Assembly: GCA_023133295.1 (NCBI GenBank)
Contig: JAGLWT010000116.1
Span: forward strand, 13,218 to 77,217
Length of the DNA stretch: 64,000 nt
Source: a bacterium
Lineage (GTDB): Bacteria; AUK180
Direction of reading: 5' to 3'
Part shown: piece after piece, positions 1 to 64,000 of the stretch
Layout of the letters: each line of letters begins with the position of its first letter
How positions within the stretch are numbered: position 1 is the stretch's first letter
The notes under the pieces: generated by a model
Seen by the model: the letters and a program-made list of their open reading frames with translations, nothing else
The model's database searches: none
Told to the model about the DNA's origin: nothing
Translations under genes and position numbers: made by a program

Positions 1-170
1 TTCCTTTTGAGTTTGGCGGGCAGTATCCCTTGCGGGTGATCAAATAAAGCAATTTTCTCTATGACAATTTCATTCTCAGTTTCCGGTAACATAATCGGCG
101 AGTCGGTTGTGGCAGAAATAAAGATTTGAGACATTAAGAGAAATATGATTACTGTGATCCTACTTTTCAT
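1..170 (-). CDS. Hypothetical secreted protein, N-terminal part only (the gene continues past the window start)
   Basis: Reverse-strand reading from about 170 gives MKSRITVIIFLLMSQIFISATTDSPIMLPETENEIV..., a signal-peptide-like N-terminus. It is absent from the ORF track, presumably because it is partial and under 60 aa. Coordinates were derived by hand. Confidence 0.25.
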   Translation of the reverse strand, partial: MKSRITVIIFLLMSQIFISATTDSPIMLPETENEIVIEKIALFDHPQGILPAKLKR

Positions 171-224
171 ACCTTTAATAGTGTAACAGATAAGGCTTCT
201 ATTTCCAAACACAGTAGCCAAGCG

Positions 225-420
225 TGCCCATTGTTCATTGTCAATTGTACATTGTTCATTGATTTTTTCTTCTGGATTCCCCACTTCACATAGGCAAATA
301 GCTGGATCTTTCGTTACACTCAAGATGACAAATCCGGATGTGGGTATTATTCCTATTTTCACCTCGTACTTCGCACCTCGTACATCGTACTGGTTTTTAT
401 GGTGTCGGGATGTCAATACT
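225..420. repeat. Intergenic mosaic repeat island (modules A 'cattgttcattgattttttcttctggattc', B 'ggatctttcgttacactcaagatgacaaatcc', E 'cctcgtacttcgcacctcgtacatcgtac')
   Basis: Module A recurs identically at about 10199-10228. Module B recurs reverse-complemented at about 51971-52003. Module E recurs at about 8655-8675. Confidence 0.6.
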
Positions 421-788
421 GCTAAAAGGCGAGCATGTGGCTGTAATTCACCCGAATCCCGTAACAGGCCCTACCGAAGAGGCAATTATGGTGTTCGATC
501 TCAACTGGCTCTTTGATAAGGATGGGTTCGTTATCGCGGGTGTGGGATTAGGGAGAAGTTATGGCATCTGTAATCTGTTCCTCGAGATAATTTATCACTA
601 TGGCTTCATTGACATTAATGAATCGAATCCGACCGCTGAATACATGAACCGCTCACTGATATTGGAATTCGGTATAGGATTTAAATTGAAATAGACAACA
701 ATTCTGTCCGAAGAAGCTTTCAAATTCTGAACACACTTTGACACATACTTGAGAAATGTTATAATTATTCAGATCATAGGAGTTCGAA

Positions 789-1529
789 ATGAGAAAAAGG
801 GGTTCGTTCAGAGATTGCTATTTCATCCTATTGCTTTCTATATTTTTCATTATATTGGGCAGAACAGGATATTCGGATTCATTGAACATGAACTATGTTG
901 GGGGATTTCTGTGTCATAGAGTTGTAGAAACACATGCGACTACGGATACTCTGTATATAGCAACAGAAGAATTGGTAATAGTTGTTGACATCACAGATGA
1001 GAACTATCCATATCAGAAGGGATTCATTGAGCTCGATGCGTCCGTATATTCTATTGATATTGTTGAAAATATGGCGTATGTCGGAACCTATAACGGTCTG
1101 CGGATTTTTGATATCACAGATATTTCCGCACCGGTGGACCACGGGATGTATTCGACTTCCGAACCGGTTTCCAATTTAGAGGCGCAAGGATCCATGGTGC
1201 TTATGGTAGAAAGGGACGAGGGATTCAGACTGCTCGATGTCTCGGACCCGGCAAATCCCGTACTTGATTTCCAGCTGGATTCCTACAATGCCGAAGATGT
1301 ATGTATTCAGGATACCGCAGCATATATGCTTGAAAACGGCGGGCTTCTTATCTACGATATATCAAATTCTCAATCGCCGGCACTGTTAAGCGATACCACA
1401 TATCACAGCAGTCAACAGATAGATGTGGATAGTGATTTCGGAGCGATAATGGCATACAGCACCGTAAGAGTGTTAGACCTCTCGAATCTTACCGGACCTG
1501 TTCAAACCGATACTTTTTCTTACCAATGA
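789..1529 (+). CDS. LVIVD-repeat (beta-propeller) surface protein, N-terminal segment. It ends at an in-frame TGA and continues in the same frame as 1542..3455
   Basis: N-terminal signal peptide (MRKRGSFRDCYFILLLSIFFIILG). Repeated LVIVD-type units (LVIVVDITDENYP, LRIFDITDISAP, LLIYDISNSQSP, VRVLDLSNLTGP). Confidence 0.6.
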   Translation: MRKRGSFRDCYFILLLSIFFIILGRTGYSDSLNMNYVGGFLCHRVVETHATTDTLYIATEELVIVVDITDENYPYQKGFIELDASVYSIDIVENMAYVGTYNGLRIFDITDISAPVDHGMYSTSEPVSNLEAQGSMVLMVERDEGFRLLDVSDPANPVLDFQLDSYNAEDVCIQDTAAYMLENGGLLIYDISNSQSPALLSDTTYHSSQQIDVDSDFGAIMAYSTVRVLDLSNLTGPVQTDTFSYQ

Positions 1530-1541
1530 GATTTCGAAGAA

Positions 1542-3455
1542 TTGAGCATTTCCGGCAGCAAGGTTTATGTGGCATATGATGATGAGGGATTAAGCATACT
1601 TGACATCAGCGATCCGTATGATGTGGTTGAGATCGGGACCCATGACCCCGGCGACAGATTTCCAACATATCTTACAGCCGAAGTCTTTGGAGAATATGCT
1701 TTTATAGGGACATACAGCGGTGTGCGGATATATGATATATCTGTTTCCTCGGCACCCTCCTATTTATCATATTACAATTCTCCGGAATATCCTCACGAAA
1801 CGGTGTCCGTGGGTAATTACTCGTATACCGCAGCTGATGACGATGGTCTTGTGATAATGGACATCACTGACCGACAGCACCCGAAAGCGATAAATTATGT
1901 CTATTATGATATGGGACATTTCTACGGACTTGATGTAAAGGGAGATTACGCTTATGCCACCGACATCGGAACAATTAATATCGCCGCGCTGAAGGTCTTT
2001 GACATCTCAGACCCCTACAATGTGGATTTTGTCGCGTTCTACCCTATTTCCACCGACTGGTTCTGGGGGGTAACTATCTATGGGGATAATGCGTATATCG
2101 CATGTAAGGACCTGGGAATGCTGATCATCGATATCACTGGAACAGGGGTATTGAGCAAAGTAGGGGAATATGTTCCCTCCGGTGATGTCTATGATATCGC
2201 GATAGAAAATGATATCGCGTATGTCGGACACGCATATGGATTTTCCGTGGTAGATATTTCTGAACCGTCAAATCCCCTTGAGATAGGAACACTGAATTCA
2301 ATTGCTCCTGCGGGAAGTATCACATTAACAGGGGACGGGTACTGTTATATAGCATCTCCAGACCGCTTTTCGGTGGTGGACATTGACGACCCCAGGCATC
2401 CGCAATTTATAAAAAGCATAATTCCGGGAAACAATCTGACGTCTGTTTCCATGACGGGAGATTTTCTCTACGCAAGTACTTTTTATGATTATTATAATTC
2501 CAGGGTTATCGCCTATGATATCAGCGATCGGGAAAACCCCGTGCAGTCCGCCTACATGGATGTTCCCGGCTTGGCAATATACACTTCAGCTCATGGCAAT
2601 GAGATATATGCCGGAAACGCATACAGAGGGCTTTTCCTTCTTGACAATGAGTCCGCCGCTGTAATCGCGGGAACTGTTGTCAATACGATGGGGAGCAAGA
2701 TCTCGGAAGTCAAACTTGAGTTCACCACCGCGGGAGGCAGGAAGGTCCTTTGTAAATCGGATGAGGAGGGATACTATTTCACACATTTGAAAAAAGGTGC
2801 GGACTTCGCAGTCACGCCTTTCCATCCGATGTATTATTTGGAACCCGACAGCCGTACATATACGGCGATCAACGGCGATTTTTTAAATGATACTTATACT
2901 GCAATACCGAAAACGGCTTATACGCTTTCTGGGGATATTAAGGATCAGAATGATCAGGGTATTCCTGACGTTGAACTCGATATATATGTCCTCGGGGACC
3001 TGTTCAGGACGGTATTAACGACCGGAACAGGAAGTTATAGCTTCTCAGAACTTTTCGAAGGAGCAACATATACCGTTATCCCGGAAAGGGATTTCTTCCG
3101 GTTTGAACCCGGGCAGGTGGTTATTCCAGGTGTTTCAGGAGACCATATCCAGGATTTTACCGGATTTACGATCAAATCACTTGAATTTGTAAAAGCCTAT
3201 CCGAATCCTGTTATCTACCCCGATGAAGTATATGAGATCGCTTTTGAAGGATACACAGAGGATTGTACAATAAGAATCTTCACTATTTCCGGGGAACTGA
3301 TAATAGAGTTGACACCCGTAGGCCCACAGACCTTCTGGGACCTTAAGAACGATGAAGAGAAACTTATTGCCTCAGGCGTGTATATCTACTCGATCACGGA
3401 TCCTGAAGGCAATAGAATGGCCGGTAAGTTCGCTGTGATCAAAAGCGGGAATTAG
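1542..3455 (+). CDS. LVIVD-repeat protein (continuation) with two carboxypeptidase-regulatory-like domains and a T9SS C-terminal sorting domain
   Basis: More than ten LVIVD-like repeats (LSILDISDPYD, VRIYDISVSSAP, LVIMDITDRQHP, LKVFDISDPYN, LIIDITGTG, SVVDISEPSNP, SVVDIDDPRHP, IAYDISDRENP). CarboxypepD_reg-like segments (GTVVNTMGSKISEVKLEF...GYYFTHL; LSGDIKDQNDQGIPDVELDIYV). C-terminus YPNPV...TIRIFTISGELI...ASGVYIYSI...KFAVIKSGN matches a Por_Secre_tail type-A CTD. The track start is TTG. Probably the same gene as 789..1529. Confidence 0.7.
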   Translation: MSISGSKVYVAYDDEGLSILDISDPYDVVEIGTHDPGDRFPTYLTAEVFGEYAFIGTYSGVRIYDISVSSAPSYLSYYNSPEYPHETVSVGNYSYTAADDDGLVIMDITDRQHPKAINYVYYDMGHFYGLDVKGDYAYATDIGTINIAALKVFDISDPYNVDFVAFYPISTDWFWGVTIYGDNAYIACKDLGMLIIDITGTGVLSKVGEYVPSGDVYDIAIENDIAYVGHAYGFSVVDISEPSNPLEIGTLNSIAPAGSITLTGDGYCYIASPDRFSVVDIDDPRHPQFIKSIIPGNNLTSVSMTGDFLYASTFYDYYNSRVIAYDISDRENPVQSAYMDVPGLAIYTSAHGNEIYAGNAYRGLFLLDNESAAVIAGTVVNTMGSKISEVKLEFTTAGGRKVLCKSDEEGYYFTHLKKGADFAVTPFHPMYYLEPDSRTYTAINGDFLNDTYTAIPKTAYTLSGDIKDQNDQGIPDVELDIYVLGDLFRTVLTTGTGSYSFSELFEGATYTVIPERDFFRFEPGQVVIPGVSGDHIQDFTGFTIKSLEFVKAYPNPVIYPDEVYEIAFEGYTEDCTIRIFTISGELIIELTPVGPQTFWDLKNDEEKLIASGVYIYSITDPEGNRMAGKFAVIKSGN

Positions 3456-3699
3456 CGCAGTTATTTCAAGATAGCGAATTTTCCAGACTTATTTTCAGTT
3501 GAATGCCTTTGTGTTCTTCACTGTTAGGGCGAAGTATCCGATCTTGTCCGTAAGCGCCGATACACTTCAGCCAAAGTCATCCGACTGATGAGGATGGTTG
3601 TCCCGATATCTGCAAACTGCTACGGGATAAATTGCGTTTATTGCAAATTGCTTTATCATCAGATATGATCTCCCATTATCATTATAATTATGTATCATT

Positions 3700-3800
3700 T
3701 TCAGATTGTAATGCAAGAATTGTCTCCATTCCCTGCAGGAGATGGAGTCCCGATCAAGCCGGGAATGACGGAGGACAGGTCAAGCCCTGTCCCTACGATT
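3700..3800. repeat. Intergenic repeat modules C ('gtaatgcaagaat...ccattccctgcaggagatgg') and D ('ccgatcaagccgggaatgacggaggacaggtcaagccctgtccctacg')
   Basis: Near-identical copy at about 8467-8560. Module D recurs reverse-complemented at about 51866-51900, and its first half recurs at about 54813-54835. Confidence 0.6.
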
Positions 3801-3865
3801 TTGCGACAAATGCCATTTATCCAGCACTTTTCAAGAGTGCTGGACTACCGCCACTATTACTTTCC

Positions 3866-4636
3866 CTAAAGTCTTATTATCCAGTTCGCTCCCTTATTGT
3901 TATCACATTCCCCTTTTTCATTAAGGAAAGTGAATTCTACGGTATTAGTTCCTTCAGGTATCTTTATTATGATGATCCACAGATCATCGGAAATATTAAT
4001 CATTCTCCTGTCATGAATGTCCTGCCAGTCATTGAAGCCGGAATGCAGCTTCATCTTGCCCGCTGTGGGAAAGATCGTTCTATAAAGGATATTCGCTTCA
4101 TTCCCCTCTTCATGCGCTGATATTGAAAAACTGATGCTTCCTTTTTCCTTTACTTCCTCCAGCTGCAGGAGTCCGAAGATATCCTTTAGTATCTGCTCTT
4201 TGAATTCACTGCCGGGCTCCCTTTTAAGAAACTCATAATAGTTGGAAATAGTTTCGTTCTTCCGGCGGTTCAAAAGATGGAGGTTGGCGAGATAATAGTA
4301 CGGATCCGGAAAATCCTTGTCCCTATCGATAGAGTTAGTGAACTCCTTCTCCGCTATATCAAGCTTGTCCATCAGATAATAAAGCAGGCCTACATCGAAA
4401 TGAAGTTGGGAATCATCCTCTCCCAATTCAAGAAGTGTGTTGTAATACTTTAGCGATTTATCATAATCAGTCTTTAAATAATATGAATACGCAAGGGAAT
4501 TCAGTACATCAATGTTCTTGCTGTCAATGTCATAAGCTTTCCGAAACTCTTTCAGGGCTTCATCAACAGAATTGTCCTCTAAATACAGTTCTCCCATTTC
4601 GATAAGATCGTTGATATTGCTTTTGTTTTCTTCCAT
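3866..4636 (-). CDS. TPR-repeat protein with a C-terminal CBM48/AMPK-beta-like (glycogen-binding-type) domain
   Basis: N-terminal TPR-like repeats (ALKEFRKAYDIDSKNIDVLNSLAYSYYLKTDYDKSLKYYNTLLEL...). C-terminal region HSGFNDWQDI...W...PEGTNTVEFTFLNEKGECDNNKGANWII resembles a CBM48/CBM20 fold. It lies 30 nt downstream of the second bactofilin gene. Confidence 0.45.
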   Translation of the reverse strand: MEENKSNINDLIEMGELYLEDNSVDEALKEFRKAYDIDSKNIDVLNSLAYSYYLKTDYDKSLKYYNTLLELGEDDSQLHFDVGLLYYLMDKLDIAEKEFTNSIDRDKDFPDPYYYLANLHLLNRRKNETISNYYEFLKREPGSEFKEQILKDIFGLLQLEEVKEKGSISFSISAHEEGNEANILYRTIFPTAGKMKLHSGFNDWQDIHDRRMINISDDLWIIIIKIPEGTNTVEFTFLNEKGECDNNKGANWIIRL

Positions 4637-4666
4637 TTCTTTACACCACTTTGCACAAGACTTATG

Positions 4667-5209
4667 CTATTTCCTTTTCTTGCGCTTAATATTTGGCCCC
4701 ACATTCTTCTTTTCGGATTTCACCTCTGTCTTTTCTTCATTTTTCACTTCTTCTTTCTCTTCTTTCTTTGCTTCGGCTTCTTTTTCCGCTACAGGCTCTT
4801 CTTTCACTTCTTCAACGGGTGCAGGTTCTACTTTTTTCTCTTCGGCAGGCCCGTCCTTTTTGGGAGAAATTTTAAGATCCCCCATATCAATTTTCATCAT
4901 ATCAATATTACCGCGAAATTTAGCTCCATCCTTGATAACAAGCCTTGGTGCCTTGATGTCCCCTATCATTCTACCGGATTCGGTTATCTCGATCTTATCA
5001 TTTACTGTAATGTTCCCGTTTATCCGACCACTGATCTCGGTGTTTTGAGTCTGAACATCCGCCTCAAGCACACCCGTCTCCATTATTGTAAGATTCTTAT
5101 TTAACTTGATCGATCCCTCAACTCTTCCTTCAATGATCAGATCTTCATCACCTTCAAGCTCTCCCTTGATAACAATCGTTTTTCCAATGACAGTATGTTT
5201 ATCTTCCAT
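4667..5209 (-). CDS. Bactofilin-family cytoskeletal protein with a Lys/Glu-rich C-terminal tail
   Basis: Bactofilin beta-helical repeat pattern (VIGKTIVIKGELEGDEDLIIEGRVEGSIKLNKNLTIMETGVLEADVQTQNTEISGRINGNITVNDKIEITESGRMIGDIKAPRLVIKDGAKFRGNIDM). RBS GGAGGA upstream of the ATG at 5209. KE/PAE-rich tail. Confidence 0.85.
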   Translation of the reverse strand: MEDKHTVIGKTIVIKGELEGDEDLIIEGRVEGSIKLNKNLTIMETGVLEADVQTQNTEISGRINGNITVNDKIEITESGRMIGDIKAPRLVIKDGAKFRGNIDMMKIDMGDLKISPKKDGPAEEKKVEPAPVEEVKEEPVAEKEAEAKKEEKEEVKNEEKTEVKSEKKNVGPNIKRKKRK

Positions 5210-5227
5210 GTCCTTCCTCCGTTTGGA

Positions 5228-5632
5228 TTATTCCTTGTCTTCCGCGCTTTTCTGCATATCGATACTCCCACGGAATACCGCACCGTCAGCTAAAACAACT
5301 CTGGGAGATTTGATATCTCCGGTCATTTTTCCATGATCCGTTATCTCAACGCGGTTGGTCGCTATGATATTTCCTGTGAGTTTTCCCGAGACCTTGATCT
5401 CCGAAGTATCAATATCAGCCTTGACATCTCCCGTCATATCAATAAGAAGATGTTTCTTCAAATTAATATTTCCCTCGATCTTACCTTTAATAATAAGATC
5501 CTCTTTACCAGATACCTCCCCTCTTATCAGTATGGATTCTCCAATGACGGTGGGTTTGGATTCGCTTGACGCACCGGTGTTTTTGTATCCCCCGGGCTTA
5601 CCTTGCTCATTTACTTTTCTATTATCATCCAT
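5228..5632 (-). CDS. Bactofilin-family cytoskeletal protein (paralog). Start revised to the internal ATG
   Basis: Bactofilin repeats (VIGESILIRGEVSGKEDLIIKGKIEGNINLKKHLLIDMTGDVKADIDTSEIKVSGKLTGNIIATNRVEITDHGKMTGDIKSPRVVLADGAVFRGSID). The track ORF runs to 5719, but the ATG at 5632 (MDDNRKVNEQ...) is preceded by GAGGAG at -8. Confidence 0.8.
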   Translation of the reverse strand: MDDNRKVNEQGKPGGYKNTGASSESKPTVIGESILIRGEVSGKEDLIIKGKIEGNINLKKHLLIDMTGDVKADIDTSEIKVSGKLTGNIIATNRVEITDHGKMTGDIKSPRVVLADGAVFRGSIDMQKSAEDKE

Positions 5633-5954
5633 GGTTCTATCTCCTCGTAAAATTCTAACACATAACCCGGGATATGTCAATTCTTTGATTGATGCCTGAT
5701 TTGATTGATGCCATAACATATTGACTTTTGCTTCCGATCCATATAGTTCTCCATGTAATACTCTATCGCTGACATTTTCCTTTCCTTTTTACCGATAACG
5801 GACATCTTTATTGAAATATTCCTGCTGTCTTTTCATAATTCCAGCGGACCATCTTTTCTCTCTTGCACATAATGGCGCTCTGTCCTTTTCATGTATGTTA
5901 TCTATTTGTGATAATAACAATTGAATAAGAAAAGCATTTTTGGTATAATTCACC

Positions 5955-8012
5955 ATGATAAACAAGGATCGCTTGCCAAAACTTGATAAACTGCCTTCAT
6001 ATGGCAAATTCGGCTCCCTGATCAAGCTTAATGAGGTAGAGAAACTTGTTTCAAGATACCTTATGGCATTCGACGAACTTTTTAATGAAATTGAAAAATC
6101 GAGAGAATTAAAATCACAGTTCAAAGAATTGAGAGCTGAACATCAAAAGATCCTGAAAAAGAAAGATAGGAATGAGGAAGAATTGCAGAGAAAACTTGGA
6201 CTTGCCAAAGATAGATTCCTGAATATGAAAAGTGAGATCAAGGACCTTAACAAGCAGATCAGCGGCCTCAAAAAACAAACCGACTCGGCAGGCGCATCCT
6301 TTGAAGAAATTGAAAAAGACCGTAATGAAATATACAATGAACTCAAAGCCCTTGAAAATAGCAGTGACGGGGTGAAAAACGACCTGAAGGACACGAAGAA
6401 AGAGAATAGACGGCTGTTAAAGGAAAACACAACCGCGGTGGATGCTTTGGAAAAACTGGAGAATGATCAGAAAGAAAAGACTTCCGAGATTTCCGGATTA
6501 AGATTAAAGATCGACGAGATTCAAGCTGAGAAAGAAAGAATTCAAAACGAGTTCGATGGTCTGAACAATAATTTGTCCGATTATGCTTTTGACAAGGAGA
6601 ACCTGAGCGAGCAGCTTGAAAAGGTCACAACTAAACTATCGGATAATGAAAGCGCTTTGAAGAACAACAACAATATCATCAAAAATCTGAGTGCGACCAT
6701 AGGTGAGCTCAGAGGTGAAATAAAAGACCTTGATAAGGACAAGGATGATCGCAGAATAGAAGTGAAGGAATTGAAATCACTTCAGAAGGCCGCTGACAAA
6801 GATAAGGTAAAACGGGAAAATAAAATTGTCAAATTTGAAAATAAAATTGAAAAACTGGAGTCAGAGAAAAGGGCTGTTGCCAATGAAAGGGATTCTATTT
6901 CAGAAGACTTGAAAAAACAAATAGATAAACTGAATAGCGATATCTCTGAATTTGAGGAACTGCTTTCCGATTCCGAGGTCGACCATGATCGTTTAAAAGG
7001 CGATACCGAAGAAAGTAAAGCTCACATTAAAGAACTTAAGGCTACTATAGATAGCCTCAGAAAGAGTCTTGAAGAAAATGATGAAAAACTAAAAGAGAAC
7101 GAAGCAGAAAAAGAAAGGTGCACTTCTGAACTGAAGAATAATCTAGAATCAAGAGACAGTGAGATCTTAAAAATCAGCAAAGAACTCGATGCAATCACGC
7201 AGGACGATTTAACGGCACAGAATGAGCTCAAGGGAAAAGAACAAGGTATAACCATGCTGAGCACGGAGATAGAAGACAAAGATAAGCAGATCGATCGGCT
7301 CGGAATAAAGCTTGAGGAATTATCCAAGGACGACCTTGATATAAAATCGGAGCTTAAAGAAAAGGCGTCGCTTATTGACAAACTGAGTAAAAACATTTTT
7401 GAAATGACTTCTGAAAATTCCGGGCTTAAGGATGACCTGGAAAAACTGGGCAATGAAAGAGACGAAAAAGAAACTCTTGTCTCAGAGCTGAGTGAAAGGA
7501 TCGGTCAGCTTGAAGGCCAGGACGGCAATATAAAAAGCAGTATTGCTGAAAAAGAAGGGTTGATCGCAAATCTGGAAAAGACTAATGCGGATATCCTGAA
7601 AGAGAGGGAGGATCTTAGTAAAGAAATAAAGATTATCCTCGAAGAGATCAAAAAGGAAAAAGAAAATAACAAAGAATTGAGTAAACAATTGAAATTAAAA
7701 GAAAAGGAAATGGAAGGACTTCTTAAGAAGATAGACGAGGTTCTGGGGACTCAACTTAAGGAGGTCGAGGATCCCCTTGCGGAATATCTGAATCTCCAGA
7801 AACTGGAACCAGAGGAAATACCCAGCGACAAACAAACAACTGGCGGAGATGAATCGGATATGCAAAACAAATTGATGAATACCATGAAGGAAAATAAGGA
7901 ATTGAGAGAGCAGATGACAGAACTGCAGGATATCCTGCAATCCAGGGGGAATGAGATAATCCGTTTCAAAGAGCAAGTGGAAGCTCTTCAGAAAAAACTC
8001 GATGGATCTTGA
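5955..8012 (+). CDS. Long coiled-coil protein (685 aa, Lys/Glu/Leu-rich heptad-like sequence, no ATPase motifs seen)
   Basis: Continuous coiled-coil-type low-complexity sequence (ELKSQFKELRAEHQKILKK..., KELKATIDSLRKSLEENDEKLKENEAEKER...). No Walker A motif, so not a canonical SMC. Divergently transcribed from the bactofilin pair. TATAAT at about 5944-5949, immediately before the ATG. Confidence 0.6.
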   Translation: MINKDRLPKLDKLPSYGKFGSLIKLNEVEKLVSRYLMAFDELFNEIEKSRELKSQFKELRAEHQKILKKKDRNEEELQRKLGLAKDRFLNMKSEIKDLNKQISGLKKQTDSAGASFEEIEKDRNEIYNELKALENSSDGVKNDLKDTKKENRRLLKENTTAVDALEKLENDQKEKTSEISGLRLKIDEIQAEKERIQNEFDGLNNNLSDYAFDKENLSEQLEKVTTKLSDNESALKNNNNIIKNLSATIGELRGEIKDLDKDKDDRRIEVKELKSLQKAADKDKVKRENKIVKFENKIEKLESEKRAVANERDSISEDLKKQIDKLNSDISEFEELLSDSEVDHDRLKGDTEESKAHIKELKATIDSLRKSLEENDEKLKENEAEKERCTSELKNNLESRDSEILKISKELDAITQDDLTAQNELKGKEQGITMLSTEIEDKDKQIDRLGIKLEELSKDDLDIKSELKEKASLIDKLSKNIFEMTSENSGLKDDLEKLGNERDEKETLVSELSERIGQLEGQDGNIKSSIAEKEGLIANLEKTNADILKEREDLSKEIKIILEEIKKEKENNKELSKQLKLKEKEMEGLLKKIDEVLGTQLKEVEDPLAEYLNLQKLEPEEIPSDKQTTGGDESDMQNKLMNTMKENKELREQMTELQDILQSRGNEIIRFKEQVEALQKKLDGS

Positions 8013-8033
8013 TCCGGATATTATCAGGGACGG

Positions 8034-8390
8034 TCAGTCCGAATTTTCATCGATATAATCTGAAATCAATCTGACATCGGTGTCAGACATATTTTTGAAT
8101 TCTATACCGAAATCATACAGAGTCTTATTATTTTCGTGTTTTGTGAAAACCCTCACCACCTGACCCTGACATTCGATTACCTTATCTTCAAATTCAAGAT
8201 CAAAGACAAGCGGTTTAAATACAGAAAGTTCGATCACACTGTCAGTTTCAAGATCTAACTCCAGACAGGTTCCCCCTCCGCTTATATTAATCAATTTGGC
8301 CGAATATTCCTTTTCATCTCCGCCAAACATGAATTTAATATCTGCGCTATGAGTGTGCAACCGTTCATGTTTTCTCTTATTCTCATTCAT
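8034..8390 (-). CDS. PilZ-domain protein (c-di-GMP receptor type). Start revised to the internal ATG with RBS
   Basis: PilZ signature: KRKHERL (RxxxR-like), then DIKFMF, then AKLINISGGGTCLE (DxSxGG-like). The ATG at 8388-8390 is preceded by AAAGGAG at -13 to -7. The track ORF extends to 8501, which runs into a repeat island. Confidence 0.6.
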   Translation of the reverse strand: MNENKRKHERLHTHSADIKFMFGGDEKEYSAKLINISGGGTCLELDLETDSVIELSVFKPLVFDLEFEDKVIECQGQVVRVFTKHENNKTLYDFGIEFKNMSDTDVRLISDYIDENSD

Positions 8391-8464
8391 ATGAATTCTC
8401 CTTTGTATAAAAGCAGTATATAACAAAATACCCGGATTATCAAGATAGCCTGATCCAAAGTTGG

Positions 8465-8690
8465 AGTATTGTAATGCAAGAATCATATCCATTACCTGCA
8501 AGAGATGGATCCTTCGCTCCGCTCAGGATGACGAAAGACCGGTCAAGCCCTGTCCCTACGAAGATCCTCTATTATTTCTCATTTCCCACTTGTGCCCTTG
8601 TCACTTGTGCACTTGTGCTCTGCGAAGCATGTCCATTGTACATTTCTCTTTATCCACCTCGTACTTCGCACTTGCAATAAAACTGGATCC
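8465..8690. repeat. Intergenic mosaic repeat island (modules C, D, E plus 'cacttgtgc' micro-tandem)
   Basis: It matches 3706-3800 (modules C and D) and 358-395 (module E, the cgtac-rich unit). Internal 'cacttgtgcccttgtcacttgtgcacttgtgc' repeats occur at about 8588-8620. Confidence 0.6.
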
Positions 8691-8745
8691 CACGGTCACA
8701 AGCTCCTTCTGGATGACGGAGGACGGGATAAGCTCCGTCTCTATA

Positions 8746-9207
8746 TCAGATGCCAATCCTGTAAACTTTTTGGAAACGCGCAAGGAACCATTTGTATGTC
8801 GCTGATTCGTCCCATGGCAAATATTTTACATTCACATTTTTTATCATTTTCCGGGCTATCGAAATATCCTTTTCCTTACGATTTTTCCTCAAGTCCGATA
8901 CAAATGCATTGTCGTCAAATACTTTCTCAAAGTATAATAGATACAGAAGAAAATTTCCCGGATCGTGGTTGATCTCATCCTCAAGTCTCTGGAGATATGT
9001 CAGATAAATAGGTTTTTTGATCGTACCAGCAGTTAGTCCGGGGCCGATCTTTTGGACATGATAGCCTCGGAGTGATTCCCATTTCGCACTTTTATACAAA
9101 GAACGATAAATAACACTATCGTCTGTTCTTTTATAACTGATAATCAGTGCGAGAACTCCAACTAACAACGCAATTATTGAAATAATTAATGATATTTTTA
9201 TTTTCAT
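8746..9207 (-). CDS. Hypothetical membrane-anchored protein (single N-terminal TM)
   Basis: MKIKISLIISIIALLVGVLALIISY TM anchor followed by a soluble domain. The likely start is the internal Met, placed immediately after the stop of the upstream gene. No recognisable family. Confidence 0.35.
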   Translation of the reverse strand: MKIKISLIISIIALLVGVLALIISYKRTDDSVIYRSLYKSAKWESLRGYHVQKIGPGLTAGTIKKPIYLTYLQRLEDEINHDPGNFLLYLLYFEKVFDDNAFVSDLRKNRKEKDISIARKMIKNVNVKYLPWDESATYKWFLARFQKVYRIGI

Positions 9208-9209
9208 AA

Positions 9210-10022
9210 TCATTCCATTGTGTTGCATACATGCGCACAGTCTACAGTTGAAGAAGTATCTGCCGATCCTTGAGTGCAAGTTACCTGATCACCATATATT
9301 TCTGCACACTTAATTTGACAAGCATCATGCCAATCAATTCCTTCCTTCATATTGGCTTCAACCCCCCAGCCTTTACACAGTTCATTCATTGCGACCTGTT
9401 TGTGCGTGTGACACGCACAGACCAAAATTGTTTGAGGTAAATAAAGATTGCCATCAGGATTCTCTACCATCCAATAAGTGGCCTCTAAATACATTTTGAA
9501 GATTGTCTCAAATTCTGGGTCCTGGATCCATGTTGTATGAATATATAATTCTTCAATCCGCTTCATGGCCGAAAAAAATTGTTTTTTATTTATCAAATGG
9601 GTTACAGCGTTAATTTTATGAGAAACTGCTTTTAAGTGACCAGCAGTATCAAAGCCGACCCAACCAAGATCAATGAAAGTTTGCATTCTTTCCAAAAAAG
9701 CAAAAAACTTAGGGTCTACAGGGATATATTCTCTATCATGCAAATCCCCCTCATCGCCTTTCAAGAAAGGGTTTTGGACCCTATCATGATCCACAGATAT
9801 TTGAATTTGGCATGGGTCTTCTTCATAAAGAAAAATGATATAGCCATTGTCATCAATTTCAAGAATATCAATCATATCTGAGAATTCACTATAATGAAGC
9901 GAATACTCACTACTTGTATTGAACCTATACAATGACTCTTCAGGTGTGGTTAATTCCTTATGTTCCTGACACCCTAAAAAAAAGACACCTAGGAAAACTA
10001 TAATAAGTAGATATTTTCTCAT
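9210..10022 (-). CDS. Hypothetical lipoprotein with a Cys/His-rich C-terminal region
   Basis: MRKYLLIIVFLGVFFLGCQ lipobox-type signal peptide. AGGAGG RBS before this ATG (the track ORF start is at 10070). The C-terminus CACHTHKQ...CKGWG...CQIKC...CTQG...CAHVCN suggests a metal- or disulfide-rich domain. Confidence 0.4.
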   Translation of the reverse strand: MRKYLLIIVFLGVFFLGCQEHKELTTPEESLYRFNTSSEYSLHYSEFSDMIDILEIDDNGYIIFLYEEDPCQIQISVDHDRVQNPFLKGDEGDLHDREYIPVDPKFFAFLERMQTFIDLGWVGFDTAGHLKAVSHKINAVTHLINKKQFFSAMKRIEELYIHTTWIQDPEFETIFKMYLEATYWMVENPDGNLYLPQTILVCACHTHKQVAMNELCKGWGVEANMKEGIDWHDACQIKCAEIYGDQVTCTQGSADTSSTVDCAHVCNTME

Positions 10023-10194
10023 ATCTCCTCCTACTGCCAGCAGTATAACACGGTCTACGATTAATAGCAAGCACCGTTTCTTCCTTTACAGACAATACAT
10101 TCTCCCGCTAAAATGTGGCAGAATGAAAGGCAAAGGGATGGATTCCTGATATTAAACCTTGTCCCTGGGGCATTGGTCCACTGGGTCACTGCTT

Positions 10195-10315
10195 TCAGCA
10201 TTGTTCATTGATTTTTTCTTCTGGATTCTTCTCGTGACACGCTCCACGCCACACCGTATGTGTTTCTATTCTCCTTCCTCAACTATTCACTGTTCACTAT
10301 TCATTATTCACTATT
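10195..10315. repeat. Intergenic repeat island (module A identical to 250-281; module G 'ttcactgttcactattcattattcactat')
   Basis: A 30-nt exact match to 250-281. Module G recurs at about 52150-52210 ('cactattcgttgttcactatactt...cactattcattat'). Confidence 0.6.
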
Positions 10316-10322
10316 TTTAGAT

Positions 10323-10411
<89 letters not shown>

Positions 10412-10450
10412 GATTTGAAAAGGATGCTTTTTCAGCTTCCTTTGAGTTTG

Positions 10451-10861
10451 TTATTTATTGTCTGGCTTTGCTGCCGGAGCAGGTTCTGCTGTTCCTGCCT
10501 TTTCTGCGGGCTCAGGTGTCTCTGTGACCGGTATTGCCGCTGTCTCGCCCTGTCCGGGTAAAGGCATTTCACTTTCCTGTTGAACCTCTGTCTGGCCGGT
10601 TGTCCCCGCCTTTTTCATAAGAGAGGTTTCCGCCTTCTGGGTATTACTCGCAAGGATCAAAGAGATCACAAAAAAGAGTATGGCCAATATGGTCGTAAGT
10701 CTGTTCAGGAACTTGTTCCCTCCGGTAGCACCGAAGAATGAATCTCCGCCGCCGCCGCCAAACAAACTTGACATATTTCCACCCTTGCCTGATTGTAAAA
10801 GAACAGAAATAATGAGTATTATACAAACAATAATGTAGATTGTCAATAAAAGTGCAAACAT
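10451..10861 (-). CDS. secG: Preprotein translocase subunit SecG (with a C-terminal Pro/Ala/Glu-rich extension)
   Basis: MFALLLTIYIIVCIILIISVLLQSGKGGNMSSLFGGGGGDSFFGATGGNKFLNRLTTILAILFFVISLIL is the canonical SecG signature. It sits downstream of tpiA, as in many bacteria. Confidence 0.85.
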   Translation of the reverse strand: MFALLLTIYIIVCIILIISVLLQSGKGGNMSSLFGGGGGDSFFGATGGNKFLNRLTTILAILFFVISLILASNTQKAETSLMKKAGTTGQTEVQQESEMPLPGQGETAAIPVTETPEPAEKAGTAEPAPAAKPDNK

Positions 10862-10863
10862 TC

Positions 10864-11610
10864 TTAATCCTCCCTTGAAAGTCTAGTGATCTGTGCGAAG
10901 GTTTCTGAAGATAAGCTTGCGCCGCCCACCAAAAAACCGTCTATATCTTTCATATTCATTAATTGTTTTGTGTTATCCGGCTTAACGCTGCCGCCATATA
11001 ATATGGATGTGGCATCACCGCAGCCTTTACAGAGTTTTTCAACCGTTTTACGGACAAAAGCATGTGCTTCCTGGGCGATTTCCGGCGTAGCCGTTTCACC
11101 TGTTCCGATAGCCCATACCGGTTCATACGCAATTATCAGGTCTGAGATACATCCGATGGATCTCAAGCCTTCTTTAAGTTGGCGGCCAAGAACATCAAAT
11201 GTTTTGCCTGATTTTCTTTCTTCCAGCGTTTCTCCAATACAGAATATCGGAATAAGATTGTTCTTCAAAGCGGAAATGACTTTGCGATTTAATAATTCGT
11301 CTTTCTCTCCGAAGACATGCCTTCTTTCAGAATGGCCGACAAGGATATATTTGCATCCAAGGTCACGGAGCATTCCGGGAGAGATCTCGCCTGTGAACGC
11401 ACCCTTTTCCTTATCATACATATTTTCTCCGCCATAAAGCATCTTGTCCTGCTCCTGAAAAAGGTGAAGGTAGATCGAAGGAGGAAAAATAATGTTCTTC
11501 ACACCCTCAATATCCGCCACCAATTGCGGAAAATCTTTAATGAAATCGGCAATCGCCAATGAATTCAAATTCATCTTCCAATTGCCTGCAACTATTTTTT
11601 CTCTCATCAT
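10864..11610 (-). CDS. tpiA: Triosephosphate isomerase
   Basis: IVAGNWKMN..., GHSERR, AYEPVWAIGTG and GGASL motifs. Its start overlaps the pgk stop as ATGA. Confidence 0.95.
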   Translation of the reverse strand: MMREKIVAGNWKMNLNSLAIADFIKDFPQLVADIEGVKNIIFPPSIYLHLFQEQDKMLYGGENMYDKEKGAFTGEISPGMLRDLGCKYILVGHSERRHVFGEKDELLNRKVISALKNNLIPIFCIGETLEERKSGKTFDVLGRQLKEGLRSIGCISDLIIAYEPVWAIGTGETATPEIAQEAHAFVRKTVEKLCKGCGDATSILYGGSVKPDNTKQLMNMKDIDGFLVGGASLSSETFAQITRLSRED

Positions 11611-12791
11611 TCCTCCAATGCCCTGAATCCGGGAAGGTTCACTCCCGATAACATCCCCAGCGAAGCTCCACCGCCGGTTGAGATGTGGGACATTTTATCA
11701 CTTTTATTAAATTTCTTTACCGACGAGGCGGAATCTCCTCCACCCACTACGGTAATGCCCTCGCACTCTGCCATCGCGTCAATAACGGCAACAGTGCCCC
11801 GGGCGTATTCATCTATTTCAAAGATCCCCATGGGGCCGTTGAATACAACAGAACCCGATTTAACTATCAGGCCGCTGAATAATTCACAGGTCCGCGGACC
11901 GATATCCACTCCGATATCCGAATCCTGCATGGCATTGACATCCCGGATCTCCTTGTACTTCGGAGATTCAATACTGTCAACCGCGAGAGTATCCAAGGGA
12001 AGTACTAGTTTATCACCCGCTCTTTCCATTATTCTCGATGCGATGTCAAGAGATTCCTCTTCCAGCAAAGACTTTCCGACATTATATCCCTTTGCCTTCA
12101 GGAAAGTGAACATCATTCCACCGCCGATAAGTATATGGTCGGCCTGCACTATCATTGTTTCCAATAGTCCTATCTTGTCCTTGACCTTTGCTCCTCCGCT
12201 TATCACCGAATACGGCCTTTCCGGTGTTGTGAGCTTTTCATTCAAATACATATACTCTTTTTCCACAAGGAAGCCCATCGCTTTGTTCTCCATGGGAAAA
12301 AGTCCGGGCAGAGTGAAGACGGAAGCATGTTCTCTGTGCATTGTACCAAAGGCATCATTCACATAGAATTTCGCGCCGAGGGCAGATAATTGTTTCGCAA
12401 ATTCTGTATCGCCTTTTTTCTCGGCCTTGTGAAACCGGAGATTCTCAAGCAAGAGAATTTGGCCCGGCTGAAGGTCAGAAACGCGGCTGTTGACATCCTC
12501 TCCGATCACTTGCTTCGAATATTTAACATTCGCGCTGCCAAGATACTCCTGTAATTTCTCAAATACGGGCTTCAGAGAAAATCCCTCTTCATAACCGATA
12601 CCGGAAGGGCGGCCCAAATGCGAAGCCACTATTATCCTAGCGTCTTTTTCCAGTAGATATTTGATCGTCGGCAGGGCGGCATCTATCCTTTTAGTATCTT
12701 TAATAATACCGTCTTTAACCGGGACATTGAAATCCACCCTAAGAAAAACTACATCGGCTTTCCCGATGGTAAGCCGCTTTATCGAGTTCAT
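11607..12791 (-). CDS. pgk: Phosphoglycerate kinase
   Basis: ASHLGRP, FHKAEKK, TGGGASL, GGGDS and NGPMG motifs typical of Pgk. Confidence 0.95.
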   Translation of the reverse strand: MNSIKRLTIGKADVVFLRVDFNVPVKDGIIKDTKRIDAALPTIKYLLEKDARIIVASHLGRPSGIGYEEGFSLKPVFEKLQEYLGSANVKYSKQVIGEDVNSRVSDLQPGQILLLENLRFHKAEKKGDTEFAKQLSALGAKFYVNDAFGTMHREHASVFTLPGLFPMENKAMGFLVEKEYMYLNEKLTTPERPYSVISGGAKVKDKIGLLETMIVQADHILIGGGMMFTFLKAKGYNVGKSLLEEESLDIASRIMERAGDKLVLPLDTLAVDSIESPKYKEIRDVNAMQDSDIGVDIGPRTCELFSGLIVKSGSVVFNGPMGIFEIDEYARGTVAVIDAMAECEGITVVGGGDSASSVKKFNKSDKMSHISTGGGASLGMLSGVNLPGFRALEE

Positions 12792-13805
12792 TTATTCTTT
12801 ATCTGCCATGTATTTTATGAGGTCGGCCATTCTACAGGAATAACCCCATTCATTGTCGTACCATGAGAATATCTTTGCCGTCTTTCCCATCACTCTGGTC
12901 ATTGCAGGATCAAATATTGAGGAGTGTGAATTACCGATAAAATCGGTTGAGACCAGCGGATCTTCTTCATATTCCAAAATTCCCTTCAATTCTCCATTGG
13001 CGTATTCTTTCATCTTACCATTGAGCTCTTCTACTGTAACTTCTTTGTTAAGCTCTACCGTAAGGTCGACCATAGAAGCGTCCGGAGTAGGAACTCTGAC
13101 AGCAAGGCCGTCAAGTTTTCCATCCAATTCAGGAATTACAAGGCCAACGGCTTTTGCGGCACCGGTGGTGGTGGGGATCATGGACATAGCCGCGGCACGG
13201 CCTCTTCTGAGGTCACTATGGGGCAGGTCAAGGATCTTCTGATCGTTCGTATAGGCATGTATCGTTGTCATGAACCCGTGGTCCAGTCCGAATTCCTTAT
13301 TCAGAACATAGGCAACAGGGGCAAGACAATTTGTCGTACAGGAAGCATTCGAGATAATGAAATGTTTTGCCGGGTCATAATTTTTATGGTTAACACCCAT
13401 TACAAAGGTCGCGTCCGCACCGGGGGAACCTTTTGCGGGAACACTCAGAACAACACGCTTTGCGCCTGCCTGAAGATGAAGGGATGCCTTCTCATGCGTT
13501 CTGAAGATACCCGTGCATTCCAGCACATAATCTACTCCCAATTCCTTCCAGGGAAGTTTTGAGGGGTCTCTTTCTTTGTATATTCTGTACTTTTCTCCGC
13601 TTATGTTCAGGAAATCGCCCTCAACCTTTACCGGATGGGGAAATTTTCCGTGAACACTATCATATTTCAGAAGATGAGCCAATGTTGCGGGATCGGTCAG
13701 ATCATTAATAGCAACTACATCTATATCCGAAAAGCGATCACAGCTCAATAACCTCTTGAAAACAAGGCGGCCGATTCTACCAAAACCATTAATTGCAACT
13801 TTCAT
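12792..13805 (-). CDS. gap: Type I glyceraldehyde-3-phosphate dehydrogenase
   Basis: [13 protein letters not shown]ossmann start. Catalytic [20 protein letters not shown]-terminal signature. Confidence 0.95.
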
Positions 13806-13831
13806 AAAATAAATCCTCCAATCAAAATAGT

Positions 13832-14782
13832 CTATCTAAACAATAAACTGATTCCTAAATGATTTGTCTCGCCGAGATCACCGAAGGGAACATAGGCATA
13901 ATCGAACTGCAGAGTAAGAATATCAACCTTTCTGTTGCCCTGGGTTTTCTGGAAAGTATGATCAAAACCAAATCCAAAGCCTATACTTCCTATCTCCACA
14001 TTGGAATATCCCACACGAAGAGGAATGGCGCTGAACAAGGAATACTCAAGGCCCACAGAGATCACCGCAGGATTACCCGAAGGTATGGATGCCTGAAGCG
14101 AAAGATCCATTCCTTTGATGAGATTATAATTTCCGCCGATAGTAATATTCATAGGTATCTTTTCTGTCGGTATTTCATAATCGCCCGTGACATCCCGCTC
14201 GTATAAGAGGCCTGAGCCGAGATTCGAAATAGCAAGACCGACATTTCCATTGCCTATCTTATACTTCATACCGATATCCATAAGAAAGGTCTCTGCGAGA
14301 ACATTCGCAAGTTCTTCTTTGTAAAATTTACCCGCAACGGCAAAGGAGAAGTTATCTCCTAATTTTTTCCCGTATGTCAAAAAGAATTGATTGTAACTCA
14401 CATCGAACTGCTCTACCGACTCTTCCCAGCTTCCCCATGTAAATGCGTCTATGGGCTCTGTAAAAAACACATTGACCGCAAGGCCGAAGAAATCTGTTTC
14501 CGTGAAGGGAATGCAGAACGCGAAATATTCCATGGATGTATCCACGAGGTAATTTGTCTGGCCGATTGAAACAGAAGCCGCGGTAAATGATGTTACATTC
14601 GCGGGGTTGTAGAATATCGCCAAGGGTTCATTGCTTGAGGTGACCATAGCATTTCCCAGTGAGAACGCCTTTGCTCCGATGGGCATTAAGAGAAATGATC
14701 CGGAGGTCTCACCGTTAGAAACCGCAAATGTGGATACTGCAAAAAGGATGACCGCCAGCGTTATTATTATTTTTTTCATCAT
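13832..14782 (-). CDS. Outer-membrane beta-barrel protein, FadL/TodX/PorV-like (NPA hatch motif). Putative cognate partner of the upstream T9SS cargo
   Basis: Signal peptide [23 protein letters not shown]-terminal [22 protein letters not shown] motif, like the FadL NPA hatch. Alternating hydrophobic beta-strand pattern. Ends in an aromatic-rich C-terminus. Lies 8 nt downstream of the 1081-aa CTD protein. Confidence 0.5.
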
Positions 14783-14789
14783 TATCTCC

Positions 14790-17700
14790 TTATCTCACTA
14801 TTACAAGTTTCCCTTTCATGACATCCTCGTCATCATCAGGGTTGGTTATAACATAGAAATACAATCCGGTAGCTATCGCTTTGCCGTCCTCATTCATCAG
14901 GTCCCACTTCTCGCCGCCGTCACCATAAGTAGTTTCACTGGTGGCGGAATGCTCAATAGTTCTGATAAGACCGCCCTTAATATCGTAAATAGTAATGGTC
15001 GCATTTTCGGTCAGCTGCACGAATACCATATGATTGTTTTCCTGAAGAGCGTCTGCTGTTCCGTAGATGAAAGGATTGGGAACACAATGCGCCAGTTCAA
15101 GATTCTGCTCCTTATCAAAGTCCTTGGAAACCGTAGCGATATTAGACGGCTTACTTTCAAGATCCGTGGTTCTGTTAAAGGAGGTCACAAAATAGTAATA
15201 TGTAGCATACTCATCAATATAAGTATCAACGAATGTATAGGTGTCGGCTCCCGTGGAAGCCACGGCACCGATTTTCTCGATATAATCCTCATCCAAAGGC
15301 TCTACACTATCGTATATCGCGGCAGTGGAACATCTGTAAACATAGTATCGGAAAATATCTCCGGAAGCCTTATTAAAAGTGAGCGTGACGCTTTTATTGG
15401 TGTCTATAGCAACAAGATTTGTGGGATAGTCCGGATTTGTAAAAACACTCCCTGTTTCTACCGGCAATTCTCCTAATGAAGTGTGGTAGTCATACTTTTT
15501 AACCGTATAATTAACGGTAATGTCTCCGGATAGCTCCGGATATACCCAATCAACCATTATTTCCGGATAAGATGTTAGATACAATGTAGTATCCTGCACC
15601 CAACTATAGCCGTTAGGAAGATCCCACAAAGAATATATTTTTGAACCATCGCTTACTCTGTAAAAAGTAGCACCCCAATCGTCAAGACTTTCCCAAACCA
15701 TTTTCTGTGTATTGGTTTCATAAAAGACGGTTTTAGTAGTCCCATATCCTTCCCAAAAATAATTGACCGGGGAGGTATCTGAAGTGGAAATGGTAAAAGG
15801 CGTACTATTCGCAATTTCCTGCAGACAGAAATTGTTCACAATAATCTTCTCAATATTATTCCCAGCAGAGTAATTATACTCTGAGAGGTCAATTAGCACT
15901 TCCGTAAGAGATGATGTATCAATGTAAGTAACATCACTTAAATTGAATCTGTAATCTTCATCACCATATTTGGCATAAACCACATGATCCGTGGCCGCAG
16001 ATTGCAGATATTCATATGCGCCGTTCTGAACATATACTGTGTGAGCGAGCACGGCATTTCTGGTAATTTCATACTTTTCAATGTCCTTTTCCCGTGAGAG
16101 CGGCTCCGTCCACATCAAACGGAATATATTCGAATTATCGTCCAGATAAAAACTAATCTCACCTATTGCGGTAGTAAAATACGGTTCAAAGGTCATCTCT
16201 AGAAGATACGCGGGAACACTCTCATTAAAATACCCTGAGTAAAAATCCGCAAGATCGGTAGAATAGTTGTAATATGCATCATCATGAGCGGATATGCCGA
16301 AGTTGTATTCACCAGATGCACTTGACACATAATCTGTTGACGACAAAACATAAGAGGTTGAAGTGTACACCGCATAAGACGTCGGAGAATTACTCAGGTA
16401 TCCAGTCAGTCGTTGGAGACCTCCATTATCCCCCAATCTGTGAAAACGGAAATCAGCTTTTCCTCCTGCAAACATAAACACCTGATAACCCGCAGCATAT
16501 GGAACTGTTTCGGACGAATTGAAATCAGCAGGATCCCAGATAAGCCGGAATTCAGTCAAGCAGGTTTCTGGGTTATAATACTCATAGTAATTTGTAAGCG
16601 AGGGGGCGGCCGGAGGGGCAATATCTGCGTAGTTCAGTCCGACATTATGCATATCGGCCATTGCGTCATATGAGGCATCAAGGGCATCAATAGCTGCATC
16701 CAGAGTATCTCCCATGGATTTACCAATAGCAAAAAATACTACTTTCGATTCACCCGCTTCGAGCTCATAAGGACCCGCTGTAAGCGCGATAGCGTAATTG
16801 CCTTTTACAGCTGTATTCGAATCAAATCCTTGACCTACAAAATCGCTATAAGTGGCCACCATAGGGTTCCACGGCATGAGTCCGAATTCTTGTGAACTTA
16901 TGCTGTCGCCAAGAGGCCTGTCAATGGCGTAAGCGACCGGAATATTGTCATCGATCCCATTGGAATCTATGTCAGAATAAGCGGGGTCATAGCTAATTAT
17001 CTTGAATCCTGCTGGAGATTCATCCTTATTGAGAAGTTTTACTCCGAGAACAAAATAAGGATTCTCTCCTGCAGTGGACTGCTCATCATATATCACGCCG
17101 AAATTGCCGGTACGATTGAAGTCGGGCTCAACCCAGGCGGCCATATCATCATTTTGCCCTCCATCGGGTATATAAAAACCAAGTGTTTCGGGCGATCCGG
17201 TGCTATACTCATAGTCTACAACTACAGCCGCCTCACTCCATCTTGTCCTGATATCTGCATCAAGACGCTGGGTAACAAAAACCTCTTTCTCTGAATCACT
17301 ATTATTTGTTATTACATACGCCTTTAGCATGATATTATCAAAATCGGGGTGGTAAAACGCAGGGTTGATATCATAATCCGCCCAATCCAAGGCGACACTT
17401 TCAAAGAAATTATTCGCATTTTCTGATGTATAGGAAAAAGTACGGGCATCGACAGATATTCCTTGAGGACTGTGAGAATATTTGTCCATTATTTTACAGT
17501 ATGACTCCAATGGCGCGTAGATTGCATGTCGAGGCGCAAAGTGCCGGTCATATCTGACCATACCCCAAAAACTATCATTGGCGACCGGACCGCCGCCCTG
17601 ATCCAGAAAATAGTCATGTTCCTGAAGAAAATATGTTTGAATGAAGTTGGCATGGCTGAAATCATTTGCATTCCCATTGCTGCCTTGTAAAAGCCAGCTT

Positions 17701-18035
17701 CCAGAAGAATCAGAAACGATCAAACTTCCCATGTACAGGTGATCATAATCCATATACTCATAATAAGCGCCATAGGCCCCCCAGTCCCTTCCCTGGAAGG
17801 AAGTACCCACGCCAAGGTCGGTGGCGCCCGTAACAAACTGATGATCGAAATAACCGCCGAGAAAAGAAAAATTGGTGCCGTCACATCCAGAATAGATGTA
17901 ATCTGCAAGCCAATGTGTCATATACGGCTTATTCCCGTCATTTCCCCACACCCACTCAGGGGTTTCGTAAGAACAAATTGAAACGCTGAACGCGATTAGC
18001 AAAAGGGACAATAGAACTTTCTTTAAAGCTCCCAT
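14790..18035 (-). CDS. Large secreted protein (1081 aa) with a T9SS C-terminal sorting domain; catalytic or adhesive function unknown
   Basis: Signal peptide MGALKKVLLSLLLIAFSVSICS. C-terminus PNPF...ATITIYDIKGGLIRTI...GLYFYVI...KGKLVIVR matches a Por_Secre_tail type-A CTD. The N-terminal 900 aa are Gly/Tyr/Asp-rich beta-type sequence with no recognised catalytic motif. Confidence 0.7.
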   Translation of the reverse strand: MGALKKVLLSLLLIAFSVSICSYETPEWVWGNDGNKPYMTHWLADYIYSGCDGTNFSFLGGYFDHQFVTGATDLGVGTSFQGRDWGAYGAYYEYMDYDHLYMGSLIVSDSSGSWLLQGSNGNANDFSHANFIQTYFLQEHDYFLDQGGGPVANDSFWGMVRYDRHFAPRHAIYAPLESYCKIMDKYSHSPQGISVDARTFSYTSENANNFFESVALDWADYDINPAFYHPDFDNIMLKAYVITNNSDSEKEVFVTQRLDADIRTRWSEAAVVVDYEYSTGSPETLGFYIPDGGQNDDMAAWVEPDFNRTGNFGVIYDEQSTAGENPYFVLGVKLLNKDESPAGFKIISYDPAYSDIDSNGIDDNIPVAYAIDRPLGDSISSQEFGLMPWNPMVATYSDFVGQGFDSNTAVKGNYAIALTAGPYELEAGESKVVFFAIGKSMGDTLDAAIDALDASYDAMADMHNVGLNYADIAPPAAPSLTNYYEYYNPETCLTEFRLIWDPADFNSSETVPYAAGYQVFMFAGGKADFRFHRLGDNGGLQRLTGYLSNSPTSYAVYTSTSYVLSSTDYVSSASGEYNFGISAHDDAYYNYSTDLADFYSGYFNESVPAYLLEMTFEPYFTTAIGEISFYLDDNSNIFRLMWTEPLSREKDIEKYEITRNAVLAHTVYVQNGAYEYLQSAATDHVVYAKYGDEDYRFNLSDVTYIDTSSLTEVLIDLSEYNYSAGNNIEKIIVNNFCLQEIANSTPFTISTSDTSPVNYFWEGYGTTKTVFYETNTQKMVWESLDDWGATFYRVSDGSKIYSLWDLPNGYSWVQDTTLYLTSYPEIMVDWVYPELSGDITVNYTVKKYDYHTSLGELPVETGSVFTNPDYPTNLVAIDTNKSVTLTFNKASGDIFRYYVYRCSTAAIYDSVEPLDEDYIEKIGAVASTGADTYTFVDTYIDEYATYYYFVTSFNRTTDLESKPSNIATVSKDFDKEQNLELAHCVPNPFIYGTADALQENNHMVFVQLTENATITIYDIKGGLIRTIEHSATSETTYGDGGEKWDLMNEDGKAIATGLYFYVITNPDDDEDVMKGKLVIVR

Positions 18036-18258
18036 AGGACCTCCTATAATAATTGTTTAGATATTATACCAAATATATGTTTTGAATTCAATATGTCAAA
18101 ACTTATTGAGCGGTATTAAGATGCTGAAAAATAATTTCTGCAGTTTTCCTTTCTCCTTCCGAAGTAAAATGAAAATTCTGAGGGTCTCACCATTTCACTC
18201 TCAACTTAATTTTACTTTTGTGGAGCGGCCGGTTTTGGAGATCCGTGAATAATAAGTA

Positions 18259-18591
18259 TTAGTTCTCCTGCTTATTCTCCAGAATAATTTCTATATAGGG
18301 ATTTTTCTCAGAATAAATATCGTTGAGGCCGACATATCTCCATTGCTGTCTGTTTGGAGTTCCGGTACTATCATGCAAAAAAATCAATATTGGCTTATAT
18401 GCTTCTTTGAATTTCAGATAGCATATTAACGTATTTTCATCCTTTCGAAAACTGTACCCCTGAAAAACTACTGGGCCACAATCTCTATTAATCATAATAT
18501 CCGGAGATAAATCTATTTCTGACTTACTTTTCGCACATTTCTGCAGATAGAACTCTGTTGATAACCTATCGAAATAAAATGGATACGCCAA
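18259..18591 (-). pseudogene. Orphan or truncated copy of the C-terminal domain shared by the GT-C-like membrane proteins at 21108..24877
   Basis: YLKFKEAYKPILIFLHDSTGTPNRQQWRYVGLND aligns with FLRFEKYKPIYLFFHDNFEKPTYQKWRYIDYKLLD from the C-terminus of the 601-aa protein. There is no membrane domain upstream. Confidence 0.5.
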
Positions 18592-18884
18592 CTCTGATTT
18601 CGATTCAAAAAAGCTTTCCCGAGAAAAAGGTCGATGGCAGGATCAATGTCACTTCTAAATACTCTTTTATTTTAAAATATCATATGAGTATTGAAGTTAA
18701 CTGAAAGGTTCTCCGAAGAGAGTAAGATCATATCGCTTCTTAATTCTGAAAATATCACCTCGCTGAATCCTATATTGTGAAACCGCCAACGCAGATACCC
18801 GTCAGATATGACTTTAATATTGTGTGGGGACTCAAATGATGGCATTTTTTCAATTAAACCTCTATTGTTGGTATTTTTCCTGCT

Positions 18885-20231
18885 TTGATGTATAATTTAC
18901 CTATGAAGGCAGTAATAATTGGCGCGGGATTAGCCGGTATCAGCGCGGCAAAATCCTTGCATGAAACAACTTTGTTCGACATGATCACATTGCTGGAAAA
19001 GAATCCGTATATTGGCGGAAGCGCCCACTCATTTTCCTTTGACGGTCTTCTATTTGACACTGGACCGCATCGTTTTCACACGCATAGCAAAGAGCTTAAA
19101 TCCGAAATAATATCTCTCTTTCGTGAAAGTGAGTTGGTATTGAAGAAAAAATCCAGCTCGATTTTTTTCAGAGAAAAAATATTGAACTACCCGATAGAAA
19201 TGAGTGATGTTCTCTTCAAACTACCATTAACCGATTCCGTTTCTTCGCTTAGTTCCTACTTATCTTCAAAGATCAGAAATGGCTTCAGACAGCAGGAACC
19301 CGCGAATTTCGAGGAGTATATAATTTCTAATTTCGGAAGAAAACTATATAATATCTATTTCCGCCCGTACACCGAAAAAATGTGGCATATGCCCGCCAAG
19401 GACATCTCCTCTCTCTGGGCAACGGAGAGGATCCCTTTGGCATCTTTTTCAAAGCTACTTCTAAAAACTGTCGTATCTCTATTCAAGCGGCGTTTCAAAG
19501 AGAGCCACCCTCACTCTCCATATGAAACCCTTTTTCTTTATCCCGAAAACGGCATAGAGATGATCTCACAGCGCCTGATACCCGGGGGCATTGAATTATT
19601 AAAAGGATTTGAAGTAAAGAGTGCTGTAAATAACGGAGATAGGCTGACCGCTGTATCTAACGGAGACATGATAGTTGAAGGCGACCTTTTCATTTTTACA
19701 AATCCGCTGCCGCAAACCGCACGGATGTGTTTAAACACCGACGCAGCAGATCTGAAATACCTGCCGATACATATGTTTTTTATTCCGATCGAAACCGCAC
19801 GGATATCCCGTAACCACTGGATATATTTTCCGGATACAAAAGATGTTTTCTACAGGGTATCAGAGATGAAAAATTTCACAAACACATACCCGGAGAACAG
19901 GACCTCGCTCATTGTTGAAGTTGGAGAATTGCACAATGACAGCGTGGACGAAACTTTCGAGCTCATTATCAAGCAGCTTTCAGAAAAGGGACTCCTGCAA
20001 GCCCGGCATATCCGTAAGGGTAATTTTAAATATCATTTTCTGAAGAACGGATATCCTATATATAAAAAGGGTTTTGAAGCAAAAAGGGAAATGATGTACT
20101 CAAAACTCGGCCATATAAAAAATGTAGGCATTGCGGGCAGGCAGGGGCTGTTCTCATATTTGAATATGGACGCGGCAATACTATCCGGCAGAAGGACGGC
20201 GGAAAATTTACTTACAGAGCTTAAGAACTGA
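18885..20231 (+). CDS. FAD-dependent oxidoreductase, UDP-galactopyranose-mutase (Glf)-like
   Basis: MKAVIIGAGLAGISAA dinucleotide-binding motif (the likely true start is the ATG at 18903). GGSAHSFSFDGLLFDTGPHRFHT closely resembles the Glf GG..(x)..GPHIFHT motif. At 448 aa it is longer than canonical Glf. Confidence 0.5.
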   Translation: MMYNLPMKAVIIGAGLAGISAAKSLHETTLFDMITLLEKNPYIGGSAHSFSFDGLLFDTGPHRFHTHSKELKSEIISLFRESELVLKKKSSSIFFREKILNYPIEMSDVLFKLPLTDSVSSLSSYLSSKIRNGFRQQEPANFEEYIISNFGRKLYNIYFRPYTEKMWHMPAKDISSLWATERIPLASFSKLLLKTVVSLFKRRFKESHPHSPYETLFLYPENGIEMISQRLIPGGIELLKGFEVKSAVNNGDRLTAVSNGDMIVEGDLFIFTNPLPQTARMCLNTDAADLKYLPIHMFFIPIETARISRNHWIYFPDTKDVFYRVSEMKNFTNTYPENRTSLIVEVGELHNDSVDETFELIIKQLSEKGLLQARHIRKGNFKYHFLKNGYPIYKKGFEAKREMMYSKLGHIKNVGIAGRQGLFSYLNMDAAILSGRRTAENLLTELKN

Positions 20232-20819
20232 TAATCGTCCTGAAAACGATGAAGCCGTCTTTTTCATATACTTTTTCAAAATTCAGATCTGCAGTCTTTT
20301 CCACCAGGAAGGGTTTTTCAGGGATCCATTGATTAGAATATGCCCGCATATCTTCAAGGCTCACTACCTCTAAAGGAATGAGATTGTTCTTTTTCCCGAA
20401 AAAATACGGGTTGGGAACTATATAATTGATCCGGTTCCTTAAAACCATCTTTTTCATCTCTGCAGGGGTGATATCGGGATGGAAAAAGTCATCGTATTCC
20501 CTTTTTCTATGAAGAACATCCGCGGCCGCGGGATTTGCCACCAGCGGCCATACATGGAATGCGTAATTGTCCGTGGATGTGGCGATATGATAGGCTGTCC
20601 ATTCATCGGAAAGAATATTTTTTTCTCTATTTTATTGTCTGTAAAATAAGTAATGACGCCGGGGAGTTTCGCTTGATCACCCTTGGGTATATGGCGGTTT
20701 AGCAGTGAGAAATTCCGCTTAATGTTGCCTGTATTGAAAAACATCAAAAGGAGTATAATGATACAGATAGTTCCGATAATATAGGGCCGCTTAATTTTCT
20801 TCAGAAGTAACGCCGCCAC
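20221..20819 (-). pseudogene. Frameshifted, N-terminally truncated paralog of the 773-aa membrane protein (26215..28536)
   Basis: Two overlapping track ORFs in different frames. One reads KGDQAKLPGVITYFTDNKIEKK. The other reads NILSDEWTAYHIATSTDNYAFHVWPLVANPAAADVLHRKREYDDFFHPD...NYIVPNPYFF. Together they align collinearly with residues about 500-773 of the 773-aa protein (KLPEIIRYFNKNNIKGGNIISDHWTSYHMAIFTNNYAFAIWPLVADPNAKDVLQREKDYRIFFNE...YIILNPYFY). The frame switches within an A7 homopolymer near 20622-20630. Confidence 0.65.
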
Positions 20820-21107
20820 ATAAGCAATAATAAGAAATACCGTGATAATGTTCGGGAGCTTTGATGCGTATGCACTTGAAATCAGTTTTGATATCAGAGG
20901 AACAAAAAATGGGTTATCGGGTCCCCGATGTAATCGGGGTTTCCAAGGTCACACGCTCAATAACGATAATGACAGTACTTTTTTAGTCATTCCTGTCCCA
21001 TATTAAGCATGTACTCAACTTGATTGGTTGTGCGGGGTAAACTGCATCGTGATAATCTCATTTTCAATTCTTTCCTTATCAACCTACCAACCTATCAACT
21101 TATTTAC

Positions 21108-22913
21108 TTAATTCACTGATATTTCCATTTTGTAATTATTTTTATCTCCAACGGGATAAATGGGCTTCAAATTATCATCGGTAAACAGAATATAGCCATT
21201 TTTGACATCACCTTTAATCTCCATATCAATTTTTACATTTTTTTCTGAATCAAGTAACTTATAGTCAATATATCTCCATTTTTGATAGGTAGGTTTTTCG
21301 AAGTTATCATGAAAAAACAAATATATCGGTTTATATTTTTCAAATCTTAAAAAAGTGATCAGTGTCTTTTTTTCTTCCTTTATTTTTATTGAATAACCTC
21401 TAAATCTAAAATATTTAAAATCCTTATTCAATATATTTTCCGGATTCATTTCAATTCTTTTGTTATTTGCAACTCTATACAATTTTGTATCAATTAAACT
21501 CCGTTCAAAGATAATCGGGAAGGTGTTGTTCCCACATATAAATGTTCCTTTTATAAAAAGATCAAAAGGAAGTTTCGTTTTTCTACTGTAAGATTTCATT
21601 AACATAATATTATACGGTAATTCATTCTTTATAATTAAATTTTCTAAATTTGCATTTGTAGCGATTAACATATCCGCTTTCATTTTTCCAAAATCAAGTT
21701 CCGGAATATTATTTTTATAAAACAAATACCTACTTGCTTCACCGCTTACAGCATAGATTTTCTTATTTTCGTTATCGTTAATTACTTTGTTTCCGACCTC
21801 CGCTGCCGTCTTTGAGTAATCGTAAAATCCTGTAATAAATATTAGAGAAAATGAGATTGCAAATATTAGTTCAAATACACTAAATTTTCTTTTAAATAGA
21901 TTATCTCTTGAATAAAATATAATGAACGGAAATATTAAAGAAAAATTCCTTACCGTTGGCTGCGGATACACAATTATAATTGCAAAAGATATAAAAAGTA
22001 ACCACAAAATATTTTTAAGATCAAATAGCAAAAGGATAGAAATAAGCAAATAGAGAGAAATAATGAATGCAATAATTTTTGAAATATCCGTATTCAAATA
22101 GATACAAAGAAATAATATAGGTAAAAGGAAAAAATACATTTTCTTTTTTCGGGATAAATAGATTAGGATTGGTAATGTAAGAATAGCTAAGTTAATTGGA
22201 ACCGAAAATACTTTTTGAAAAAATCCTATCCTATTTCCGTAATGGTAATCTCCTCTCCATACCAAGGCATCCAAAATAACATTTCCCCCTTTTTCAATAT
22301 AACATATTAGGATATAAAGAAAAATAACAATGATTGGAAAAAAGTAAATGTATACTTTCTTATCTTTTCGTATGATCATATCTATTAGAAAAAACAAGGC
22401 AACTAAAATTATAGCGTAATTTGTTAGAAGTGAAAAGGACAAAAACAAAGATGATAGAATAATATCTTTTAATTTTCTACTTTTTTTATAATCTTCATAT
22501 TTTAAGAAACTTAATATCAGAAAAACAAAGCAGTATGCTTCATGCATAAATGAATTAACAAACAACAAAACAATTGGTGAAATAAATACCAGAAATATTA
22601 GATATTTTTTAGCGGTATATTTTCTAATTATCAGCATAAACACAAAAAGGTAGAGCAAACTTGAAAAAAGATAAAATAAAAATATGTCCTCCTGAATTGG
22701 GAAAAGCGAGGCAAAGAGTAATAAAAGCGGCGGATGCGTATCATTATATACATAAGATTCTTTACCGTAATATGAAAAAGAAGCATTAAATAAACCGCCA
22801 TTTTTGATTGATATCGCGCTAATTAAGTTTTTGGAACTATCCCAAAAGGGAGGGATGAAAATAGTTACTAACACCAGTACGGTTAAAATTATAATGAGAT
22901 ATTTCTTTTTCAC
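21108..22913 (-). CDS. Multi-TM membrane protein, GT-C fold ArnT/PMT-like (GT39/GT83-type) putative glycosyltransferase with a conserved C-terminal soluble domain
   Basis: More than ten predicted TM helices. The first extracytoplasmic loop contains NDTHPPLLLLF, like the HPPL motif of PMT_2/ArnT-type GT-C enzymes. The C-terminal about 110 aa (FLRFEKYKPIYLFFHDN...YQKWRYI...VKNGYILFTDDNLKPIYPVGDKNNYKMEI) is shared with the protein encoded at 22925..24877. Confidence 0.45.
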   Translation of the reverse strand: MKKKYLIIILTVLVLVTIFIPPFWDSSKNLISAISIKNGGLFNASFSYYGKESYVYNDTHPPLLLLFASLFPIQEDIFLFYLFSSLLYLFVFMLIIRKYTAKKYLIFLVFISPIVLLFVNSFMHEAYCFVFLILSFLKYEDYKKSRKLKDIILSSLFLSFSLLTNYAIILVALFFLIDMIIRKDKKVYIYFFPIIVIFLYILICYIEKGGNVILDALVWRGDYHYGNRIGFFQKVFSVPINLAILTLPILIYLSRKKKMYFFLLPILFLCIYLNTDISKIIAFIISLYLLISILLLFDLKNILWLLFISFAIIIVYPQPTVRNFSLIFPFIIFYSRDNLFKRKFSVFELIFAISFSLIFITGFYDYSKTAAEVGNKVINDNENKKIYAVSGEASRYLFYKNNIPELDFGKMKADMLIATNANLENLIIKNELPYNIMLMKSYSRKTKLPFDLFIKGTFICGNNTFPIIFERSLIDTKLYRVANNKRIEMNPENILNKDFKYFRFRGYSIKIKEEKKTLITFLRFEKYKPIYLFFHDNFEKPTYQKWRYIDYKLLDSEKNVKIDMEIKGDVKNGYILFTDDNLKPIYPVGDKNNYKMEISVN

Positions 22914-22924
22914 ATCAATAATCT

Positions 22925-24877
22925 TTATTTTATCTCCATTTTACAGTTATTTTTATCTCCAATGGGATAAATGGGTTTCAAATTATCATTGGTAAACAGG
23001 ATATAACCGTTTTTGACACCACTTTCAATCTCCAGATCAATTCTTACATTTCCGTTCAGATCAAGCAAGTAGTGAGCAATATATTTCCATTTTTGATAAT
23101 CAGGTTTTCCGATATTATCATGAAAAAAAGCATAAGTCGGTTTATATTTTTCAAATCGTACGAAAAGACTCAATATCTTTTCTTGTTCATTCTCTTCAAT
23201 TGAGTAGCCTATAAATTTAAAATACTTAAAATTCATATTTATAATATGTTCCGGTTTCACTTTTCTTGTCTTTATTTTAGCGAAGTGATTTTGTCTATCA
23301 AATCTGAAAATATTAATATTTTCCAATTCAACATTGGATAATGAGTACGGTAATATTCCTAAGTTATTATCATAAAATCCTGCATGTGCCTTGGCGTTCA
23401 TTATTCTATATGGAAACTTACTTTTATAAATAACTTTTTCTATGTGAAGCAGATCCGGTCTAATACTATTTTTTAATTCAGCTGGACATGAATAAGTTGG
23501 AATGATCATTATATCATTTTCCTTTAATTCATTTGAATTCCAGCAATAATATTTAGCATCTATCTTCTCTAAATAGTATCTAAAGCCCCATTCACCCATA
23601 AACCAGACTCTGTTGTTTTTAACAGTAGATTTGATTTCATCAGCAAATCTTTTATAGCTTTCTGCAAATCTATAATCAGCATAAGTAATGCCGATGGTAT
23701 TTCCTAATGTAAGTATTAGCGTAATTGCAATGAACACTTTTTTTAATACTAAATTTAAATTCAAATTTATTAGATCATACGAAATAATAATTGTAATAAC
23801 CGGCAATGTAATTAATAAATATCTTGCAATGCCCAACGGCATAATTAAAGTACAAATGATTAAATACAAAAGAAAGCAAATTGATAAGAATTTTGTAACA
23901 GAATTATTGGGTCTTATAAATTCTTTAATAATTCTAAACATAATTAATAATCCGGAAAATAGAAATATTATAAATAATGACCTGCTTATAAAATTGAAAT
24001 TCCTGGTAAAAAATATCGTACAAGCGATAGTTATTAGTAATTGAATTATTAATAACTTTTTATTTACCGACTTAAGAAGATACAGAGCTATTATTGATAT
24101 GGGGAAAATAGTGGTGGAGCCTATCACTATAATATTTGAAATAAATTTAGGAATGAGCATTGATATAGCCCTTAGCTTTAAATTTGTGTCACCGGGCCAC
24201 ATTAACGCATATAATGGATGTGGAAATCCAAATTTTATTGTTGTGAAGATTATCCAGATCAATATTGATGATAAACAAATTAAAAAGGGTATATAATAAA
24301 TAAATTTCTTTTTTTTGAAAATAAGATAGTACAAAACAAACAAAAAAAGTAGAAATATACCCCGATAATCAATTCCCCATGATATTATTGAAGTAAGTCC
24401 TGATAAAATTAAGAGTAACACATTGTCGTTTTTTACTCCTTTTATAAAAAACAAAAATGCTAATAAAAAAAATGAAAACATTGGAACATCACTCATTATA
24501 CTAATTGACGAAGTAAACAGTATTGAAGAGAAGGAAAACAGAAAGATTGCTGTAAAAGAAAACAAATCAAATTCCTTTAGTATAAAGTACATAGAAACAA
24601 TAGATAAAATATAGAAAATAATATAAAATAAATGAAAATAAGTTTCATTTACCTCTCCTACAATTATATAACAGAAATGACAGTATAAAAAGTTTAGAGG
24701 TGGCTTGGTAAATTTGTAATACGGTACAGTTTCACCAAGAAAATATACATAATTCTCCTTCGAAAAGAAATTCTTTATAGGAACTTGACCATAAGGTGTC
24801 CTCTGAATAGATTCAATTGTCTTATGGTCATCTATATTGAATGGTTTGTTTACAAAAATTAACTGGACTGATAACAT
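22925..24877 (-). CDS. Multi-TM GT-C-like putative glycosyltransferase, tandem paralog of 21108..22913
   Basis: Same architecture. Loop motif YKFTKPPLNFLY. C-terminus FVRFEKYKPTYAFFHDNIGKPDYQKWKYI...GVKNGYILFTNDNLKPIYPIGDKNNCKMEIK. The 3' ends are about 85-90% identical to 21108..22913 at the nucleotide level (compare 21125-21200 with 22935-23010). Confidence 0.45.
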   Translation of the reverse strand: MLSVQLIFVNKPFNIDDHKTIESIQRTPYGQVPIKNFFSKENYVYFLGETVPYYKFTKPPLNFLYCHFCYIIVGEVNETYFHLFYIIFYILSIVSMYFILKEFDLFSFTAIFLFSFSSILFTSSISIMSDVPMFSFFLLAFLFFIKGVKNDNVLLLILSGLTSIISWGIDYRGIFLLFLFVLYYLIFKKKKFIYYIPFLICLSSILIWIIFTTIKFGFPHPLYALMWPGDTNLKLRAISMLIPKFISNIIVIGSTTIFPISIIALYLLKSVNKKLLIIQLLITIACTIFFTRNFNFISRSLFIIFLFSGLLIMFRIIKEFIRPNNSVTKFLSICFLLYLIICTLIMPLGIARYLLITLPVITIIISYDLINLNLNLVLKKVFIAITLILTLGNTIGITYADYRFAESYKRFADEIKSTVKNNRVWFMGEWGFRYYLEKIDAKYYCWNSNELKENDIMIIPTYSCPAELKNSIRPDLLHIEKVIYKSKFPYRIMNAKAHAGFYDNNLGILPYSLSNVELENINIFRFDRQNHFAKIKTRKVKPEHIINMNFKYFKFIGYSIEENEQEKILSLFVRFEKYKPTYAFFHDNIGKPDYQKWKYIAHYLLDLNGNVRIDLEIESGVKNGYILFTNDNLKPIYPIGDKNNCKMEIK

Positions 24878-25390
24878 GATGATCAGTAATAAAAAAAACT
24901 TAATTCCTTTTAAATTATATTTTTCTATAATAACTAACCATCCTTTTCTTTAAGGAACCTTTTCTCGCTTCCTTCGGTCATTTCAGATTTTTTTAAATCT
25001 CCTTCTCTATCGTAAGTCTGCTCCTTTTTGACATATTGCCTTCATTTCATCCGAAAGGACGAATTCCATTTCGCTACGCTGCATTCCATTCGCCCTTCAT
25101 GGTGTAAACTATTGTTTGTCTCACTTTCAAGGGAGAGCAGGACATTGTGACCTATCAGATTAGTTGAAATATATCGGATTTTTCAGAAAAAGTCAAATAA
25201 TTTATTGTTTCTATATATCAAAATATGCGTTTTTTTATTCTAACCATTTTGATTTGATAATATTTTTAAGTTCACGATTGCCTTTAACATTTAAATGATA
25301 AGTTTTATCGAGAGAGAGTTTATCCGGAATAAAAATGCAACTTTTTATATCTAATTCCTTATTAATTTTTTCAATATCATCCACCATTTT

Positions 25391-26218
25391 TTAAAAAAAA
25401 TAATACTTATTATCTTTTTTGTTCTGTGTCAACATATAATTCCCAAGTATAATAATTGACAAATTGTATTCATTCTGAATCTTTTTTATAAGATACCTAT
25501 ACCTATTTAATCCTTCATTATAATCTTTACTGTACTTTTTAAAATATTCATAACTGTCTTCTCCTTGATAGTATTGGCTTTTCTTTTTGTCTTTAATATT
25601 TAATGATAAATACATCGGGTGCAAAAGAGCAATCAATGGATCATTATTTATAATCCAGGGAAATGCTCTTTTATTGGGATAAACTATTGAATATTCATTC
25701 CCATTTTTAACTATTGTCGGGGCTGATCCTGGATAACGAAAGAACTCTCCAAAATCATTTCCTATATAGAAAATAATAAGCACATTTGAACCTTTTGAGA
25801 TATTATATTTTTTAAGTAAAAGATACTCTTGTATCGGCGAATATGTAATAACCCCGAAATTATAAAAATAATACCCATTCCCCTCTTTATTTAACAGAGA
25901 TGTAAAGAGATTGTTGTTTATAACATAATTATCAGTTTGAGAATCTCCCAATACATATATAGGAATCTCATTATCTCTTATTTTTCTGCAATTTCGATTA
26001 CCATATTTCCCTGTTTTGATCTTTGCCTTTGATCGTCGAGCCTGATAAAATTCATTGTGTTTAATTCCAAGTATATTATCATAAACATAGGAACCATATC
26101 CATTTTTACCCTTATTAAAACCACTGATATTACAATGAACAAATAAAATAATATCCAATAATAAAAAACAAATTATAATAAAAAGTAGTATCTTTAAAGC
26201 TTTTTTGAAGATATTCAT
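25391..26218 (-). CDS. SGNH/GDSL-family hydrolase-like protein (possible glycan O-acyl esterase or transferase)
   Basis: N-terminal TM anchor. IPIYVLGDSQTDNYV gives a GDS(x) block-I motif. Overlaps the upstream 773-aa gene by 4 nt. Confidence 0.45.
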   Translation of the reverse strand: MNIFKKALKILLFIIICFLLLDIILFVHCNISGFNKGKNGYGSYVYDNILGIKHNEFYQARRSKAKIKTGKYGNRNCRKIRDNEIPIYVLGDSQTDNYVINNNLFTSLLNKEGNGYYFYNFGVITYSPIQEYLLLKKYNISKGSNVLIIFYIGNDFGEFFRYPGSAPTIVKNGNEYSIVYPNKRAFPWIINNDPLIALLHPMYLSLNIKDKKKSQYYQGEDSYEYFKKYSKDYNEGLNRYRYLIKKIQNEYNLSIIILGNYMLTQNKKDNKYYFF

Positions 26219-28536
26219 TTTAAGTTCACCATTATAAATCTTTTATTTCTAATGGGTAAATACGGTCTATGATTCCTATCTGTAAAAATGATTTTATAGT
26301 CTCCATTATTCTTAGATATCTTAATATGACATTTAACAAAAGACCATACACCCATTTCTTCCATAGTTAATGAGTGCCAATTTTGTACTACAAGTTTATC
26401 ATCCTTATAATTATGAATAAACATAACCAGATCATCATCTATTTCCTTCATCTTTAAATATATTTCATAGATATAATTATTTTCTTTTTCAATCTTGTTA
26501 TACCCTAAAAAAATGAATTTTCTATAATTTAAATTTACTTTATGTTTATAATCCAAAGCTATTTTTTTGCTTTTATCTAACATTTGATTGCTATGGAAAT
26601 TCATCTTAAAAATATAATATCCATTTTCACAAAAAACCTGTTCTGCATTTAACTTTAAAACTTTATCTACAATAAAATTCCGATCCGGGCCCCATTGTAA
26701 AGAGTGTTTCCACATATTTTCAATAGAATTTACTTCAATGGCTTTAACATTTCGTTCCGGTTTATAAAAATAGGGATTTAATATTATATACTTTATACCC
26801 CATTTTTTTAAGATTTCATCCATTTCTTTTACTTTAGTTTTCTCATTAAAAAAGATTCTATAATCTTTCTCCCGTTGTAGAACATCTTTGGCATTGGGAT
26901 CAGCTACGAGTGGCCAAATTGCGAAAGCATAATTATTTGTAAATATAGCCATGTGATATGAAGTCCAGTGGTCTGATATTATATTTCCCCCTTTTATATT
27001 ATTTTTATTAAAATATCGTATAATTTCGGGCAACTTGCTTTTTTGTGATACACCTATATTATTCTTTATCAGTTTATAATCGCGTACCAAATTCTTAAAG
27101 ATTTTGGGACTTATAATCAGCAAAAAACATATTAGCAAAAAACCGAAATATTTTGTCTTCAATTTCTTTTTCAATTCAAGAATTATAAAAGCCAAAATTA
27201 AAAAAGCAGGTACAAATATACTTAATTTCGAAGCATAAGCACTACTGATTATTTTTGATAAACCTACTACAAGAATTGGATTTAACAACAACAAAGGAGA
27301 AAGGACTGCTGTTGATATCATAAATTGTAAAGTAGTGTTTCTTCTAATTTTTTTAATAAAAAACAATATTCCTAAAAAAGCTATCAATGGAGTAATCGGA
27401 TAAATTGTAGGTGGTAGTGTAAACATAATATAGATTTGGCGAAAGACAAATTTTGGATGAATAATAAACAGATTTTTTGTAAGAAAGACGAGGTGATCCG
27501 GAAGAAAGAAAGCTTGCTGTGCAAGTTGTGGATCATAATGTAATGGATTGTGAATACCATAAGATAACCATTTTAGAATGTAATAAGGAATATTGAAAAT
27601 CGTAACATAGAAAAAGATCTCTATAACCCTTCTATTACTTTTATCCCTCAATAATATTTTCACAAGAAATATCGCAAAGAGCGAAAGATAGAAAAGAATC
27701 ATATAGAATATCTGAAATTCCGTCAATATCAAAGAAATAATTATTGTAGTCCAAAGGTATTTTTTATCACTGCTGTCAAGGTATTTAATCATTTCAATTA
27801 GTGCCAACGGCAATATCGTATACATTGCAATAGCATCCGCGAGTGCAAATTTTCTCAATATCAATCGCTCATACCCTATTCCCCCGAAATGAAAAATAAA
27901 TACTAATACTACAAGTAAACCACCAAGATTTTTCTTCAAAAGATGTTTCCCAAAACAATATTGGGCAAATATAGCAATAAAGCTCATATACGCCGGAAGA
28001 TTTATCCATATTTTTAAAGGATCCAATCCGGAAATTTTGCTGTAAATCAATATCATAAAATGGTAAAGGCTAAAAGAGAATCTCGGATCCATCCCTTCAT
28101 TACTATAGACAAAATTCTTGTTTTGCACTATATTGTTAAAAAGAGATTTGTAAATTATGGAAAGGTTGTTAAGATCGTTTGCAATATCTCCTTTAATAAT
28201 ATAAAGCAATATTACATAAACCAGTGCTATACCAATTGTAACAGATGAATAAGTGTTAAGCGGTATGATTTTTGTGCTTTTTATTTTTTTTGAAAGCAAT
28301 AGAAACAAAAAGAACATTACTAATAAAATATATATTACATATACTAAAAATACCGTTTTTTTAAGCGATAGCTCAAAAAGAAACCCTAAACCACAAGGGA
28401 TATAATAAATTAAAAGGGAAAGCACAAAGAAATACGGAACTTTTTCAATACCTAATTCCTGAGAAAAGAAAATTCTATATATGACGATGCCTGGAACAAT
28501 AAATAAAAAAATAAAATAGAGTAATTCAATTATCAT
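26215..28536 (-). CDS. Large multi-TM membrane protein (773 aa), GT-C/YfhO-like putative glycosyltransferase, with a related C-terminal soluble domain
   Basis: About 14 TM helices followed by a roughly 280-aa C-terminal soluble region. The last 80 aa (DDLVMFIHNYKDDKLVVQNWHSL...GDYKIIFTDRNHRPYLPIRNK) resemble the C-terminal domain of the 601-aa and 650-aa proteins. The pseudogene at 20221..20819 is a paralog. Confidence 0.4.
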   Translation of the reverse strand: MIIELLYFIFLFIVPGIVIYRIFFSQELGIEKVPYFFVLSLLIYYIPCGLGFLFELSLKKTVFLVYVIYILLVMFFLFLLLSKKIKSTKIIPLNTYSSVTIGIALVYVILLYIIKGDIANDLNNLSIIYKSLFNNIVQNKNFVYSNEGMDPRFSFSLYHFMILIYSKISGLDPLKIWINLPAYMSFIAIFAQYCFGKHLLKKNLGGLLVVLVFIFHFGGIGYERLILRKFALADAIAMYTILPLALIEMIKYLDSSDKKYLWTTIIISLILTEFQIFYMILFYLSLFAIFLVKILLRDKSNRRVIEIFFYVTIFNIPYYILKWLSYGIHNPLHYDPQLAQQAFFLPDHLVFLTKNLFIIHPKFVFRQIYIMFTLPPTIYPITPLIAFLGILFFIKKIRRNTTLQFMISTAVLSPLLLLNPILVVGLSKIISSAYASKLSIFVPAFLILAFIILELKKKLKTKYFGFLLICFLLIISPKIFKNLVRDYKLIKNNIGVSQKSKLPEIIRYFNKNNIKGGNIISDHWTSYHMAIFTNNYAFAIWPLVADPNAKDVLQREKDYRIFFNEKTKVKEMDEILKKWGIKYIILNPYFYKPERNVKAIEVNSIENMWKHSLQWGPDRNFIVDKVLKLNAEQVFCENGYYIFKMNFHSNQMLDKSKKIALDYKHKVNLNYRKFIFLGYNKIEKENNYIYEIYLKMKEIDDDLVMFIHNYKDDKLVVQNWHSLTMEEMGVWSFVKCHIKISKNNGDYKIIFTDRNHRPYLPIRNKRFIMVNLK

Positions 28537-28786
28537 TTTTAGTTATTATATAAATCTTGGAAATCCCGAAAAACCATGAATAAGCATTTTTTATCAGGGA
28601 TTTTATGATTTTTTTAAAGCGGAGTGTAACAATACTGATATAATTTTCCTTATTATGGTAAGGGCTTTTTATCCCAAAAAGTAAACGAAAATATGGATTT
28701 GAATTTAAAACAAATCTGGACTGTATCCATGTAAACTTAAATATCAGTTTATTTTGAAATATTCTTTCTATTACGGTCATAGTCAT
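28526..28786 (-). CDS. Small hypothetical protein (86 aa) whose start and stop both overlap the neighbouring genes
   Basis: The ORF overlaps the start of the 773-aa gene (28526-28536) and the stop of the methyltransferase gene (28783-28786), consistent with translational coupling. No recognisable family. It could also be a spurious bridging ORF. Confidence 0.3.
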   Translation of the reverse strand: MTMTVIERIFQNKLIFKFTWIQSRFVLNSNPYFRLLFGIKSPYHNKENYISIVTLRFKKIIKSLIKNAYSWFFGISKIYIITKNDN

Positions 28787-29646
28787 CTACCCTCTACTTT
28801 TTTTGCATAAATTGTTGCCACATCAAAAAGATTGAGATATATTTTAATCTTTCCTATCTTATTTTTCAATAAAAATAAATATATCGCTTTAAATATAGGA
28901 AATTTTCTTTGAATATGATAAAAGATATGTCTTGAATAATAAAATTTCCCGTAATATTTAATAGATTTAATTTCAAACCCATTATTATTACAAAAGTATT
29001 TAATACTTTTCTTTGTAAAATAATTTAAATGATATGGGGGTATAAAAAGGTACCATTTTCTCCCCATTATTCGAGCAAATAGTGAATCTATCAGAGGAAC
29101 TGTTAATATGAGCGCTCCATTTGCATTAAGATCTTTACCTATGTTACGGAGCATTCGCGCGGGGTATTTTACATGTTCAAATATATCAAATGCGGTGATA
29201 ATATCATATTTCGTATCTTGTGAAGAGGTTTCGTAATTATGAACTTTCAGGTCAAGAAAGTATCTTTCCTTTCCAAGGGCAATAATCTCCTCTCCTATAT
29301 CAACACCCTGAAGCTGCATATTCGAAATTTCGGAAATGGAGTAAAGAAACTCACCGGAAGCACAACCGATATCTAAAAGAGAAGATGCTCGCTTGGAAAC
29401 ATGTTTCACAAGCCTTCTGAAAATCTGACACCAATTTCCATCAATGCAATCGTCAATATAATTTCCGTATCCTTCGTCACTATTTGGATTTACAAAGGAG
29501 TCCAGATTATATAGATCGTCATATCGTATATCTGCAAAACCCTCATAGAACACCGAGCCGCAATTTGAACATTTTACATGCTTTTTCACAATCTCTCTTT
29601 TCAATATCATAAGGGAGTTGCAGCCGCATAATTTACATTTTTTCAT
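28783..29646 (-). CDS. Class I SAM-dependent methyltransferase with an N-terminal zinc-ribbon (sugar C/O-methyltransferase-like)
   Basis: CKLCGC...CSNCGS zinc ribbon. LLDIGCASGEFL matches motif I (GxGxG-like). A later D..FEH(V) acidic motif is typical of Methyltransf_11/12-family enzymes. Confidence 0.65.
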   Translation of the reverse strand: MKKCKLCGCNSLMILKREIVKKHVKCSNCGSVFYEGFADIRYDDLYNLDSFVNPNSDEGYGNYIDDCIDGNWCQIFRRLVKHVSKRASSLLDIGCASGEFLYSISEISNMQLQGVDIGEEIIALGKERYFLDLKVHNYETSSQDTKYDIITAFDIFEHVKYPARMLRNIGKDLNANGALILTVPLIDSLFARIMGRKWYLFIPPYHLNYFTKKSIKYFCNNNGFEIKSIKYYGKFYYSRHIFYHIQRKFPIFKAIYLFLLKNKIGKIKIYLNLFDVATIYAKKVEGR

Positions 29647-29750
29647 ATTTAAATATTTAGTTTTCCATGATTCTGAACAACTCTACTCCTTCACATCGAG
29701 GAGAAGAGAAATAATTATTGTAAAGCAAAAGACTGCTTTTGCTATTTATT

Positions 29751-31412
29751 TCATTTCTCAATTTTATAATCTCCCATTACGAGAATATCGATCCCTGTGC
29801 CGCTAAATGTATTTATCGCATCCTGAGGAGTGCATACGATCGGCTCTCCCCTGATATTGAAAGAGGTATTCAAAACCAACGGGATGCCCGTAAGTTTTTC
29901 AAATTCCCGTATTAGAGAATAATATCTCCCATTCTGTTCTTTACTTACCGTTTGAACCCTTGCCGTTCCGTCGACATGTACAACTGCAGGTATTTCTTTC
30001 CGCTTTTGCTGAACTGTATCGAAAACAATTGTCATATAAGGAGATTTACCGCAGCCGATAAAATAATCTCCGGCTTTTTCCTCAAGAACACTTGGTGCAA
30101 ACGGGCGGAAACCCTCTCGATGCTTGACCTTTTCATTAATAAGGTCTTTCATGTCCTTCTTTCTGGGATCCGCAAGAATGCTTCTGTTGCCGAGGGCGCG
30201 TGGTCCGAATTCCATTTTCCCCTGATACCAACCGACTATTTTCCCCCTGCTTATTTCCAAAGCCGTATCCTTTTCTATTTCACTTGATCTTGTAAAATGA
30301 AGTTTATTCTTTTTGAGAACATTCAATATCTCTTCATTGTCAAAAGCAGGACCCAGATAGGCATTATTCAACGGCAATTTACTTTCATTACCAAGTATAT
30401 TATAGTATCCGTACAGAGCGGCGCCAAGCGAAGTTCCCGCGTCATTGGAAGCGGGCTGGACATACATATCTTCGATATCGGTTTCTCTGAGCAACCGTCC
30501 ATTAGCAACCGAGTTCAGGGCGACGCCTCCTGCCATACAGAGATATTTCAAGGAGTATTTGTTGAGATAATACCGTACTACCTCTAGAAGCACTTCCTCT
30601 GTAACTTTTTGTAAAGAAGCGGCCATATCCATTTCAAGATCCGTAAATTCAGTAGCATTGTCATGGGGATAGAAGTTATGCTTTCTTTCAAATTTTTCAG
30701 TGATATAACTCTCCCAGCCATGTGAGAGATTGAATTTTGAAAGATCAAAAGAAAACCGTCCTTTGCCTACCCTTACAAGTGACATGATCTCAGAAAAATA
30801 CTTCGGTGTACCGTAAGGAGCCAGGCCCATGAGCTTACCTTCTCCATTATGTGCTTTGAACCCAAGATACTGAGTGATATCAGAATACAGCATTCCCAGG
30901 GAATGAGGGTAGTTCACATGTGCCACCTGTTCAATAAGGTTACCCCTTCCGATTCCAACGGTCATCGTCTCGAATTCCCCTGAATGATCAATTGATAGTA
31001 TAAGGGATTCGTCGAAGCCGCTCGGATAGAAAGCGGAGGCCATATGCGCCATATGATGTGATATCTTGACAAAGCGGGCATCTCTTAATATATCAATAGC
31101 CCTTACCTTTTTCCTGATGCCCAAAAGAGATGATACATATGAGCTCCTGGAATGAAGGTATTTTAACGATGAGGGAAATCGCAGCAGAAGAAATCCCGCC
31201 CGCTGAAACAGCATGGGAGTATTGAGCCAGGGAAAAACGATCAGCTCAGGAGAAGTATCATACTTGTTGCCGATAAGCTCAAGGGATTCATGCGGAAAAA
31301 CCGATGTATGTTTTTCTCTTGAAAGACGCTCCTCCTCGATCGAGAATACGGATTCCCCTGAGATCACAGTTATAGAAGAATCATGTGTATAACAATTCAA
31401 TCCCAGTATCAT
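29751..31412 (-). CDS. Carbamoyltransferase, NodU/CmcH family
   Basis: MILGLNCYTHDSSITVI...EEERLSREKH...HHMAHMASAFYPSGFDESLILSIDHSGE...ALNS...SFN matches the NodU/CmcH N- and C-terminal domains along its length. Confidence 0.85.
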   Translation of the reverse strand: MILGLNCYTHDSSITVISGESVFSIEEERLSREKHTSVFPHESLELIGNKYDTSPELIVFPWLNTPMLFQRAGFLLLRFPSSLKYLHSRSSYVSSLLGIRKKVRAIDILRDARFVKISHHMAHMASAFYPSGFDESLILSIDHSGEFETMTVGIGRGNLIEQVAHVNYPHSLGMLYSDITQYLGFKAHNGEGKLMGLAPYGTPKYFSEIMSLVRVGKGRFSFDLSKFNLSHGWESYITEKFERKHNFYPHDNATEFTDLEMDMAASLQKVTEEVLLEVVRYYLNKYSLKYLCMAGGVALNSVANGRLLRETDIEDMYVQPASNDAGTSLGAALYGYYNILGNESKLPLNNAYLGPAFDNEEILNVLKKNKLHFTRSSEIEKDTALEISRGKIVGWYQGKMEFGPRALGNRSILADPRKKDMKDLINEKVKHREGFRPFAPSVLEEKAGDYFIGCGKSPYMTIVFDTVQQKRKEIPAVVHVDGTARVQTVSKEQNGRYYSLIREFEKLTGIPLVLNTSFNIRGEPIVCTPQDAINTFSGTGIDILVMGDYKIEK

Positions 31413-32374
31413 TCAATTCTCCGTATATGATCGGCCAGAACCCCTGCAATATATCTATTGCCTTCCGGAGAAAAGTGAATATCATCCACATAAAGGTCAT
31501 CATAAAGCAAGAGATCGGTTTTGCGCATTTCCTGTGAGATATCCACAAAATCTACTCTGCATTCCTGAAACACTTCCCTCATTACTTCCTGATATGAAAA
31601 GTCCGCTCTATTGAGTAATTGATATCTTAGCGGAGTAATTATAAATATGGGGTGGATCTTTCTCTTCTCGCAGGTCATTTTTATTCTCTCTATCTTCTTT
31701 GTCAGATCTTTGCGCAAATACGGATCATTATATTTCATGGCAGCGGAAGCGTAAAATTCTTTGCTGTTATAAGCTTTTTCATAATTTCCGGCAAAGAGGA
31801 GCTTTGCTAATGCAAATAAATATGAATACGAAAAAGGGCGCTTTGTTACTATAACCTCGGCGTCTGTGTCAAGTTCCAGAAAACCTATCCCGTTCAGATG
31901 AAATGCATAAAGTATATCATCGATAAAATACTGCCATACTACAATTTCGGGGGGATTTTTCTGGAGATTCTTCTCCAATATCACAATATTTTGATCAAGT
32001 CCATAGCCGCAAACCCCCATATTGTGAACATTGAATTCTTTCAATTCGCCTTGAAGAAACACCGGGTAGGTTTCATCGTCCTCAACTCCCAGGCCGGCAG
32101 TAATGGAATCGCCTATGCAGATAATGTTTTTTTCTGACTTCTCTATGGTATTCAAATTCCTGTACCCTGATGAATTTATTGTAAATTTCTTATTTCGCCA
32201 CATATATGACGATGATTTTCTATAACGATATCCAAGTTCACTGTCTTTTTCGAAAATTCTTCTGTCATAATCCTGTAGCTTTGATATGGGGTCCAATAGT
32301 CTTGCAAGGCCTTCAAAAAGCAGAAAAAGGATCAAAAAAAACAATAAATACTTAGACAGCCGTTTTATCAACAA
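31409..32374 (-). CDS. SGNH/GDSL-family hydrolase-like protein
   Basis: N-terminal TM. IICIGDSITAGLGV block-I motif. Later DDIHFSPEG, similar to the DxxH catalytic block. Overlaps both flanking carbamoyltransferase genes. Confidence 0.55.
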   Translation of the reverse strand: MLIKRLSKYLLFFLILFLLFEGLARLLDPISKLQDYDRRIFEKDSELGYRYRKSSSYMWRNKKFTINSSGYRNLNTIEKSEKNIICIGDSITAGLGVEDDETYPVFLQGELKEFNVHNMGVCGYGLDQNIVILEKNLQKNPPEIVVWQYFIDDILYAFHLNGIGFLELDTDAEVIVTKRPFSYSYLFALAKLLFAGNYEKAYNSKEFYASAAMKYNDPYLRKDLTKKIERIKMTCEKRKIHPIFIITPLRYQLLNRADFSYQEVMREVFQECRVDFVDISQEMRKTDLLLYDDLYVDDIHFSPEGNRYIAGVLADHIRRIE

Positions 32375-34043
32375 TTAAATAATCTCCTAATATAAGCACA
32401 TCAATATCTGTTTTCAAGAATGTCTCTATCGCCTCGGCAGGAGAGTTGACGATAGGTTCTCCCCTGATATTAAATGAGGTGTTCAATACAACCGGAACAC
32501 CTGTGATCATTTCAAATTCTCTGATAAGATCATAGTATCCCGGATTTTGCTTTCTATTTACCGTCTGAACCCTGGCCGTACCGTCAATATGCACTACCGC
32601 GGGAATATCATTTTTCTTTTCATCCAATACATCAAAAACAAAAAGCATAAATGGAGAAGAGACACACCCTTTAAAATACTCCCCTGCCTTCTCTTCGAGA
32701 ATGCTCGGCGCAAAAGGTCGAAATCCCTCGCGATGCTTTACCCTTTCATTCAGAATATCTTTCATTTCCCCTTTTCGGGGATCCGCAAGAATACTTCTAT
32801 TGCCAAGGGCGCGGGGGCCGAATTCCATCTTTCCCTGATACCAGCCGACTATCTTGCCGCGGCTTAATTCCTGAGCTGCTGCTTTTTCAATATTAGCCCG
32901 CTTACTATAGGGAAGTTTATTCTTATGGAGTTGAATCTTGATATCATCATCACTGTAGCTGGAACCAAGGTATGCATTATCCATGATATATTTCCGTTCC
33001 CGCCCCAATATTGAATGTTGAACATATAGCGCTGCTCCGAGCGCGGTTCCCGCATCATTTGCCGACGGTTGAACAAAAATATCCTCAAAGGGACCTTCCC
33101 TTTGAATGAGACCGTTTGCAACCGAGTTCAGCGCCACGCCCCCAGCAAGGCAGAGTTTTTTCTCGCCGGTCTCTTCATAGAGATTCTCGGAAAGCAAAAG
33201 CATATACTTCTCCAGTATTCTCTGAAGGGATGCTGCCATATTCTCATGGAATGTTGTTATTTCGCTTTCCGGGTCTCTTCTTGGACCGAATCGGCGGATG
33301 AACTTCTTTGAGATATCCCTTTCTACTGAATTCTGAAATTCAAAATAACTGAGGTCTATTCTCATCCTATTTTCCTTCACGGTGATCATCTCATCAAGAT
33401 CATTGAAATACTCCGGCTTTCCGTAAGAAGAAAGGCCCATTACCTTTCCATCGCCGGAATGCACCTGAAACCCCAGATATCTTACAATGGCGGAATAAAA
33501 ATAGCCTAATGAATGGGGAAATGGATTTTCGTATATTTTCTCGATACGGTTTTTCGATCCCTTTGCCAAAAGATAGGTGGATCTTTCTCCGGAACCGTCA
33601 ATTGACAATATTGCCGCGCTGTTAAAAGGTGTGGGAAAGAAAGAAGATGCCGCATGGGCAAGGTGATGTTCTACAAAATATGTCTTTTTTACTTTCAGCG
33701 GAATATATTTTCTGACATTCAGCATCTTAAAAAAATCTCCGCCATGTGTTCTACCCCAACTCAGGCTTTTTGGGAAATTCCTTATTATGGTGGGTAGTCT
33801 TCCCTGAATTCCCAGGAGAGGTTTCACATAATATGCAAGGATAATCTCCTCATCCTTTGCCAATATTCCATTTTTAAAAAGATAATCAAATATTCCATGC
33901 GGAAATTTTCCGGTGTATTTTTCTCTGTTGAAACGCTCCTCTTCGGCTGCGAAGAGGATACTGCCGCCTTCATCGATGACGGCAACAGAGCTAAGATGCC
34001 TAAAGCAATTCAATCCGATTATTTTCATCTGTAAATTATACAT
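32352..34043 (-). CDS. Carbamoyltransferase, NodU/CmcH family (paralog)
   Basis: IIGLNCFRHLSSVAVIDEGGSILFAAEEERFNREKYTGKFPH...HHLAHAASSFFPTPFNSAAILSIDGSGE. The C-terminal 170 aa are nearly identical to the first carbamoyltransferase (RALGNRSILADPRK...KHREGFRPFAPS...LNTSFNIRGEPIV). Confidence 0.85.
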   Translation of the reverse strand: MYNLQMKIIGLNCFRHLSSVAVIDEGGSILFAAEEERFNREKYTGKFPHGIFDYLFKNGILAKDEEIILAYYVKPLLGIQGRLPTIIRNFPKSLSWGRTHGGDFFKMLNVRKYIPLKVKKTYFVEHHLAHAASSFFPTPFNSAAILSIDGSGERSTYLLAKGSKNRIEKIYENPFPHSLGYFYSAIVRYLGFQVHSGDGKVMGLSSYGKPEYFNDLDEMITVKENRMRIDLSYFEFQNSVERDISKKFIRRFGPRRDPESEITTFHENMAASLQRILEKYMLLLSENLYEETGEKKLCLAGGVALNSVANGLIQREGPFEDIFVQPSANDAGTALGAALYVQHSILGRERKYIMDNAYLGSSYSDDDIKIQLHKNKLPYSKRANIEKAAAQELSRGKIVGWYQGKMEFGPRALGNRSILADPRKGEMKDILNERVKHREGFRPFAPSILEEKAGEYFKGCVSSPFMLFVFDVLDEKKNDIPAVVHIDGTARVQTVNRKQNPGYYDLIREFEMITGVPVVLNTSFNIRGEPIVNSPAEAIETFLKTDIDVLILGDYLIVDKTAV

Positions 34044-34083
34044 TATCTAATAATTTATGCAAGATTCTTCCGATTGGAGGAAA

Positions 34084-34788
34084 TCATTTTTTCAGTCTTT
34101 CGCTGAAGAGGACAAAAAAGGCATAAATAGCATCTATCCAATGAATTTTGCTTTCCTCGACCTTTCTCGGAGTATAAGATATCGGGATCTCACAGAATCT
34201 ATAATTGAATTTAAAGATCTTTGCTGTGATCTCACACTCCATTTCAAATCCGTCATATTTCAGATTCAACGACTCCAGAATGCCTTTTCTGAACACCTTA
34301 TAGCCCGATGCTTCATCTGTAATATTTTTTCCATATAGTATCCGCACCGTCAGATTAATGAGTTTATTCGCCAGGAGCCGGGGAATTGATTTCATTTTTA
34401 CTTTTTTCAAAAATCTTGAACCGTATACAACATCGGCCTGCCCTGCTATGATCGGGAGTAACAAACCGGATATCTCTTCCGGATAATACTCCAGATCGGC
34501 ATCCTGAATAACAACAATATCACCGGAAGACACTTTCAAGCCTTTTTTTATTGAATAACCCTTTCCTCTGTTCACGCGGTTTTCACAAAGGATATCATAA
34601 AGATTGAAGTTCTCTTTCAATATTGCGTTCGAACTGTCTGTCGAACCGTCGTCCACTACGATGACTTCATGTTTAAATGAAAGCTTGGCGATCCGCTCAA
34701 GGACCTTCAGGATAGTTTCCGATTCATTGAAAGCCGGAATGATTATCGAGATCATCGCGTCAAATTCCGCGTTCTTCATATTTCTCAT
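34084..34788 (-). CDS. Family-2 glycosyltransferase, polyprenol-phosphate sugar synthase (Dpm1/ArnC/GtrB)-like
   Basis: ISIIIPAFNESETI, VIVVDDGSTDSS, VVIQDADLEYYPEE (DAD) and GSRF motifs at 234 aa are typical of Dpm1-like GT2 enzymes, which supply lipid-linked monosaccharide donors to GT-C enzymes. Confidence 0.7.
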   Translation of the reverse strand: MRNMKNAEFDAMISIIIPAFNESETILKVLERIAKLSFKHEVIVVDDGSTDSSNAILKENFNLYDILCENRVNRGKGYSIKKGLKVSSGDIVVIQDADLEYYPEEISGLLLPIIAGQADVVYGSRFLKKVKMKSIPRLLANKLINLTVRILYGKNITDEASGYKVFRKGILESLNLKYDGFEMECEITAKIFKFNYRFCEIPISYTPRKVEESKIHWIDAIYAFFVLFSERLKK

Positions 34789-37310
34789 TTTTCATCCCAT
34801 AAGATCCGGTACAATAAGGGGTAGTTGCTTCTATCTTCTATTGTGATATCGGGAAGGGATGATCCTTGGTCATTAAAATCGTAGTAGGTGAACAAATATC
34901 TAAAATAATCCTCCATTACAAGCGTCTTAGCACTCGCAAATTCATTGTATATCTTCAATGAATCAGCAGGACCCCAATCCTTATCAATATATTTTTTTGT
35001 GTACATCTCAATGGTAGTCCTTATAAGATCTTTTTCATCCTGATTCAGTCTTTTCTCCTCCTTTAGAAGAAAGGGAAAAAGTTCAGGAAAAAATAGACCG
35101 ACAGAACGAAGATCCCTGATAAACCCCTCGCCCAGGACAGAATATGTGTTTCCGTATAATTTATTATGACGCAGAGCAAAGCGGCAAGGTTCAATAATGC
35201 TACTTTTCATTATTTTTTCGTAAAGTTCCTTGAAAGCAGAACTTTCCGAAGGATTTATCAGGTATTTAAGATAGGGATATTCTGAAAATTCTCCTTCAAG
35301 TATCATACTCGCAAAAGAACTGGTGCAATCTGGATCGATCCTGTACGGGAGATTCCATATGGTGTAAAGCGGCCCTTTCAGGTAGGAGTAGGAAGAGAAA
35401 TATTCCGCTAAGACAACGATATTCTCTTTTTCGGCAATCTTCGTATCGAAATTAAATAAGTAATAGAGCGGATTGAAAATATTCTCTTCGGAATCCTTCA
35501 GAAAAGGAGGAAAAGGGCTGTAAAGGTCTTTCAGGAGAAGATATTTTCTGTCTTTTTCAATTCTAACGAGAGCCGATATTTTATCAAATCTCTTTTTGCC
35601 AAATCCAAATGGTGAATTTCTTAAGGATATTATTTCCTCGATCTCCTTCCTTCTGTCTGATAATTCCCCATAAGTCCTTGCGGCTTCATAATTTCCAAGC
35701 AGTATATTTATTACCGCTATATTTTCTGTGGTATATATCGGTTTGCGAAGCAGTCCTTTTCCCTCGCCGTATTCACCTGTTCGGAATTTAGCGATTGCCA
35801 ATGAAAAAAAGTTTTCCGCGGAGGGGTCGTATTTGACCAGCTCCTCAAGTTCGTCTGAGATCTGCTGCCATCTATTTTCAAAGCGGTAGTATTTCAAAAG
35901 CATTTTCCTTGTGTGTTTCAGTTCCGGTACCAGATATTTAGAAAAAAGGAGTAATTCTTCCGCCTCGCTTTTCTTTCCGCGCTGAAGCAGAATTTCTGCT
36001 TTCAGATTTAAAAGTTCTGGATAAAGATCCTCATCCAATGCAGAATCAATATATTTAATCGCCTGTTCATAATCACCTTTTTTATAGGATTCCACTGATT
36101 TTGCATTGAATTCAAGATAGCGCTTATAAAAGATCTGATGATTTCCAAGTTCGCCTGTGAACTGGATTATATTAATAGAGATCGGGATCAGCAGGAGTGC
36201 CCATTTTATGCTTCCGGGCAGGGCTATGCTCCGGATTTTATATTTGAACGGATAAAATAGGAGTATGAAGATCAAGACAGCGATCGGCTGATGCAAAGGA
36301 AAATCAAATATAAGGGATATTAAAAATGCCAGAAGGGGGGCGCTTCGGGATGTTGCCTGACCAAGAAGATATTCTGATAAGGAAATAAATACGATCAGAA
36401 ATAAGAAAATGCCGATGAATCCTCCCTCAACACCCATGTGTATGATCTCGCTATGGGCGCGCCTGACCAGAAATTTGGAGGTGGAGTAAAGCCCTTTTTC
36501 TTTACTTACTGCAGCAAGGTTCTTCTTATATGCCGATGGAAACCTGCCTAGGCCGGTGCCGAAAGGATTTTCAATTACTGTTTTCAAGCCGGTCCTGATT
36601 ACGGTTCTTCTGGTATTTAAAGGGTGAGCAACGGTTATTACAAGGAAAAATCCCAGAATGATGGCAGTATAGAATATTATTCTCCTCAGAATACTTTTTT
36701 TGATTAATGAGATCAAAATAGACAGCAGGGTTATTGCTATCATTATTTTAGAAAATGTCATCAAAAGAGCTATCCCTGAAACAAATAGAAAAAAGTAATT
36801 TCTCTTTTTGAAAAAGAACATTTCTGCAAGAAATCCCATCGTCAGTACTACCGCCAGTTCATTAGGATTCCCCATAGTCGAGAACACACGCTTACCCGAC
36901 CAGTCAAATTCCCAGAATGAAAAATCTATCTTGAAAAATTGCAGGACTGCGTACAGCGAAACAAGGAATATCGAAACACGCAGCCAACGATAAAGAATAT
37001 CGGTATTGAAACTGGATTCCGAGATCAAAAGAAAAAGCAATACCTGAACAAGGCAGAAAAATCCACACCAGGATGGATTGACAGCAAAGAAGACCAGAGC
37101 GGCGAAAAAGATCAGAATCGATCTGAATGTAACCCTCTTAATAGTAAAAACCACGGGCAAAAAAGATATTAACAGTAATTTGGGAAGAAGAAAAGAACTT
37201 TTAAGTATTGGAAGAAATATCAGTACCGATAGAAATATCAATGCCCCGGCAAAATGTACGGTATATGTTTTCTTTCCCATTGATTTTTTTTCTACATCTT
37301 GTTTCTGCAT
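34785..37310 (-). CDS. Wzy_C (O-antigen ligase / PglL-type oligosaccharyltransferase)-like polytopic membrane protein with C-terminal TPR repeats
   Basis: About 10-12 TM helices with a HSEIIHMGVEGGFIG loop, resembling the Wzy_C His/Arg catalytic loop. The C-terminal about 450 aa contain TPR-like repeats (YEQAIKYIDSALDEDLYPELLNLKAEILLQRGKKSEAEELL...). Confidence 0.5.
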   Translation of the reverse strand: MQKQDVEKKSMGKKTYTVHFAGALIFLSVLIFLPILKSSFLLPKLLLISFLPVVFTIKRVTFRSILIFFAALVFFAVNPSWCGFFCLVQVLLFLLISESSFNTDILYRWLRVSIFLVSLYAVLQFFKIDFSFWEFDWSGKRVFSTMGNPNELAVVLTMGFLAEMFFFKKRNYFFLFVSGIALLMTFSKIMIAITLLSILISLIKKSILRRIIFYTAIILGFFLVITVAHPLNTRRTVIRTGLKTVIENPFGTGLGRFPSAYKKNLAAVSKEKGLYSTSKFLVRRAHSEIIHMGVEGGFIGIFLFLIVFISLSEYLLGQATSRSAPLLAFLISLIFDFPLHQPIAVLIFILLFYPFKYKIRSIALPGSIKWALLLIPISINIIQFTGELGNHQIFYKRYLEFNAKSVESYKKGDYEQAIKYIDSALDEDLYPELLNLKAEILLQRGKKSEAEELLLFSKYLVPELKHTRKMLLKYYRFENRWQQISDELEELVKYDPSAENFFSLAIAKFRTGEYGEGKGLLRKPIYTTENIAVINILLGNYEAARTYGELSDRRKEIEEIISLRNSPFGFGKKRFDKISALVRIEKDRKYLLLKDLYSPFPPFLKDSEENIFNPLYYLFNFDTKIAEKENIVVLAEYFSSYSYLKGPLYTIWNLPYRIDPDCTSSFASMILEGEFSEYPYLKYLINPSESSAFKELYEKIMKSSIIEPCRFALRHNKLYGNTYSVLGEGFIRDLRSVGLFFPELFPFLLKEEKRLNQDEKDLIRTTIEMYTKKYIDKDWGPADSLKIYNEFASAKTLVMEDYFRYLFTYYDFNDQGSSLPDITIEDRSNYPLLYRILWDEK

Positions 37311-37352
37311 CTATATTTCACCCGAAGAATGATCTACAGGTTCTTTCTGTTA

Positions 37353-40253
37353 TCAGAATTCATGCTGAAGATCCGCGATCTCCATATCGCCCGAGGAATT
37401 GCCGGAAGTAAATCTCAGTAATTTGCCGTCACGGATCTTATATCTTACATAACCCACAGAGAGATCGTAGAAGTTAGTACCGGCCTTATCCTTCAGATAA
37501 CTAAAATCCTTCTGGAATTGAGCAAGTTCCTTGCCCTTGTTGAAATAATCAATATGGAAAAGCATGTCCATGGGCAATGCGAGATTCAGCATATCCTTGA
37601 GTTTGTAATTATACAGAAAGCGTGTGGGCATAAGCACCACATCGACCTTATCGAAATACTGCTTGTATGACATCAATTTATCCACTTCCCCCCTGTCCAG
37701 ATCAGCGGCTAATAAAAACTGTTTTCTTGAGATCTCAATACCCTTTTTCTTCAAGATATAATCGGCCTTAAGTACCATATTATCCTGAAAATAATCCTCT
37801 TTGCCGCTGCTTTCCGGGTATATAGCGTATATCTCAAACACATATTCACTGCTTCCCACTTTCTTACTCTCTTTCAGAATATAATCACCTGCCTTTACCA
37901 CTTCATAGGGTATTTTACTGGACAATAGGGTGTTGCTTACCTTTTGACATGTTTCATATCTGCTTTTTACCCAATAAGCCTGGCCTCTTTCAAGTAAATA
38001 CTCATTATCAGTAGATTTCAAGAAGTCTTCATATGTAGATGCGGATGCTTTTTGCACATTTGTGGGAAGATATACCTTTCCCACGGGATATTCTCTTAGT
38101 ATTGTAGTAACCGCCGAATTATTATCCTGAGAGTAATCCGTCAGGATCAGATCGTCTATGCGGTTGATACCGTAAGACATCAAAATGCTCATGACCACAC
38201 GGTCGGCCTCGTCCCATTCCCTTCTGTTATAGAGAGAATGTTTCCCCGCATTTATCAATACATTTCTCCCCGAAGGCGTTTTGATGAAAACGACATTGCC
38301 TTTGGAAAGGGAGAAGAAGGTTATGTCAACTTCATTATCCCTCTTTGTTGGTATCAGCAGAAGTATGGAGCCCAGAAGTACAATGGCGATTATGATCGCG
38401 GGCAGAAACTTAAATATACGCGCCCTCTTGTCGTGTTTCTGTTTGAATACCGTCAATTTATATTTATAGTCAAGCCATTTACTTTTGATATACGGCAGAT
38501 TGATAATGATAAGCAGCGCTATAAAATAGAATATCAGCCCGCCGAAGGTGAACTTCTTCACATATGGATATGGAAAAGTGGTCGAAAAGAAATGCGCGGA
38601 CTGTATGAAGAGCTTCAACAGCAGATAATTAGCGGCATTGATGAACAGTCCCATATAGATACCGACAACGGGTATCAGAGACAGAATTGCCGCGATCATC
38701 CCCAATTGAACATTGATACCGATGAGGGGTATGGCGATATAATTGGCGTACATACCCGCAATTGGATATCTGCCGAAATAATATGCGGAAAGCGGGATCA
38801 TCATTCCCAGCTGTATCGCGAATTGTGCCGATATAAAGGAGATCAGCCAAGGTGGCATCTTCCTGTAGGATGGAGCGGCAAGTTGCTTTTTTTCCTCAAA
38901 TTTATTGGATAAATACAAAAACACCCCGGAAGCGGCAAAAAATCCCCACAGAAATAGTGAATTAAAGAAATAACTCTTGAAGATGATGATCAGCGCGGTG
39001 AAGGAGGCGAAAACAAAGCAAGCCGCCCAAAAGGTATATCCGATCAGATACTTCTTGAAAATATCATCCAGAAACGGCGTGATAAGGACAAGAGACAGCA
39101 CCGCTCCAAACGATAGAGTAAAGGATGCCTCTCTCAATAGAAGCGGGTTCACAAATAATATCATAAGAGCGGCAACGGAAATACCCACCTCGATCGAGGT
39201 TCGCAGACCCTTGCCGGAAAGTACCCAGGCCATCAGCACGGCACTGTTCATTATTACAGCACGGAGAGTGGATGGCCGTCCGCCGGTGATTATCGCGAAG
39301 ATCACTAAAAAGAGTATTGTAATAACGGCATAAACTCTCCTCGGTACGCCTATCAATGAAAAGATCCCCACAAATAATATCATAAGGATCGTAACATGAA
39401 GCCCCGACACTGCCAGTACATGATTCACGCCCGCCCTTTTGAACTCATCCTTTATCTGATATCGGGCATCGGGCAAGAAGATCCCGTCCATGCCGTATCT
39501 CAGCCCCAGAGTAATACCGCCTAAAAATGCCGACTCCGGGTATTTCACCGTTCTTCGAATGGTCTTCAAGAACTTCTGCTTAATACCCAACGAGAAGGCT
39601 ACAAAGGGATTCTTCTTTGTCAGCTCATCAGGGGTGATGCGTGACGCATCCTTGAAATATGCTGTATAATATACTCCGGTGCTTTCCAGAAATTTTCTAT
39701 AATCAAAGCCGCCCGGATTCGTTGCTTTCTGCGGCCTCTTCAAGTCTGTCTCAAAGGTGATATAGTGGCCGTATGAGAGAAACTCCGGGTATTTGCCTTT
39801 CTTGAACGAATAATTAAGAAGGATCTTCCCCTTTTTTACTTCTTTCGAACGGGCGCCGTTGACCGAGATCTTCAGGGGCTTGATATAAACCCGCATCCTG
39901 TTCTCAAAATATTCGGGCTCTCTGTACACATATCCTTCGACCGTTGCGGATACGAGATCTTCTCCACCGGTAACGGTCAGTATATGCCCTTTTCTGTCAA
40001 TATTCAGAGCATTGTGCGTAAAGGCAAGGCCCAGTACAAATGGCAGAAGGTAAAAAGCCATCAGCATAGGTATCTTCTTGATATAACCCCAGCGCTTATA
40101 GCTATAAAAACCCACAGCTACAGCCGCGAGAAGAATCGCGGCAGAGAGGGCAAAAAAGATAAGCGGAGAGGCCAAAGGAAAGACGCCGAAACTGATGAGG
40201 ATGCCGAGGACAAAGAACAATGTAAAGAGATAGAGTTTATTTTCCCAATACAT
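37353..40253 (-). CDS. comEC: ComEC/Rec2-family DNA internalisation channel with N-terminal DUF4131-like region and a degenerate C-terminal metallo-beta-lactamase domain
   Basis: Competence domain signature AGVNHVLAVSGLHVTILMILFVGIF...RPSTLRAVIMNS. The C-terminal MBL-like fold has DDLILTDYSQDNNSAV where canonical ComEC has LVLTHxDxDHxGG, so the HxHxDH metal ligands are missing. Confidence 0.75.
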   Translation of the reverse strand: MYWENKLYLFTLFFVLGILISFGVFPLASPLIFFALSAAILLAAVAVGFYSYKRWGYIKKIPMLMAFYLLPFVLGLAFTHNALNIDRKGHILTVTGGEDLVSATVEGYVYREPEYFENRMRVYIKPLKISVNGARSKEVKKGKILLNYSFKKGKYPEFLSYGHYITFETDLKRPQKATNPGGFDYRKFLESTGVYYTAYFKDASRITPDELTKKNPFVAFSLGIKQKFLKTIRRTVKYPESAFLGGITLGLRYGMDGIFLPDARYQIKDEFKRAGVNHVLAVSGLHVTILMILFVGIFSLIGVPRRVYAVITILFLVIFAIITGGRPSTLRAVIMNSAVLMAWVLSGKGLRTSIEVGISVAALMILFVNPLLLREASFTLSFGAVLSLVLITPFLDDIFKKYLIGYTFWAACFVFASFTALIIIFKSYFFNSLFLWGFFAASGVFLYLSNKFEEKKQLAAPSYRKMPPWLISFISAQFAIQLGMMIPLSAYYFGRYPIAGMYANYIAIPLIGINVQLGMIAAILSLIPVVGIYMGLFINAANYLLLKLFIQSAHFFSTTFPYPYVKKFTFGGLIFYFIALLIIINLPYIKSKWLDYKYKLTVFKQKHDKRARIFKFLPAIIIAIVLLGSILLLIPTKRDNEVDITFFSLSKGNVVFIKTPSGRNVLINAGKHSLYNRREWDEADRVVMSILMSYGINRIDDLILTDYSQDNNSAVTTILREYPVGKVYLPTNVQKASASTYEDFLKSTDNEYLLERGQAYWVKSRYETCQKVSNTLLSSKIPYEVVKAGDYILKESKKVGSSEYVFEIYAIYPESSGKEDYFQDNMVLKADYILKKKGIEISRKQFLLAADLDRGEVDKLMSYKQYFDKVDVVLMPTRFLYNYKLKDMLNLALPMDMLFHIDYFNKGKELAQFQKDFSYLKDKAGTNFYDLSVGYVRYKIRDGKLLRFTSGNSSGDMEIADLQHEF

Positions 40254-40402
40254 TATTTTTCTTCCAAAAACCCGTAATACGATTCATTGGACCTGAGATT
40301 TCCCTCGATCGTATAATTCTTATCAAAGGCCAGAACCAGGATCGCGGCAATCGCAATGATAATTATCCCTATTAAAATAAAGGCCTTCTTTCCTTTTTTC
40401 AT
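40253..40402 (-). CDS. Small single-pass membrane protein (49 aa), not in the supplied ORF track
   Basis: The reverse complement reads MKKGKKAFILIGIIIIAIAAILVLAFDKNYTIEGNLRSNESYYGFLEEK. Its ATG overlaps the stop of the 663-aa gene as TAATG. Its TAA overlaps the ComEC ATG as TAATG. It fills the only gap in the operon exactly. Confidence 0.5.
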   Translation of the reverse strand: MKKGKKAFILIGIIIIAIAAILVLAFDKNYTIEGNLRSNESYYGFLEEK

Positions 40403-42393
40403 TAACTTCTCCAGTCAAGATAGAATTTGAAAGCCCTCTGCGGAACCGTATTATCAGCCCTTGCCGAATTATCCTGAATATAATACCTTCTTTTGTACCC
40501 TATTTTCAGCTTCAGATTCTTCCACCAGAGTTTTCTGCTGTAATCAACCGACCATTCACGGTATTCCTCAGAGGTGGATGAGTCCGACTTCCTGTAGATA
40601 TTATTATCCGTGGATTTAAACGAGAACAGGAAGTTACCCAGGGCGGGTTTCCAATTCGCCTTCAGCTGATAGGATGCATTGGCCTTTCTCTGAGGCAGAG
40701 AATGTTCCATATAGGTATTGAAGCGGTAAATGCCTGTCAGGCGCAATTTCTCGGACAAGTTGTAATTAAAAGTCACATAAGTCCTTGTGCTTTTGTCCGA
40801 TTCGGAATAATCCGTAATATATGAATCATTCAAGTTCCTTGCTACATCATTATCTTTATACCGCTGCGTCACCGCCATATCAACAAGCGGCGTTATCGGA
40901 TATTGAAATTTTATCGAGCCGTCGAAATTGGTCTGAAGAGTTGAATAATACCTCCAGATATCCGCCTTGGGAGTGATCTCCAATTTTCCCAATTTTAAAA
41001 GCGCATCGAATTTAATACCCCTTTCGTTCTGGGCGGAAAGCTCCGCAGGAGATTCATATGTGGCGAATGTATATGAATAGGGATTTTCAAATTCCCTGTG
41101 GAAATCCCTGTAAATAAAATTGATCCGCGCGGTTTTCTTTTTCATGGTCATCTTCAATAAGAAGCCGTGAGCGCCTGATTCCAATTGCCCGAATTCCGCC
41201 TGAATAGCCGACTTTTTAAAAGGAGTCCACCGCATATTCAATCCCCATACCCATGCATCGAACATGCCTTCAGAGTAATTATTCGGCTTGTAGAGGTCAG
41301 AGGCATAGATCTCCTTATTGTGGTAAACGGTCATTCCGATAAAATTGTCCTCTCCGCCGATGCGCATATGCCCGCCGAAAATGGTCTTGTTAACATAATT
41401 CGGAATGGAAAGAGCGATCGTATCTTCGTCAAAATCGCTCTCTGAATACGCCGATTCATCCGCGCTGAAATCGGCCGAACTGACCAGAAGATGTGAATAC
41501 TGATAGAGCTTGTCCTGTATCTGTGACGCGAAGATGAATATCTCCGCCGGTCCCAGCACCGTTCGCATACCGGCACCAAGGAGGTTCAGATTGAAATCGG
41601 AAGTAACATCACTGGAACGGTCGCCCTTGAAGCCGTACAGATTCTTGTTATCGGATTCATTAAAGACCACGCCAAGACCGAAGCCCGCCATATAATTTCC
41701 CGTGATCAATTGGAAGTTCTTTGTATTCCAGTTTATAAATACCTTAGGCAGAGGCCATACCGTTTTCTTCGGGTCAACGATAACTTCGCCCGGCTGAAGG
41801 AAGATCTCGCCGTTTTCATCATAGGTAACAGGCCCGTCATATTCCTCAAAGCTGTATGTGGCGTATCTGCGTTCCTGAAGAATTCCTATATCCAATACCT
41901 TTCCGAGACGGAAGCGGTATTTGAACTGTACATAAGGCGTCTCTTCTGATTTGGTCGTGGAAGAAACCTCGTCCCTGAATTTAAAGTTGAGGTCGGTTTT
42001 CCTTTTCAATACCTTCTTACCCTTGACCTTCTTTATCTTTACCGGGGGAATGATGCGCATAAATCCCTCAACAAAACTGAAGTCTGTACGCCCGAGGATC
42101 CTTTTGAGGGGCTTGTCATCTTTAAATGGCCGGTTCTTGATGATCTCATCAGCGATCTCAAGGGTTACCTTGGGAAGCCGCAGCAGCTCACTCTTAGGAG
42201 CGCTATTGACCTCTATAGGATTTGAGTAAAGTTCCCAAAGCATAATATACTGCTCTTGATCGATATCTCCGGACTCGTACAGATCGGCGATCTCGTCTTC
42301 CGTAGATATGGGTATCGAAAGATCATAATCCTGAGCAAATGCAAAAGAGGCCAAAAACAAAACGATCAGAAATAGTATTCTACCTTTCATCAT
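40402..42393 (-). CDS. Secreted or outer-membrane protein with an N-terminal ComEA-like helix-hairpin-helix motif followed by a large beta-rich (putative beta-barrel) domain
   Basis: Signal peptide MMKGRILFLIVLFLASFAFA. Then IEVNSAPKSELLRLPKVTLEIADEIIKNRPF, a ComEA-type HhH (NxNxA..eLxxLPGIg.xxAxxIixxR). Then about 550 aa of alternating beta-strand-like sequence rich in Tyr/Phe/Asn. Its start overlaps the stop of the upstream gene as ATGA. Confidence 0.5.
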   Translation of the reverse strand: MMKGRILFLIVLFLASFAFAQDYDLSIPISTEDEIADLYESGDIDQEQYIMLWELYSNPIEVNSAPKSELLRLPKVTLEIADEIIKNRPFKDDKPLKRILGRTDFSFVEGFMRIIPPVKIKKVKGKKVLKRKTDLNFKFRDEVSSTTKSEETPYVQFKYRFRLGKVLDIGILQERRYATYSFEEYDGPVTYDENGEIFLQPGEVIVDPKKTVWPLPKVFINWNTKNFQLITGNYMAGFGLGVVFNESDNKNLYGFKGDRSSDVTSDFNLNLLGAGMRTVLGPAEIFIFASQIQDKLYQYSHLLVSSADFSADESAYSESDFDEDTIALSIPNYVNKTIFGGHMRIGGEDNFIGMTVYHNKEIYASDLYKPNNYSEGMFDAWVWGLNMRWTPFKKSAIQAEFGQLESGAHGFLLKMTMKKKTARINFIYRDFHREFENPYSYTFATYESPAELSAQNERGIKFDALLKLGKLEITPKADIWRYYSTLQTNFDGSIKFQYPITPLVDMAVTQRYKDNDVARNLNDSYITDYSESDKSTRTYVTFNYNLSEKLRLTGIYRFNTYMEHSLPQRKANASYQLKANWKPALGNFLFSFKSTDNNIYRKSDSSTSEEYREWSVDYSRKLWWKNLKLKIGYKRRYYIQDNSARADNTVPQRAFKFYLDWRS

Positions 42394-43868
42394 TCACCTC
42401 CCTGGCCATTATCAACAGCGGGATCGTATTCTCCCGCTTTTATCATATTTCTCATATTCTCAAAGGTCTTGGGACCTATTCTGGGAACATTCATAATATC
42501 CTCTATGTTCTTAAATCCGCCGTTTTGCTTCCTGTAGGAAAGAATGTTCGCCGCTGTCTTCACTCCTACGCGCGGAAGTTTCTGCAGCTCCGCACTGTCC
42601 GCGGAGTTGATATCTATTAACGGTCCGCTGTAAGAGGTTTTCGAGGAGGTGGAAGTGGCCGAGGAACTGCGTGACGGCACAATTTGAGTCGATGACTCAT
42701 ATTTACTGCCAACGGTAATATGGGACCGTATTTTTTCAACGGTCTTAACGCCTATTCTAGAGACATTCTGCAGGTCTTCCACTCTTCTGAACGGCCCGTT
42801 CACCTTCCGGTATTCCACTATACGCTCTGCTGTCTTGCTGCCTATGCCCGGGATCGCGGAAAGCTCCTCCGCATTTGCAAGATTAATATTTATCCTGCCG
42901 TTGATCACCGAGAGTTCGGGTTTGGATTCTTTGTTTCCGAGTCCAAAGGCAAAGGTATGTGTGGCGCCCAGCTCCGGATGTACCTTCAAAGCATATGAAA
43001 CTGCCATTCCGCCGCCGTAAATTCCGAGGCCGGCAGAATAGGAAAAACGCTCCGAGTGAAGATATTCAATGCCGCCAAAGAGAGCAAAGTTATCTGTCAT
43101 ATCGTACTTGATACCAAAATGATATTCGGAGTAAAGGTCCCGTTTAGCCGCGAAATTTTCCAGATATGCGTCATAGTCGGCAAAATCACCGACCGCTTCT
43201 TCTATCTCCGCTTCCTCGGCATCGGTATAACTCCCGAGTCCGTAAGTATGTTTCAGAAACGATGCGGGAATATTCGCGATAAGGTTGAAATAGATATTTA
43301 ATTGGGTAAAAGGGGTATATGAAACCCCTATGCCGACATCCCTCGCCATGTATTCCTGGCCGATATACGGTGCTGAAACATTTCTGAATCTTGCTCCGAA
43401 ATAAAGATCGTTATTTACAAAGAGCACCATTCCCATATCCAGGGCAAGTGTGGATGCCGAACCGATCTCGTCGATAACGACACTCATATACTTCCCCTTG
43501 AAACCAAGCGCGAAATTGGAGCCCACATTGAATGCGCCGGCAAATTGTATTTGCTGTTCCGCATACAGCCATGAGCCGAATTTTACAAGGTTCAGGCCCA
43601 TTGTCATCGAGCCGAAGCGCTTGATATAATTTGCTGAGGTGTTTGCCAGTTCATCCATGCCGTATAGCCGGGATGTGGTAAAATTCAAATGGACATTCTC
43701 CAGATAGGCCAGCATGGCGGGATTATTGTATATCGCCTCAGGTCCCATAAGCACCAGATTGGCTCCACCGGTAGCAAGGTTGAGGGGCATATTCCCCTCA
43801 AATTCAAAGGCAGTCCATCCATTGATGGCTAGAATGATCGAGAAAACTACTATTATTATTTTTTTCAT
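42390..43868 (-). CDS. Fusion protein: FadL/PorV-like outer-membrane beta-barrel (NPA motif) plus two C-terminal ComEA-type HhH DNA-binding domains
   Basis: Signal peptide. GGANLVLMGPEAIYNNPAMLAYLEN N-terminal hatch-like motif, paralogous to the proteins at 13832..14782 and 46947..47831. About 320 aa of barrel-like sequence. Then ININLANAEELSAIPGIGSKTAERIVEYRKVNGPFRRVEDLQNVSRIGVKTVEKI and IDINSADSAELQKLPRVGVKTAANILSYRKQNGGFKNIEDIMNVPRIGPKTFENM, two full ComEA HhH domains separated by a Ser-rich linker. Confidence 0.6.
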   Translation of the reverse strand: MKKIIIVVFSIILAINGWTAFEFEGNMPLNLATGGANLVLMGPEAIYNNPAMLAYLENVHLNFTTSRLYGMDELANTSANYIKRFGSMTMGLNLVKFGSWLYAEQQIQFAGAFNVGSNFALGFKGKYMSVVIDEIGSASTLALDMGMVLFVNNDLYFGARFRNVSAPYIGQEYMARDVGIGVSYTPFTQLNIYFNLIANIPASFLKHTYGLGSYTDAEEAEIEEAVGDFADYDAYLENFAAKRDLYSEYHFGIKYDMTDNFALFGGIEYLHSERFSYSAGLGIYGGGMAVSYALKVHPELGATHTFAFGLGNKESKPELSVINGRININLANAEELSAIPGIGSKTAERIVEYRKVNGPFRRVEDLQNVSRIGVKTVEKIRSHITVGSKYESSTQIVPSRSSSATSTSSKTSYSGPLIDINSADSAELQKLPRVGVKTAANILSYRKQNGGFKNIEDIMNVPRIGPKTFENMRNMIKAGEYDPAVDNGQGGE

Positions 43869-43877
43869 GGCAGCCCC

Positions 43878-46800
43878 CTACATCCTTTTCCCAATGGCAA
43901 CGACTTCTTTCTTATAAATAGATTTCGTTTCATTTCTCAATTCGATATATAGAATATACACACCCATTGGCAGCGGCCGGTTGCGATTATCATCGCCGAT
44001 CCATTTCACAGAGAAAGGCCCCGGCGGAAGAACTGTCTTTTCCGATAATGTCTTTACTTCTCTTCCGGCAATGTCATATACACGCAGCGTGAGCACTCCC
44101 TCGGAAACAACATGCAGGGAGATCTCGGTATATAATCTATTCGGATCGCTGCCGTCATTAACAAAGCTCCTCGGGGAGATCTCGATCTGCGTAATATTGC
44201 CGGCGGGTATCTCCGTTTCATCGCAAGGCCTTCCCATCGTGGGGTTTTCCGTGATCGTCCAATCGGCAAGCGTGTTCGTATCCGTAAATTCCGCATCACG
44301 CGTTATAGATGATTCTTCCTCCACATTATTTGATCTGATGGCATTGGTAGCGGCATAGATCCAATCGTAAATATATCCGCTGTCCGGCTGCTCGCCAAGA
44401 GGATAATCGGGATACTTCGCCATATTGGGGAAAAATTTATAGATCTCTCCGTCCCAATGATATGCTCCTAATTTGGGATCGGATGAAAAATATACCTCAT
44501 AGAAATCGCTGTATTCAATATAAGAGATATCTATCAATTCTGAAACGACCCATGTCGACGCGGCGGGAACCACCTGTCCGTCGGCTATAAGATCGCCGTT
44601 CTCGTCAAAGGGGAATATTTGTTCTTCTGAATTTCTTTCAGCCCATACAACGGCATCTTTGATATTTCCGGAAAAATCCCGGAACTCAAGGTTCTCATCC
44701 GTGCTGGAAAGCGAGAGTTTCGAAAGATAGATCGTTAATATTCCGTCACTTCCCGCGGTAAGTTCGCTGTCATTTTCATTTCCTACGGTGATAATGACAA
44801 ATTCACCGGTTTTCAAGGTCGTTCCGGGCTGAATTATCGCAATTACGCTGTCCGTCAGCATGAAACAACCACCGACATCAACACCTGCTCCGGAATTGCC
44901 GTCATCCTTGCAATAAAGCTCTATCCAATCCGGAAATCCTGAGGGTGAGTAAAAATAAACCTCTGAGATCACGATATCCGTTTCGGCGGGCAATGTATCG
45001 ATCGGATGGCCGTAACCCGGCGTAACGACCAGGGTATTCTTCCAGTCAACTTTATCATTGGTATCCGTATTGTAATAATCTCTGACAATAGAGCCCTTTG
45101 AAAAATCCGATGAAACACAGTCGATCTCTTCGCCGTCAACGGGAGAGCCGTAGCCTATGTTCCATTGGCCGACAGCAAAAGCTTCCTCAAAGTCATCATC
45201 GGACAGGGAGCCGCCCTGATCCGCCCAGCAGACAAGGTCTATCAATTCGCCATTCGGCGTAAATATGCCCATTTGCTCGTCCGAATCGGTTATCCCCGTA
45301 TCGGCGGTCGTCACAAAATACGATGCCTTGGTCAGGGGAAGTTTCCAGTCATCCGCATTATCATATATCAATAATCCGTAATCTCCTGTGCGGAAGATAC
45401 CGGATGAAAGTTTTTTATCGGCTTTTTCGTTCAGGTCCGTAATGGAGGCGCGGGTGCCGTAAGTGGATATCGAATCAAGATCATCAAGATAAAATCCTTT
45501 AAGGTCGATACCGTTTCCATTATTACCGTCATCGATCATGTAAAACTCCACAAAATCCTCGCCATATGTCCCGATAGAATCTACTTCGGTAATTAGGATC
45601 ACAGGGTCCTTTACCGTTATGGACTCTAAATAGTCCGAAACAGAATTTCCGGTGTCCGAGATCGCATTTGCTTTTTGATCCGCTCCCGTGACCCAGAAAC
45701 CTATGATCGAGAGATTGGGTATATCCACGGTAGAACCCTTGGTAAGGTCAGCTCCGCCTTTATAAACCAGGGTATTTCCCCATATAATGCCGTCTTCGCT
45801 GCCGTCAGCGCCGGAGCTGTAGGCGAGTGTTACCGTGCCGGAATCTACGAATACTCCAGTAGAGGTCTTGATCTCATACCATAAACTCAAGGTAGATGTA
45901 TCTTCAATACCGCCCTCTTCTGAAAGTATCAGCTCAAACGATGTGGCTGAAAGAGAAACACGGGGGAAATCTCCCGAAGGAGACATGGAAACAGGAGAGG
46001 GGCCCGTAATATCTATCGGCAAGACCGTAAGGTCCGCGGAAACAATACCATCCACTCCTGTATTTTCCGGTGTTATTTCAATAACTCCCGAAGACAGGCA
46101 TCCGCCGAAATCAACCGTACCCTCACCATTGATCAAGGTCAGCGCGATCGTGTCAGTGCCTCCCGAAAAATGTCCGGTTCCGGCAGGAGAAGCGGATATC
46201 GTAATATCTAGTGTCGGAGACGAGGTATAGACGGAGTAGTTCTCATCAAGAAGCTTAACCGTGACCGTCGTGGTCTCCGGCGTACCCCCGGTAACTTCGA
46301 TCCTTGTGGGGTATACAAAAGCACGGAGATTGATCGAGGACTCGGTAGGCCCGACCGAATTGGGGTGGCGCGGCGTGCCGTAGATAGGGTTGCCCAGATA
46401 ATCGGTGCCGTATATGGTAATAAGATCATTATCCGCCCAATTGGAAGAATCGTTGCCGTCCTTTCCGAGAATGATCTTTTCCATGGAAACGCCGCCCGAC
46501 TGGCCGGCGAACCATCCATCTGAGCAGTCGACTTGATCAATGAGATTAGCGGAGTTATCATACAGGCGGAGGTTTTCTCCGTCATTTGAAAGTTTGCTGT
46601 AGCCAAGGTCTTCAGAATCGCTTTCGATATCGGCGATCGCCTGTTTTACCGGCTCGGTACTGCTTCTGTATTCTATCAGATAATATGCTCCCGATCTGAT
46701 CGTGGTTGTGTTAGCAGTGGTAAGGTCAACAATTATTCCACCGCTATCCCAAATATACCATCCGGTAAGATCGATATCGGAACCCGTGGGATTGTAAAGC

Positions 46801-46940
46801 TCGATCCATTCGTACCCGCTCTGGGCAATGGTCCCGCTCCATGAAAGCTCTGAAATAACAACATCACCGCTTGAAGCGGAATGTATCGCAAGGGGCAGTA
46901 TCGAAAGGATGATCAACAATGCTAATATTTTTTTCATCAT
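43878..46940 (-). CDS. Large secreted multi-domain protein (1020 aa) with at least three lamin-tail-domain (LTD) repeats and a T9SS C-terminal sorting domain
   Basis: Signal peptide. LTD signatures: GDVVISELSWSG...GYEWIELYNPTGSDIDLTGWYIWD; PVILITEVDSIGTYGEDFVEFYMIDDGNNGNGIDLKGFYLDD; DIVISEVYFYSPSGFPDWIELYCKDDGNSGAGVDVGGCFML. C-terminus LTLRVYDIAGREVKTL...GVYILYIEL...KKEVVAIGKRM matches a Por_Secre_tail. Confidence 0.65.
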   Translation of the reverse strand: MMKKILALLIILSILPLAIHSASSGDVVISELSWSGTIAQSGYEWIELYNPTGSDIDLTGWYIWDSGGIIVDLTTANTTTIRSGAYYLIEYRSSTEPVKQAIADIESDSEDLGYSKLSNDGENLRLYDNSANLIDQVDCSDGWFAGQSGGVSMEKIILGKDGNDSSNWADNDLITIYGTDYLGNPIYGTPRHPNSVGPTESSINLRAFVYPTRIEVTGGTPETTTVTVKLLDENYSVYTSSPTLDITISASPAGTGHFSGGTDTIALTLINGEGTVDFGGCLSSGVIEITPENTGVDGIVSADLTVLPIDITGPSPVSMSPSGDFPRVSLSATSFELILSEEGGIEDTSTLSLWYEIKTSTGVFVDSGTVTLAYSSGADGSEDGIIWGNTLVYKGGADLTKGSTVDIPNLSIIGFWVTGADQKANAISDTGNSVSDYLESITVKDPVILITEVDSIGTYGEDFVEFYMIDDGNNGNGIDLKGFYLDDLDSISTYGTRASITDLNEKADKKLSSGIFRTGDYGLLIYDNADDWKLPLTKASYFVTTADTGITDSDEQMGIFTPNGELIDLVCWADQGGSLSDDDFEEAFAVGQWNIGYGSPVDGEEIDCVSSDFSKGSIVRDYYNTDTNDKVDWKNTLVVTPGYGHPIDTLPAETDIVISEVYFYSPSGFPDWIELYCKDDGNSGAGVDVGGCFMLTDSVIAIIQPGTTLKTGEFVIITVGNENDSELTAGSDGILTIYLSKLSLSSTDENLEFRDFSGNIKDAVVWAERNSEEQIFPFDENGDLIADGQVVPAASTWVVSELIDISYIEYSDFYEVYFSSDPKLGAYHWDGEIYKFFPNMAKYPDYPLGEQPDSGYIYDWIYAATNAIRSNNVEEESSITRDAEFTDTNTLADWTITENPTMGRPCDETEIPAGNITQIEISPRSFVNDGSDPNRLYTEISLHVVSEGVLTLRVYDIAGREVKTLSEKTVLPPGPFSVKWIGDDNRNRPLPMGVYILYIELRNETKSIYKKEVVAIGKRM

Positions 46941-46946
46941 ATACTC

Positions 46947-47831
46947 CTACCACCGATACCCAAGGCCGGCTGATACCGTTCCCGGTAAAAGCGATCCGAA
47001 CCCGTATGAGACATCGATCTCCAGCTTGTTCAATCCGATCTGAACACCGAAGAGAATATTTCTTGTGGTATCATTCAATGCATCACTCGCGCCGAATCTC
47101 AATTTTATCCATTTAGTAATATTAAAAGCTAAGCCCGAATTCAAGATCATTGAAGATTCCCTGATAACCGCCTGTGTCAAGAGGGTCAGCGCCATGCCTC
47201 CGTCACCCATTTGCCGTTTATATCGAAAGCCGATACCTCCGGATATAGAAGGGAACGCGCCTTCCTGTTCAAATTCCAGCTTCGTACCCCAATTATTTAC
47301 AAAAAGTCCTATCAGAAGCTTTTTCATCTTAAAGGCAAGGCCGAGGTCAATTAAAAAAGAGTCCGCTGTATATGTATCGATACGGCTGAAAAGGTATTTT
47401 ATATTTACACCGGCATATGTATTCTGGCCGATGGCATCGCCGAAAGAAAGCACAAGTCCAAGGTCGGAAGAATGGAATTGCCCGGTAACCGTGCCTATCT
47501 CATCCCGGGAATCCTGATATCCCCAATTGCCGTAAATGGCAGAGATCCCGACATTGCCGAAATTCTCAAGATACACCGCCGTTGATATTAAAGAGACATC
47601 CATCTCCTCATAATATTTTCTGTAGCTGGTTTTAAAATAATTCCAGCCCGAGATAGGCATCAATGCCGGATTGACCAGTATGGAACCAAAATCATCAATA
47701 TCAACGCCGAGAACGGACCCGCTGCCGCGTGCTCCCGAAGTCGGGTCAATATTAAAAACATTGGAAGAGCCCATTGCGGCAATGCAAACCGAGATCAAGA
47801 GAACCATTATGAATATTACAGATCTCTTCAT
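46947..47831 (-). CDS. Outer-membrane beta-barrel protein, FadL/PorV-like (NPA motif). Putative partner of the adjacent LTD cargo proteins
   Basis: Signal peptide MKRSVIFIMVLLISVCIAA. GSILVNPALMPISG NPA motif. Beta-strand alternation. C-terminal ...GLGYRW. Paralog of the proteins at 13832..14782 and the N-terminal domain at 42390..43868. Confidence 0.5.
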   Translation of the reverse strand: MKRSVIFIMVLLISVCIAAMGSSNVFNIDPTSGARGSGSVLGVDIDDFGSILVNPALMPISGWNYFKTSYRKYYEEMDVSLISTAVYLENFGNVGISAIYGNWGYQDSRDEIGTVTGQFHSSDLGLVLSFGDAIGQNTYAGVNIKYLFSRIDTYTADSFLIDLGLAFKMKKLLIGLFVNNWGTKLEFEQEGAFPSISGGIGFRYKRQMGDGGMALTLLTQAVIRESSMILNSGLAFNITKWIKLRFGASDALNDTTRNILFGVQIGLNKLEIDVSYGFGSLLPGTVSAGLGYRW

Positions 47832-47834
47832 GAT

Positions 47835-50800
47835 CTACCTCACCACCGAGAACTTAACCATCGCGGTGAAGCTATCCGCTTTTACCAGGCCGAAATATAT
47901 CCCCGCGGGGATCTTTCTCCCGTATCTGTCCTTCAAATCCCAACTTATCTGATGGAATCCCGCAGAAAGCACAGCATCGTGTATCTCAATCACCTTTCTC
48001 GCATCCAATGTCAAGATCGTCAGCGTAACATTGGATTCTTCCAGTATGTTTATCTCAAATGTTATCGTGTCGACATCCGGAGTTGCCGGATTCGGATATG
48101 GAGTATATATATTATTCCCGTCAAATGAGGTGTCAATGAAATACTCCAGCAGGTCAACACATGTGAATTCAACTATATGCTTTCCCGCCTCGGAGGCCAG
48201 GGTCAATGTGAATGACGCCGAGCCGTCGGTGCCGGTCCGGGCGGAGGATGGGGCGATAGACGCACCCAAAGGAGTGTCGATAAGAGAGGTGGCGACATCC
48301 GCACCATACAATCCCAATCCGGTATCAGAAGTGATATAGACCAAGATATCCCGATCCTTCCCGGGAGCGGTATGCGGATCTTCCGCGGGGTCAAATGTCA
48401 TTACCGCGGGAGAAAGGACATCAAATTCAGGCGAATTCAGTTCAACAAGGTCTGTACCGTTCTCTAAAATGCTTATCCCGAATTCGTATATTCCTTCCGC
48501 ATCAGGGAAATCATAACCATTGAAATCTATGCTCACCGAGCTTGCCGCGGTTATCCCGGGAATGGTAATGGTGGAGCCGGAAACCGTATAGGCGACCGTA
48601 TTGGAAGCATCGACGGTTACCGTCAGATTTGCCAATGTGGGTTGAGTAAAACTTGAATGAACAACAATATACAGATCATCGTCTCCATCCAGCTTGGGAT
48701 AACCTACCGTATAATCAATACCCAGATCTCCATTGCCGCCTTGGCAAAGCGGGACATTGGGAGTTTTTGAAATGCCATAAGAGCCGGAAACCGCAGAATC
48801 CACATTGCCGAAAGGCGAGGAATTGCCTGATTCATCAAGGGCCTTCACCGAAATATAATATGTTGTGCCGGCAGGCAGCATCGTCAGTGCATGCTCCTCT
48901 GTCTGAGTCGGCAGAAGCGGTGTTATCCCCGAAGTATCGTATTTATCCGCAGCGATAAAGTCAGCGTCATCAGAGATCGGGGCGGTGGAATAAGCGATCT
49001 CATAACTATCACATTGAGATACGCCAAGTCCGTTCTCGCCCACTGCGGTAAAGTTTATTCTGATACCGCCGATCGTAGGATGGGAATATGCGCTAAGGTC
49101 ATTGATCACCGATGGCGATCGATTATCGATGGTATTGAAAGAGAAGAGATAATCTCCACCGGGAGCGCCGTCATTATCTCCGTCAAGGCCGTTGCCTGAT
49201 ATATCCATCGCTCTAGAGTAAACGGTAATATCATATGAGGTGTCTTCTGTAAGCGGAGCCGTAAGGGTCATCGTTAATGTCTCATTGCCGGCATCCCAGG
49301 AAAGCGTATATGCTACAGCCGGCACTATCTCAAGCGATAAATCCACCGATACGGTATTCATTTCCTCTGAGAATGTGATGATAATATCGGTCACTGTATC
49401 TATATTCACTCCCGAATCGATCGGAGATGTGTATAGAACGGTCGGTGAGGCATAATCTCCACAGCTTGTACTGTAATTTGAGTTTTCAGCACAGGGTGTG
49501 GCATTAAGCGGATTATTGTCGGCATCAAGGCCGTTTATTGTAATTCCGTCATTGGAACCCCAGTTACCGGCGACCGAACCGCCGACACATGGATCTATTC
49601 TCTCCATTGTGAAATAATTAGGGGATCCCGTACCTGCGTACCAACCGGCACTACAATCGACCAGATCAACTGTCACATTGGATGAATTCTTTAAAGTTAT
49701 CGTCACACCGGTGTTGCTCAAACTGAGAGATGTATCCACAAGTCCGCCCGCAACATCATTCACGGTATCCTCGGAATTTTCAATAAGGTAATATCCGAAA
49801 GCGGGAATAGTTCCCGAAAGCGTTTCCGTCGAGAACCCGACTCCCTGAACATACCAGCCGGTAAGGTCGATCCCCTCACCTGTCGGATTGTACAGCTCTA
49901 TCCACTCATCGGAAGATGAGTGCAATGTACCGCCGAAGGCGACTTCATTTACAACAACCTTTCCGGTCATTGACTCATATACTTCGATCAAGGGAGATGC
50001 TCCGATCGCCGAAAGCGTCCCTGTGCCTTTTGATCTTACGGTATAGGTATATGTTCCGAGCGTGTCGCACATAGCACCGGGCGAACCCGAAGACATATCT
50101 CCATAAATGAATACTAATGTATTTCCGGTATCGAGCGTAGTAATATCCGCTATTATCTCCCAACCAGTGGTCTCATTTCCCGTAATGGAAGCGATCGATG
50201 CCGCGGCATCGCCGGAAAGGGAAAGATATCCTTCCGATGCAGGAGCTCCGTCCTGCGGCTGTGACCAATTCGCGGGAATATATAGCGCGACCTGCCCGCC
50301 TGCCATATCAAGCGATGCGGTATAGATCACATTTACGCTCTGATGATTATCCTTGAGAATATTAGAGGGATATGCGACCGCCGTACCGGTACCGTCACCG
50401 TATTGCGATGTCTGAAAACTGAATGTATATGTATCTCCGCCCGAATCATCCACTGAAGCGGAGTCAGCCAGCGTATTGCCCGCTACATCCGCAACTATGG
50501 TCTTATCGATCTCAATATAATATGTCGCCCCGAATGACAGTGTATTATGTGTGATCGTAAGTGTTTGTGTAGTATTTGACCATGCATATCCTTCTCCTCC
50601 GGGTGAGGGTGATATAATTATCCCCAAAGTGGAGGTATCCGCCATTTCCTCGTCAAAATCTATTGTGATATCGGCCAAGGGGTTGACCGCCGACGCGCCG
50701 TTAACCGGGGCCGTCGCGGTTATGGTCGGAGCTTGCGTATCCGCAGCTGCACCGCCGCAGGTCGAAACCATACAGGAATTGTCCTGACCTGGAGTACCGT

Positions 50801-51371
50801 GAATGGCATTTGAACCAGAATCCGCTCCATTTATGGTAACTCCATCATTTGTAGCCCAATTGGAACACACATTTCCGGGCGAGCACGGGTCTATCCTTTC
50901 CATCGTATATTCTCCGGTAGTATTTCCTGCACACCATGCCCCGCTATTGTCATCAGCAACATCGATCACATTGCCGGTAGCGTCCTGGCCATCGTATAAG
51001 ATAATACTGTCTCCGCCGGCGTTCATTCCTATCGTAAGGTCCCAGATCTCAATTGTAGCTCCCGAAGTGAATACTCCGGCATCATTTGCGTATATCAGAT
51101 AGCCATTGGCGGGAATGATAGTGGTATTGTTTCCGTCGGCTGCTGAAATATTCAGGACAACCCCGGTATCAGCGCCATAGATCGACCAAGCGGCTATATC
51201 GATCGGTGCATCTGTGGTATTATAGAACTCTATCCATTCATCACTTGCCGAATCCGTGGTTCCGTCATAGGCGATCTCATTGATGACAACATCACCGGGA
51301 GTCGCCGCTTCCGCGATCTGCATAGATATCAAAAGCAAGGCGGCAATAAATATGATCGTTATTTTCTTCAT
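47835..51371 (-). CDS. Large secreted protein (1178 aa) with two lamin-tail-domain (LTD) modules, Ig-like/beta-rich repeats and a T9SS C-terminal sorting domain
   Basis: Signal peptide MKKITIIFIAALLLISMQIAEA. LTD signatures: GDVVINEIAYDGTTDSASDEWIEFYNTTDAPIDIAAWSIYG and GKVVVNEVAFGGTLHSSSDEWIELYNPTGEGIDLTGWYVQG. C-terminus VTLTILTLDARKVIEIH...ISWDL...GIYFGLVKAD...KFSVVR matches a Por_Secre_tail. Confidence 0.65.
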   Translation of the reverse strand: MKKITIIFIAALLLISMQIAEAATPGDVVINEIAYDGTTDSASDEWIEFYNTTDAPIDIAAWSIYGADTGVVLNISAADGNNTTIIPANGYLIYANDAGVFTSGATIEIWDLTIGMNAGGDSIILYDGQDATGNVIDVADDNSGAWCAGNTTGEYTMERIDPCSPGNVCSNWATNDGVTINGADSGSNAIHGTPGQDNSCMVSTCGGAAADTQAPTITATAPVNGASAVNPLADITIDFDEEMADTSTLGIIISPSPGGEGYAWSNTTQTLTITHNTLSFGATYYIEIDKTIVADVAGNTLADSASVDDSGGDTYTFSFQTSQYGDGTGTAVAYPSNILKDNHQSVNVIYTASLDMAGGQVALYIPANWSQPQDGAPASEGYLSLSGDAAASIASITGNETTGWEIIADITTLDTGNTLVFIYGDMSSGSPGAMCDTLGTYTYTVRSKGTGTLSAIGASPLIEVYESMTGKVVVNEVAFGGTLHSSSDEWIELYNPTGEGIDLTGWYVQGVGFSTETLSGTIPAFGYYLIENSEDTVNDVAGGLVDTSLSLSNTGVTITLKNSSNVTVDLVDCSAGWYAGTGSPNYFTMERIDPCVGGSVAGNWGSNDGITINGLDADNNPLNATPCAENSNYSTSCGDYASPTVLYTSPIDSGVNIDTVTDIIITFSEEMNTVSVDLSLEIVPAVAYTLSWDAGNETLTMTLTAPLTEDTSYDITVYSRAMDISGNGLDGDNDGAPGGDYLFSFNTIDNRSPSVINDLSAYSHPTIGGIRINFTAVGENGLGVSQCDSYEIAYSTAPISDDADFIAADKYDTSGITPLLPTQTEEHALTMLPAGTTYYISVKALDESGNSSPFGNVDSAVSGSYGISKTPNVPLCQGGNGDLGIDYTVGYPKLDGDDDLYIVVHSSFTQPTLANLTVTVDASNTVAYTVSGSTITIPGITAASSVSIDFNGYDFPDAEGIYEFGISILENGTDLVELNSPEFDVLSPAVMTFDPAEDPHTAPGKDRDILVYITSDTGLGLYGADVATSLIDTPLGASIAPSSARTGTDGSASFTLTLASEAGKHIVEFTCVDLLEYFIDTSFDGNNIYTPYPNPATPDVDTITFEINILEESNVTLTILTLDARKVIEIHDAVLSAGFHQISWDLKDRYGRKIPAGIYFGLVKADSFTAMVKFSVVR

Positions 51372-51595
51372 ATATTTCCTCTCGAACCCTCATTGAGTTC
51401 ATCTTTTATTTTTTTCATTTTCTCCAGACGGGCCTTCGTCTCGTCCGCGTCAATGGAAATGTCAACATTCAGAACATCTCCTTCCTTAACCCCTTGCGGA
51501 AGATGCGCGATGGGGATGAGCATTTCTCCGCCACGGTCAAGGACCACAACGGCGAGCTCTTCTTCAAATCTGTCTATAACTGCTGTGAGAATCAT
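51368..51595 (-). CDS. Small DUF3006-like protein (75 aa)
   Basis: MILTAVIDRFEEELAVVVLDRGGEMLIPIAHLPQGVKEGDVLNVDI resembles the DUF3006 consensus (IDRFEGdfAVlel.dG..l.vP...LP.gakEGDVL). Its start overlaps the stop of the upstream LTD gene by 4 nt. Confidence 0.4.
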   Translation of the reverse strand: MILTAVIDRFEEELAVVVLDRGGEMLIPIAHLPQGVKEGDVLNVDISIDADETKARLEKMKKIKDELNEGSRGNI

Positions 51596-51849
51596 AGGTC
51601 TCCTCCATATTTATTTATTATTTTGCGTAGTTTGGGATTGCGCGCCTGCGGCGCAGGCTGTGAACTCAAGAGAAACATCGATAATGTTGTCTTTCTCATA
51701 TATTTTCAGTTAAATTCTAACCTTTTTGAGAATGAAATGCAAATAAATATGGTTCTTTATTATCCTTATAGTGTTCTGACAGACTATATAAGGCAATGCA
51801 AGACAAAGAAATACTAAATACCAAAAACGATTTCACTTACAGCGGAAAT

Positions 51850-52260
51850 ATTGGTAGAATGAATTATCACAGGGACAGAGATTGACCTGTCCTCCGTCAT
51901 TATCGTTATTGGGCGTGTCACCTTGGAAACCCCGATTACATCGGGGACCCGATAACCCATCTTTCTTGCTGTTTGTCAGCTTGAGTGTAACGAAAGATCC
52001 ATCTTTATTTCCTTCTCTCCAGCTTTTAACCTTGAACATTTGAACTTTTGAACAATCCTATCCGTTTCACACGAAAACATTCTCCACACATCTTTGATTG
52101 TCATTCCAGCGAAAGCGGGAATCCATCTGATATTTGCTTCTTGTGTTTTCCCCACTATTCGTTGTTCACTATACTTAAGCCTATCAACCATTTCTACACT
52201 ATTCATTATATTCTGTCATCCTGAGCTTCTCCGCGAAGGATCCTTCCCCCCGGAAGTTCG
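51850..52260. repeat. Repeat-rich intergenic island: reverse-complement copies of modules D and B, palindromic 'gtcattccagcgaaagcgggaatcc', 'gtcatcctgagcttctccgcgaaggatcc', and module G
   Basis: About 51866-51896 is the reverse complement of 'atgacggaggacaggtcaa(g/t)c(c/t)ctgtccctg' (compare 3768-3800). About 51971-52003 is the reverse complement of 301-333. The 52097-52124 unit is an inverted repeat (gtcattcc...gggaatcc). About 52150-52210 matches 10283-10312. Confidence 0.6.
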
Positions 52261-52509
52261 CTAATTCAATTCAAATAAAAAATAAAGACAAGTGATCTTA
52301 TCTTAATTTGCAACAAATGCAATTTATCCCGTAGCTGCTTGGAGGTATCGGGACAACCATCCCCGTCAGTAGTCCCCGTCAGTACCCAGTCAAGCCTTCT
52401 TCTCAATTACGATATGGAATATTTTTTCAAGAAAGCTTTTTTCGTTATCCATCAAAACCCCCGACATTTGTATAGAAAATCTGGAGACCGGAGAGCAGCG
52501 CCTGTATTT

Positions 52510-54663
52510 CTATCTGTTGTTGATGATGCCAACAGTTTCCTCAATGGAAAAGGTCCCATCTTTCATTATTCGGAGTCTGCTTTCAGGTCCTGATCTCTCT
52601 TTATTAAAAATACCAATTACAACCTTGTATTTGCCCTTTGGGGCATCTTTTGGAAATATGAAGGCTAGATTTTCTCTGATGAATCCCCTTCCGGAAATGA
52701 TTTGGTTTGAGAGAAAATCCATATGGGGTTCATGGTCAATATTATACCGGTATGCCTTTTCATTATAGTCCATTTCTATATGTACCATGATAGAAAAAGC
52801 TCTATCGATAACCTCTTTGGGTTCCCAGTAGAAGTCAAAGTCGAACATTCCATTGGAATCATTGTAGCTATGTTTAAATCCCCGGAAAAGGACTTTTCCT
52901 TCAAAATCCAGCGTAGTATCTTCAATGCTGTCAGGAAGTTCAGACAGGATCGCATCACCTTCAGTGAAGAGCTTTCCTTTGTTGACTTTGTATAATGTGA
53001 ATGATAACTCAAATTCTTTCAATAAATCCCGTATAATTTCTTTGCTGTTGCGAATCTTCTTATATGACGGAAGGTCAAACCATGTATCAAGATTGTCAGC
53101 TGAATATTTCCCCATGTATGTCAGAAAGTCTGTTTCGTCGTTCTCCCTGTCAAGAAAATCGAGTTTTTCATTAACAAGCCACCAGCCAGTGTTCGCCCGA
53201 TTAAACAGTAAATAGTCGGGATTTGTTTTCATGAGATACCGCTTCAAGTCATCTATATCCATACCATGGACATAAGTCACTTCCTCTCCCTCAGCATAAA
53301 AGATGATCTCAGGAGGAAACGCCATTATTTTGGAATGTTCCGGAATATTTGATCTAATATCCAGGCCGATGTTTTTTGCCATCATCCCCAGCTTGAGATA
53401 ATACTCGAAGTTGTTTGCCTTGGGGGGGATATTGAACAGAGAGAAAAGGAGAAATACAGCCATAGTAATAACCGATATCAGCTTGGAACGTTCAGATAAA
53501 AGAAATATCACATATGCCTGAATCCCTGCTATCAAAGGAAGAAGGTATATCAAATATCGGGTAGCTAGTGACTTCCATGGCACAAAGAATGGGATGGTCA
53601 TCGTAAAAAGCATTACAGGGGTAAGCAGTTTCAGCAAAGGACTCTTCTTGTATATGATAATCAGAAAACCGAAGATCAGAAGCAGTATTTTCAGTATATT
53701 GTTGTTGAAGAGCTTTGGAATTACCCAGCCAAACATCTGACTCAGGTTGTTTATGTATCTAAGTGAGAGGTTTTTTACATCTGAAAGGGTAAGTTCTCTC
53801 CGATTATGCATGAGGTGCATCTTGGATATGTTCTGGTCATCATCGTATTCATAGAGGGTTTCTGTGTAAGTGGAATCCTTGAAGAACCTCCTCAAAGCGT
53901 GGGTTTTGCCGCTCAAGGTCCATCGTCCGGTTTTCTTATGTAAGAAGTTTATATATGGCAAGGAAAAAATAGTAAAGATTAACATATACAATAAAACGAC
54001 CGGTAGGTATCTCTTAAGACTGACTTTGCCCAACCCTTTCGTCAGAAAAATGAATATGGGGATAATAAAGAGTAGAAAAAAACCTTCAACCCTGGTCATA
54101 TAAGCAAGCGAAGACGCTATCCCCGAAAAGAAAATAAGCAGGACGCCTTTTCTGCAGTCAAGGCTCATGACGGTAAACATCAATGAAAGAAAGAATAAAA
54201 ACGCAAAGACAGTGCTTTCCCCGTTCTGAATTGAATATTCGATCAGGATCGGATCAAATGTTAGAAGTACTACGAAAAGGATCGCGGCGGGCCGGTTTAG
54301 GAGTTTTTTCAAAATTGCATAAGCAGGAATAAACACAGCACTACCGAAAATGATCGCGGGGATCTTCGCTGCAAGAATCGGGATATCGGTGATTTTTAAC
54401 ATGACGGCCAGGAGGAAGGGGAAAACAGGAGGTTTAAATACATTGAAGAGAGCTCCATTGCCATCTAGCCAGTTGGTCGCGATTTGATACTTCACAATAT
54501 CGTCAAAATTGGTAAAGAAAGTGAAATAGTCAATGAGAGACAGCCTGATCGCCACATTTACGAATAGTACCGCCAGAAGAAAATACTTATCGGCCTTGAG
54601 GGGTTTATGGCTAAAAATGAACGAGTTTACTGGCTTAAAAATTCCCATAATGATTCTATCCAT
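52510..54663 (-). CDS. Multi-TM GT-C-like (ArnT/PMT-type) putative glycosyltransferase with a C-terminal soluble domain (native-composition paralog)
   Basis: About 12 TM helices. The first-loop motif NVFKPPVFPFLLAV compares with HPPL/KPPL in the other GT-C-like proteins. The C-terminal about 250 aa are beta-rich and soluble. The likely start is the ATG at 54661-54663 (MDRIIMGIFKP) with AGGAG upstream; the track ORF extends to 54756. Confidence 0.4.
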   Translation of the reverse strand: MDRIIMGIFKPVNSFIFSHKPLKADKYFLLAVLFVNVAIRLSLIDYFTFFTNFDDIVKYQIATNWLDGNGALFNVFKPPVFPFLLAVMLKITDIPILAAKIPAIIFGSAVFIPAYAILKKLLNRPAAILFVVLLTFDPILIEYSIQNGESTVFAFLFFLSLMFTVMSLDCRKGVLLIFFSGIASSLAYMTRVEGFFLLFIIPIFIFLTKGLGKVSLKRYLPVVLLYMLIFTIFSLPYINFLHKKTGRWTLSGKTHALRRFFKDSTYTETLYEYDDDQNISKMHLMHNRRELTLSDVKNLSLRYINNLSQMFGWVIPKLFNNNILKILLLIFGFLIIIYKKSPLLKLLTPVMLFTMTIPFFVPWKSLATRYLIYLLPLIAGIQAYVIFLLSERSKLISVITMAVFLLFSLFNIPPKANNFEYYLKLGMMAKNIGLDIRSNIPEHSKIMAFPPEIIFYAEGEEVTYVHGMDIDDLKRYLMKTNPDYLLFNRANTGWWLVNEKLDFLDRENDETDFLTYMGKYSADNLDTWFDLPSYKKIRNSKEIIRDLLKEFELSFTLYKVNKGKLFTEGDAILSELPDSIEDTTLDFEGKVLFRGFKHSYNDSNGMFDFDFYWEPKEVIDRAFSIMVHIEMDYNEKAYRYNIDHEPHMDFLSNQIISGRGFIRENLAFIFPKDAPKGKYKVVIGIFNKERSGPESRLRIMKDGTFSIEETVGIINNR

Positions 54664-54938
54664 GTCTTCATAGCTCCTATAATGAACATTTATCATAAAA
54701 TGAGAAAAATTGCAAAGCATTTCGCAAATACATGTTTTCGATTTGATCGAGGCCAACCCGCAACTTAAGCAACTTGTTGGGCGGGAGAAGTGAGAGGGTG
54801 AGGCCTGGATTCCCGATCGAGCCGGGAATGACGAATGGAAAGAAGATAGGTGCCCGATCCACGATAGTAAGCAGGATTCCTGAAGTCACAGGCTTAGGAA
54901 TGGCGAAATATATTATTTAACCCGAGATATTTCCCTAA

Positions 54939-56510
54939 CTAGACCGATGGAGGAATTCTTTTTCTGAATATCCTGATAAATTTGGAAGGCCCGACAAAGA
55001 GCATATACGGAAGCATATTGATCATAAGCAGTACTATGGATATTAATGTATTAGCAAAAAATACCGGCATTCTCGGCGTAAAGAACGCATTCAGATGAGC
55101 ACCGGAATATTTTAAAAGAAAATACGAGACAGCAAACGCGGGGATCAATTTGATCATCTTGGAAATATTCAATGTCAGTCCGAACATTTTCTTCAGATAG
55201 ATCCATAGGAACACCACATTTACAGCAGCCGATAGCGCAGATGCCAAGGCGAGTCCGGACGCTCCCATATATCGTATGAATATCATATTCAATTCAATAT
55301 TTATCAGCATCGCAACTGATGTGAATATCACAGGATATTTCACCTGCTTGTAGGCATAAAATACCTGGCCAAATAATTTTGCCAGCGAGTAAAATATGAT
55401 CCCCGCAGCATAAAAGGTGAGCAGAGAAGCGGTTATAGCCGAGGAGGCAAGGTCGAACTCCCCTCTTTGAAAAAGTGCCTTGACGGGGTAAATTCCCGCT
55501 GCCATAAGATAACTGGATACGGGCAGTATCACATACATAAGGGAATTAAAGCTCGTCTGCAAGTCTTTTTGGGGGCTTTCCCCCTTGGAGACTTTTCTGG
55601 AAAAGATCGTCAGTGATACTGTCGCTATGCTGATCGCGAATATTCCCATCGGAAGCTGCATAAGACGGGTCGAATAATACATCGCGGAAATGACACCCGA
55701 GGATAACATCACAGCAAAGAGATTATCCGCGATCAGATTTATCTCGATGATGGCTTGGCCGAATATGGCAGGTGTTATTATCTTCACCAAGCGCTTGATC
55801 GCTGGTCTCTCCTCTTTCAGATTAAACTTGAACGGCCGTTTGAGGCGGGAAGAAAAATACCATTGAGAAAGCATTTGAACTCCGCCGGCACCGATCACGC
55901 CCCATGCGGCAATATATATCTGCCGTATCTGATCCTTCTCCTTGAAGAGCATCAGCAGGATCAGAATAAAAGTTATATTATAAAATATCTGTCCCGCAGC
56001 CGGGCGGGCAAAGGAATTGTGCGATTGCTGAACACCCATGAAAAAAGCAGAGATACCGACCAGAATAAGATACCAGAAAGTTATGCGCAGCAATCCCGTT
56101 GCATTGTCCCGGAATATATGATTATCCGGAGCGAATACCGTTATCGCCTTGATGATATACGGTGACAGCAATGTACCCGCAAGAGATACCAGAAAAAGGA
56201 CAAATGAAAAGCGCAGAAAGAGATTGCCGAGAAAGAGGCCTTCGCGCCTCTTGTCATCTTTGCTTACATATCCGGAATATACCGGAATGAACGCGGAGTT
56301 GAAGGCGCCCTCTCCCAAAAGGCTTCTTAGTGTATTGGGTATTCTATATGCCAAAAAATACGCATCAGCAAGTGTTGAAGTGCCAAAGAAAGCTGCCAGA
56401 ATGATATCTCTTAGAAATCCGAATATCCGGGAAATAAAGACCATTATGCTCATCAAAAGCGAGCTACGGTAAAAATTCTTTTCCCGCATCGGGATTCTCC
56501 ATAAAAACAA
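54939..56510 (-). CDS. murJ: Lipid II flippase MurJ (MviN)
   Basis: SRIFGFLRDIILAAFFGTSTLADAYFLAYRIPNTLRSLLGEGAFNSAFIPVYS is the canonical MurJ N-terminal signature. 14-TM topology. The likely start is the second Met (MREKNF...) at about 56489. Confidence 0.85.
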   Translation of the reverse strand: MFLWRIPMREKNFYRSSLLMSIMVFISRIFGFLRDIILAAFFGTSTLADAYFLAYRIPNTLRSLLGEGAFNSAFIPVYSGYVSKDDKRREGLFLGNLFLRFSFVLFLVSLAGTLLSPYIIKAITVFAPDNHIFRDNATGLLRITFWYLILVGISAFFMGVQQSHNSFARPAAGQIFYNITFILILLMLFKEKDQIRQIYIAAWGVIGAGGVQMLSQWYFSSRLKRPFKFNLKEERPAIKRLVKIITPAIFGQAIIEINLIADNLFAVMLSSGVISAMYYSTRLMQLPMGIFAISIATVSLTIFSRKVSKGESPQKDLQTSFNSLMYVILPVSSYLMAAGIYPVKALFQRGEFDLASSAITASLLTFYAAGIIFYSLAKLFGQVFYAYKQVKYPVIFTSVAMLINIELNMIFIRYMGASGLALASALSAAVNVVFLWIYLKKMFGLTLNISKMIKLIPAFAVSYFLLKYSGAHLNAFFTPRMPVFFANTLISIVLLMINMLPYMLFVGPSKFIRIFRKRIPPSV

Positions 56511-57315
56511 TTCTTTTCTCCGCGTTCACATTCTCGGACATCTCTTTGAGCTTCTTATATACCTTTTGTCTTTCGGCAAATACATATCTGTACTTCCCGT
56601 CTTCTCCAAGAAATAATTCACCCCTTAGGCGGCCGCGCATCGGAGTTTGCGACACCCTCTGCAAAAATATATCCTTCATCCCCTTGGTGAGGCGGAGAAG
56701 TCCTATCCCCAATCTGTCAATATGATCAAAAGCGCTTTCAATTGATCTGAATATCTGAATATACTCTTTTTCCCAGTCATCGTACAGGATCACAGGGTCT
56801 AAAATAACGCCGATCCTATAGCCCTTTTGCTGAAATTTCTTCAAAGCGGAAATACGCTGATCGACCGGTGATGTGCCTTTCTCAAGATAATGTGAGATCG
56901 CGTATCCTGAAATCGTAGAGGTAAAGACAATATTTTCCGGGGGGCTGAATTTTAATAATTCAAGAACACCGCCGCTTTTAAACCGTATCTCAAAGGTCTT
57001 CTGCGGAAAGCGGGAAAGGATCTTGAATACTGCTGAGATATCGTCCTTCAAAAGAGGCAGCATGCTTCCGTCGCATGTAACCGTGAGATTGAATTCGTCG
57101 CCGCTGCTTTCTTGAAGCTCTTTTTCCAGATCCATGGGGTTTGAAAATATGACAATAAGGTCTGCATTGAGATAGTCATCCAGAAAGCAGTAAGCACAAT
57201 GCGAGGAGCATCCCTCGATCAGGTCGATCTGATATCTGCAGCCCGGAGGATATTCCGGATGAGAAGTGAAATCCTTTATGAATCTCCCTTTATTTTCTCT
57301 GGTGTTCTGCTTCAT
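56464..57315 (-). CDS. Radical SAM protein, SplB/DNA-photolyase-like family
   Basis: CSSHCAYC fits CxxxCx(Y)C, the 4Fe-4S radical-SAM cluster motif. At about 283 aa with a downstream GYRIGVILDP, it resembles COG1533-type enzymes. Confidence 0.45.
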   Translation of the reverse strand: MKQNTRENKGRFIKDFTSHPEYPPGCRYQIDLIEGCSSHCAYCFLDDYLNADLIVIFSNPMDLEKELQESSGDEFNLTVTCDGSMLPLLKDDISAVFKILSRFPQKTFEIRFKSGGVLELLKFSPPENIVFTSTISGYAISHYLEKGTSPVDQRISALKKFQQKGYRIGVILDPVILYDDWEKEYIQIFRSIESAFDHIDRLGIGLLRLTKGMKDIFLQRVSQTPMRGRLRGELFLGEDGKYRYVFAERQKVYKKLKEMSENVNAEKRIVFMENPDAGKEFLP

Positions 57316-57329
57316 AAATCCGCTGACAA

Positions 57330-57760
57330 TTGTTCGCGAGGGTTCGCGTGTAACGTATGACGTGTAACGTGTGAGGTGGAAATGAAAACAATATCCACAT
57401 CCGTAACCGAATATAGATATGGGACATGTCGTACGCCACCGGCGTTCGTCTGTCCCGATGTAAAAGTACCAAGCAAAGAGTTGACAGGAAGCGGAGCGTG
57501 TAAACTCTTTGCCTCGCTAGAACCACCTGGAAACAGTATCCGCATATGTTTTTCCGTTATTTCCGCTTTCGCGGGAATGACAGAGGAAATGGATTCTTCG
57601 GTCGCTACCGCTTTTTCAGAATGACAAATATAATGCTTCTCAGCTTCACAATTATTCATTCTTTTTTCCTATTCATTGTATTTTCCCACTTTACACTTCA
57701 CACTTGCTTTTGTATTTATTCCCCTCTGCACTAACCTCCAACCTCCAACCTCATATTTAT
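57330..57760. repeat. Repeat-rich intergenic island ('cgtgtaacgt' tandem, reverse-complement copy of the 'gtcattcccgcgaaagcgg' module, 'cctccaacctccaacctc' tandem)
   Basis: About 57565-57592, 'cgctttcgcgggaatgacagaggaaatgg', is the reverse complement of the 52097-52124 module type. Short tandem motifs lie at 57340-57380 and 57730-57750. The track ORFs here are probably spurious. Confidence 0.5.
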
Positions 57761-58027
57761 GGAGCTGCTCGCTAGTGTCCTGTCTCGTAAATACAATGGC
57801 AATGGAATGTTTAGATTTGAGGCAATTCCAACGAACAAGGAGCGTTGCGTACCCTTTGTGGTCCGTAAGCGAAGAGAGAGGAAGAAATTGACCAAAGATG
57901 ATATTCCCTTCGGGCTGAAGCTCTTTTTCGGTCTTTTCATACCGCAGTGGGTATTCGGAGTTCACTGCGCCTCTCATGCTGAATATAATAGCTTCAGCCA
58001 TTGTAAATGTATTTACGAGACAGTACA

Positions 58028-60685
58028 CTATTGAATACTCTCAAGATTCTCTTCGATCCTCTTTATAAGCTCCTGATTCGCCCTTAATGTCTCGCGAACA
58101 CCTTCTACAACTGATTTCGGAGCTTTGTTAATAAAATTTTCATTAGACAATTTATTTTCACTCATGGAGATGAACTTATCCACCTCGGCTCTCTGGGCTT
58201 TCAGCCGGGATCTTTCCTTTTCAATATCAATGAGCCCTTGAGCCGGAATATACGATGTAATGCCTTCTGTGATCACATTTATACTGCCGCCGGGTTTCTC
58301 TGTCATTGTAAAATCCAAGGCGGATGCTTTAACAAATGTTGTCAGCTCCTCATTCATTTGGAGCATCAATTTCTTTATCTTTTCATCCGCTTGCAAGATA
58401 ACCTTTAATTCCGATGACGGCTTGATATTGAACTCCTTTCTTGATCTTCTTACCGCTGTGATCCATTCGAGGATTGAAGCCATCAGTTCCTCTCCGGAGA
58501 TATCGATATCGTCCTTTTTAGGCATAAAGACGGGTTCGTCCATTATCCCGGTGTCCGTGCGGAAATTTTTCGGAAGATAGTCATATAGAACTTCACTGAG
58601 AACAGGCATTGCCGGATTAAGATATATCAGAAATCGCTTTGCGATATACAGTAGATTCTGCAGAGTTTCCTTTTTATCCAGATTCTTTTTGCTTGCCTCT
58701 ATATACCAATCGCAGAACTCATCCCAGAAGAAGTGATAAAGCGTATCCGCATATTCAGAAAAATTGTATTCGTCGAGAGCGGCCTTCATCTTCGCGGCTG
58801 CTTGGGAGAATCGTGAATATATCCACTTGTCAAATGGAGTTCTTTGATTGAATTCATCGACATACTCAACGCTTTCATCGATATTCATCAAGATAAAACG
58901 CATGGCGTTCCATATTTTATTGGAAAAATTTCTACCCATTTGAAATTTATTCTCCGACAAAGAGATATCCTGGCCGAATGTTGTGAGAGATATCAATGAA
59001 AAACGAACCGCGTCTGCGCCGTATTTATCCGCCATCTCGATCGGATCGATCCCATTGCCCAATGATTTAGACATCTTTCTTCCTATCTCATCAAGTATGG
59101 TGCCGTGAATATAAACATCAAAAAACGGTTTCTTGTCCATGAATTTCAGGCCCATCATTATCATTCTCGCGACCCAGTTAAAAATGATGCCCCGATCCGT
59201 TATCAATACCGAGGTAGGATAATATTCGCTGAGGAGTTCTGTTTTCTCCGGCCAGCCCATTGTTGAGAACGGCCACAATGCGGATGAGAACCAGGTGTCA
59301 AGAACATCTTCGTCCTGATGGATATCGGAGGATCCGCATTTCGGGCATTCTTGCGGAACTTCCTTGGAAACCCATTTTTCATCGCATTCATCGCAGTAGA
59401 AAACCGGGATCCTGTGTCCCCACCAGAGTTGCCTTGATATACACCAGTCCCTGATATTCCGCATCCAATTCAAGTAATATTTTTTCCATTTCTCGGGATA
59501 GAAGGTTATCGAGCCGTCCTCCACGGCCTTGATCGCGGGCTGCGCCAGGCTTCTCATGGACACGAACCATTGATTTGACACCAAGGGCTCTAAAATAGTA
59601 TCACAGCGGTAACATGTCGAAACAGAATGTACATGCTCTTCTGTTCTTACAAGATAGCCCTTTTCCTTCAGGAGTTTAACTATCACCGTCCTTGCGTTAT
59701 CGCGGTCAAGATTCTCAAAGTCCGGAGGTATATCTCCGGTCATCATACCTTCTTCATCAATGACCTTGACAAATTCAAGCGCATGTCTTTTTCCCATTTC
59801 ATAATCATTGGGGTCGTGATAAGGCGTGACCTTGACAGCGCCTGTGCCGAATTCCATCTCAACTGCAGAATCGCCTATTATCGGTATCTCCTTGTCCTGT
59901 ATCGGCAGGATCAGTGTTTCACCGATCAGGAATTTATATCTTTCGTCTTCGGGGTTCACTGCAACCGCGGTATCGCCAAGCATTGTTTCCGGACGAGTTG
60001 TGGCAACCGTCAGATGTGTCAGGCCTTTGATCTCCTTTTTTAACGGATATTGAATATACCAGAGATTGCCATTGCGCTCCATATGCTCCACTTCCGTATC
60101 CGCCAATGCCGTTTGACATCTTGGGCACCAATTGATTATATAATTTCCTTTATAAATGAGGCCTTCCTCAAAAAGCGTTTCAAAAACCTTATATACCGCA
60201 TGGGACAAACCCTCATCAAGAGTGAATCTTTCCTTTGACCAGTCGGGGAGAACGAGTATTCTTCTCAATTGCTTCATAATAATATCGCCCGATTCCTCTT
60301 TCCATTTCCAGATCTCTTTGACAAAATCTTCCCTTCCGATGTCCCATCTTGTCTTTCCCTCTTCCTTTGCCAATTTCTTCTCGACAACCGTATGGGTGGC
60401 AATGCCGGCATGATCCATGCCCGGGATCCAGAGCGAGTTCTCTGACAGATGACGGTGGTATCTGATGAGTATATCCTGAAGCGTATTATTCAGCGCATGA
60501 CCGATGTGCAGCATACCGGTGACATTCGGCGGCGGCATTACGATAGAATAATTCCCGTTCTTCGCTGTACCTTTGACCTTGAAGGCCTCTGTTTTTTGCC
60601 AGTTCTCATAAATTCTCCGCTCATGCTCTTTTGGTATATAGTGTTTCTCTAATTCCATAACTACCTCACATATTTTCCGGGGCAT
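58028..60685 (-). CDS. valS: Valine--tRNA ligase
   Basis: PPPNVTGMLHIGHALNNTLQD (HIGH motif), KMSKSLGN (KMSKS motif), the editing-domain region and the C-terminal coiled coil are typical of ValS at 885 aa. Confidence 0.95.
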   Translation of the reverse strand: MPRKICEVVMELEKHYIPKEHERRIYENWQKTEAFKVKGTAKNGNYSIVMPPPNVTGMLHIGHALNNTLQDILIRYHRHLSENSLWIPGMDHAGIATHTVVEKKLAKEEGKTRWDIGREDFVKEIWKWKEESGDIIMKQLRRILVLPDWSKERFTLDEGLSHAVYKVFETLFEEGLIYKGNYIINWCPRCQTALADTEVEHMERNGNLWYIQYPLKKEIKGLTHLTVATTRPETMLGDTAVAVNPEDERYKFLIGETLILPIQDKEIPIIGDSAVEMEFGTGAVKVTPYHDPNDYEMGKRHALEFVKVIDEEGMMTGDIPPDFENLDRDNARTVIVKLLKEKGYLVRTEEHVHSVSTCYRCDTILEPLVSNQWFVSMRSLAQPAIKAVEDGSITFYPEKWKKYYLNWMRNIRDWCISRQLWWGHRIPVFYCDECDEKWVSKEVPQECPKCGSSDIHQDEDVLDTWFSSALWPFSTMGWPEKTELLSEYYPTSVLITDRGIIFNWVARMIMMGLKFMDKKPFFDVYIHGTILDEIGRKMSKSLGNGIDPIEMADKYGADAVRFSLISLTTFGQDISLSENKFQMGRNFSNKIWNAMRFILMNIDESVEYVDEFNQRTPFDKWIYSRFSQAAAKMKAALDEYNFSEYADTLYHFFWDEFCDWYIEASKKNLDKKETLQNLLYIAKRFLIYLNPAMPVLSEVLYDYLPKNFRTDTGIMDEPVFMPKKDDIDISGEELMASILEWITAVRRSRKEFNIKPSSELKVILQADEKIKKLMLQMNEELTTFVKASALDFTMTEKPGGSINVITEGITSYIPAQGLIDIEKERSRLKAQRAEVDKFISMSENKLSNENFINKAPKSVVEGVRETLRANQELIKRIEENLESIQ

Positions 60686-62252
60686 TGAACCCGATCATAT
60701 TAAGAATATCTTTGACCATCGTACCCAGAGCGGAGACGAATTTTAAATATTCTGCCTCTTCATCCGAACCGATGATCTTGCTTTCGTGATAAAAACGGTG
60801 AAACTCCGTGGCAAGGGCATTCAGATAAGTGATCACCATCGCAGGCTCCCTTTTTAAGAGCGCTTCTTTCATCGCGTTTTCAAAAAGGAATATCGAATAC
60901 AGGAGTTTTTTCTCGGCATCAAGCACTTTACTGATCCCGTCTTTGTCCGGGCGGCCCGCCTTTTCCAAGATGCTGTTGATACGAGCAAACATATATTGAA
61001 CATAGAATACCGGTGATTTTTCCCCTTCTTTCTCAAAACGGTCCAATGAAAAATCCACATGCTGATTAGCGCCCTTGGAAAGGAAGAAATACTTGGCGGC
61101 ATCCGCGCCGACGCTATCTACTATGTCATTTAACTGAATATAATTGCCGCTTCTTTTGGACATCACCAGTTTTTCTCCATCCTTGATAAGATTGACCTGC
61201 TGAAGAATAATGATCTCCAGAAAATCCTCGGGAATATCGAAGGCGGTGAGGGCAAGTTGAAGCCGGCGAACACCGCCGTGATGGTCCGGGCCCCAGATAT
61301 TTATCGCCTTATCGAATCCCCTCTCGAATTTATTGATATGATACATAATGTCTCCGAAAAGGTATGTGTATTCGCCGTTGGATTTTTTCAACACCCAGTC
61401 CTGAGAATCTCCCAAAGCGGTATTTTTAATAAAGAGAGCGCCGTCCTTTTCATATGAAAGGGATTTTTCCTTCAATATCGATAATACGCGATCGGCTAAT
61501 TGGGCATTCTCATATAAAGAAGATTCGGAGAACCACACATCGAAAGAGAGGTCTATTCTCTCCAGTATCTTCTTGTTCAATGCTACCGTATGGCCGATAG
61601 CAGCATCTTTTAAAAAGGCCTTGGGGTCGGACGCGGACCGTATCTCTTCGCTGAAATGCTCCGCAAGCTCACGGACATAGGCATTATTGTATTCATTTTC
61701 CTCAAAGTTCACCGTTTGTTTCTCGAATTTCTCCAGATACGCCTTATAAATAGAATTTGTGAAGATATTTATCTGATTACCGGCATCGTTGATATAGTAT
61801 TCTTTTGTAACTTCCCAACCTGCATATTCAAAAAGGTACGACAATGCCCTGCCAAAAGCGGCGGCACGGCCGGATACCACATTCAGCGGCCCGGTGGGAT
61901 TGGCGGAGATGAATTCGATATTGACTTTTTTACCGTTCTTGCTGCGGCAAATGGAAGAAAAATCATTGAAATGTTGAAGGTAGACATTTTCTGAAAGGGT
62001 GATATTCAGAAATCCGGGCTTTACGGCTTCCAGGCGGATAATTCCATCCGCCTCTATGGATGTAAGCTCCTCGGCGATCTCCAATGGAGATCTTTTCAGT
62101 TCGCGGGAGAGCTGCAGGGGAAGCGATGTGTAGAATTCAACGCCCTCGATCGTTCCCTTTTGTATTACGGGATCGACCGTGAGAGAATATTTATCTTTGA
62201 AATGATTTTTTATCCGCTGTGAAAGGCCTTTAAGAATATCTCTATCTGACAT
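60666..62252 (-). CDS. argS: Arginine--tRNA ligase
   Basis: FISANPTGPLNVVSGRAAAFGRAL (class I HIGH-region variant of ArgS) and the C-terminal DALR-type anticodon-binding region. Confidence 0.9.
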   Translation of the reverse strand: MSDRDILKGLSQRIKNHFKDKYSLTVDPVIQKGTIEGVEFYTSLPLQLSRELKRSPLEIAEELTSIEADGIIRLEAVKPGFLNITLSENVYLQHFNDFSSICRSKNGKKVNIEFISANPTGPLNVVSGRAAAFGRALSYLFEYAGWEVTKEYYINDAGNQINIFTNSIYKAYLEKFEKQTVNFEENEYNNAYVRELAEHFSEEIRSASDPKAFLKDAAIGHTVALNKKILERIDLSFDVWFSESSLYENAQLADRVLSILKEKSLSYEKDGALFIKNTALGDSQDWVLKKSNGEYTYLFGDIMYHINKFERGFDKAINIWGPDHHGGVRRLQLALTAFDIPEDFLEIIILQQVNLIKDGEKLVMSKRSGNYIQLNDIVDSVGADAAKYFFLSKGANQHVDFSLDRFEKEGEKSPVFYVQYMFARINSILEKAGRPDKDGISKVLDAEKKLLYSIFLFENAMKEALLKREPAMVITYLNALATEFHRFYHESKIIGSDEEAEYLKFVSALGTMVKDILNMIGFNAPENM

Positions 62253-62631
62253 AGGTCTTTCCTTTTGATGTGCAGTAGAATCTGTAAAGCTGTTCCATGA
62301 ACATCAGCACCGTCAGCTCGGATGTCATTGTCAACGGTGACAGTGAGATCATTTTCTTCGACGGAATATCTTCTTTAAACCCGGAAGGCGGGCCGATAAG
62401 AAAACCTACGGGCGCGCCCTTGCTGCCTTTTACAAATAATGAAGAAAGTTCTTCCGGGCCGATAGCCCTTCCCCTTTCCGAAAGTATGTAGTCGGTATCA
62501 CCGGCGGTTTTATGATTTTCACGGAGATTCACCTGCCAGCCCTTGGTATTGATCCTTTTCAGGTATTCATTGACGCCCTGACGGATAAAATCATTCTTTA
62601 TTTTACCCATATAACGGATATCAATCCTCAA
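62242..62631 (-). CDS. rlmH: 23S rRNA (pseudouridine1915-N3)-methyltransferase RlmH (SPOUT family)
   Basis: [25 protein letters not shown] matches E. coli RlmH [38 protein letters not shown]...[24 protein letters not shown] matches LLIGGPEGL...[24 protein letters not shown]. Confidence 0.8.
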   Translation of the reverse strand: [129 protein letters not shown]

Positions 62632-62959
62632 AACTTATCCTTTTTCCACTCCCCCAGATACGCTCCAGGTCATAATACTCCCTTTTTTCGGCAGAAAAAC
62701 AGTGAACAATTATGTCATTATAATCAATGATTATCCAGCCGGATGCGGGGTCACCCTCCATGCTGAGGGGAAGCTCATCCTCTTCATGTTTCATATCATA
62801 CTTCACCTCTTCCTTCAATTGTTTAAGATGAGGAGTGGACATTGCTCCGGTAATGATGAAGTAATTTGCAAATGTAGCCATTTCGCTGATGTCAATGATT
62901 ACAGTATTCTGGCCGTTCTTGGCCTCGAGCAAACGATAAAGTTTTTCAAGTCTTTCCAT
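62621..62959 (-). CDS. rsfS: Ribosome silencing factor RsfS (Iojap family)
   Basis: DYFIITGAMSTPHLKQL...GWIIIDYNDIIVHCFSAEKREYYDLERIW matches the DUF143/RsfS consensus (gWvllDygdvvvHvf..e.ReyYdLE.lW). Sits upstream of rlmH as in many bacteria. Confidence 0.85.
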   Translation of the reverse strand: MERLEKLYRLLEAKNGQNTVIIDISEMATFANYFIITGAMSTPHLKQLKEEVKYDMKHEEDELPLSMEGDPASGWIIIDYNDIIVHCFSAEKREYYDLERIWGSGKRISFED

Positions 62960-63959
62960 GTTTTAGTATTTCTTCTCCGGCGATCGAGATCTTTTCAAGC
63001 ATGCTGTAAAGTATTCCCGTCCCCAATGTAACAGTAGGCAGAATAATCTCTTCTTCAACTATACTGCCGCAGGAAAATGTAAAAAGGCCCATATCAAAAG
63101 TGGGCGTGCCGGAGGCATTTATCAATGAGCCGTCCAGAGGAAGCCCTGTTTCAATAGGCAATAATGTGATCTTCTCCATTTTCGCAATATCATTTACGGT
63201 ACTCTCAAAGAATTCTCTCAATATTCCACCCATTGGATTGGCTCTCGGGCCGATCCGCTGTACTATATTAAAATCCGCACCAGTGGATTTCAGGTAATTT
63301 TTTAACTTTTTAATAAGAAATGAAGGTTCTAATTTCGGAGAGGAAAATAGAAGATCGCCAAAGGCCATTTTCGGAATAATGCCCTTCCGACCCTGATGAA
63401 TGAGTTTTTTTATCATTACATGCCAGTCCGTTGTACTTTTTTCTATTTCATAAAGCATTTTACACAACTCGAAATACGGGTCCTTTCTTCCTGAGTTCTT
63501 ATACACGCGCAAATGCACATATGACAAGGGTTTGATGCCCATTCTGTTAACCGAGTGCTGATTCATGGTAAGGCATATGTCAAAGGTCCTGTTCTTCAGG
63601 AAATAATGCAGCCCTTCATTGTTGGAATTCTGTCCCCGGTGAAATAGAAAAGTGATCTTCAGGCCTTTTAAAAGTTTTTCTTTTTCTATCACCGAAAGAA
63701 ATTTGATCAGTATAACAAGGCGAATATCATCAATAATACCGATACCAAATAAATTCTTTTTATATATCTTGATCCTTCGGTCGATTGAGGCGAAAATGCC
63801 ATCATCGAGTCCGGCGGCAATGCATATATGCAGCGGGCCCGAGCCCAATGTACAGGTAATGTTGCCTACCTCATCTTTATTAGCGGAAGCAGGAAGACGA
63901 TGAATAATAAAATTCTCTCTTTGTTCGGTGTCCATCATCGAGCCGTTAAACGAGGTCAA
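62946..63959 (-). CDS. Hypothetical protein (337 aa, family not recognised)
   Basis: A long ORF in operon position upstream of rsfS. No motif I can assign with confidence. Starts about 40 nt from the window end. Confidence 0.3.
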   Translation of the reverse strand: MTSFNGSMMDTEQRENFIIHRLPASANKDEVGNITCTLGSGPLHICIAAGLDDGIFASIDRRIKIYKKNLFGIGIIDDIRLVILIKFLSVIEKEKLLKGLKITFLFHRGQNSNNEGLHYFLKNRTFDICLTMNQHSVNRMGIKPLSYVHLRVYKNSGRKDPYFELCKMLYEIEKSTTDWHVMIKKLIHQGRKGIIPKMAFGDLLFSSPKLEPSFLIKKLKNYLKSTGADFNIVQRIGPRANPMGGILREFFESTVNDIAKMEKITLLPIETGLPLDGSLINASGTPTFDMGLFTFSCGSIVEEEIILPTVTLGTGILYSMLEKISIAGEEILKHGKT

Positions 63960-64000
63960 TTTATAAAAATCATCGATTATCTCGCTATTTCTTTCTTTAA

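Follow-up and report, generated by a model that had tools for sequence, protein, structure and literature searches.

A 49-residue single-pass membrane protein encoded next to comEC is probably an undescribed small component of the ComEC DNA-uptake machinery

Transforming DNA enters by way of ComEC, its universal gate, and the ComEC papers considered here describe the channel as self-contained but for ComEA and the cytoplasmic proteins ComFA and ComFC. In the 64,000-nucleotide stretch of bacterial DNA analysed here (the window), the interval between comEC and the gene upstream of it, which encodes a protein with an HhH motif, is filled exactly by a very short open reading frame (ORF). The locus raises the question of whether this ORF is a gene and, if so, whether its product belongs to the uptake machine, to which a small protein kept alongside comEC in several phyla would contribute a further part. 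A preliminary description had proposed an unannotated 49-aa single-pass membrane protein joined to both flanking genes by TAATG overlaps. The coordinates and bases of the ORF agree with that account (Table 1), and the product, taken from the sequence and the ORF list, is MKKGKKAFILIGIIIIAIAAILVLAFDKNYTIEGNLRSNESYYGFLEEK. It is already annotated, however. NCBI lists the identical protein under the name 'hypothetical protein KAU32_08760 [bacterium]', and gene calls place it on 11 public contigs, so it was absent solely from the ORF track behind the preliminary description, which has a 60-aa cutoff.

Table 1. Positions of the small gene, the parts of its product and the neighbouring genes in the window.
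Feature	Coordinates	Strand	Description
Small gene	40253..40402	(-)	ATG start, TAA stop, 49 aa; GenBank hypothetical protein KAU32_08760
Lys-rich N-terminal flank MKKGKK, residues 1-6	40385..40402	(-)	favours a cytoplasmic N-terminus in the window clade
TM helix, residues 8-26	40325..40381	(-)	predicted from hydropathy and AF2; carries family-conserved positions
Juxtamembrane motif DKNYTIEGNLRSNESYYGFL, residues 27-46	40265..40324	(-)	conserved columns
Upstream TAATG junction	40400..40404	(-)	663-aa HhH gene stop / small-gene start, 1 nt common
Downstream TAATG junction	40251..40255	(-)	stop of the small gene / ATG of comEC, 1 nt common
comEC, 966 aa	37353..40253	(-)	three N-terminal TM helices (read from sequence), OB fold (DUF4131), Competence channel domain, C-terminal MBL-like domain
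Upstream neighbour, 663 aa	40402..42393	(-)	signal peptide, one weak ComEA-like HhH motif, beta-rich region
492-aa protein	42390..43868	(-)	beta-rich N-terminal domain and two ComEA-type HhH_3 repeats
Cluster head	43878..51371	(-)	LTD protein of 1178 aa (T9SS C-terminal sorting domain), PorV/PorQ-family barrel of 294 aa, LTD protein of 1020 aa

Both 1-nt overlaps are real, and a GGAG lies 8–11 nt upstream of the small-gene start in the window. Such double coupling had been held to be improbable by chance, but neighbouring genes in this cluster of the window often overlap (junctions of −1 or −4 nt), so the double TAATG overlap alone is weaker evidence than was then supposed. Shuffling the ORF's own bases left a 48-codon frame open in 1.7% of cases, and among random sequences of the window's composition the share was 4.2%, both figures counting the open frame alone, with no demand for exact placement of start and stop. 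Promoter and terminator scans were uninformative, with counts at the level of shuffles (43 v 41.5 and 21 v 17, respectively). On comparison with related loci, the case for the small gene is settled by conservation.

The preliminary description had proposed the intactness of the frame at orthologous loci as a test. An intact ORF of 48–49 aa was found in the same slot in all seven orthologous lineages (L009, L010 and L013–L017). The upstream 1-nt overlap is kept in six of the seven, as TAATG, TAGTG or TGATG, the remaining lineage (L014) having a 1-nt spacer; in L009, one A-to-G change at the common base converts TAA/ATG to TAG/GTG, retaining both the stop and the start. In the four lineages compared with the window, identity was 47–59% for the small protein, 57–59% for ComEC and 46–50% for the 663-aa neighbour, whose homologues (P0005–P0008) keep the same position. 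The matches listed in a contig scan with the 663-aa neighbour were near-identical MAGs (98–99% identity). By the Nei-Gojobori method, the closest pair of small genes had a pS of 0.36 and a pN of 0.08, and all remaining pairs had pS of 0.61–0.99 and pN of 0.17–0.41, with synonymous sites saturated. On these counts the small gene is under purifying selection. Independent gene callers annotate it at every locus from contig look-ups, and we regard it as almost certainly a real gene and as a clear case of a working gene that ORF length cut-offs conceal.

The earlier assignment of the product as a single-pass membrane protein was borne out, since mean Kyte-Doolittle hydropathy over the 19-residue window of residues 8–26 is 3.37, a clear transmembrane (TM) helix. 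With 49 aa and one TM helix, the product has the size (below about 60 aa) and the single helix of small accessory subunits of membrane machines. An AF2 model from a 61-sequence alignment had an overall pLDDT of 88.8, with a helix at residues 3–26 (pLDDT about 96) and short helices at 32–38 and 44–47; the tail past the TM helix is 23 residues long in the window protein. The class III signal peptide of type IV (pseudo)pilins, G↓[FM]-x-x-x-E, is absent from MKKGKKAFILIGIIII, which has neither a Gly-Phe/Met site nor a Glu at +5, and the 49-aa protein has no pilin match in Pfam. Inspection by eye did not find the Sec signal-peptide pattern (an h-region of 7–15 residues with small residues at −3/−1).

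The protein belongs to a wider family. An exhaustive profile search (hmmsearch) of 1.84 billion representatives returned 56 matches at E<=1e-3, all of 45–150 aa, and the family comprises 79 distinct small proteins in which the motif stands directly behind a single TM helix; the window protein matches the family profile at E 1.7e-23. The consensus after the helix reads [KN]-x-D-Y-[RT]-[IV]-x-x-N-[LI]-x-S-N-x-x-Y-Y, and the near-invariant or invariant positions of the family are G20, V23, Y30, S38, N39, Y42 and Y43. Among the 79 distinct sequences, the helix columns have Gly at position 20 in 94% (Ala in the window protein), V23 in 96% and L24 in 77%, and the motif columns have Y30 in 92%, N35 in 82%, S38 in 96%, N39 in 100%, and Y42 and Y43 in 91% each. 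The window protein carries A20, V23, Y30, N35, S38, N39, Y42 and Y43, and its back-translated motif occurs once in the window, where 0 occurrences were expected. Pfam held no family for the window protein at E<=0.01, ten members giving sub-threshold noise at E<=1; the best NCBIfam model for it was AmaP (E 0.059, 13 bits v a cut-off of 55); and a Foldseek search of the PDB with the 49-aa model found no match. By these searches the family is without prior description, with its fixed residues in the helix and in the Tyr/Asn/Ser-rich segment after it. Among the labels of its sources are CSSED10-310, Elusimicrobiota, Spirochaetota and Dependentiae; the known members all come from uncultured organisms. 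In one of them, P0056 from Spirochaetota, the same TM helix and motif form one protein with a ComEA HhH_3 domain (1.5e-17), encoded immediately 5' of comEC, with the TIGR01259 match confined to the C-terminal part. This fusion was seen in P0056 alone, one of the 56 representatives; the 49-aa protein has no HHH domain, and among the scanned members the domain was found only in P0056.

The charges flanking the helix bear on topology. The eight window-clade sequences scored have 3–4 K/R in their first 6–8 residues, and in this clade K+R is 3.4 on the N side v 2.6 on the C side, which speaks for a cytoplasmic N-terminus. Elsewhere in the family the bias is reversed (1.1 v 2.6, and 49 of 59 sequences have N<C), so the topology call rests on the MKKGKK flank of the window clade and on the ComEA fusion. 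On that footing, an N-in/C-out orientation of the small protein seems likely.

We examined which neighbour the family is tied to across loci. A hand-built degenerate DNA pattern, checked first on the window and known loci, was used to scan metagenomes and gave 20 loci, 14 of them genuine and six arising by chance (L027 and L037, inside an SMC-like ATPase; L028; L029 and L033; and L038). In 12 of the 14 genuine loci, a ComEC-HMM match (E 1e-10 to 1e-141) starts at the small-ORF stop. One of the other two was beyond the test and one (L024) falls in a small-PDDEXK-comEC subclass, giving direct adjacency in 12 of the 13 testable loci. Among lineages with called genes, the small-gene stop and the comEC start are separated by anything from a 4-nt overlap, as in Elusimicrobiota (L043 and L044), through the 1-nt overlap of Spirochaetota (L039 and L040), to 15 nt, and at four metagenome loci a GTG or TTG start stands a few nt past the small-gene stop. 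Because this spacing varies among lineages, fusion of the small ORF to ComEC by frameshifting was rejected.

The small gene usually lies immediately 5' of comEC, in tight coupling with it, whatever the upstream neighbour; in L018 and L045 (the L018 protein being labelled CSSED10-310), for instance, a thymidine phosphorylase gene lies upstream in the comEC operon. At every family locus with sufficient sequence, the small gene was in the comEC operon, on the same strand and 5' of comEC. Homologues from other phyla occur in comEC operons with unrelated upstream genes, which ties the family to comEC rather than the HhH gene. In the MHxFTGK subclass, the overlap of the small gene is with a 1130-aa PDDEXK_1 gene, comEC being one gene further downstream (L042), so the coupling is not in all cases to comEC itself. 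The idea that L024 is a comEC-less exception was discarded, as tblastn found that its downstream DNA codes for the PDDEXK-family protein whose gene stands ahead of comEC in L042. Judging from this synteny, a functional tie to comEC-mediated uptake is very likely.

The window ComEC matches DUF4131 (1.8e-23) and Competence (1.8e-38) in Pfam, ComEC_Rec2 in NCBIfam (8.7e-47) and the solved ComEC 30bt (4.6e-47); it has no Lactamase_B match in Pfam. The THPDADHIGG of 30bt aligns with TDYSQDNNSA in the window ComEC, where the metal-binding histidines are lost, and the H-x-D-x-D-H nuclease motif is lost in all 12 linked ComECs. Several of the sister operons encode a separate TM-anchored MBL nuclease with HxHxDH intact. 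Loss of the metal-binding residues is shared with the pneumococcal system. Unlike that system, in whose picture there is no small membrane protein, the separate nuclease here is MBL or PDDEXK and not EndA.

On the basis of synteny and conservation, we propose that the small protein is probably an undescribed small component of the ComEC DNA-uptake channel machinery. The best explanation overall, and in our view a likely one, is a 49-aa bitopic membrane protein from an undescribed family dedicated to ComEC-type DNA uptake. The protein would be made from the comEC mRNA immediately ahead of ComEC, which would favour matched amounts, and would insert with its N-terminus in the cytoplasm. Its helix could pack on the ComEC membrane domain through a conserved small-residue face (G/A20, V23, L24), and the conserved 20-residue tail would then rest on the periplasmic surface of the membrane, close to the channel mouth and the OB fold. 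There it might stabilise or assemble the channel, or help to pass DNA or a partner to the nuclease-dead ComEC, a ComEA-type receptor or the separate nuclease being candidate partners. That the small protein is a direct ComEC subunit we consider evenly balanced. A further step, in which it would be an obligatory subunit marking a distinct nuclease-dead ComEC clade over several uncultured phyla, with the Tyr/Asn/Ser tail acting at the periplasmic channel mouth in strand handling or in nuclease or receptor recruitment, is tentative and on the doubtful side. Were it true, ComEC in these organisms would be a two-component channel, unlike the self-contained enzyme of current structures. For work on this ComEC clade, the small protein is a concrete and cheap target.

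Small single-pass accessory subunits are familiar from other membrane machines, as AcrZ with AcrB, KdpF with KdpABC, CydX with cytochrome bd, and SecG and YajC with SecYEG. The present protein resembles them in having fewer than 60 aa and one TM helix and in sharing an operon with a large polytopic partner; frequent translational coupling, conserved helix-face residues and a tendency to be missed by length cut-offs are further likenesses. Unlike them, its putative partner is a DNA channel, and searches of Pfam, NCBIfam and the PDB (by Foldseek) relate it to none of them by sequence or family. We found no paper tying ComEC to a small membrane protein, and published ComEC structures and models contain ComEC alone or with ComFA and ComFC, with no small membrane partner, for organisms not known to have the small gene. 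ComFA and ComFC have been proposed to act as accessory proteins in complex with ComEC and to be required for DNA import (PMC12663950). The small protein would share such an accessory role; unlike it, ComFA and ComFC are cytoplasmic, much larger and ssDNA-binding, and dock on the cytoplasmic face. They are neither membrane-embedded nor encoded 5' of comEC, and are unrelated to it in sequence. Classical comEA (TIGR01259, Pfam HHH_3) also stands directly 5' of comEC and its product has an N-terminal TM anchor, but the window protein is without an HhH domain, and the ComEA proteins of sister operons have anchors of their own that lack the D-Y-R-I..N-L-x-S-N..Y-Y motif.

The alternative that survives best casts the small protein as a membrane tether or adaptor serving a DNA receptor or nuclease and not as a ComEC subunit, with the helix and motif as a docking module; in the window lineage, the HhH domains would be those on the two upstream barrel-like proteins. 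P0056, which joins the module to a ComEA HhH_3 domain, speaks for it, as do L042 and L024, where a PDDEXK_1 nuclease-family gene takes the place of comEC as the coupled neighbour of the small gene, and the separate TM-anchored MBL nucleases with intact HxHxDH in sister operons. However, only one of 56 representatives has such a fusion, the ComEA of the L018, L045 and L021 operons has its own hydrophobic N-terminal anchor without the motif, and comEC is the sole partner common to every testable operon. We judge an adaptor acting in place of a subunit to be improbable, although it overlaps with our main explanation because an adaptor could bind both.

Competence is often regulated by peptides, and a secreted or signalling peptide such as a competence pheromone would fit the short conserved part beyond the membrane and an N-terminus resembling the n-region and h-region of a signal peptide, cleavage of which would free about 22 aa (DKNYTIEGNLRSNESYYGFLEEK). 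Against this, the hydrophobic run of 19–20 residues is typical of an anchor and long for a signal peptide, and there are no conserved small residues at −1/−3, the boundaries reading VLAF↓D, VLIF↓N and VLTL↓N. The conservation of G20 (94%) and V23 (96%) within the helix across phyla would be needless in a discarded leader, the conserved motif begins right at the membrane boundary, and both a double-glycine leader and a lipobox are absent on reading of the sequence. A released peptide is thus very unlikely.

Just as unlikely is a translational-coupling spacer that delivers ribosomes to the comEC start while encoding a functionless peptide. In its favour are the 1-nt overlap at each end of the window ORF and the tight spacing in other lineages, but the amino acids are conserved despite saturated synonymous sites, some residues are invariant across phyla, length is held at 48–49 aa in the window clade, and coupling would need no intervening ORF, as other junctions in the cluster show. 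An untranslated chance ORF in an intergenic gap, although the frame is short, AT-rich (37% GC) and of a kind that stays open by chance in 1.7–4% of cases, has a negligible probability given the conservation, selection and synteny and the annotation of the ORF by gene callers at every looked-up locus, and it is already refuted as far as sequence comparison goes.

The genes upstream of the small gene add to the picture of the cluster. The 663-aa protein matches Pfam HHH_3 at 9e-05, under the gathering score; its AF2 model, from five sequences and with a pLDDT of 50, has N-terminal helices and about 24 long strands, to be read for secondary-structure content only, and its beta-rich region is probably an outer-membrane barrel. 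The 492-aa protein matches HHH_3 in two stretches (1.4e-45) and the NCBIfam ComEA HhH repeat region (1.9e-36), and comparison of its N-terminal domain with the PorQ-like 294-aa protein gave no better than E 0.03. At the cluster head the genes are 3–9 nt apart, and the 1178-aa gene is preceded by a gap of 1138 nt.

The small gene between the HhH gene and comEC runs from ATG to TAA in the ORF list of the window, and its product is 49 aa long: MKKGKKAFILIGIIIIAIAAILVLAFDKNYTIEGNLRSNESYYGFLEEK. Its overlaps with the two flanking genes, TAATG at each end, read exactly as in the preliminary description (coordinates are tabulated below). The gene had also been called unannotated, which holds for the 60-aa ORF track on which that description drew; NCBI nevertheless contains an identical protein ('hypothetical protein KAU32_08760 [bacterium]'), and the ORF was called as a gene on 11 public contigs. 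The double overlap, considered unlikely by chance, is present but less remarkable, since adjacent genes of this cluster usually meet at -1 or -4 nt. When the ORF's own bases were shuffled, an open frame of 48 codons turned up 1.7% of the time, and random sequences of window composition gave one 4.2% of the time; these rates are suggestive of a real ORF, not decisive.

Coordinates of the small gene, its cluster and features of related loci (L handles)
Locus	Feature	Coordinates	Strand	Description
Window	Small-gene cluster	51371 to ~34084	-	Tight; genes 1-8 in order
Window	Gene 1		-	LTD protein, T9SS-sorted, 1178 aa
Window	Gene 2		-	PorV/PorQ-family barrel, 294 aa
Window	Gene 3		-	Second LTD protein, 1020 aa
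Window	Gene 4		-	Beta-rich protein with two ComEA HhH repeats, 492 aa
Window	Gene 5	40402..42393	-	663-aa protein: signal peptide, HhH, ~24-strand beta-rich region
Window	Upstream junction	40404-40400	-	TAATG; HhH gene stop and small ORF start, one A in common
Window	Gene 6	40253..40402	-	Small protein
Window	Downstream junction	40255-40251	-	TAATG; small ORF stop and comEC start
Window	Gene 7	37353..40253	-	ComEC; C-terminal domain at 37353-38400
Window	Gene 8	34785-37310	-	O-antigen-ligase-like TPR protein, 841 aa, polytopic; weak Wzy_C and TPR matches; 42 nt downstream of comEC
L018	DeoC, thymidine phosphorylase	3985-5995		Directly upstream of small gene-comEC-comEA-MBL
L018	Separate MBL	9777-10811		HPHADH
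L045	DeoC, thymidine phosphorylase	666-2894		Directly upstream of small gene-comEC-comEA-MBL
L045	Separate MBL	6831-7817		HQHFDH
L021	Separate MBL	1070-2026	-	HWHNDH
L039/L040	P0056	6001-6453		150-aa family member; 1-nt overlap with comEC start
L042	MHxFTGK-start subclass	1044-6199		4-nt overlap with 1130-aa PDDEXK_1 gene; comEC next
L024	MHxFTGK-start subclass	46-1018		As L042

Two diverged copies of the small protein (86% and 77% identity), both of 49 aa and in the same slot, came out of a protein search. In the orthologous lineage L009 the shared junction base is G in place of A, so that TAA/ATG becomes TAG/GTG, and in L010 both junctions read TGATG; because these variants keep the overlaps, the coupled architecture survives sequence change. 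The 663-aa neighbour also has homologues with no more than 46-50% identity (P0005-P0008); on each of their contigs a 48-aa ORF had been called between the homologue and comEC. The preliminary description had looked to related loci for an intact ORF, and one of 48-49 aa was found in the same slot each time. The small proteins of these lineages aligned without internal gaps and were 46-59% identical to that of the window, where ComEC gave 57-59%; the small protein is thus conserved as well as its neighbours. In Nei-Gojobori comparisons, the closest pair of small genes had a pS of 0.36 and a pN of 0.08, and all more distant pairs had a pS of 0.61-0.99 and a pN of 0.17-0.41. These values show purifying selection on the peptide, which rules out both a chance ORF and a mere spacer for coupling.

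Mean Kyte-Doolittle hydropathy over residues 8-26 was 3.37, indicating a transmembrane (TM) helix, and was at least 2.9 in all eight relatives scored. An AF2 model from a 61-sequence alignment (pLDDT 88.8) placed a helix at residues 3-26 and, after a turn, two short ones at 32-38 and 44-47. Neither Pfam, NCBIfam nor a PDB fold search gave a match, and the protein contained no HhH domain. A pilin was rejected on the absence of the G|F...E signal. A cleaved signal peptide looks unlikely, with a hydrophobic run of 19-20 residues and no small residues at -1/-3.

A family profile built from eight close members and run against 1.84 billion representative proteins returned 56 matches at E<=1e-3, all small (45-150 aa); metagenome members brought the family to 79 distinct sequences. 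Source labels included candidate division CSSED10-310, Elusimicrobiota, Spirochaetota and Candidatus Dependentiae. No curated family matched the members scanned, and neither Pfam, NCBIfam nor the searchable literature describes the family. In the family alignment (window numbering), Gly20 (94%; Ala in the window protein), Val23 (96%), Leu24 (77%), Asp29 (71%), Tyr30 (92%), Asn35 (82%), Ser38 (96%), Asn39 (100%), Tyr42 (91%) and Tyr43 (91%) stood out. Because fixed residues lie within the helix, the alignment argues that it packs against a specific target and is not a generic anchor. Members of 66-100 aa (P0022, P0023, P0028, P0046, P0049, P0057, P0058 and others) have acidic, low-complexity tails ending in a conserved D-[FI]-E-F or V-E-F, absent from the window protein, which may be a docking motif.

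The family motif was back-translated into a degenerate DNA pattern, which matched once in the window (0 expected) and recovered 17 of the 18 loci known at that point. A metagenome scan with this pattern gave 20 loci, 14 of them genuine family members. In 12 of the 14, a same-strand ComEC-HMM match (E 1e-10 to 1e-141) lay in a frame starting at or overlapping the small ORF stop. The L031 sequence extends just 15 nt beyond the small ORF, too short to show the next gene, and at L024 the next gene codes for a homologue of a 1130-aa PDDEXK_1 protein. At L042, of the same subclass as L024, the PDDEXK_1 gene comes after the small gene and comEC comes third. Coupling to comEC is therefore not universal, as this subclass couples the small gene to the PDDEXK gene instead. 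The small gene was in the comEC operon at every testable locus, and directly 5' of comEC in all but that subclass. The upstream gene varied: DeoC and thymidine phosphorylase at L018 (CSSED10-310) and L045 (no label given), where the small gene stops 2 and 15 nt short of comEC, respectively; an unrelated gene at L043/L044 (Elusimicrobiota), where the overlap with comEC is 4 nt; and a radical-SAM gene at L039/L040 (Spirochaetota). By gene order, the partner of the small gene would be comEC, not the HhH gene. Because uptake genes adjoin deoxynucleoside catabolism genes at L018 and L045, there are hints that DNA is taken up there as a nutrient.

AcrZ, KdpF and CydX are small accessory subunits of other membrane machines; the small protein may be likened to them, and belongs to none of their families. 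In structures and models, ComEC spans the membrane with 11 TM helices, of which three precede a periplasmic OB fold; it is depicted as a dimer or a monomer, and its partners are ComEA, ComFA and ComFC (PMC13539106, PMC12663950). No small membrane partner was found in these or in the literature searched. Because the window ComEC, read from its sequence, keeps the usual three N-terminal TM helices, the small protein is an additional helix and not one that ComEC has lost.

The H-x-D-x-D-H metal motif was missing from the C-terminal MBL nuclease domain in each of the 12 full-length ComECs with a linked small gene (window, L014, L015, L017, L018, L019, L021, L035, L036, L040, L043 and L045); TDYSQDNNSA in the window protein aligned to THPDADHIGG of the solved ComEC 30bt. 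These ComECs seem to form a nuclease-dead clade. In sister operons, the second gene downstream of such a ComEC codes for a separate MBL that is anchored by an N-terminal TM helix and keeps HxHxDH intact; none was found in the 64-kb window. In pneumococcus, the ComEC nuclease domain is likewise inactive, with EndA as backup (PMC12455585), whereas here the sister operons have the separate MBL instead of EndA.

In the Spirochaetota member P0056, the family helix and motif continue into a linker very rich in Lys and then into a ComEA HHH_3 domain (1.5e-17). ComEA is active outside the cytoplasmic membrane, and the fusion therefore speaks for a periplasmic C-terminal side of the helix, and also for a helix-motif module that works where DNA passes to ComEC. 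K/R residues numbered 3.4 on the N side and 2.6 on the C side of the helix in the window clade, and 1.1 and 2.6 in the rest of the family; an N-in/C-out topology is tentative.

Thus, the small gene encodes a conserved bitopic protein and is co-located with comEC, usually with translational coupling. Synteny and conservation largely support a small membrane component dedicated to the ComEC system; the physical ComEC subunit proposed in the preliminary description is unproven. We suggest that the protein would be made just ahead of ComEC from one mRNA, would insert N-in/C-out, and could bind the ComEC membrane domain through its G/A20-V23-L24 face. The Tyr/Asn/Ser-rich tail might then lie on the periplasmic membrane surface by the channel entrance, where it could stabilise or assemble the channel, or position a DNA receptor or nuclease for a non-cutting ComEC.

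From domain matches and a low-confidence AF2 model of the 663-aa protein (pLDDT only 50), the genes at 40402-51371 on the minus strand look like a module that captures DNA at the outer membrane and passes it to ComEC, and may be pilus-independent. In the 1138 nt upstream of the first cluster gene (51372-52509), the minus strand has no ORF of 100 aa or more, and Rfam gave no match at gathering thresholds. Near-identical copies of the locus are labelled 'Candidatus Atribacteria bacterium' (L012, JAIVYW010000117.1) and 'bacterium' (L011, JAGLGN010000014.1), which makes any taxonomic placement of the window organism provisional. Glycosyltransferase genes come after the gene for the 841-aa polytopic protein.

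Follow-up and report, generated by a model that had tools for sequence, protein, structure and literature searches.

The 64-kb window (the whole stretch of DNA analysed here) contains a comEC-like gene that probably encodes a DNA-import channel with a pseudo-nuclease C-terminal domain (CTD), kept as a scaffold, while the nuclease step, if there is one, would take place in trans. The 966-aa product is identical in sequence to protein P0001, annotated as 'ComEC/Rec2 family competence protein [bacterium]', and carries both the OB fold and the Competence domain that mark the ComEC family. The gene and the parts of its product are arranged as follows:

37353..40253, minus strand: comEC-like gene (966 aa plus stop)
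39639..40163, minus strand: OB-fold domain (DUF4131, PF13567), aa 31-205; Pfam E=1.8e-23
38355..39581, minus strand: transmembrane channel (Competence, PF03772), about aa 225-633; Pfam E=1.8e-38
37356..38354, minus strand: C-terminal MBL-fold domain with degenerate metal ligands, aa 634-966
37905..38057, minus strand: insertion of about 50 aa, helical in the secondary structure of the model (H101-146), that separates the two halves of the MBL sandwich (aa 733-783)
37356..37400, minus strand: acidic, disordered tail at the C-terminus with Phe as its last residue (..DMEIADLQHEF-COOH), aa 952-966; pLDDT <50

The assignment of the first two thirds of the protein is well founded. Searched with phmmer against the PDB, the OB fold also matches the ComEC OB-fold chain 9iew_A (E=1.2e-5) and the protein as a whole matches the cryo-EM chain of full-length ComEC, 30bt_A, with E=4.6e-47. 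The Competence domain (PF03772) scores 132.9 bits against a cut-off of 23, with the strongest stretch at aa 266-440, and many columns of the channel region are nearly invariant in the subfamily alignment. The NCBIfam equivalog TIGR00361 reaches 159.6 bits and stays under its 190-bit cut-off because the CTD is divergent. Neither Lactamase_B nor Lactamase_B_2 was matched by Pfam anywhere in the ComEC protein, even at E<=1, and the sole trace of an MBL domain in the family scans was a faint NCBIfam match to B3-MBL (E=0.03).

Comparison with structures and structural modeling nevertheless place the CTD in the MBL fold. On its own, the domain matches 30bt_A (E=1.5e-11) and the isolated MBL domain 9ic4_A (E=8e-10) in phmmer searches of the PDB, and a profile of the subfamily CTDs covers the whole of 9ic4_A in register (E=1e-55). 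The AF2 model is confident (pLDDT 90.9), displays the alpha-beta/beta-alpha sandwich typical of the fold and gives a Foldseek match with E=1.3e-17. The helical insertion corresponds to a gap in most canonical ComECs, and positions 117-134 of the profile are without a match in 9ic4. With a pI of 8.7 for its body, the CTD has a net charge and pI that fit nucleic-acid binding and do not discriminate between the readings considered below.

The residues expected to coordinate metal are largely replaced. Alignments and column counts located the five motifs at these positions:

38295..38306, minus strand: motif I, S650-K-G-N653 (canonical G-Q-G-D)
38112..38141, minus strand: motif II, T705-D-Y-S-Q-D-N-N-S-A714 (canonical T-H-x-[HD]-x-D-H-x-G-G)
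37779..37787, minus strand: motif III, Q823-D824-N825 (canonical Asn), register ambiguous by one residue
37701..37703, minus strand: motif IV, Asp kept (D851)
37617..37628, minus strand: motif V, P876-T-R-F879 (canonical P-H-H-G)

The segment LILTDYSQDNNSAV (aa 702-715, window 38109-38150) pairs residue for residue with VISTHPDADHIGGL of 30bt_A in the phmmer search against the PDB, and VVSTHPDADHIGGL of 9ic4_A aligns to it in the same register. Read this way, motif II has changed from His to D706, from Asp to S708, from His to N711 and from Gly-Gly to Ser-Ala, while its second Asp is kept as D710. For motif III the registers given by MAFFT and hmmalign differ by one residue at a position that is canonically Asn or His. 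Outside motif III, the sole canonical ligands left are D710 of motif II and D851 of motif IV. The absence of HxHxDH from the CTD, which an earlier note had read from the letters, is thus borne out by the alignments to 30bt_A and 9ic4_A and by the lack of a Lactamase_B match. The replacement of ligands by Asp, Ser and Asn described there was likewise found, but the statement that three His are lost fits the HxHxDH variant, and many ComECs have HxDxDH instead. Conserved His or Asp ligands elsewhere in the C-terminal region, which would have spoken against the note, were sought by aligning the CTD profile to 9ic4 over the whole domain, and neither an alternative His/Asp cluster nor displaced ligands were found in the CTD. 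Judged from these alignments, the CTD has the genuine MBL fold of ComEC but not its canonical binuclear metal site, and since this site is missing, canonical Mn-dependent nuclease activity of the domain is very unlikely.

The loss of motif II is a property of a whole subfamily. The motif was scored as H.[HD].[DE]H within the last 420 aa; a stricter pattern, H.H.D[HQ], was dropped because ComEC often has HxDxDH. Present in 125 of 146 more distant CTD homologues, the motif occurred in none of the 120 nearest ones, and its loss is therefore not a chance pattern. The subfamily consensus at this position is T-S-P-x-P-E-R, so that most of the wider subfamily carries Ser and Arg at the two canonical His positions (II-1 and II-6), while the small clade of the query itself (P0001-P0007) keeps [DN]-x-[SN]-x-[DE]-N. 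Across the subfamily the canonical residue is gone at all six ligand positions of motifs I, II and V, and the nearly invariant columns of the CTD are Gly, Pro, Leu, Phe, Tyr and one Asp. Three additional marks accompany this pattern: the helical insertion, an acidic tail with an aromatic end and a small one-helix membrane protein encoded upstream. An acidic stretch followed by a terminal F, L or W was present in 98 of 120 members, among them the query with its terminal Phe, and absent from 56 canonical ComECs. Members are annotated as Kiritimatiellia, Verrucomicrobia, Marinimicrobia and Dependentiae, among many others, and in one relative (P0013) HhH domains are fused to the ComEC C-terminus. 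The ValRS of the query organism shares no more than about 50% identity with that of any named lineage. The subfamily is thus large, environmentally widespread and not previously described; the CTD subtype of the query is rare, with two matches at E<=1e-10 when the CTD was searched by phmmer against 1.84 billion representatives. When the query was compared with two 98%-identical orthologues, dN/dS came to 0.045-0.059 in the CTD and to 0.039-0.046 in the remainder of the protein. Strong purifying selection thus acts on the CTD, which is not in decay, likely because it is still needed for the DNA vestibule.

A separate candidate for the nuclease step was found in related loci. Within 6 kb downstream of comEC, 15 of 31 loci with a degenerate CTD carry a standalone gene for a membrane-anchored ComEC-type MBL, 11 of these 15 being motif-complete, compared to none of 30 canonical loci (Fisher p=6.5e-6 for all and 3.3e-4 for the motif-complete genes, values that overstate independence because the loci are phylogenetically related). 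Their products share about 40% identity with the CTDs of canonical ComECs and possess a membrane helix at the N-terminus; in L004 and L014, which form one subgroup, motif II of the standalone MBL has degenerated as well. A search of the window and 13 related loci with an HMM of the canonical ComEC CTD gave no standalone ComEC-type MBL for the 64-kb window, nor for the flanking regions of its closest relatives, L002 and L003. Nor was another recognisable nuclease seen in the window or in these flanks, and none of the approximately 35 window proteins matched a nuclease family in the Pfam and NCBIfam scans. The earlier note had suggested, besides a different substrate or mode such as the import of dsDNA or nutrients, an inactive nuclease with strand degradation outsourced to another protein. 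This suggestion gains support at the level of the subfamily, since a standalone MBL accompanies 15 of 31 degenerate and 0 of 30 canonical loci; for the query organism, outsourcing would be an extrapolation from its relatives, as no such gene lies near comEC in the window, L002 or L003.

An unlikely alternative is that the CTD is still a hydrolase, in which a remodelled, oxygen-rich site (D706, S708, D710, N711, Q823/N825 and D851) would hold Mg2+, Mn2+ or Ca2+ and ComEC itself would degrade the strand that is not imported. All four ligand positions of motif II (D706, S708, D710 and N711) are indeed occupied by polar oxygen donors, the general-base Asp D710 and D851 are kept, the [DN]-x-[SN]-x-[DE]-N pattern is conserved throughout P0001-P0007 and the domain is under strong purifying selection; moreover, Silale et al. 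cautioned that the conservative ligand changes of S. pneumoniae need not abolish metal binding (PMC8579336). On the other hand, both His of motif V (now Thr-Arg) and the Asp of motif I are lost, Ser and Arg occupy II-1 and II-6 in most of the wider subfamily, and the bridging Asp of motif IV is Ala in the orthologues P0003 and P0004 (59% identical), which argues against a conserved metal site. The trans MBL in 15 of 31 related loci, intact in 11, suggests that the fused domain does not suffice, and several single changes of active-site residues to Ala in canonical ComEC are enough to abolish transformation (PMC12455585).

The genes upstream of comEC bear on the substrate of the channel. All are encoded on the same strand:

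40253..40402, minus strand: 49-aa single-pass membrane protein with the motif NY..E.NL.SN..YY
40402..42393, minus strand: 663-aa protein with signal peptide, an HhH domain that stays under the gathering score (HHH_3, Pfam E=9e-5) and, probably, a large beta-barrel of the outer membrane
42390..43868, minus strand: 492-aa ComEA-like protein with two HhH repeat regions (Pfam HHH_3 E=1.4e-45; TIGR00426 ComEA HhH region E=1.9e-36)
43878..46940, minus strand: 1020-aa lamin-tail-domain (LTD) protein, conserved in L002, whose C-terminus gives a weak signal for a T9SS-type domain
46947..47831, minus strand: 294-aa PorV/PorQ-family-like outer-membrane protein (NF033711 E=2.3e-23, NF033709 E=1.2e-21, both under the cut-offs)
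47835..51371, minus strand: 1178-aa LTD and Big_5 protein with a Por_Secre_tail-like C-terminus, conserved in L002

The start of the 49-aa gene overlaps the stop of the gene upstream and its stop overlaps the start of comEC, with TAATG at both junctions. A homologue of this small SNxxYY single-pass protein is encoded directly upstream of ComEC in 22 of 31 loci of the degenerate type, as it is in the query, compared to 0 of 39 canonical loci. AF2 modelled the 663-aa protein with a pLDDT of just 51 (with five homologues), yet the model contains more than 20 long strands, and its Foldseek matches are all outer-membrane barrels with low TM-scores; the strand pattern and these weak matches make an outer-membrane barrel probable. 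Its synteny is kept in L002 and L003. The genes for the ComEA-like and the HhH protein are translationally coupled upstream of comEC, and the operon is conserved down to 38% identity. In relatives, the genes beside comEC encode ComEA-like proteins, ComEC-type MBL nucleases, secretin-HhH fusions, a PDDEXK nuclease and UvrD. Downstream of comEC in the window lie cell-envelope genes (Wzy_C/TPR, glycosyltransferase and carbamoyltransferases).

That the ComEC homologue no longer serves DNA uptake, and instead handles another polymer or has a structural membrane role with a CTD that binds a non-DNA ligand, is improbable. Such a role would be in line with the TIGR00361 score below the cut-off (159.6 versus 190 bits), with the envelope genes downstream and with the near-universal distribution of ComEC homologues, which occur also in many bacteria not known to be transformable (PMC6299819). 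It is at odds with the coupling to the ComEA-type double-HhH and HhH-bearing proteins in an operon conserved to 38% identity, with the ComEA-like, MBL nuclease, secretin-HhH, PDDEXK nuclease and UvrD genes adjoining comEC in relatives, and with the conserved OB fold and channel motifs, which together point to DNA as the presumable substrate. Hardly any credence can be given to the idea that the CTD is a relic in decay, part of a pseudogene or an artefact of assembly: the missing Lactamase_B match would agree with it, but the ORF is intact, independent assemblies carry the sequence at full or 98% identity, AF2 models the domain with confidence (pLDDT 90.9), the same architecture recurs in orthologues at 36-62% identity, and the dN/dS of approximately 0.05 effectively refutes it.

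For the pseudo-nuclease scaffold that we favour, the following model can be proposed. The CTD retains the ComEC-type MBL fold but would be unable to form the canonical two-metal (Mn2+) centre. In canonical ComEC, changing the motif II aspartates to Ala abolished nuclease activity and impaired transformation (PMC8579336), and the MBL domain and the OB fold lie packed together where the channel opens (PMC13539106); in the query, the CTD and OB fold probably still form a vestibule at the channel mouth in which DNA is received and guided. The helical insertion and the acidic, aromatic-ended tail could offer a partner a place to dock. If the subfamily carries out the nuclease step at all, it would be performed in trans, often by the downstream membrane-anchored ComEC-type MBL, whereas the operon of the query lineage instead couples ComEC to the double-HhH ComEA-like protein, the HhH-bearing probable barrel and the surface LTD proteins. 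More tentatively, and as a possibility that we would not call probable, these loci could represent a second widespread ComEC architecture with a split-off nuclease, in which a pseudoenzyme MBL scaffold with docking tail and small partner is served by a separate membrane-anchored MBL paralogue that cuts; the query lineage would then capture and take up DNA by way of the HhH barrel, the ComEA-like protein and T9SS-type LTD proteins, with no type IV pilus secretin involved and possibly with no strand degradation either.

Compared to canonical ComEC/Rec2 (B. subtilis, Moorella/Neomoorella; PDB 9ic4, 30bt), the query is without H-x-[HD]-x-D-H, the motif I Asp and the motif V His, has a CTD that is longer by about 70 aa (helical insertion and tail) and a small membrane-protein partner encoded upstream, and does not reach the TIGR00361 cut-off. 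A ComEC MBL domain that seems to be inactive has been described before, in S. pneumoniae (PMC5031224, PMC8579336), where the CTD of ComEC (CelB) is degenerate and strand degradation is carried out by the separate membrane nuclease EndA (PMC5031224). According to Baker et al. 2016, S. pneumoniae ComEC keeps just 2/7 metal ligands; the query resembles it in having a full-length MBL-like CTD with most ligands substituted and is also identical at about 2/7. Unlike S. pneumoniae, the query belongs to an independent lineage, an uncultured diderm, with different substitutions, the insertion and the tail, and the trans nuclease would be a paralogous ComEC-type MBL in its relatives rather than one of the EndA type. 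A dead CTD with an outsourced nuclease is thus already known from S. pneumoniae.

The ComECs of the Helicobacter pylori type with a 'DC' profile, which have no MBL domain, present the same Pfam picture of DUF4131 and Competence without Lactamase_B, but in the query the domain is present and folded while invisible to Pfam. The scheme of Pimentel & Zhang 2018 would place the query ComEC in the DC class, and some of the proteins behind the reported 'almost half of ComECs lack the CTD' may be degenerate-CTD proteins like this one, which Pfam-based surveys probably miscount as being without the domain. Among pseudoenzyme MBLs, INTS9 and CPSF100 keep the fold without the full metal site and act as a scaffold beside an active paralogue (INTS11 and CPSF73, respectively). 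The pairing of a dead ComEC CTD with a standalone active MBL, suggested by synteny, would be analogous to INTS9/INTS11 and CPSF100/CPSF73, which are eukaryotic RNA-processing proteins homologous to the ComEC CTD at the superfamily level only. The strong conservation of the dead domain points to a non-catalytic role at the channel mouth. Removal of the non-transforming strand when the ComEC nuclease domain is inactive has been called 'an open and interesting question' (PMC8579336); in this subfamily the missing activity appears often to be supplied by a neighbouring paralogue, which suggests a two-protein model of pseudo-nuclease scaffold and trans nuclease that brings with it a new small membrane partner and a candidate C-terminal docking motif.

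The degenerate C-terminal MBL-fold domain (CTD) lies in the 3' third of comEC:

37353..40253, minus strand: comEC ORF, encoding the 966-aa protein
37356-38354, minus strand: CTD, aa 634-966
37356-37400, minus strand: acidic C-terminal peptide, aa 952-966, predicted disordered

In Pfam the protein matched DUF4131 (OB fold; aa 31-205, E=1.8e-23) and, with E=1.8e-38, the Competence channel domain; no Lactamase_B match appeared when E<=1 was allowed. NCBIfam returned TIGR00361 (ComEC/Rec2) at 159.6 bits, below the 190-bit cut-off, and a faint B3-MBL match over aa 661-755. An identical protein, named 'ComEC/Rec2 family competence protein [bacterium]', occurs in public MAGs. With its genes for ValRS, ArgRS, MurJ, PGK, GAPDH, TIM and a tRNA-Leu, the window is ordinary chromosome of a deep-branching uncultured lineage.

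The earlier note had claimed that this CTD lacks the HxHxDH metal-binding motif and proposed an alignment to ComEC MBL domains as a check. In a phmmer search against PDB sequences, the first 110 CTD residues aligned in register to the MBL domains of full-length ComEC (30bt_A, E=1.5e-11) and of an isolated domain (9ic4_A, E=8e-10), which placed T-D-Y-S-Q-D-N-N-S-A, within LILTDYSQDNNSAV (aa 702-715), opposite the canonical T-H-P-D-A-D-H-I-G-G and bore the claim out. The ligand positions compare as follows (canonical numbering from PMC12455585):

Motif I: canonical G-Q-G-D; window ComEC S-K-G-N653
Motif II: canonical H598-x-D600-x-D602-H603; window ComEC D706-x-S708-x-D710-N711
Motif III: canonical Asn; window ComEC Q823-D824-N825, register uncertain by one
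Motif IV: canonical bridging Asp; window ComEC D851, retained
Motif V: canonical P-H-H-G; window ComEC P-T877-R878-F

About two of the seven canonical ligands are identical. As a chance control, the pattern H.[HD].[DE]H was sought within the last 420 residues and occurred in 0/120 nearest homologues; of 146 CTD homologues at greater distance, comprising canonical ComECs of ~800 aa and standalone MBLs of ~300 aa, 125 had it. The CTD almost certainly has the fold and homology of a ComEC-type MBL, and its canonical two-metal site has very probably been lost.

The closest relatives were ComECs of 930-1250 aa from MAGs labelled Kiritimatiellia, Verrucomicrobia, Marinimicrobia, Dependentiae or only 'bacterium'. 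The motif II consensus of this subfamily was T-S-P-x-P-E-R; among the 120 nearest homologues the first His position was occupied by Ser in 102 and by His in none, the last His position by Arg in 89, while the motif IV Asp was retained in 88 and the motif V His-His in many. Motif V was more degenerate in the small clade P0001-P0007 (ComEC homologues, P0001 being identical to the window protein) than in the wider subfamily. The CTD subtype of the window is rare, with two representative clusters only at E<=1e-10 among 1.84 billion. The main alternative, a metal site remodelled with oxygen ligands, would be served by D706, S708, D710, N711 and D851, polar residues that the small clade conserves, but appears unlikely given the Ala at the bridging position of two orthologues (P0003 and P0004), the loss of motif V and the Ser/Arg consensus of the subfamily.

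One subfamily hallmark absent from canonical ComECs is an inserted helical segment, 40-50 aa long, that follows the motif II strand. Similarly, 98 of the 120 members carried a disordered acidic tail closing with Gly/Glu and then Phe/Leu/Trp at the extreme C-terminus, a pattern found in none of 56 canonical proteins. The consensus of this peptide was ..eDAVsDlxvG[FL]-COOH, the last residue being aromatic or Leu, and its hydrophobic residues alternate, resembling a beta-strand docking signal. P0013 (1247 aa) carries HhH domains (HHH_3/HHH) fused at its C-terminus, after the degenerate CTD, and is in effect a ComEC-ComEA fusion.

The genes upstream on the comEC strand have stops and starts that overlap or nearly abut (listed 5' to 3'):

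Gene 1, minus strand: 1178-aa LTD and Big_5 protein
Gene 2, minus strand: 294-aa PorV/PorQ-like outer-membrane protein
Gene 3, minus strand: 1020-aa LTD protein
Gene 4, minus strand: 492-aa ComEA-like protein with two HhH repeat regions (TIGR00426, E=1.9e-36)
Gene 5, 40402-42393, minus strand: 663-aa protein with signal peptide and HhH
Gene 6, 40253-40402, minus strand: 49-aa single-pass membrane protein (MKKGKKAFILIGIIIIAIAAILVLAFDKNYTIEGNLRSNESYYGFLEEK), TAATG overlaps with both neighbours, followed by ComEC

This order was kept in L002, and that of the last four genes in L003 (the loci of the closest relatives). The two very large LTD proteins have T9SS-like C-terminal domains and flank the PorV/PorQ-like protein (43878-51371, minus strand), and these genes share the operon with the comEA-like gene and comEC. 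Fusion of LTD domains to extracellular nucleases is common; in the two LTD proteins of the window, the search detected no nuclease domain. The 663-aa HhH protein is probably a large outer-membrane beta-barrel, judging from a low-confidence AF2 model (pLDDT only 51) with >20 long strands whose Foldseek matches were exclusively outer-membrane barrels, and could act as an outer-membrane DNA conduit. Only five homologues were found in 5.8 billion proteins, all adjoining this ComEC type. In another subgroup (P0009/P0082) the outer-membrane component was a secretin of 1650-1700 aa with a fused HhH domain, encoded just upstream of the degenerate-CTD ComEC; the individual proteins measured 1650-1716 aa (AMIN, Secretin_N, Secretin and HHH_3; L004 2948-7903, L014 1-3722). 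Together, the HhH/ComEA operon, the secretin-HhH protein and the ComEC-HhH fusion point to DNA as the substrate, and a non-DNA function of the window ComEC, disfavoured by its HhH/ComEA context, is quite improbable.

The 49-aa membrane protein is translationally coupled to comEC and had no family match in Pfam or NCBIfam. Single-pass membrane proteins of 48-90 aa with an SNxxYY(P) motif were encoded directly upstream of ComEC, often overlapping its start, in 22 of 31 degenerate-type loci and in none of 39 canonical loci.

The gene directly downstream of comEC (34785-37310, minus strand) encodes 841 aa with TPR repeats and a weak match of O-antigen-ligase type (Wzy_C); next come a GT2 glycosyltransferase and two carbamoyltransferases. 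Neither L002 nor L003 conserves this part, which is therefore probably unrelated to the ComEC operon. At ~20000-30000 the GC content falls to 27-31% (about 42-47% elsewhere); this low-GC island, which encodes a PMT_2-like glycosyltransferase, a methyltransferase and large unannotated membrane proteins, was probably acquired horizontally as a surface-polysaccharide cluster. A 685-aa Glu/Lys-rich coiled-coil protein without a family match (5955-8012, plus strand) accounts for the strong purine skew at 6-8 kb (AT skew 0.36, GC skew 0.21).

With two independent orthologues, 98% identical (L005, L006), as references, dN/dS was 0.045-0.059 in the CTD and 0.039-0.046 in the remainder of the protein. 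The CTD is under the same constraint as the channel. Decay or artefact as its origin was rejected on this CTD value.

The earlier note had also suggested, as one of two possibilities, that strand degradation is outsourced. Six annotated relatives' loci had the gene order small ORF, ComEC, ComEA-like protein and ~340-aa protein. With an HMM made from canonical ComEC CTDs, these ~340-aa proteins scored 145-300 bits. The fused CTDs of the window ComEC's own group scored far lower (79-97 bits), and the other degenerate CTDs tested, at 106-142 bits, did not outscore the ~340-aa proteins. The identity of the ~340-aa proteins was about 40% to canonical CTDs and only 25-33% to degenerate ones. Four of the six had all catalytic residues and an N-terminal membrane helix (example motifs of intact proteins: V-Y-Q-G-D, T-H-P-H-A-D-H-L-G-G, N-N-N-S, T-G-D, P-H-H-G and G-H-P-H). 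When 80 additional metagenome loci were combined with the loci already collected, 34 degenerate-type and 41 canonical non-redundant ComEC loci resulted. Counting only loci whose downstream sequence reached 2.5 kb or more, a standalone ComEC-type MBL was encoded on the same strand within 6 kb downstream in 15 of 31 degenerate loci, 11 with motif II intact, and in 0/30 canonical loci (Fisher p=6.5e-6 for any and 3.3e-4 for intact MBLs, values that are optimistic because the loci are phylogenetically related). Several distinct subgroups contributed to this count. These loci provide good comparative evidence that a degenerate fused domain is accompanied by a nuclease supplied in trans.

The suggestion of outsourcing gained comparative support from the relatives. 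No partner was found closer to home: the 64-kb window, L002 (57% orthologue) and L003 (38%) contained no CTD-like ORF besides ComEC, and the ~35 window proteins scanned gave no nuclease family matches. A trans nuclease in this organism can be proposed tentatively, at slightly under an even chance. In the P0009/P0082 subgroup the adjoining MBL was itself degenerate at motif II (T-V-P-L-S-H-H-L-G; L004 13926-14951, L014 13825-14865), and both MBL copies therefore look non-canonical. In the P0117/P0065 subgroup (L011, L013) the genes downstream of ComEC encoded a helicase of the UvrD type, a standalone MBL that is intact and an LTD-domain protein of >3000 aa; L013 alone also had a PDDEXK nuclease there.

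We moderately favour a mechanism in which the CTD would be a pseudo-nuclease, with the strand removed elsewhere or displaced. Cryo-EM of canonical ComEC revealed that the OB fold packs on the MBL domain and that the two jointly hold DNA in place at the mouth of the channel (PMC13539106, PMC12455585). Even when dead, a well-folded CTD could retain such an architectural and guiding role, with the acidic tail and the small membrane protein as candidate docking elements. Strand removal would fall to a separate enzyme, which in many relatives would be a ComEC-type MBL with a membrane anchor and here a putative nuclease; alternatively, the strand may be displaced rather than degraded.

The literature searched gave no account of an environmental subfamily with the T-S-P-x-P-E-R or T-D-x-S-x-D-N motif, the insertion, the tail and the small partner, nor of a recurrent pairing of degenerate ComEC with a standalone ComEC-type MBL or of the HhH-barrel/LTD operon. 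This subfamily-level pattern is of more interest than a single degenerate CTD, and strand degradation without ComEC activity becomes a directly testable question. Pfam-based surveys reported the MBL domain as missing from about half of ComECs (PMC6299819). A likeness to the window ComEC is already known from S. pneumoniae, whose ComEC has a full-length, ligand-poor MBL domain and in which strand degradation is the work of EndA (PMC5031224, PMC8579336, PMC12455585).

Follow-up and report, generated by a model that had tools for sequence, protein, structure and literature searches.

Of all the steps of natural transformation, the crossing of the outer membrane by DNA is understood least. Besides the pilus/secretin machinery and Helicobacter ComB, the only other candidate of which we know is the recently reported DdbC/Riemerella system, which resembles a TonB-dependent transporter (TBDT). 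The locus examined here lies in a 64-kb stretch of bacterial DNA (hereafter the window) and places a gene for an HhH-bearing envelope protein beside comEC, which raises the question of whether this protein could let DNA through the outer membrane.

The HhH-barrel gene and its neighbours

The gene, which we call the HhH-barrel gene, and the genes around it have the following features.

37353..40253 (-), ComEC, 966 aa, with DUF4131/OB fold, Competence domain and C-terminal domain (Competence 1.8e-38, DUF4131 1.8e-23)
40253..40402 (-), 49-aa single-pass membrane ORF between the HhH-barrel gene and comEC
40402..42393 (-), HhH-barrel protein gene, 663-aa ORF, identical to NCBI hypothetical protein KAU32_08765
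42334..42393 (-), signal peptide, aa 1-20 (MMKGRILFLIVLFLASFAFA/QD), the sole hydrophobic stretch of the protein
42223..42330 (-), acidic two-helix N-terminal segment, aa 22-57, net charge -11 (helices 32-40 and 46-57 in the model)
42058..42222 (-), ComEA-type (HhH)2 domain, aa 58-112 (Pfam HHH_3, ComEA structure profile matches, model helices)
42004..42057 (-), basic linker, aa 113-130 (RIIPPVKIKKVKGKKVLK), net +8 by charge count
40405..42003 (-), predicted 24-stranded outer-membrane beta-barrel, aa 131-663
42390..43868 (-), PorV/PorQ-like small barrel (aa ~1-315) with two ComEA HHH_3 domains (aa 324-386 and ~418-487), 492 aa (HHH_3 1.4e-45, TIGR00426)
43878..46940 (-), LTD (lamin-tail-domain) surface protein, 1020 aa, with FlgD_ig-like C-terminal domain (LTD 1.2e-22; FlgD_ig 2.6e-4, weak)
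46947..47831 (-), PorQ/PorV-family small outer-membrane barrel, 294 aa (T9SS_PorQ 2.3e-23, PorV_fam 1.2e-21, both below cut-off)
47835..51371 (-), LTD and Big_5 surface protein, 1178 aa (LTD 6e-31, Big_5 1e-24)

The HhH-barrel start codon, with a Shine-Dalgarno-like GGAGGTGA just 5' of it, overlaps the stop of the upstream 492-aa gene as ATGA, and the HhH-barrel stop overlaps the start of the 49-aa ORF as TAATG. Both overlaps had been reported in an earlier, sequence-only reading of this DNA and both were confirmed; the stop of the 49-aa ORF overlaps the ComEC start likewise (TAATG-type). The 'stoichiometric' coupling that had been proposed on these grounds goes too far, as start and stop codons that overlap point to no more than translational coupling. 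The placement directly upstream of comEC holds as to gene order, except that the 49-aa ORF intervenes, as the same reading had also noted; a 48-aa gene holds this slot in all four relatives' loci with tabulated gene calls. Promoter and terminator scans gave nothing better than shuffled sequence did.

The window ComEC matches TIGR00361 at 8.7e-47, below the cut-off of that model, and the HxHxD motif is absent from the whole protein. The N-terminal part of the 492-aa protein is homologous (E 5e-15) to the 273-aa partner of a Cytophagales member of the family described below, which in turn matches NCBIfam PorV_fam at 5.5e-13, below cut-off. The idea that this N-terminus and the 294-aa PorQ-like protein are close paralogues was dropped, as their similarity is only marginal (E 0.04). 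Glycosyltransferase and membrane-protein genes come after comEC. In a distant family member (L017), a 795-aa protein and a GT2 come next, which prompted us to test whether the 841-aa membrane protein and the GT2 that lie after comEC in the window are parts of the system; they were discarded, the 841-aa and 795-aa proteins not being homologous (E 1.4).

An apparently complete ComEA-type (HhH)2 domain

ComEA (HHH_3, TIGR00426) is a small, soluble or single-TM protein that acts as the periplasmic or membrane-anchored DNA receptor of competence. The ComEA-like HhH quoted in the sequence-only reading is present in the HhH-barrel protein, but the region was undercounted there as a single HhH: judging from ComEA profile matches and model helices, residues ~58-112 appear to be a complete two-motif ComEA-type domain, for which DNA binding is predicted. 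Pfam HHH_3 matches residues 58-101 (model positions 4-51 of 65) with an E of 9e-5 and 22.9 bits, under the gathering score of 27 bits. The domain resembles the second ComEA domain of the adjacent 492-aa protein (E 7e-6), the family profile matches the solved ComEA structures 8dss (1.9e-14) and 2duy (9.4e-11), and HHH_3 is found in 45/46 scanned family members (best 1.9e-16). The model has five helices across aa 46-111, with four inside the domain (67-70, 78-86, 94-100 and 102-111), as two motifs predict.

Like ComEA, the domain is predicted to be periplasmic and is genetically tied to ComEC. It differs from ComEA in being fused to an outer-membrane barrel of ~530 aa, in being preceded by the acidic two-helix segment, which is conserved in alignments A1 and A2 of the family, and in its degenerate G-h-G hairpin. 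This first hairpin reads LPKVT in the window protein, LPG.T in most family members and LPGIG in ComEA. In the second motif, the family alignments show G101 to be conserved. In the basic linker that follows, the block-mean pLDDT is 83 for residues 111-120 and 68 for residues 121-130, with isolated beta-bridges at 112-113, 123 and 126, on the strength of which we propose that the linker is probably packed against something.

A predicted 24-stranded outer-membrane barrel

The signal peptide that had been claimed is supported by the N-terminal segment, the only hydrophobic stretch of membrane-helix length in the protein; its A-F-A cleavage site was read by eye from the sequence rather than with a signal-peptide predictor. 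The last ~530 aa consist of beta structure throughout and alternate in amphipathic fashion, and the hydrophobic/polar alternation of the strands is conserved across 46 family sequences. In the AlphaFold model (pLDDT 84.7, pTM 0.84), we counted 24 long antiparallel strands, joined by turns of 2-5 residues on the side of the termini and by loops of 4-38 residues on the opposite side. Structure prediction and strand count thus bear out the large, beta-rich barrel of the sequence-only reading as a predicted membrane barrel, and not a soluble sandwich or propeller. Of the hallmarks of outer-membrane barrels, a signal-like segment, an even strand number, short turns, longer outer loops and similarity to solved barrels were found. 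From the model, we predict a monomeric outer-membrane barrel with the (HhH)2 domain on the periplasmic side, together with the short turns and both termini. The C-terminus, examined for an aromatic beta-signal, reads ...FKFYLDWRS, with Ser as the final residue; close relatives end in W-R-F in 2/4 cases and otherwise in W-R-G and W-R-I, and W-R-F is also the ending of most wider-family sequences inspected.

The barrel is without a match among the Pfam and NCBIfam models and the PDB sequences. Its top fold matches are the 24-stranded ushers FimD/PapC, followed by MtrB and then by TonB-dependent transporters. FimD/PapC are the closest solved fold, but identity to them is only 7-10%, the TM score is 0.32-0.45 and the genomic context is unrelated. 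Membership of the chaperone-usher family (PF00577) was rejected, there being no Usher match, no plug and no usher terminal domains, with ComEA, ComEC and LTD genes as neighbours. The MtrB/PioB decaheme-associated porins (PF11854) were set aside as well, with neither a match to the model nor an adjacent multihaem cytochrome.

With ushers being protein-secreting barrels of 24 strands, the matches lend something to an alternative that we regard as improbable, in which the barrel is a platform of usher, two-partner secretion or Slam style that exports or displays the LTD proteins and lipoprotein nucleases, the HhH domain being a periplasmic docking module that does not bind DNA. The commonest neighbours are indeed lipoproteins that need a surface location to meet extracellular DNA, and HhH-like folds that do not bind DNA exist, the GspK and PsbU models matching family and window HhH domains weakly. 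However, the usher similarity is generic, the HhH domain is specifically ComEA-like by profile, and export gives no rationale for the link to ComEA and ComEC in the clade of the window. Moreover, the window LTD proteins appear to have an export route of their own, as suggested by weak T9SS-type sorting matches, each of them under its curated cut-off (FlgD_ig in the 1020-aa protein; the 1178-aa protein scores 4e-4 and 20.3 bits against the TIGR04183 Por_Secre_tail domain, which has a 23-bit cut-off) and by the PorQ-like neighbour; if these sorting signals are real, the LTD proteins would be exported without need of the HhH-barrel.

The wall of the barrel appears basic. By a crude even/odd rule for assigning strand residues to lumen or lipid, the putative lumen-facing positions of the window protein hold 34 K+R vs 16 D+E, and the putative lumen is net positive in 44/46 members (mean +7.6), while whole proteins average -25. 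At -27, the net charge of the outer loops of the window protein is acidic, an unusual property for a surface facing DNA, and the basic lumen may instead pair with the acidic N-terminal helices or with the acidic loops. The conserved acidic helices could serve as a DNA-mimicking gate for the lumen.

Long conserved loops (aa 179-216, 238-270 and 432-456), together with an N-terminal domain of ~110 aa, could fill the lumen. A barrel closed or plugged in this manner might be an outer-membrane anchor or scaffold that holds the ComEA-like domain, DNA entering by another way (for example, through type IV pili and a secretin encoded elsewhere) and then being retained by the HhH-barrel protein and the barrel-ComEA fusion before reaching ComEC. 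We consider this unlikely. The neighbouring gene does tether ComEA domains to a small PorV-like barrel, making anchoring a theme in the lineage, and a secretin may lie elsewhere in the genome, of which 64 kb were seen, with no pilus genes or secretin among the window ORFs scanned. Nevertheless, 24 strands are far more than anchoring needs, given that the partner manages with about 300 aa, and the net-basic barrel wall is conserved.

An undescribed family in several phyla

The HhH-barrel protein belongs to an undescribed family without a database name, defined by N-terminal acidic helices, (HhH)2 and a barrel with the motifs G[SNT][YF]x[AVI]GFG...D and [FW][DE]NP[HY]. The window protein fits this definition, with GNYMAGFGLGVVFNES...GFKGD at aa 232-258 and FENPYSY at aa 435-441, both in long barrel loops; it aligns end to end with the family, and G232, F238, G239, G254, D258, N437 and P438 are invariant or >90% conserved (alignment A2). 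An exhaustive representative search and a metagenome scan showed the breadth of the family, the few members for which taxon names were obtained belonging to Myxococcota, Cytophagales (for example, the culturable Fulvivirga lutimaris) and Pseudomonadota MAGs; word-indexed searches, whether with the protein alone, with the 46-sequence alignment or with an alignment of the barrel, yielded little beyond four close relatives. Genome contigs were searched for related loci with a narrower alignment, A4.

Within the clade of the window, loci down to 31% identity have the gene order LTD / PorQ-like / LTD / PorV-like-barrel-ComEA / HhH-barrel / 48-49-aa TM / ComEC as far as their contigs extend. On every contig that is long enough on the upstream side, LTD proteins are encoded there, the upstream position of the 1020-aa LTD protein being conserved, and comEC adjoins in 9/10 non-redundant loci, the tenth contig stopping at the HhH-barrel gene. 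Outside the clade, comEC is adjacent in 0/83 wider-family loci. The linkage of homologues to HhH domains and comEC that the sequence-only reading had called for holds among the members scanned as regards the HhH domain and is confined to this clade as regards comEC. In the wider family, an LTD protein and a nuclease (SNase 22, PLD 3) lie just upstream on the same strand in 25/34 loci, the count covering non-redundant loci whose upstream flank measures 3.5 kb or more. These loci show a median pairwise identity of 43% and fall into 8 clusters at 50% identity; the context counts are not phylogenetically independent. The nucleases and most LTD neighbours of the wider family carry lipoboxes.

These contexts weigh on two of the alternatives. 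As to the anchor, the wider family does without ComEA and ComEC and is accompanied by surface nucleases and LTD lipoproteins, which fits transport of a product better than periplasmic retention. A basic lumen would also suit any polyanion, such that the barrel might conduct nucleotides, polyphosphate or an acidic polysaccharide, or might release DNA into a biofilm matrix remodelled by its LTD and nuclease neighbours. The glycosyltransferase and membrane-protein genes after comEC would agree with this, as would the part played in biofilm DNA turnover by LTD-bearing extracellular nucleases such as ExeM (PMC6085458). We give such a role very little credence, however, as the recurrent partners (ComEA, ComEC, SNase, PLD nuclease and LTD) are all DNA-related, ComEC is an importer, and conservation with the family does not extend to the glycosylation genes downstream.

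A candidate gate for DNA uptake

On balance, we lean towards the HhH-barrel protein being the outer-membrane component of a pilus-independent DNA-uptake route, in which it would itself conduct DNA. For such a route there is a Bacteroidota precedent, where DNA crosses the outer membrane independently of type IV pili with the help of a barrel, a surface DNA binder and nucleases (PMC8459023, PMC12478041). In the lineage of the window, LTD proteins would hold extracellular DNA at the cell surface until a DNA end enters the wide basic barrel, whose own HhH domain would capture it where the barrel opens into the periplasm. Next to bind would be the two ComEA domains that the 492-aa neighbour tethers to the outer membrane, and binding would rectify diffusion as in the ratchet described for Vibrio cholerae ComEA (PMC3879209), before the DNA is passed to ComEC for inner-membrane import. 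In the wider family, the barrel would work with LTD lipoproteins and SNase or PLD lipoprotein nucleases, and probably imports DNA or its fragments for scavenging rather than for ComEC-dependent import.

Several observations were counted against a DNA channel: the acidic outer loops, the LPKVT hairpin, the sub-threshold HHH_3 match and the clade-only linkage to ComEC. So were the fact that no TonB box or energy source was identified for the protein, and the possibility that the N-terminal domain or the long loops plug the pore.

Regardless, the HhH-barrel protein is a strong, if unproven, candidate gate for DNA uptake. It is conceivable, at somewhat less than even chances, that the family represents a new class of outer-membrane DNA translocon that dispenses with pilus/secretin and TonB, consisting of a monomeric, 24-stranded basic pore in which a built-in ComEA-type domain and partner-tethered ComEA domains form a binding ratchet; this class would be shared by several diderm phyla, serving scavenging with LTD and nuclease lipoproteins in some and being wired to ComEC in the lineage of the window. 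As a candidate, it is structurally different and simpler, combining a wide basic barrel and a ComEA-type receptor in one polypeptide, and its occurrence in several phyla, including culturable Cytophagales such as F. lutimaris, makes the uptake hypothesis directly testable. If true, the known ways in which genes move horizontally and environmental DNA is turned over would extend to lineages without recognisable competence pili, and the HhH-barrel would be a natural monomeric DNA pore. Bacterial LTD domains, long without a function to our knowledge, would gain a concrete role at the cell surface.

Comparison with known systems

The PilQ secretin and type IV pilus share with the HhH-barrel protein the role proposed here, that of bringing DNA through the outer membrane before ComEA and ComEC act on it. 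Secretins are rings of several subunits that carry secretin and N domains and operate together with a retractile pilus, whereas the HhH-barrel is predicted to be monomeric and has no pilus genes in its operon or elsewhere in the window. Membership of the secretins (PilQ/GspD) was rejected, there being no secretin-domain match and no pilus genes among the window ORFs scanned.

TonB-dependent transporters, DdbC among them, have 22 strands and a plug; in the HhH-barrel protein, 24 strands were counted and the HhH domain stands in place of the plug. With no Pfam match to Plug (PF07715), TonB_dep_Rec (PF00593) or CarboxypepD_reg, no TonB box and 24 strands, the protein was not assigned to these transporters, and nothing in it indicates TonB dependence. 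SusC/SusD loci resemble those of the wider family in encoding a barrel beside surface lipoproteins that bind and cut a polymer (here LTD and SNase/PLD proteins), but the HhH-barrel is of a different family, lacks the TonB plug and would have DNA as its substrate.

DdbC and DdbD come from a DNA-utilization locus of Bacteroidales, and the pilus-independent natural transformation of Riemerella anatipestifer depends on their homologues RA0C_RS04915/04920 (PMC12478041, PMC8459023). The two systems are not homologous, and DdbC resembles a TonB-dependent transporter and is partnered by a DUF5689 protein, whereas the partners of the HhH-barrel are LTD proteins. They are nonetheless alike in combining an outer-membrane barrel with a protein that binds DNA at the surface and with nucleases that are secreted or lipoproteins, as read from the genes of the HhH-barrel loci. 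Both also have a link to ComEC-dependent transformation in a single lineage and to the scavenging of DNA elsewhere. The Bacteroidota DdbCD/Riemerella system is the closest functional analogue of the HhH-barrel.

Gene structure and operon

The HhH-barrel gene is a real open reading frame encoding a 663-aa product, and lies within a run of seven genes on a single strand (51371 to 37353) with intergenic gaps of -4 to +9 nt. Its immediate neighbourhood is as follows:

42390-43868 (-), 492-aa fusion of a PorV/PorQ-like small barrel with two tandem ComEA domains
40402-42393 (-), HhH-barrel
40253-40402 (-), 49-aa single-pass membrane ORF
37353-40253 (-), comEC
37353-38336 (-), ComEC C-terminal domain, aa ~640-966

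Both overlaps described in the sequence-only reading were confirmed: the HhH-barrel ATG is shared with the TGA of the fusion gene (ATGA), with a GGAGGTGA motif immediately 5' of the start, and its TAA is shared with the ATG of the 49-aa ORF (TAATG). The stop of that ORF in turn overlaps the comEC start, also as TAATG. The proposed position upstream of comEC holds in the window and its clade, with the small ORF, which the sequence-only reading had noted and which matched no family, standing between.

The window is chromosomal, and encodes gap-pgk-tpi, valS, argS and murJ. It is 98% identical to the MAG "bacterium isolate RS_10_39". A contig 99% identical to the barrel gene (L008, JAIVYW010000117.1) belongs to a MAG that carries the label Candidatus Atribacteria, whereas the label of the 98% match is just "bacterium"; binning or labelling was probably inconsistent here.

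A ComEA-type domain precedes a large predicted barrel

The only helix-length hydrophobic stretch in the HhH-barrel is its N-terminal signal-like peptide, after which the protein comprises:

aa 22-57, conserved acidic two-helix segment, net charge -11
aa 58-112, ComEA-type domain
aa 113-130, strongly basic linker, net +8
aa 131-663, all-beta region

In the window protein the Pfam HHH_3 match is weak (E 9e-5, under the gathering score), and 45 of the 46 aligned family members match this model (best 1.9e-16). The family profile matched solved ComEA structures (8dss, 1.9e-14; 2duy, 9.4e-11) across the complete two-motif domain, and the HhH region aligned with the more C-terminal of the two ComEA domains in the adjacent fusion (E 7e-6). 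What had been read as a single ComEA-like HhH is therefore indeed ComEA-type but a full (HhH)2 domain, whose first hairpin is degenerate (LPKVT).

AlphaFold returned a poor model with 5 sequences (pLDDT 51) and a pLDDT of 84.7 (pTM 0.84) with the 46-sequence family alignment. Counted from predicted secondary structure, the model has 24 long strands, all connected by 2-5 residues on the side of the termini and by 4-38 residues on the opposite side; under standard outer-membrane-protein topology, the HhH domain would therefore face the periplasm or sit inside the lumen. The top Foldseek matches were ushers at E 4e-10, but the TM-scores reach just 0.32-0.45 at 7-10% identity. The protein does not belong to the usher family, nor is it a secretin. 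Since a barrel-only profile matched no PDB sequence and no Pfam or NCBIfam model covers this region, the large barrel anticipated from sequence emerges as a predicted 24-strand barrel of the outer membrane that belongs to no described family.

On the putative lumen face, assigned by a crude even/odd strand-position rule, the window protein has 34 Lys+Arg against 16 Asp+Glu. In 44/46 family members these columns carry a net positive charge (mean +7.6), with whole proteins averaging -25. In the window protein the outer loops are net acidic (-27). That the protein forms a barrel in the outer membrane and bears a ComEA-type domain at its periplasmic end is well predicted; the main uncertainty concerns an open or gateable lumen, which could be filled by the long conserved loops, by the N-terminal domain or by the acidic helices.

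Neighbourhood in the window's clade

Clade relatives comprise four proteins at 46-50% identity and others at ~31%, one of the latter labelled Candidatus Mcinerneyibacteriota. As far as each contig extends, gene order is constant: lamin-tail-domain (LTD) surface protein, PorQ-like barrel, LTD protein, PorV-like barrel-two-ComEA fusion, HhH-barrel, 48-49-aa ORF and ComEC. A 48-aa gene occupies the equivalent position at all four relatives' loci with tabulated gene calls.

The 492-aa fusion amounts to a ComEA tethered to the outer membrane. Over its first ~315 aa it shows homology (E 5e-15) to a Cytophagales protein of ~270 aa, a stand-alone PorV/PorQ-like protein that precedes distant Cytophagales HhH-barrels with a 4-nt overlap as in the window; small barrel and HhH-barrel are therefore an older two-gene module.

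Both window LTD proteins, between whose genes the PorQ-like gene sits, weakly match T9SS-type C-terminal sorting domains, all under curated cut-offs. If these are real signals, they argue against the barrel exporting the LTD proteins.

The metallo-beta-lactamase-type competence nuclease site of the window's ComEC appears degenerate from its sequence: the HxHxD(H) metal-binding motif is absent throughout this protein, whose last 326 residues contain only 3 His and read LTDYSQDNNS at the motif position, and likewise from all three relatives checked (L001, L003, L014). The window operon contains no nuclease gene.

Elsewhere in the window, a low-GC island at ~20000-30000 (27-31% G+C vs 39-48% elsewhere) carries a PMT_2-like glycosyltransferase, a methyltransferase and several proteins without a family match, and probably represents a surface-glycan cluster gained by horizontal transfer. 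Downstream of the comEC/membrane-protein/GT2 genes, a GDSL lipase-like gene separates two paralogous carbamoyltransferases. Further features are:

29751-31412 and 32352-34043 (-), carbamoyltransferase genes (Carbam_trans_N/C, NodU/CmcH type)
4667-5719 (-), two adjacent bactofilin genes beside a TPR protein

The wider family is linked to LTD proteins and nucleases

An exhaustive profile search gave 1335 matches, 258 of them below 1e-10; many were 650-870-aa proteins aligned end to end, the rest being ComEA-like multi-HhH proteins. Named members come from Myxococcota, one Pseudomonadota MAG, Cyclobacteriaceae and Fulvivirga lutimaris. When metagenomes were scanned with a broad-subfamily alignment, 175 relatives were confirmed and 80 loci retrieved.

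By Pfam, the 86 same-strand upstream neighbours included LTD (24), SNase (16) and PLDc_2 (5) proteins, along with HEAT_2 (3) and ThiS (2). Among 50 downstream neighbours LTD was the sole recurrent family (4), and none was ComEC. We then counted partners at 34 non-redundant wider-family loci whose upstream flank reached 3.5 kb or more, using profiles built in-house and spot-checked against Pfam and NCBIfam. A same-strand LTD and nuclease pair was present in 25 (SNase 22, PLD 3), a PorV-like partner in 3 and ComEC in none. Among these 25 loci the median identity between pairs is 43%, and clustering at 50% identity gives 8 groups; the association is broad, though counted without phylogenetic correction. 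Lipoboxes are present on the nucleases and on most of the LTD proteins. A typical locus is:

L066, 3922-10148: LTDx1 lipoprotein, 415-aa SNase lipoprotein, LTDx3 lipoprotein, 161-aa SNase lipoprotein, HhH-barrel

This five-gene order (LTDx1, ~400-aa SNase, LTDx3-5 and ~160-aa SNase, all lipoproteins, then HhH-barrel) recurs in high-GC metagenomic contigs (L057, L065, L076, L077, L083, L090 and others). In a variant found in Myxococcota L018 and related loci, a PLD-type nuclease lipoprotein lies upstream and an LTD protein downstream. HhH-barrels of the P0012 subfamily (L017, L020-L024) have neither LTD nor nuclease neighbours and are followed by unannotated 370-800-aa proteins. Upstream in L017, the one locus of this subfamily checked against Pfam, are a HEAT-repeat protein, truncated at the contig edge and so 1327 aa or longer, and a ThiS-like protein of ~76 aa; upstream ORFs in L021, L023 and L024 are similarly large. 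Across the family, the genetic ties are, as shown or well predicted, almost exclusively to DNA-handling envelope proteins.

Proposed function and comparison with known systems

The sequence-only reading, which raised a DNA conduit, is supported by its own tests, in that a large membrane barrel is predicted and homologues in the clade are linked to comEC; the conduit role itself we infer. In this model, LTD proteins would hold extracellular DNA at the surface, the barrel would be its entry pore across the outer membrane, and the barrel's own HhH together with the outer-membrane-tethered ComEA domains would form a binding ratchet, an idea put forward for the ComEA of Vibrio cholerae (PMC3879209). 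In the window's clade import would be completed by ComEC, and the lipoprotein nucleases suggest scavenging elsewhere in the family. Based on context and predicted structure, this is the best-supported reading, with slightly better than an even chance of being correct. On this reading, the locus is an outer-membrane system for DNA uptake or utilisation that uses a new family of barrels. The system is widespread, simple and experimentally tractable.

Our full-text literature search found no description of an HhH-fused outer-membrane barrel, which is itself no proof of novelty. In Bacteroidota, a system of the TonB-dependent-transporter-like DdbC (RA0C_RS04915), the surface protein DdbD (DUF5689) and secreted nucleases is required by Bacteroides to utilise DNA and by Riemerella for transformation without a pilus (PMC12478041, PMC8459023). 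The HhH-barrel has no match to Plug, TonB_dep_Rec or CarboxypepD_reg; it has 24 strands by model count, whereas TonB-dependent transporters have 22, bears an HhH domain where these have a plug, and is partnered by LTD proteins rather than DUF5689. Although the proteins are not homologous, the logic is shared, and the DdbC/DdbD system is the nearest functional analogue of the HhH-barrel locus.
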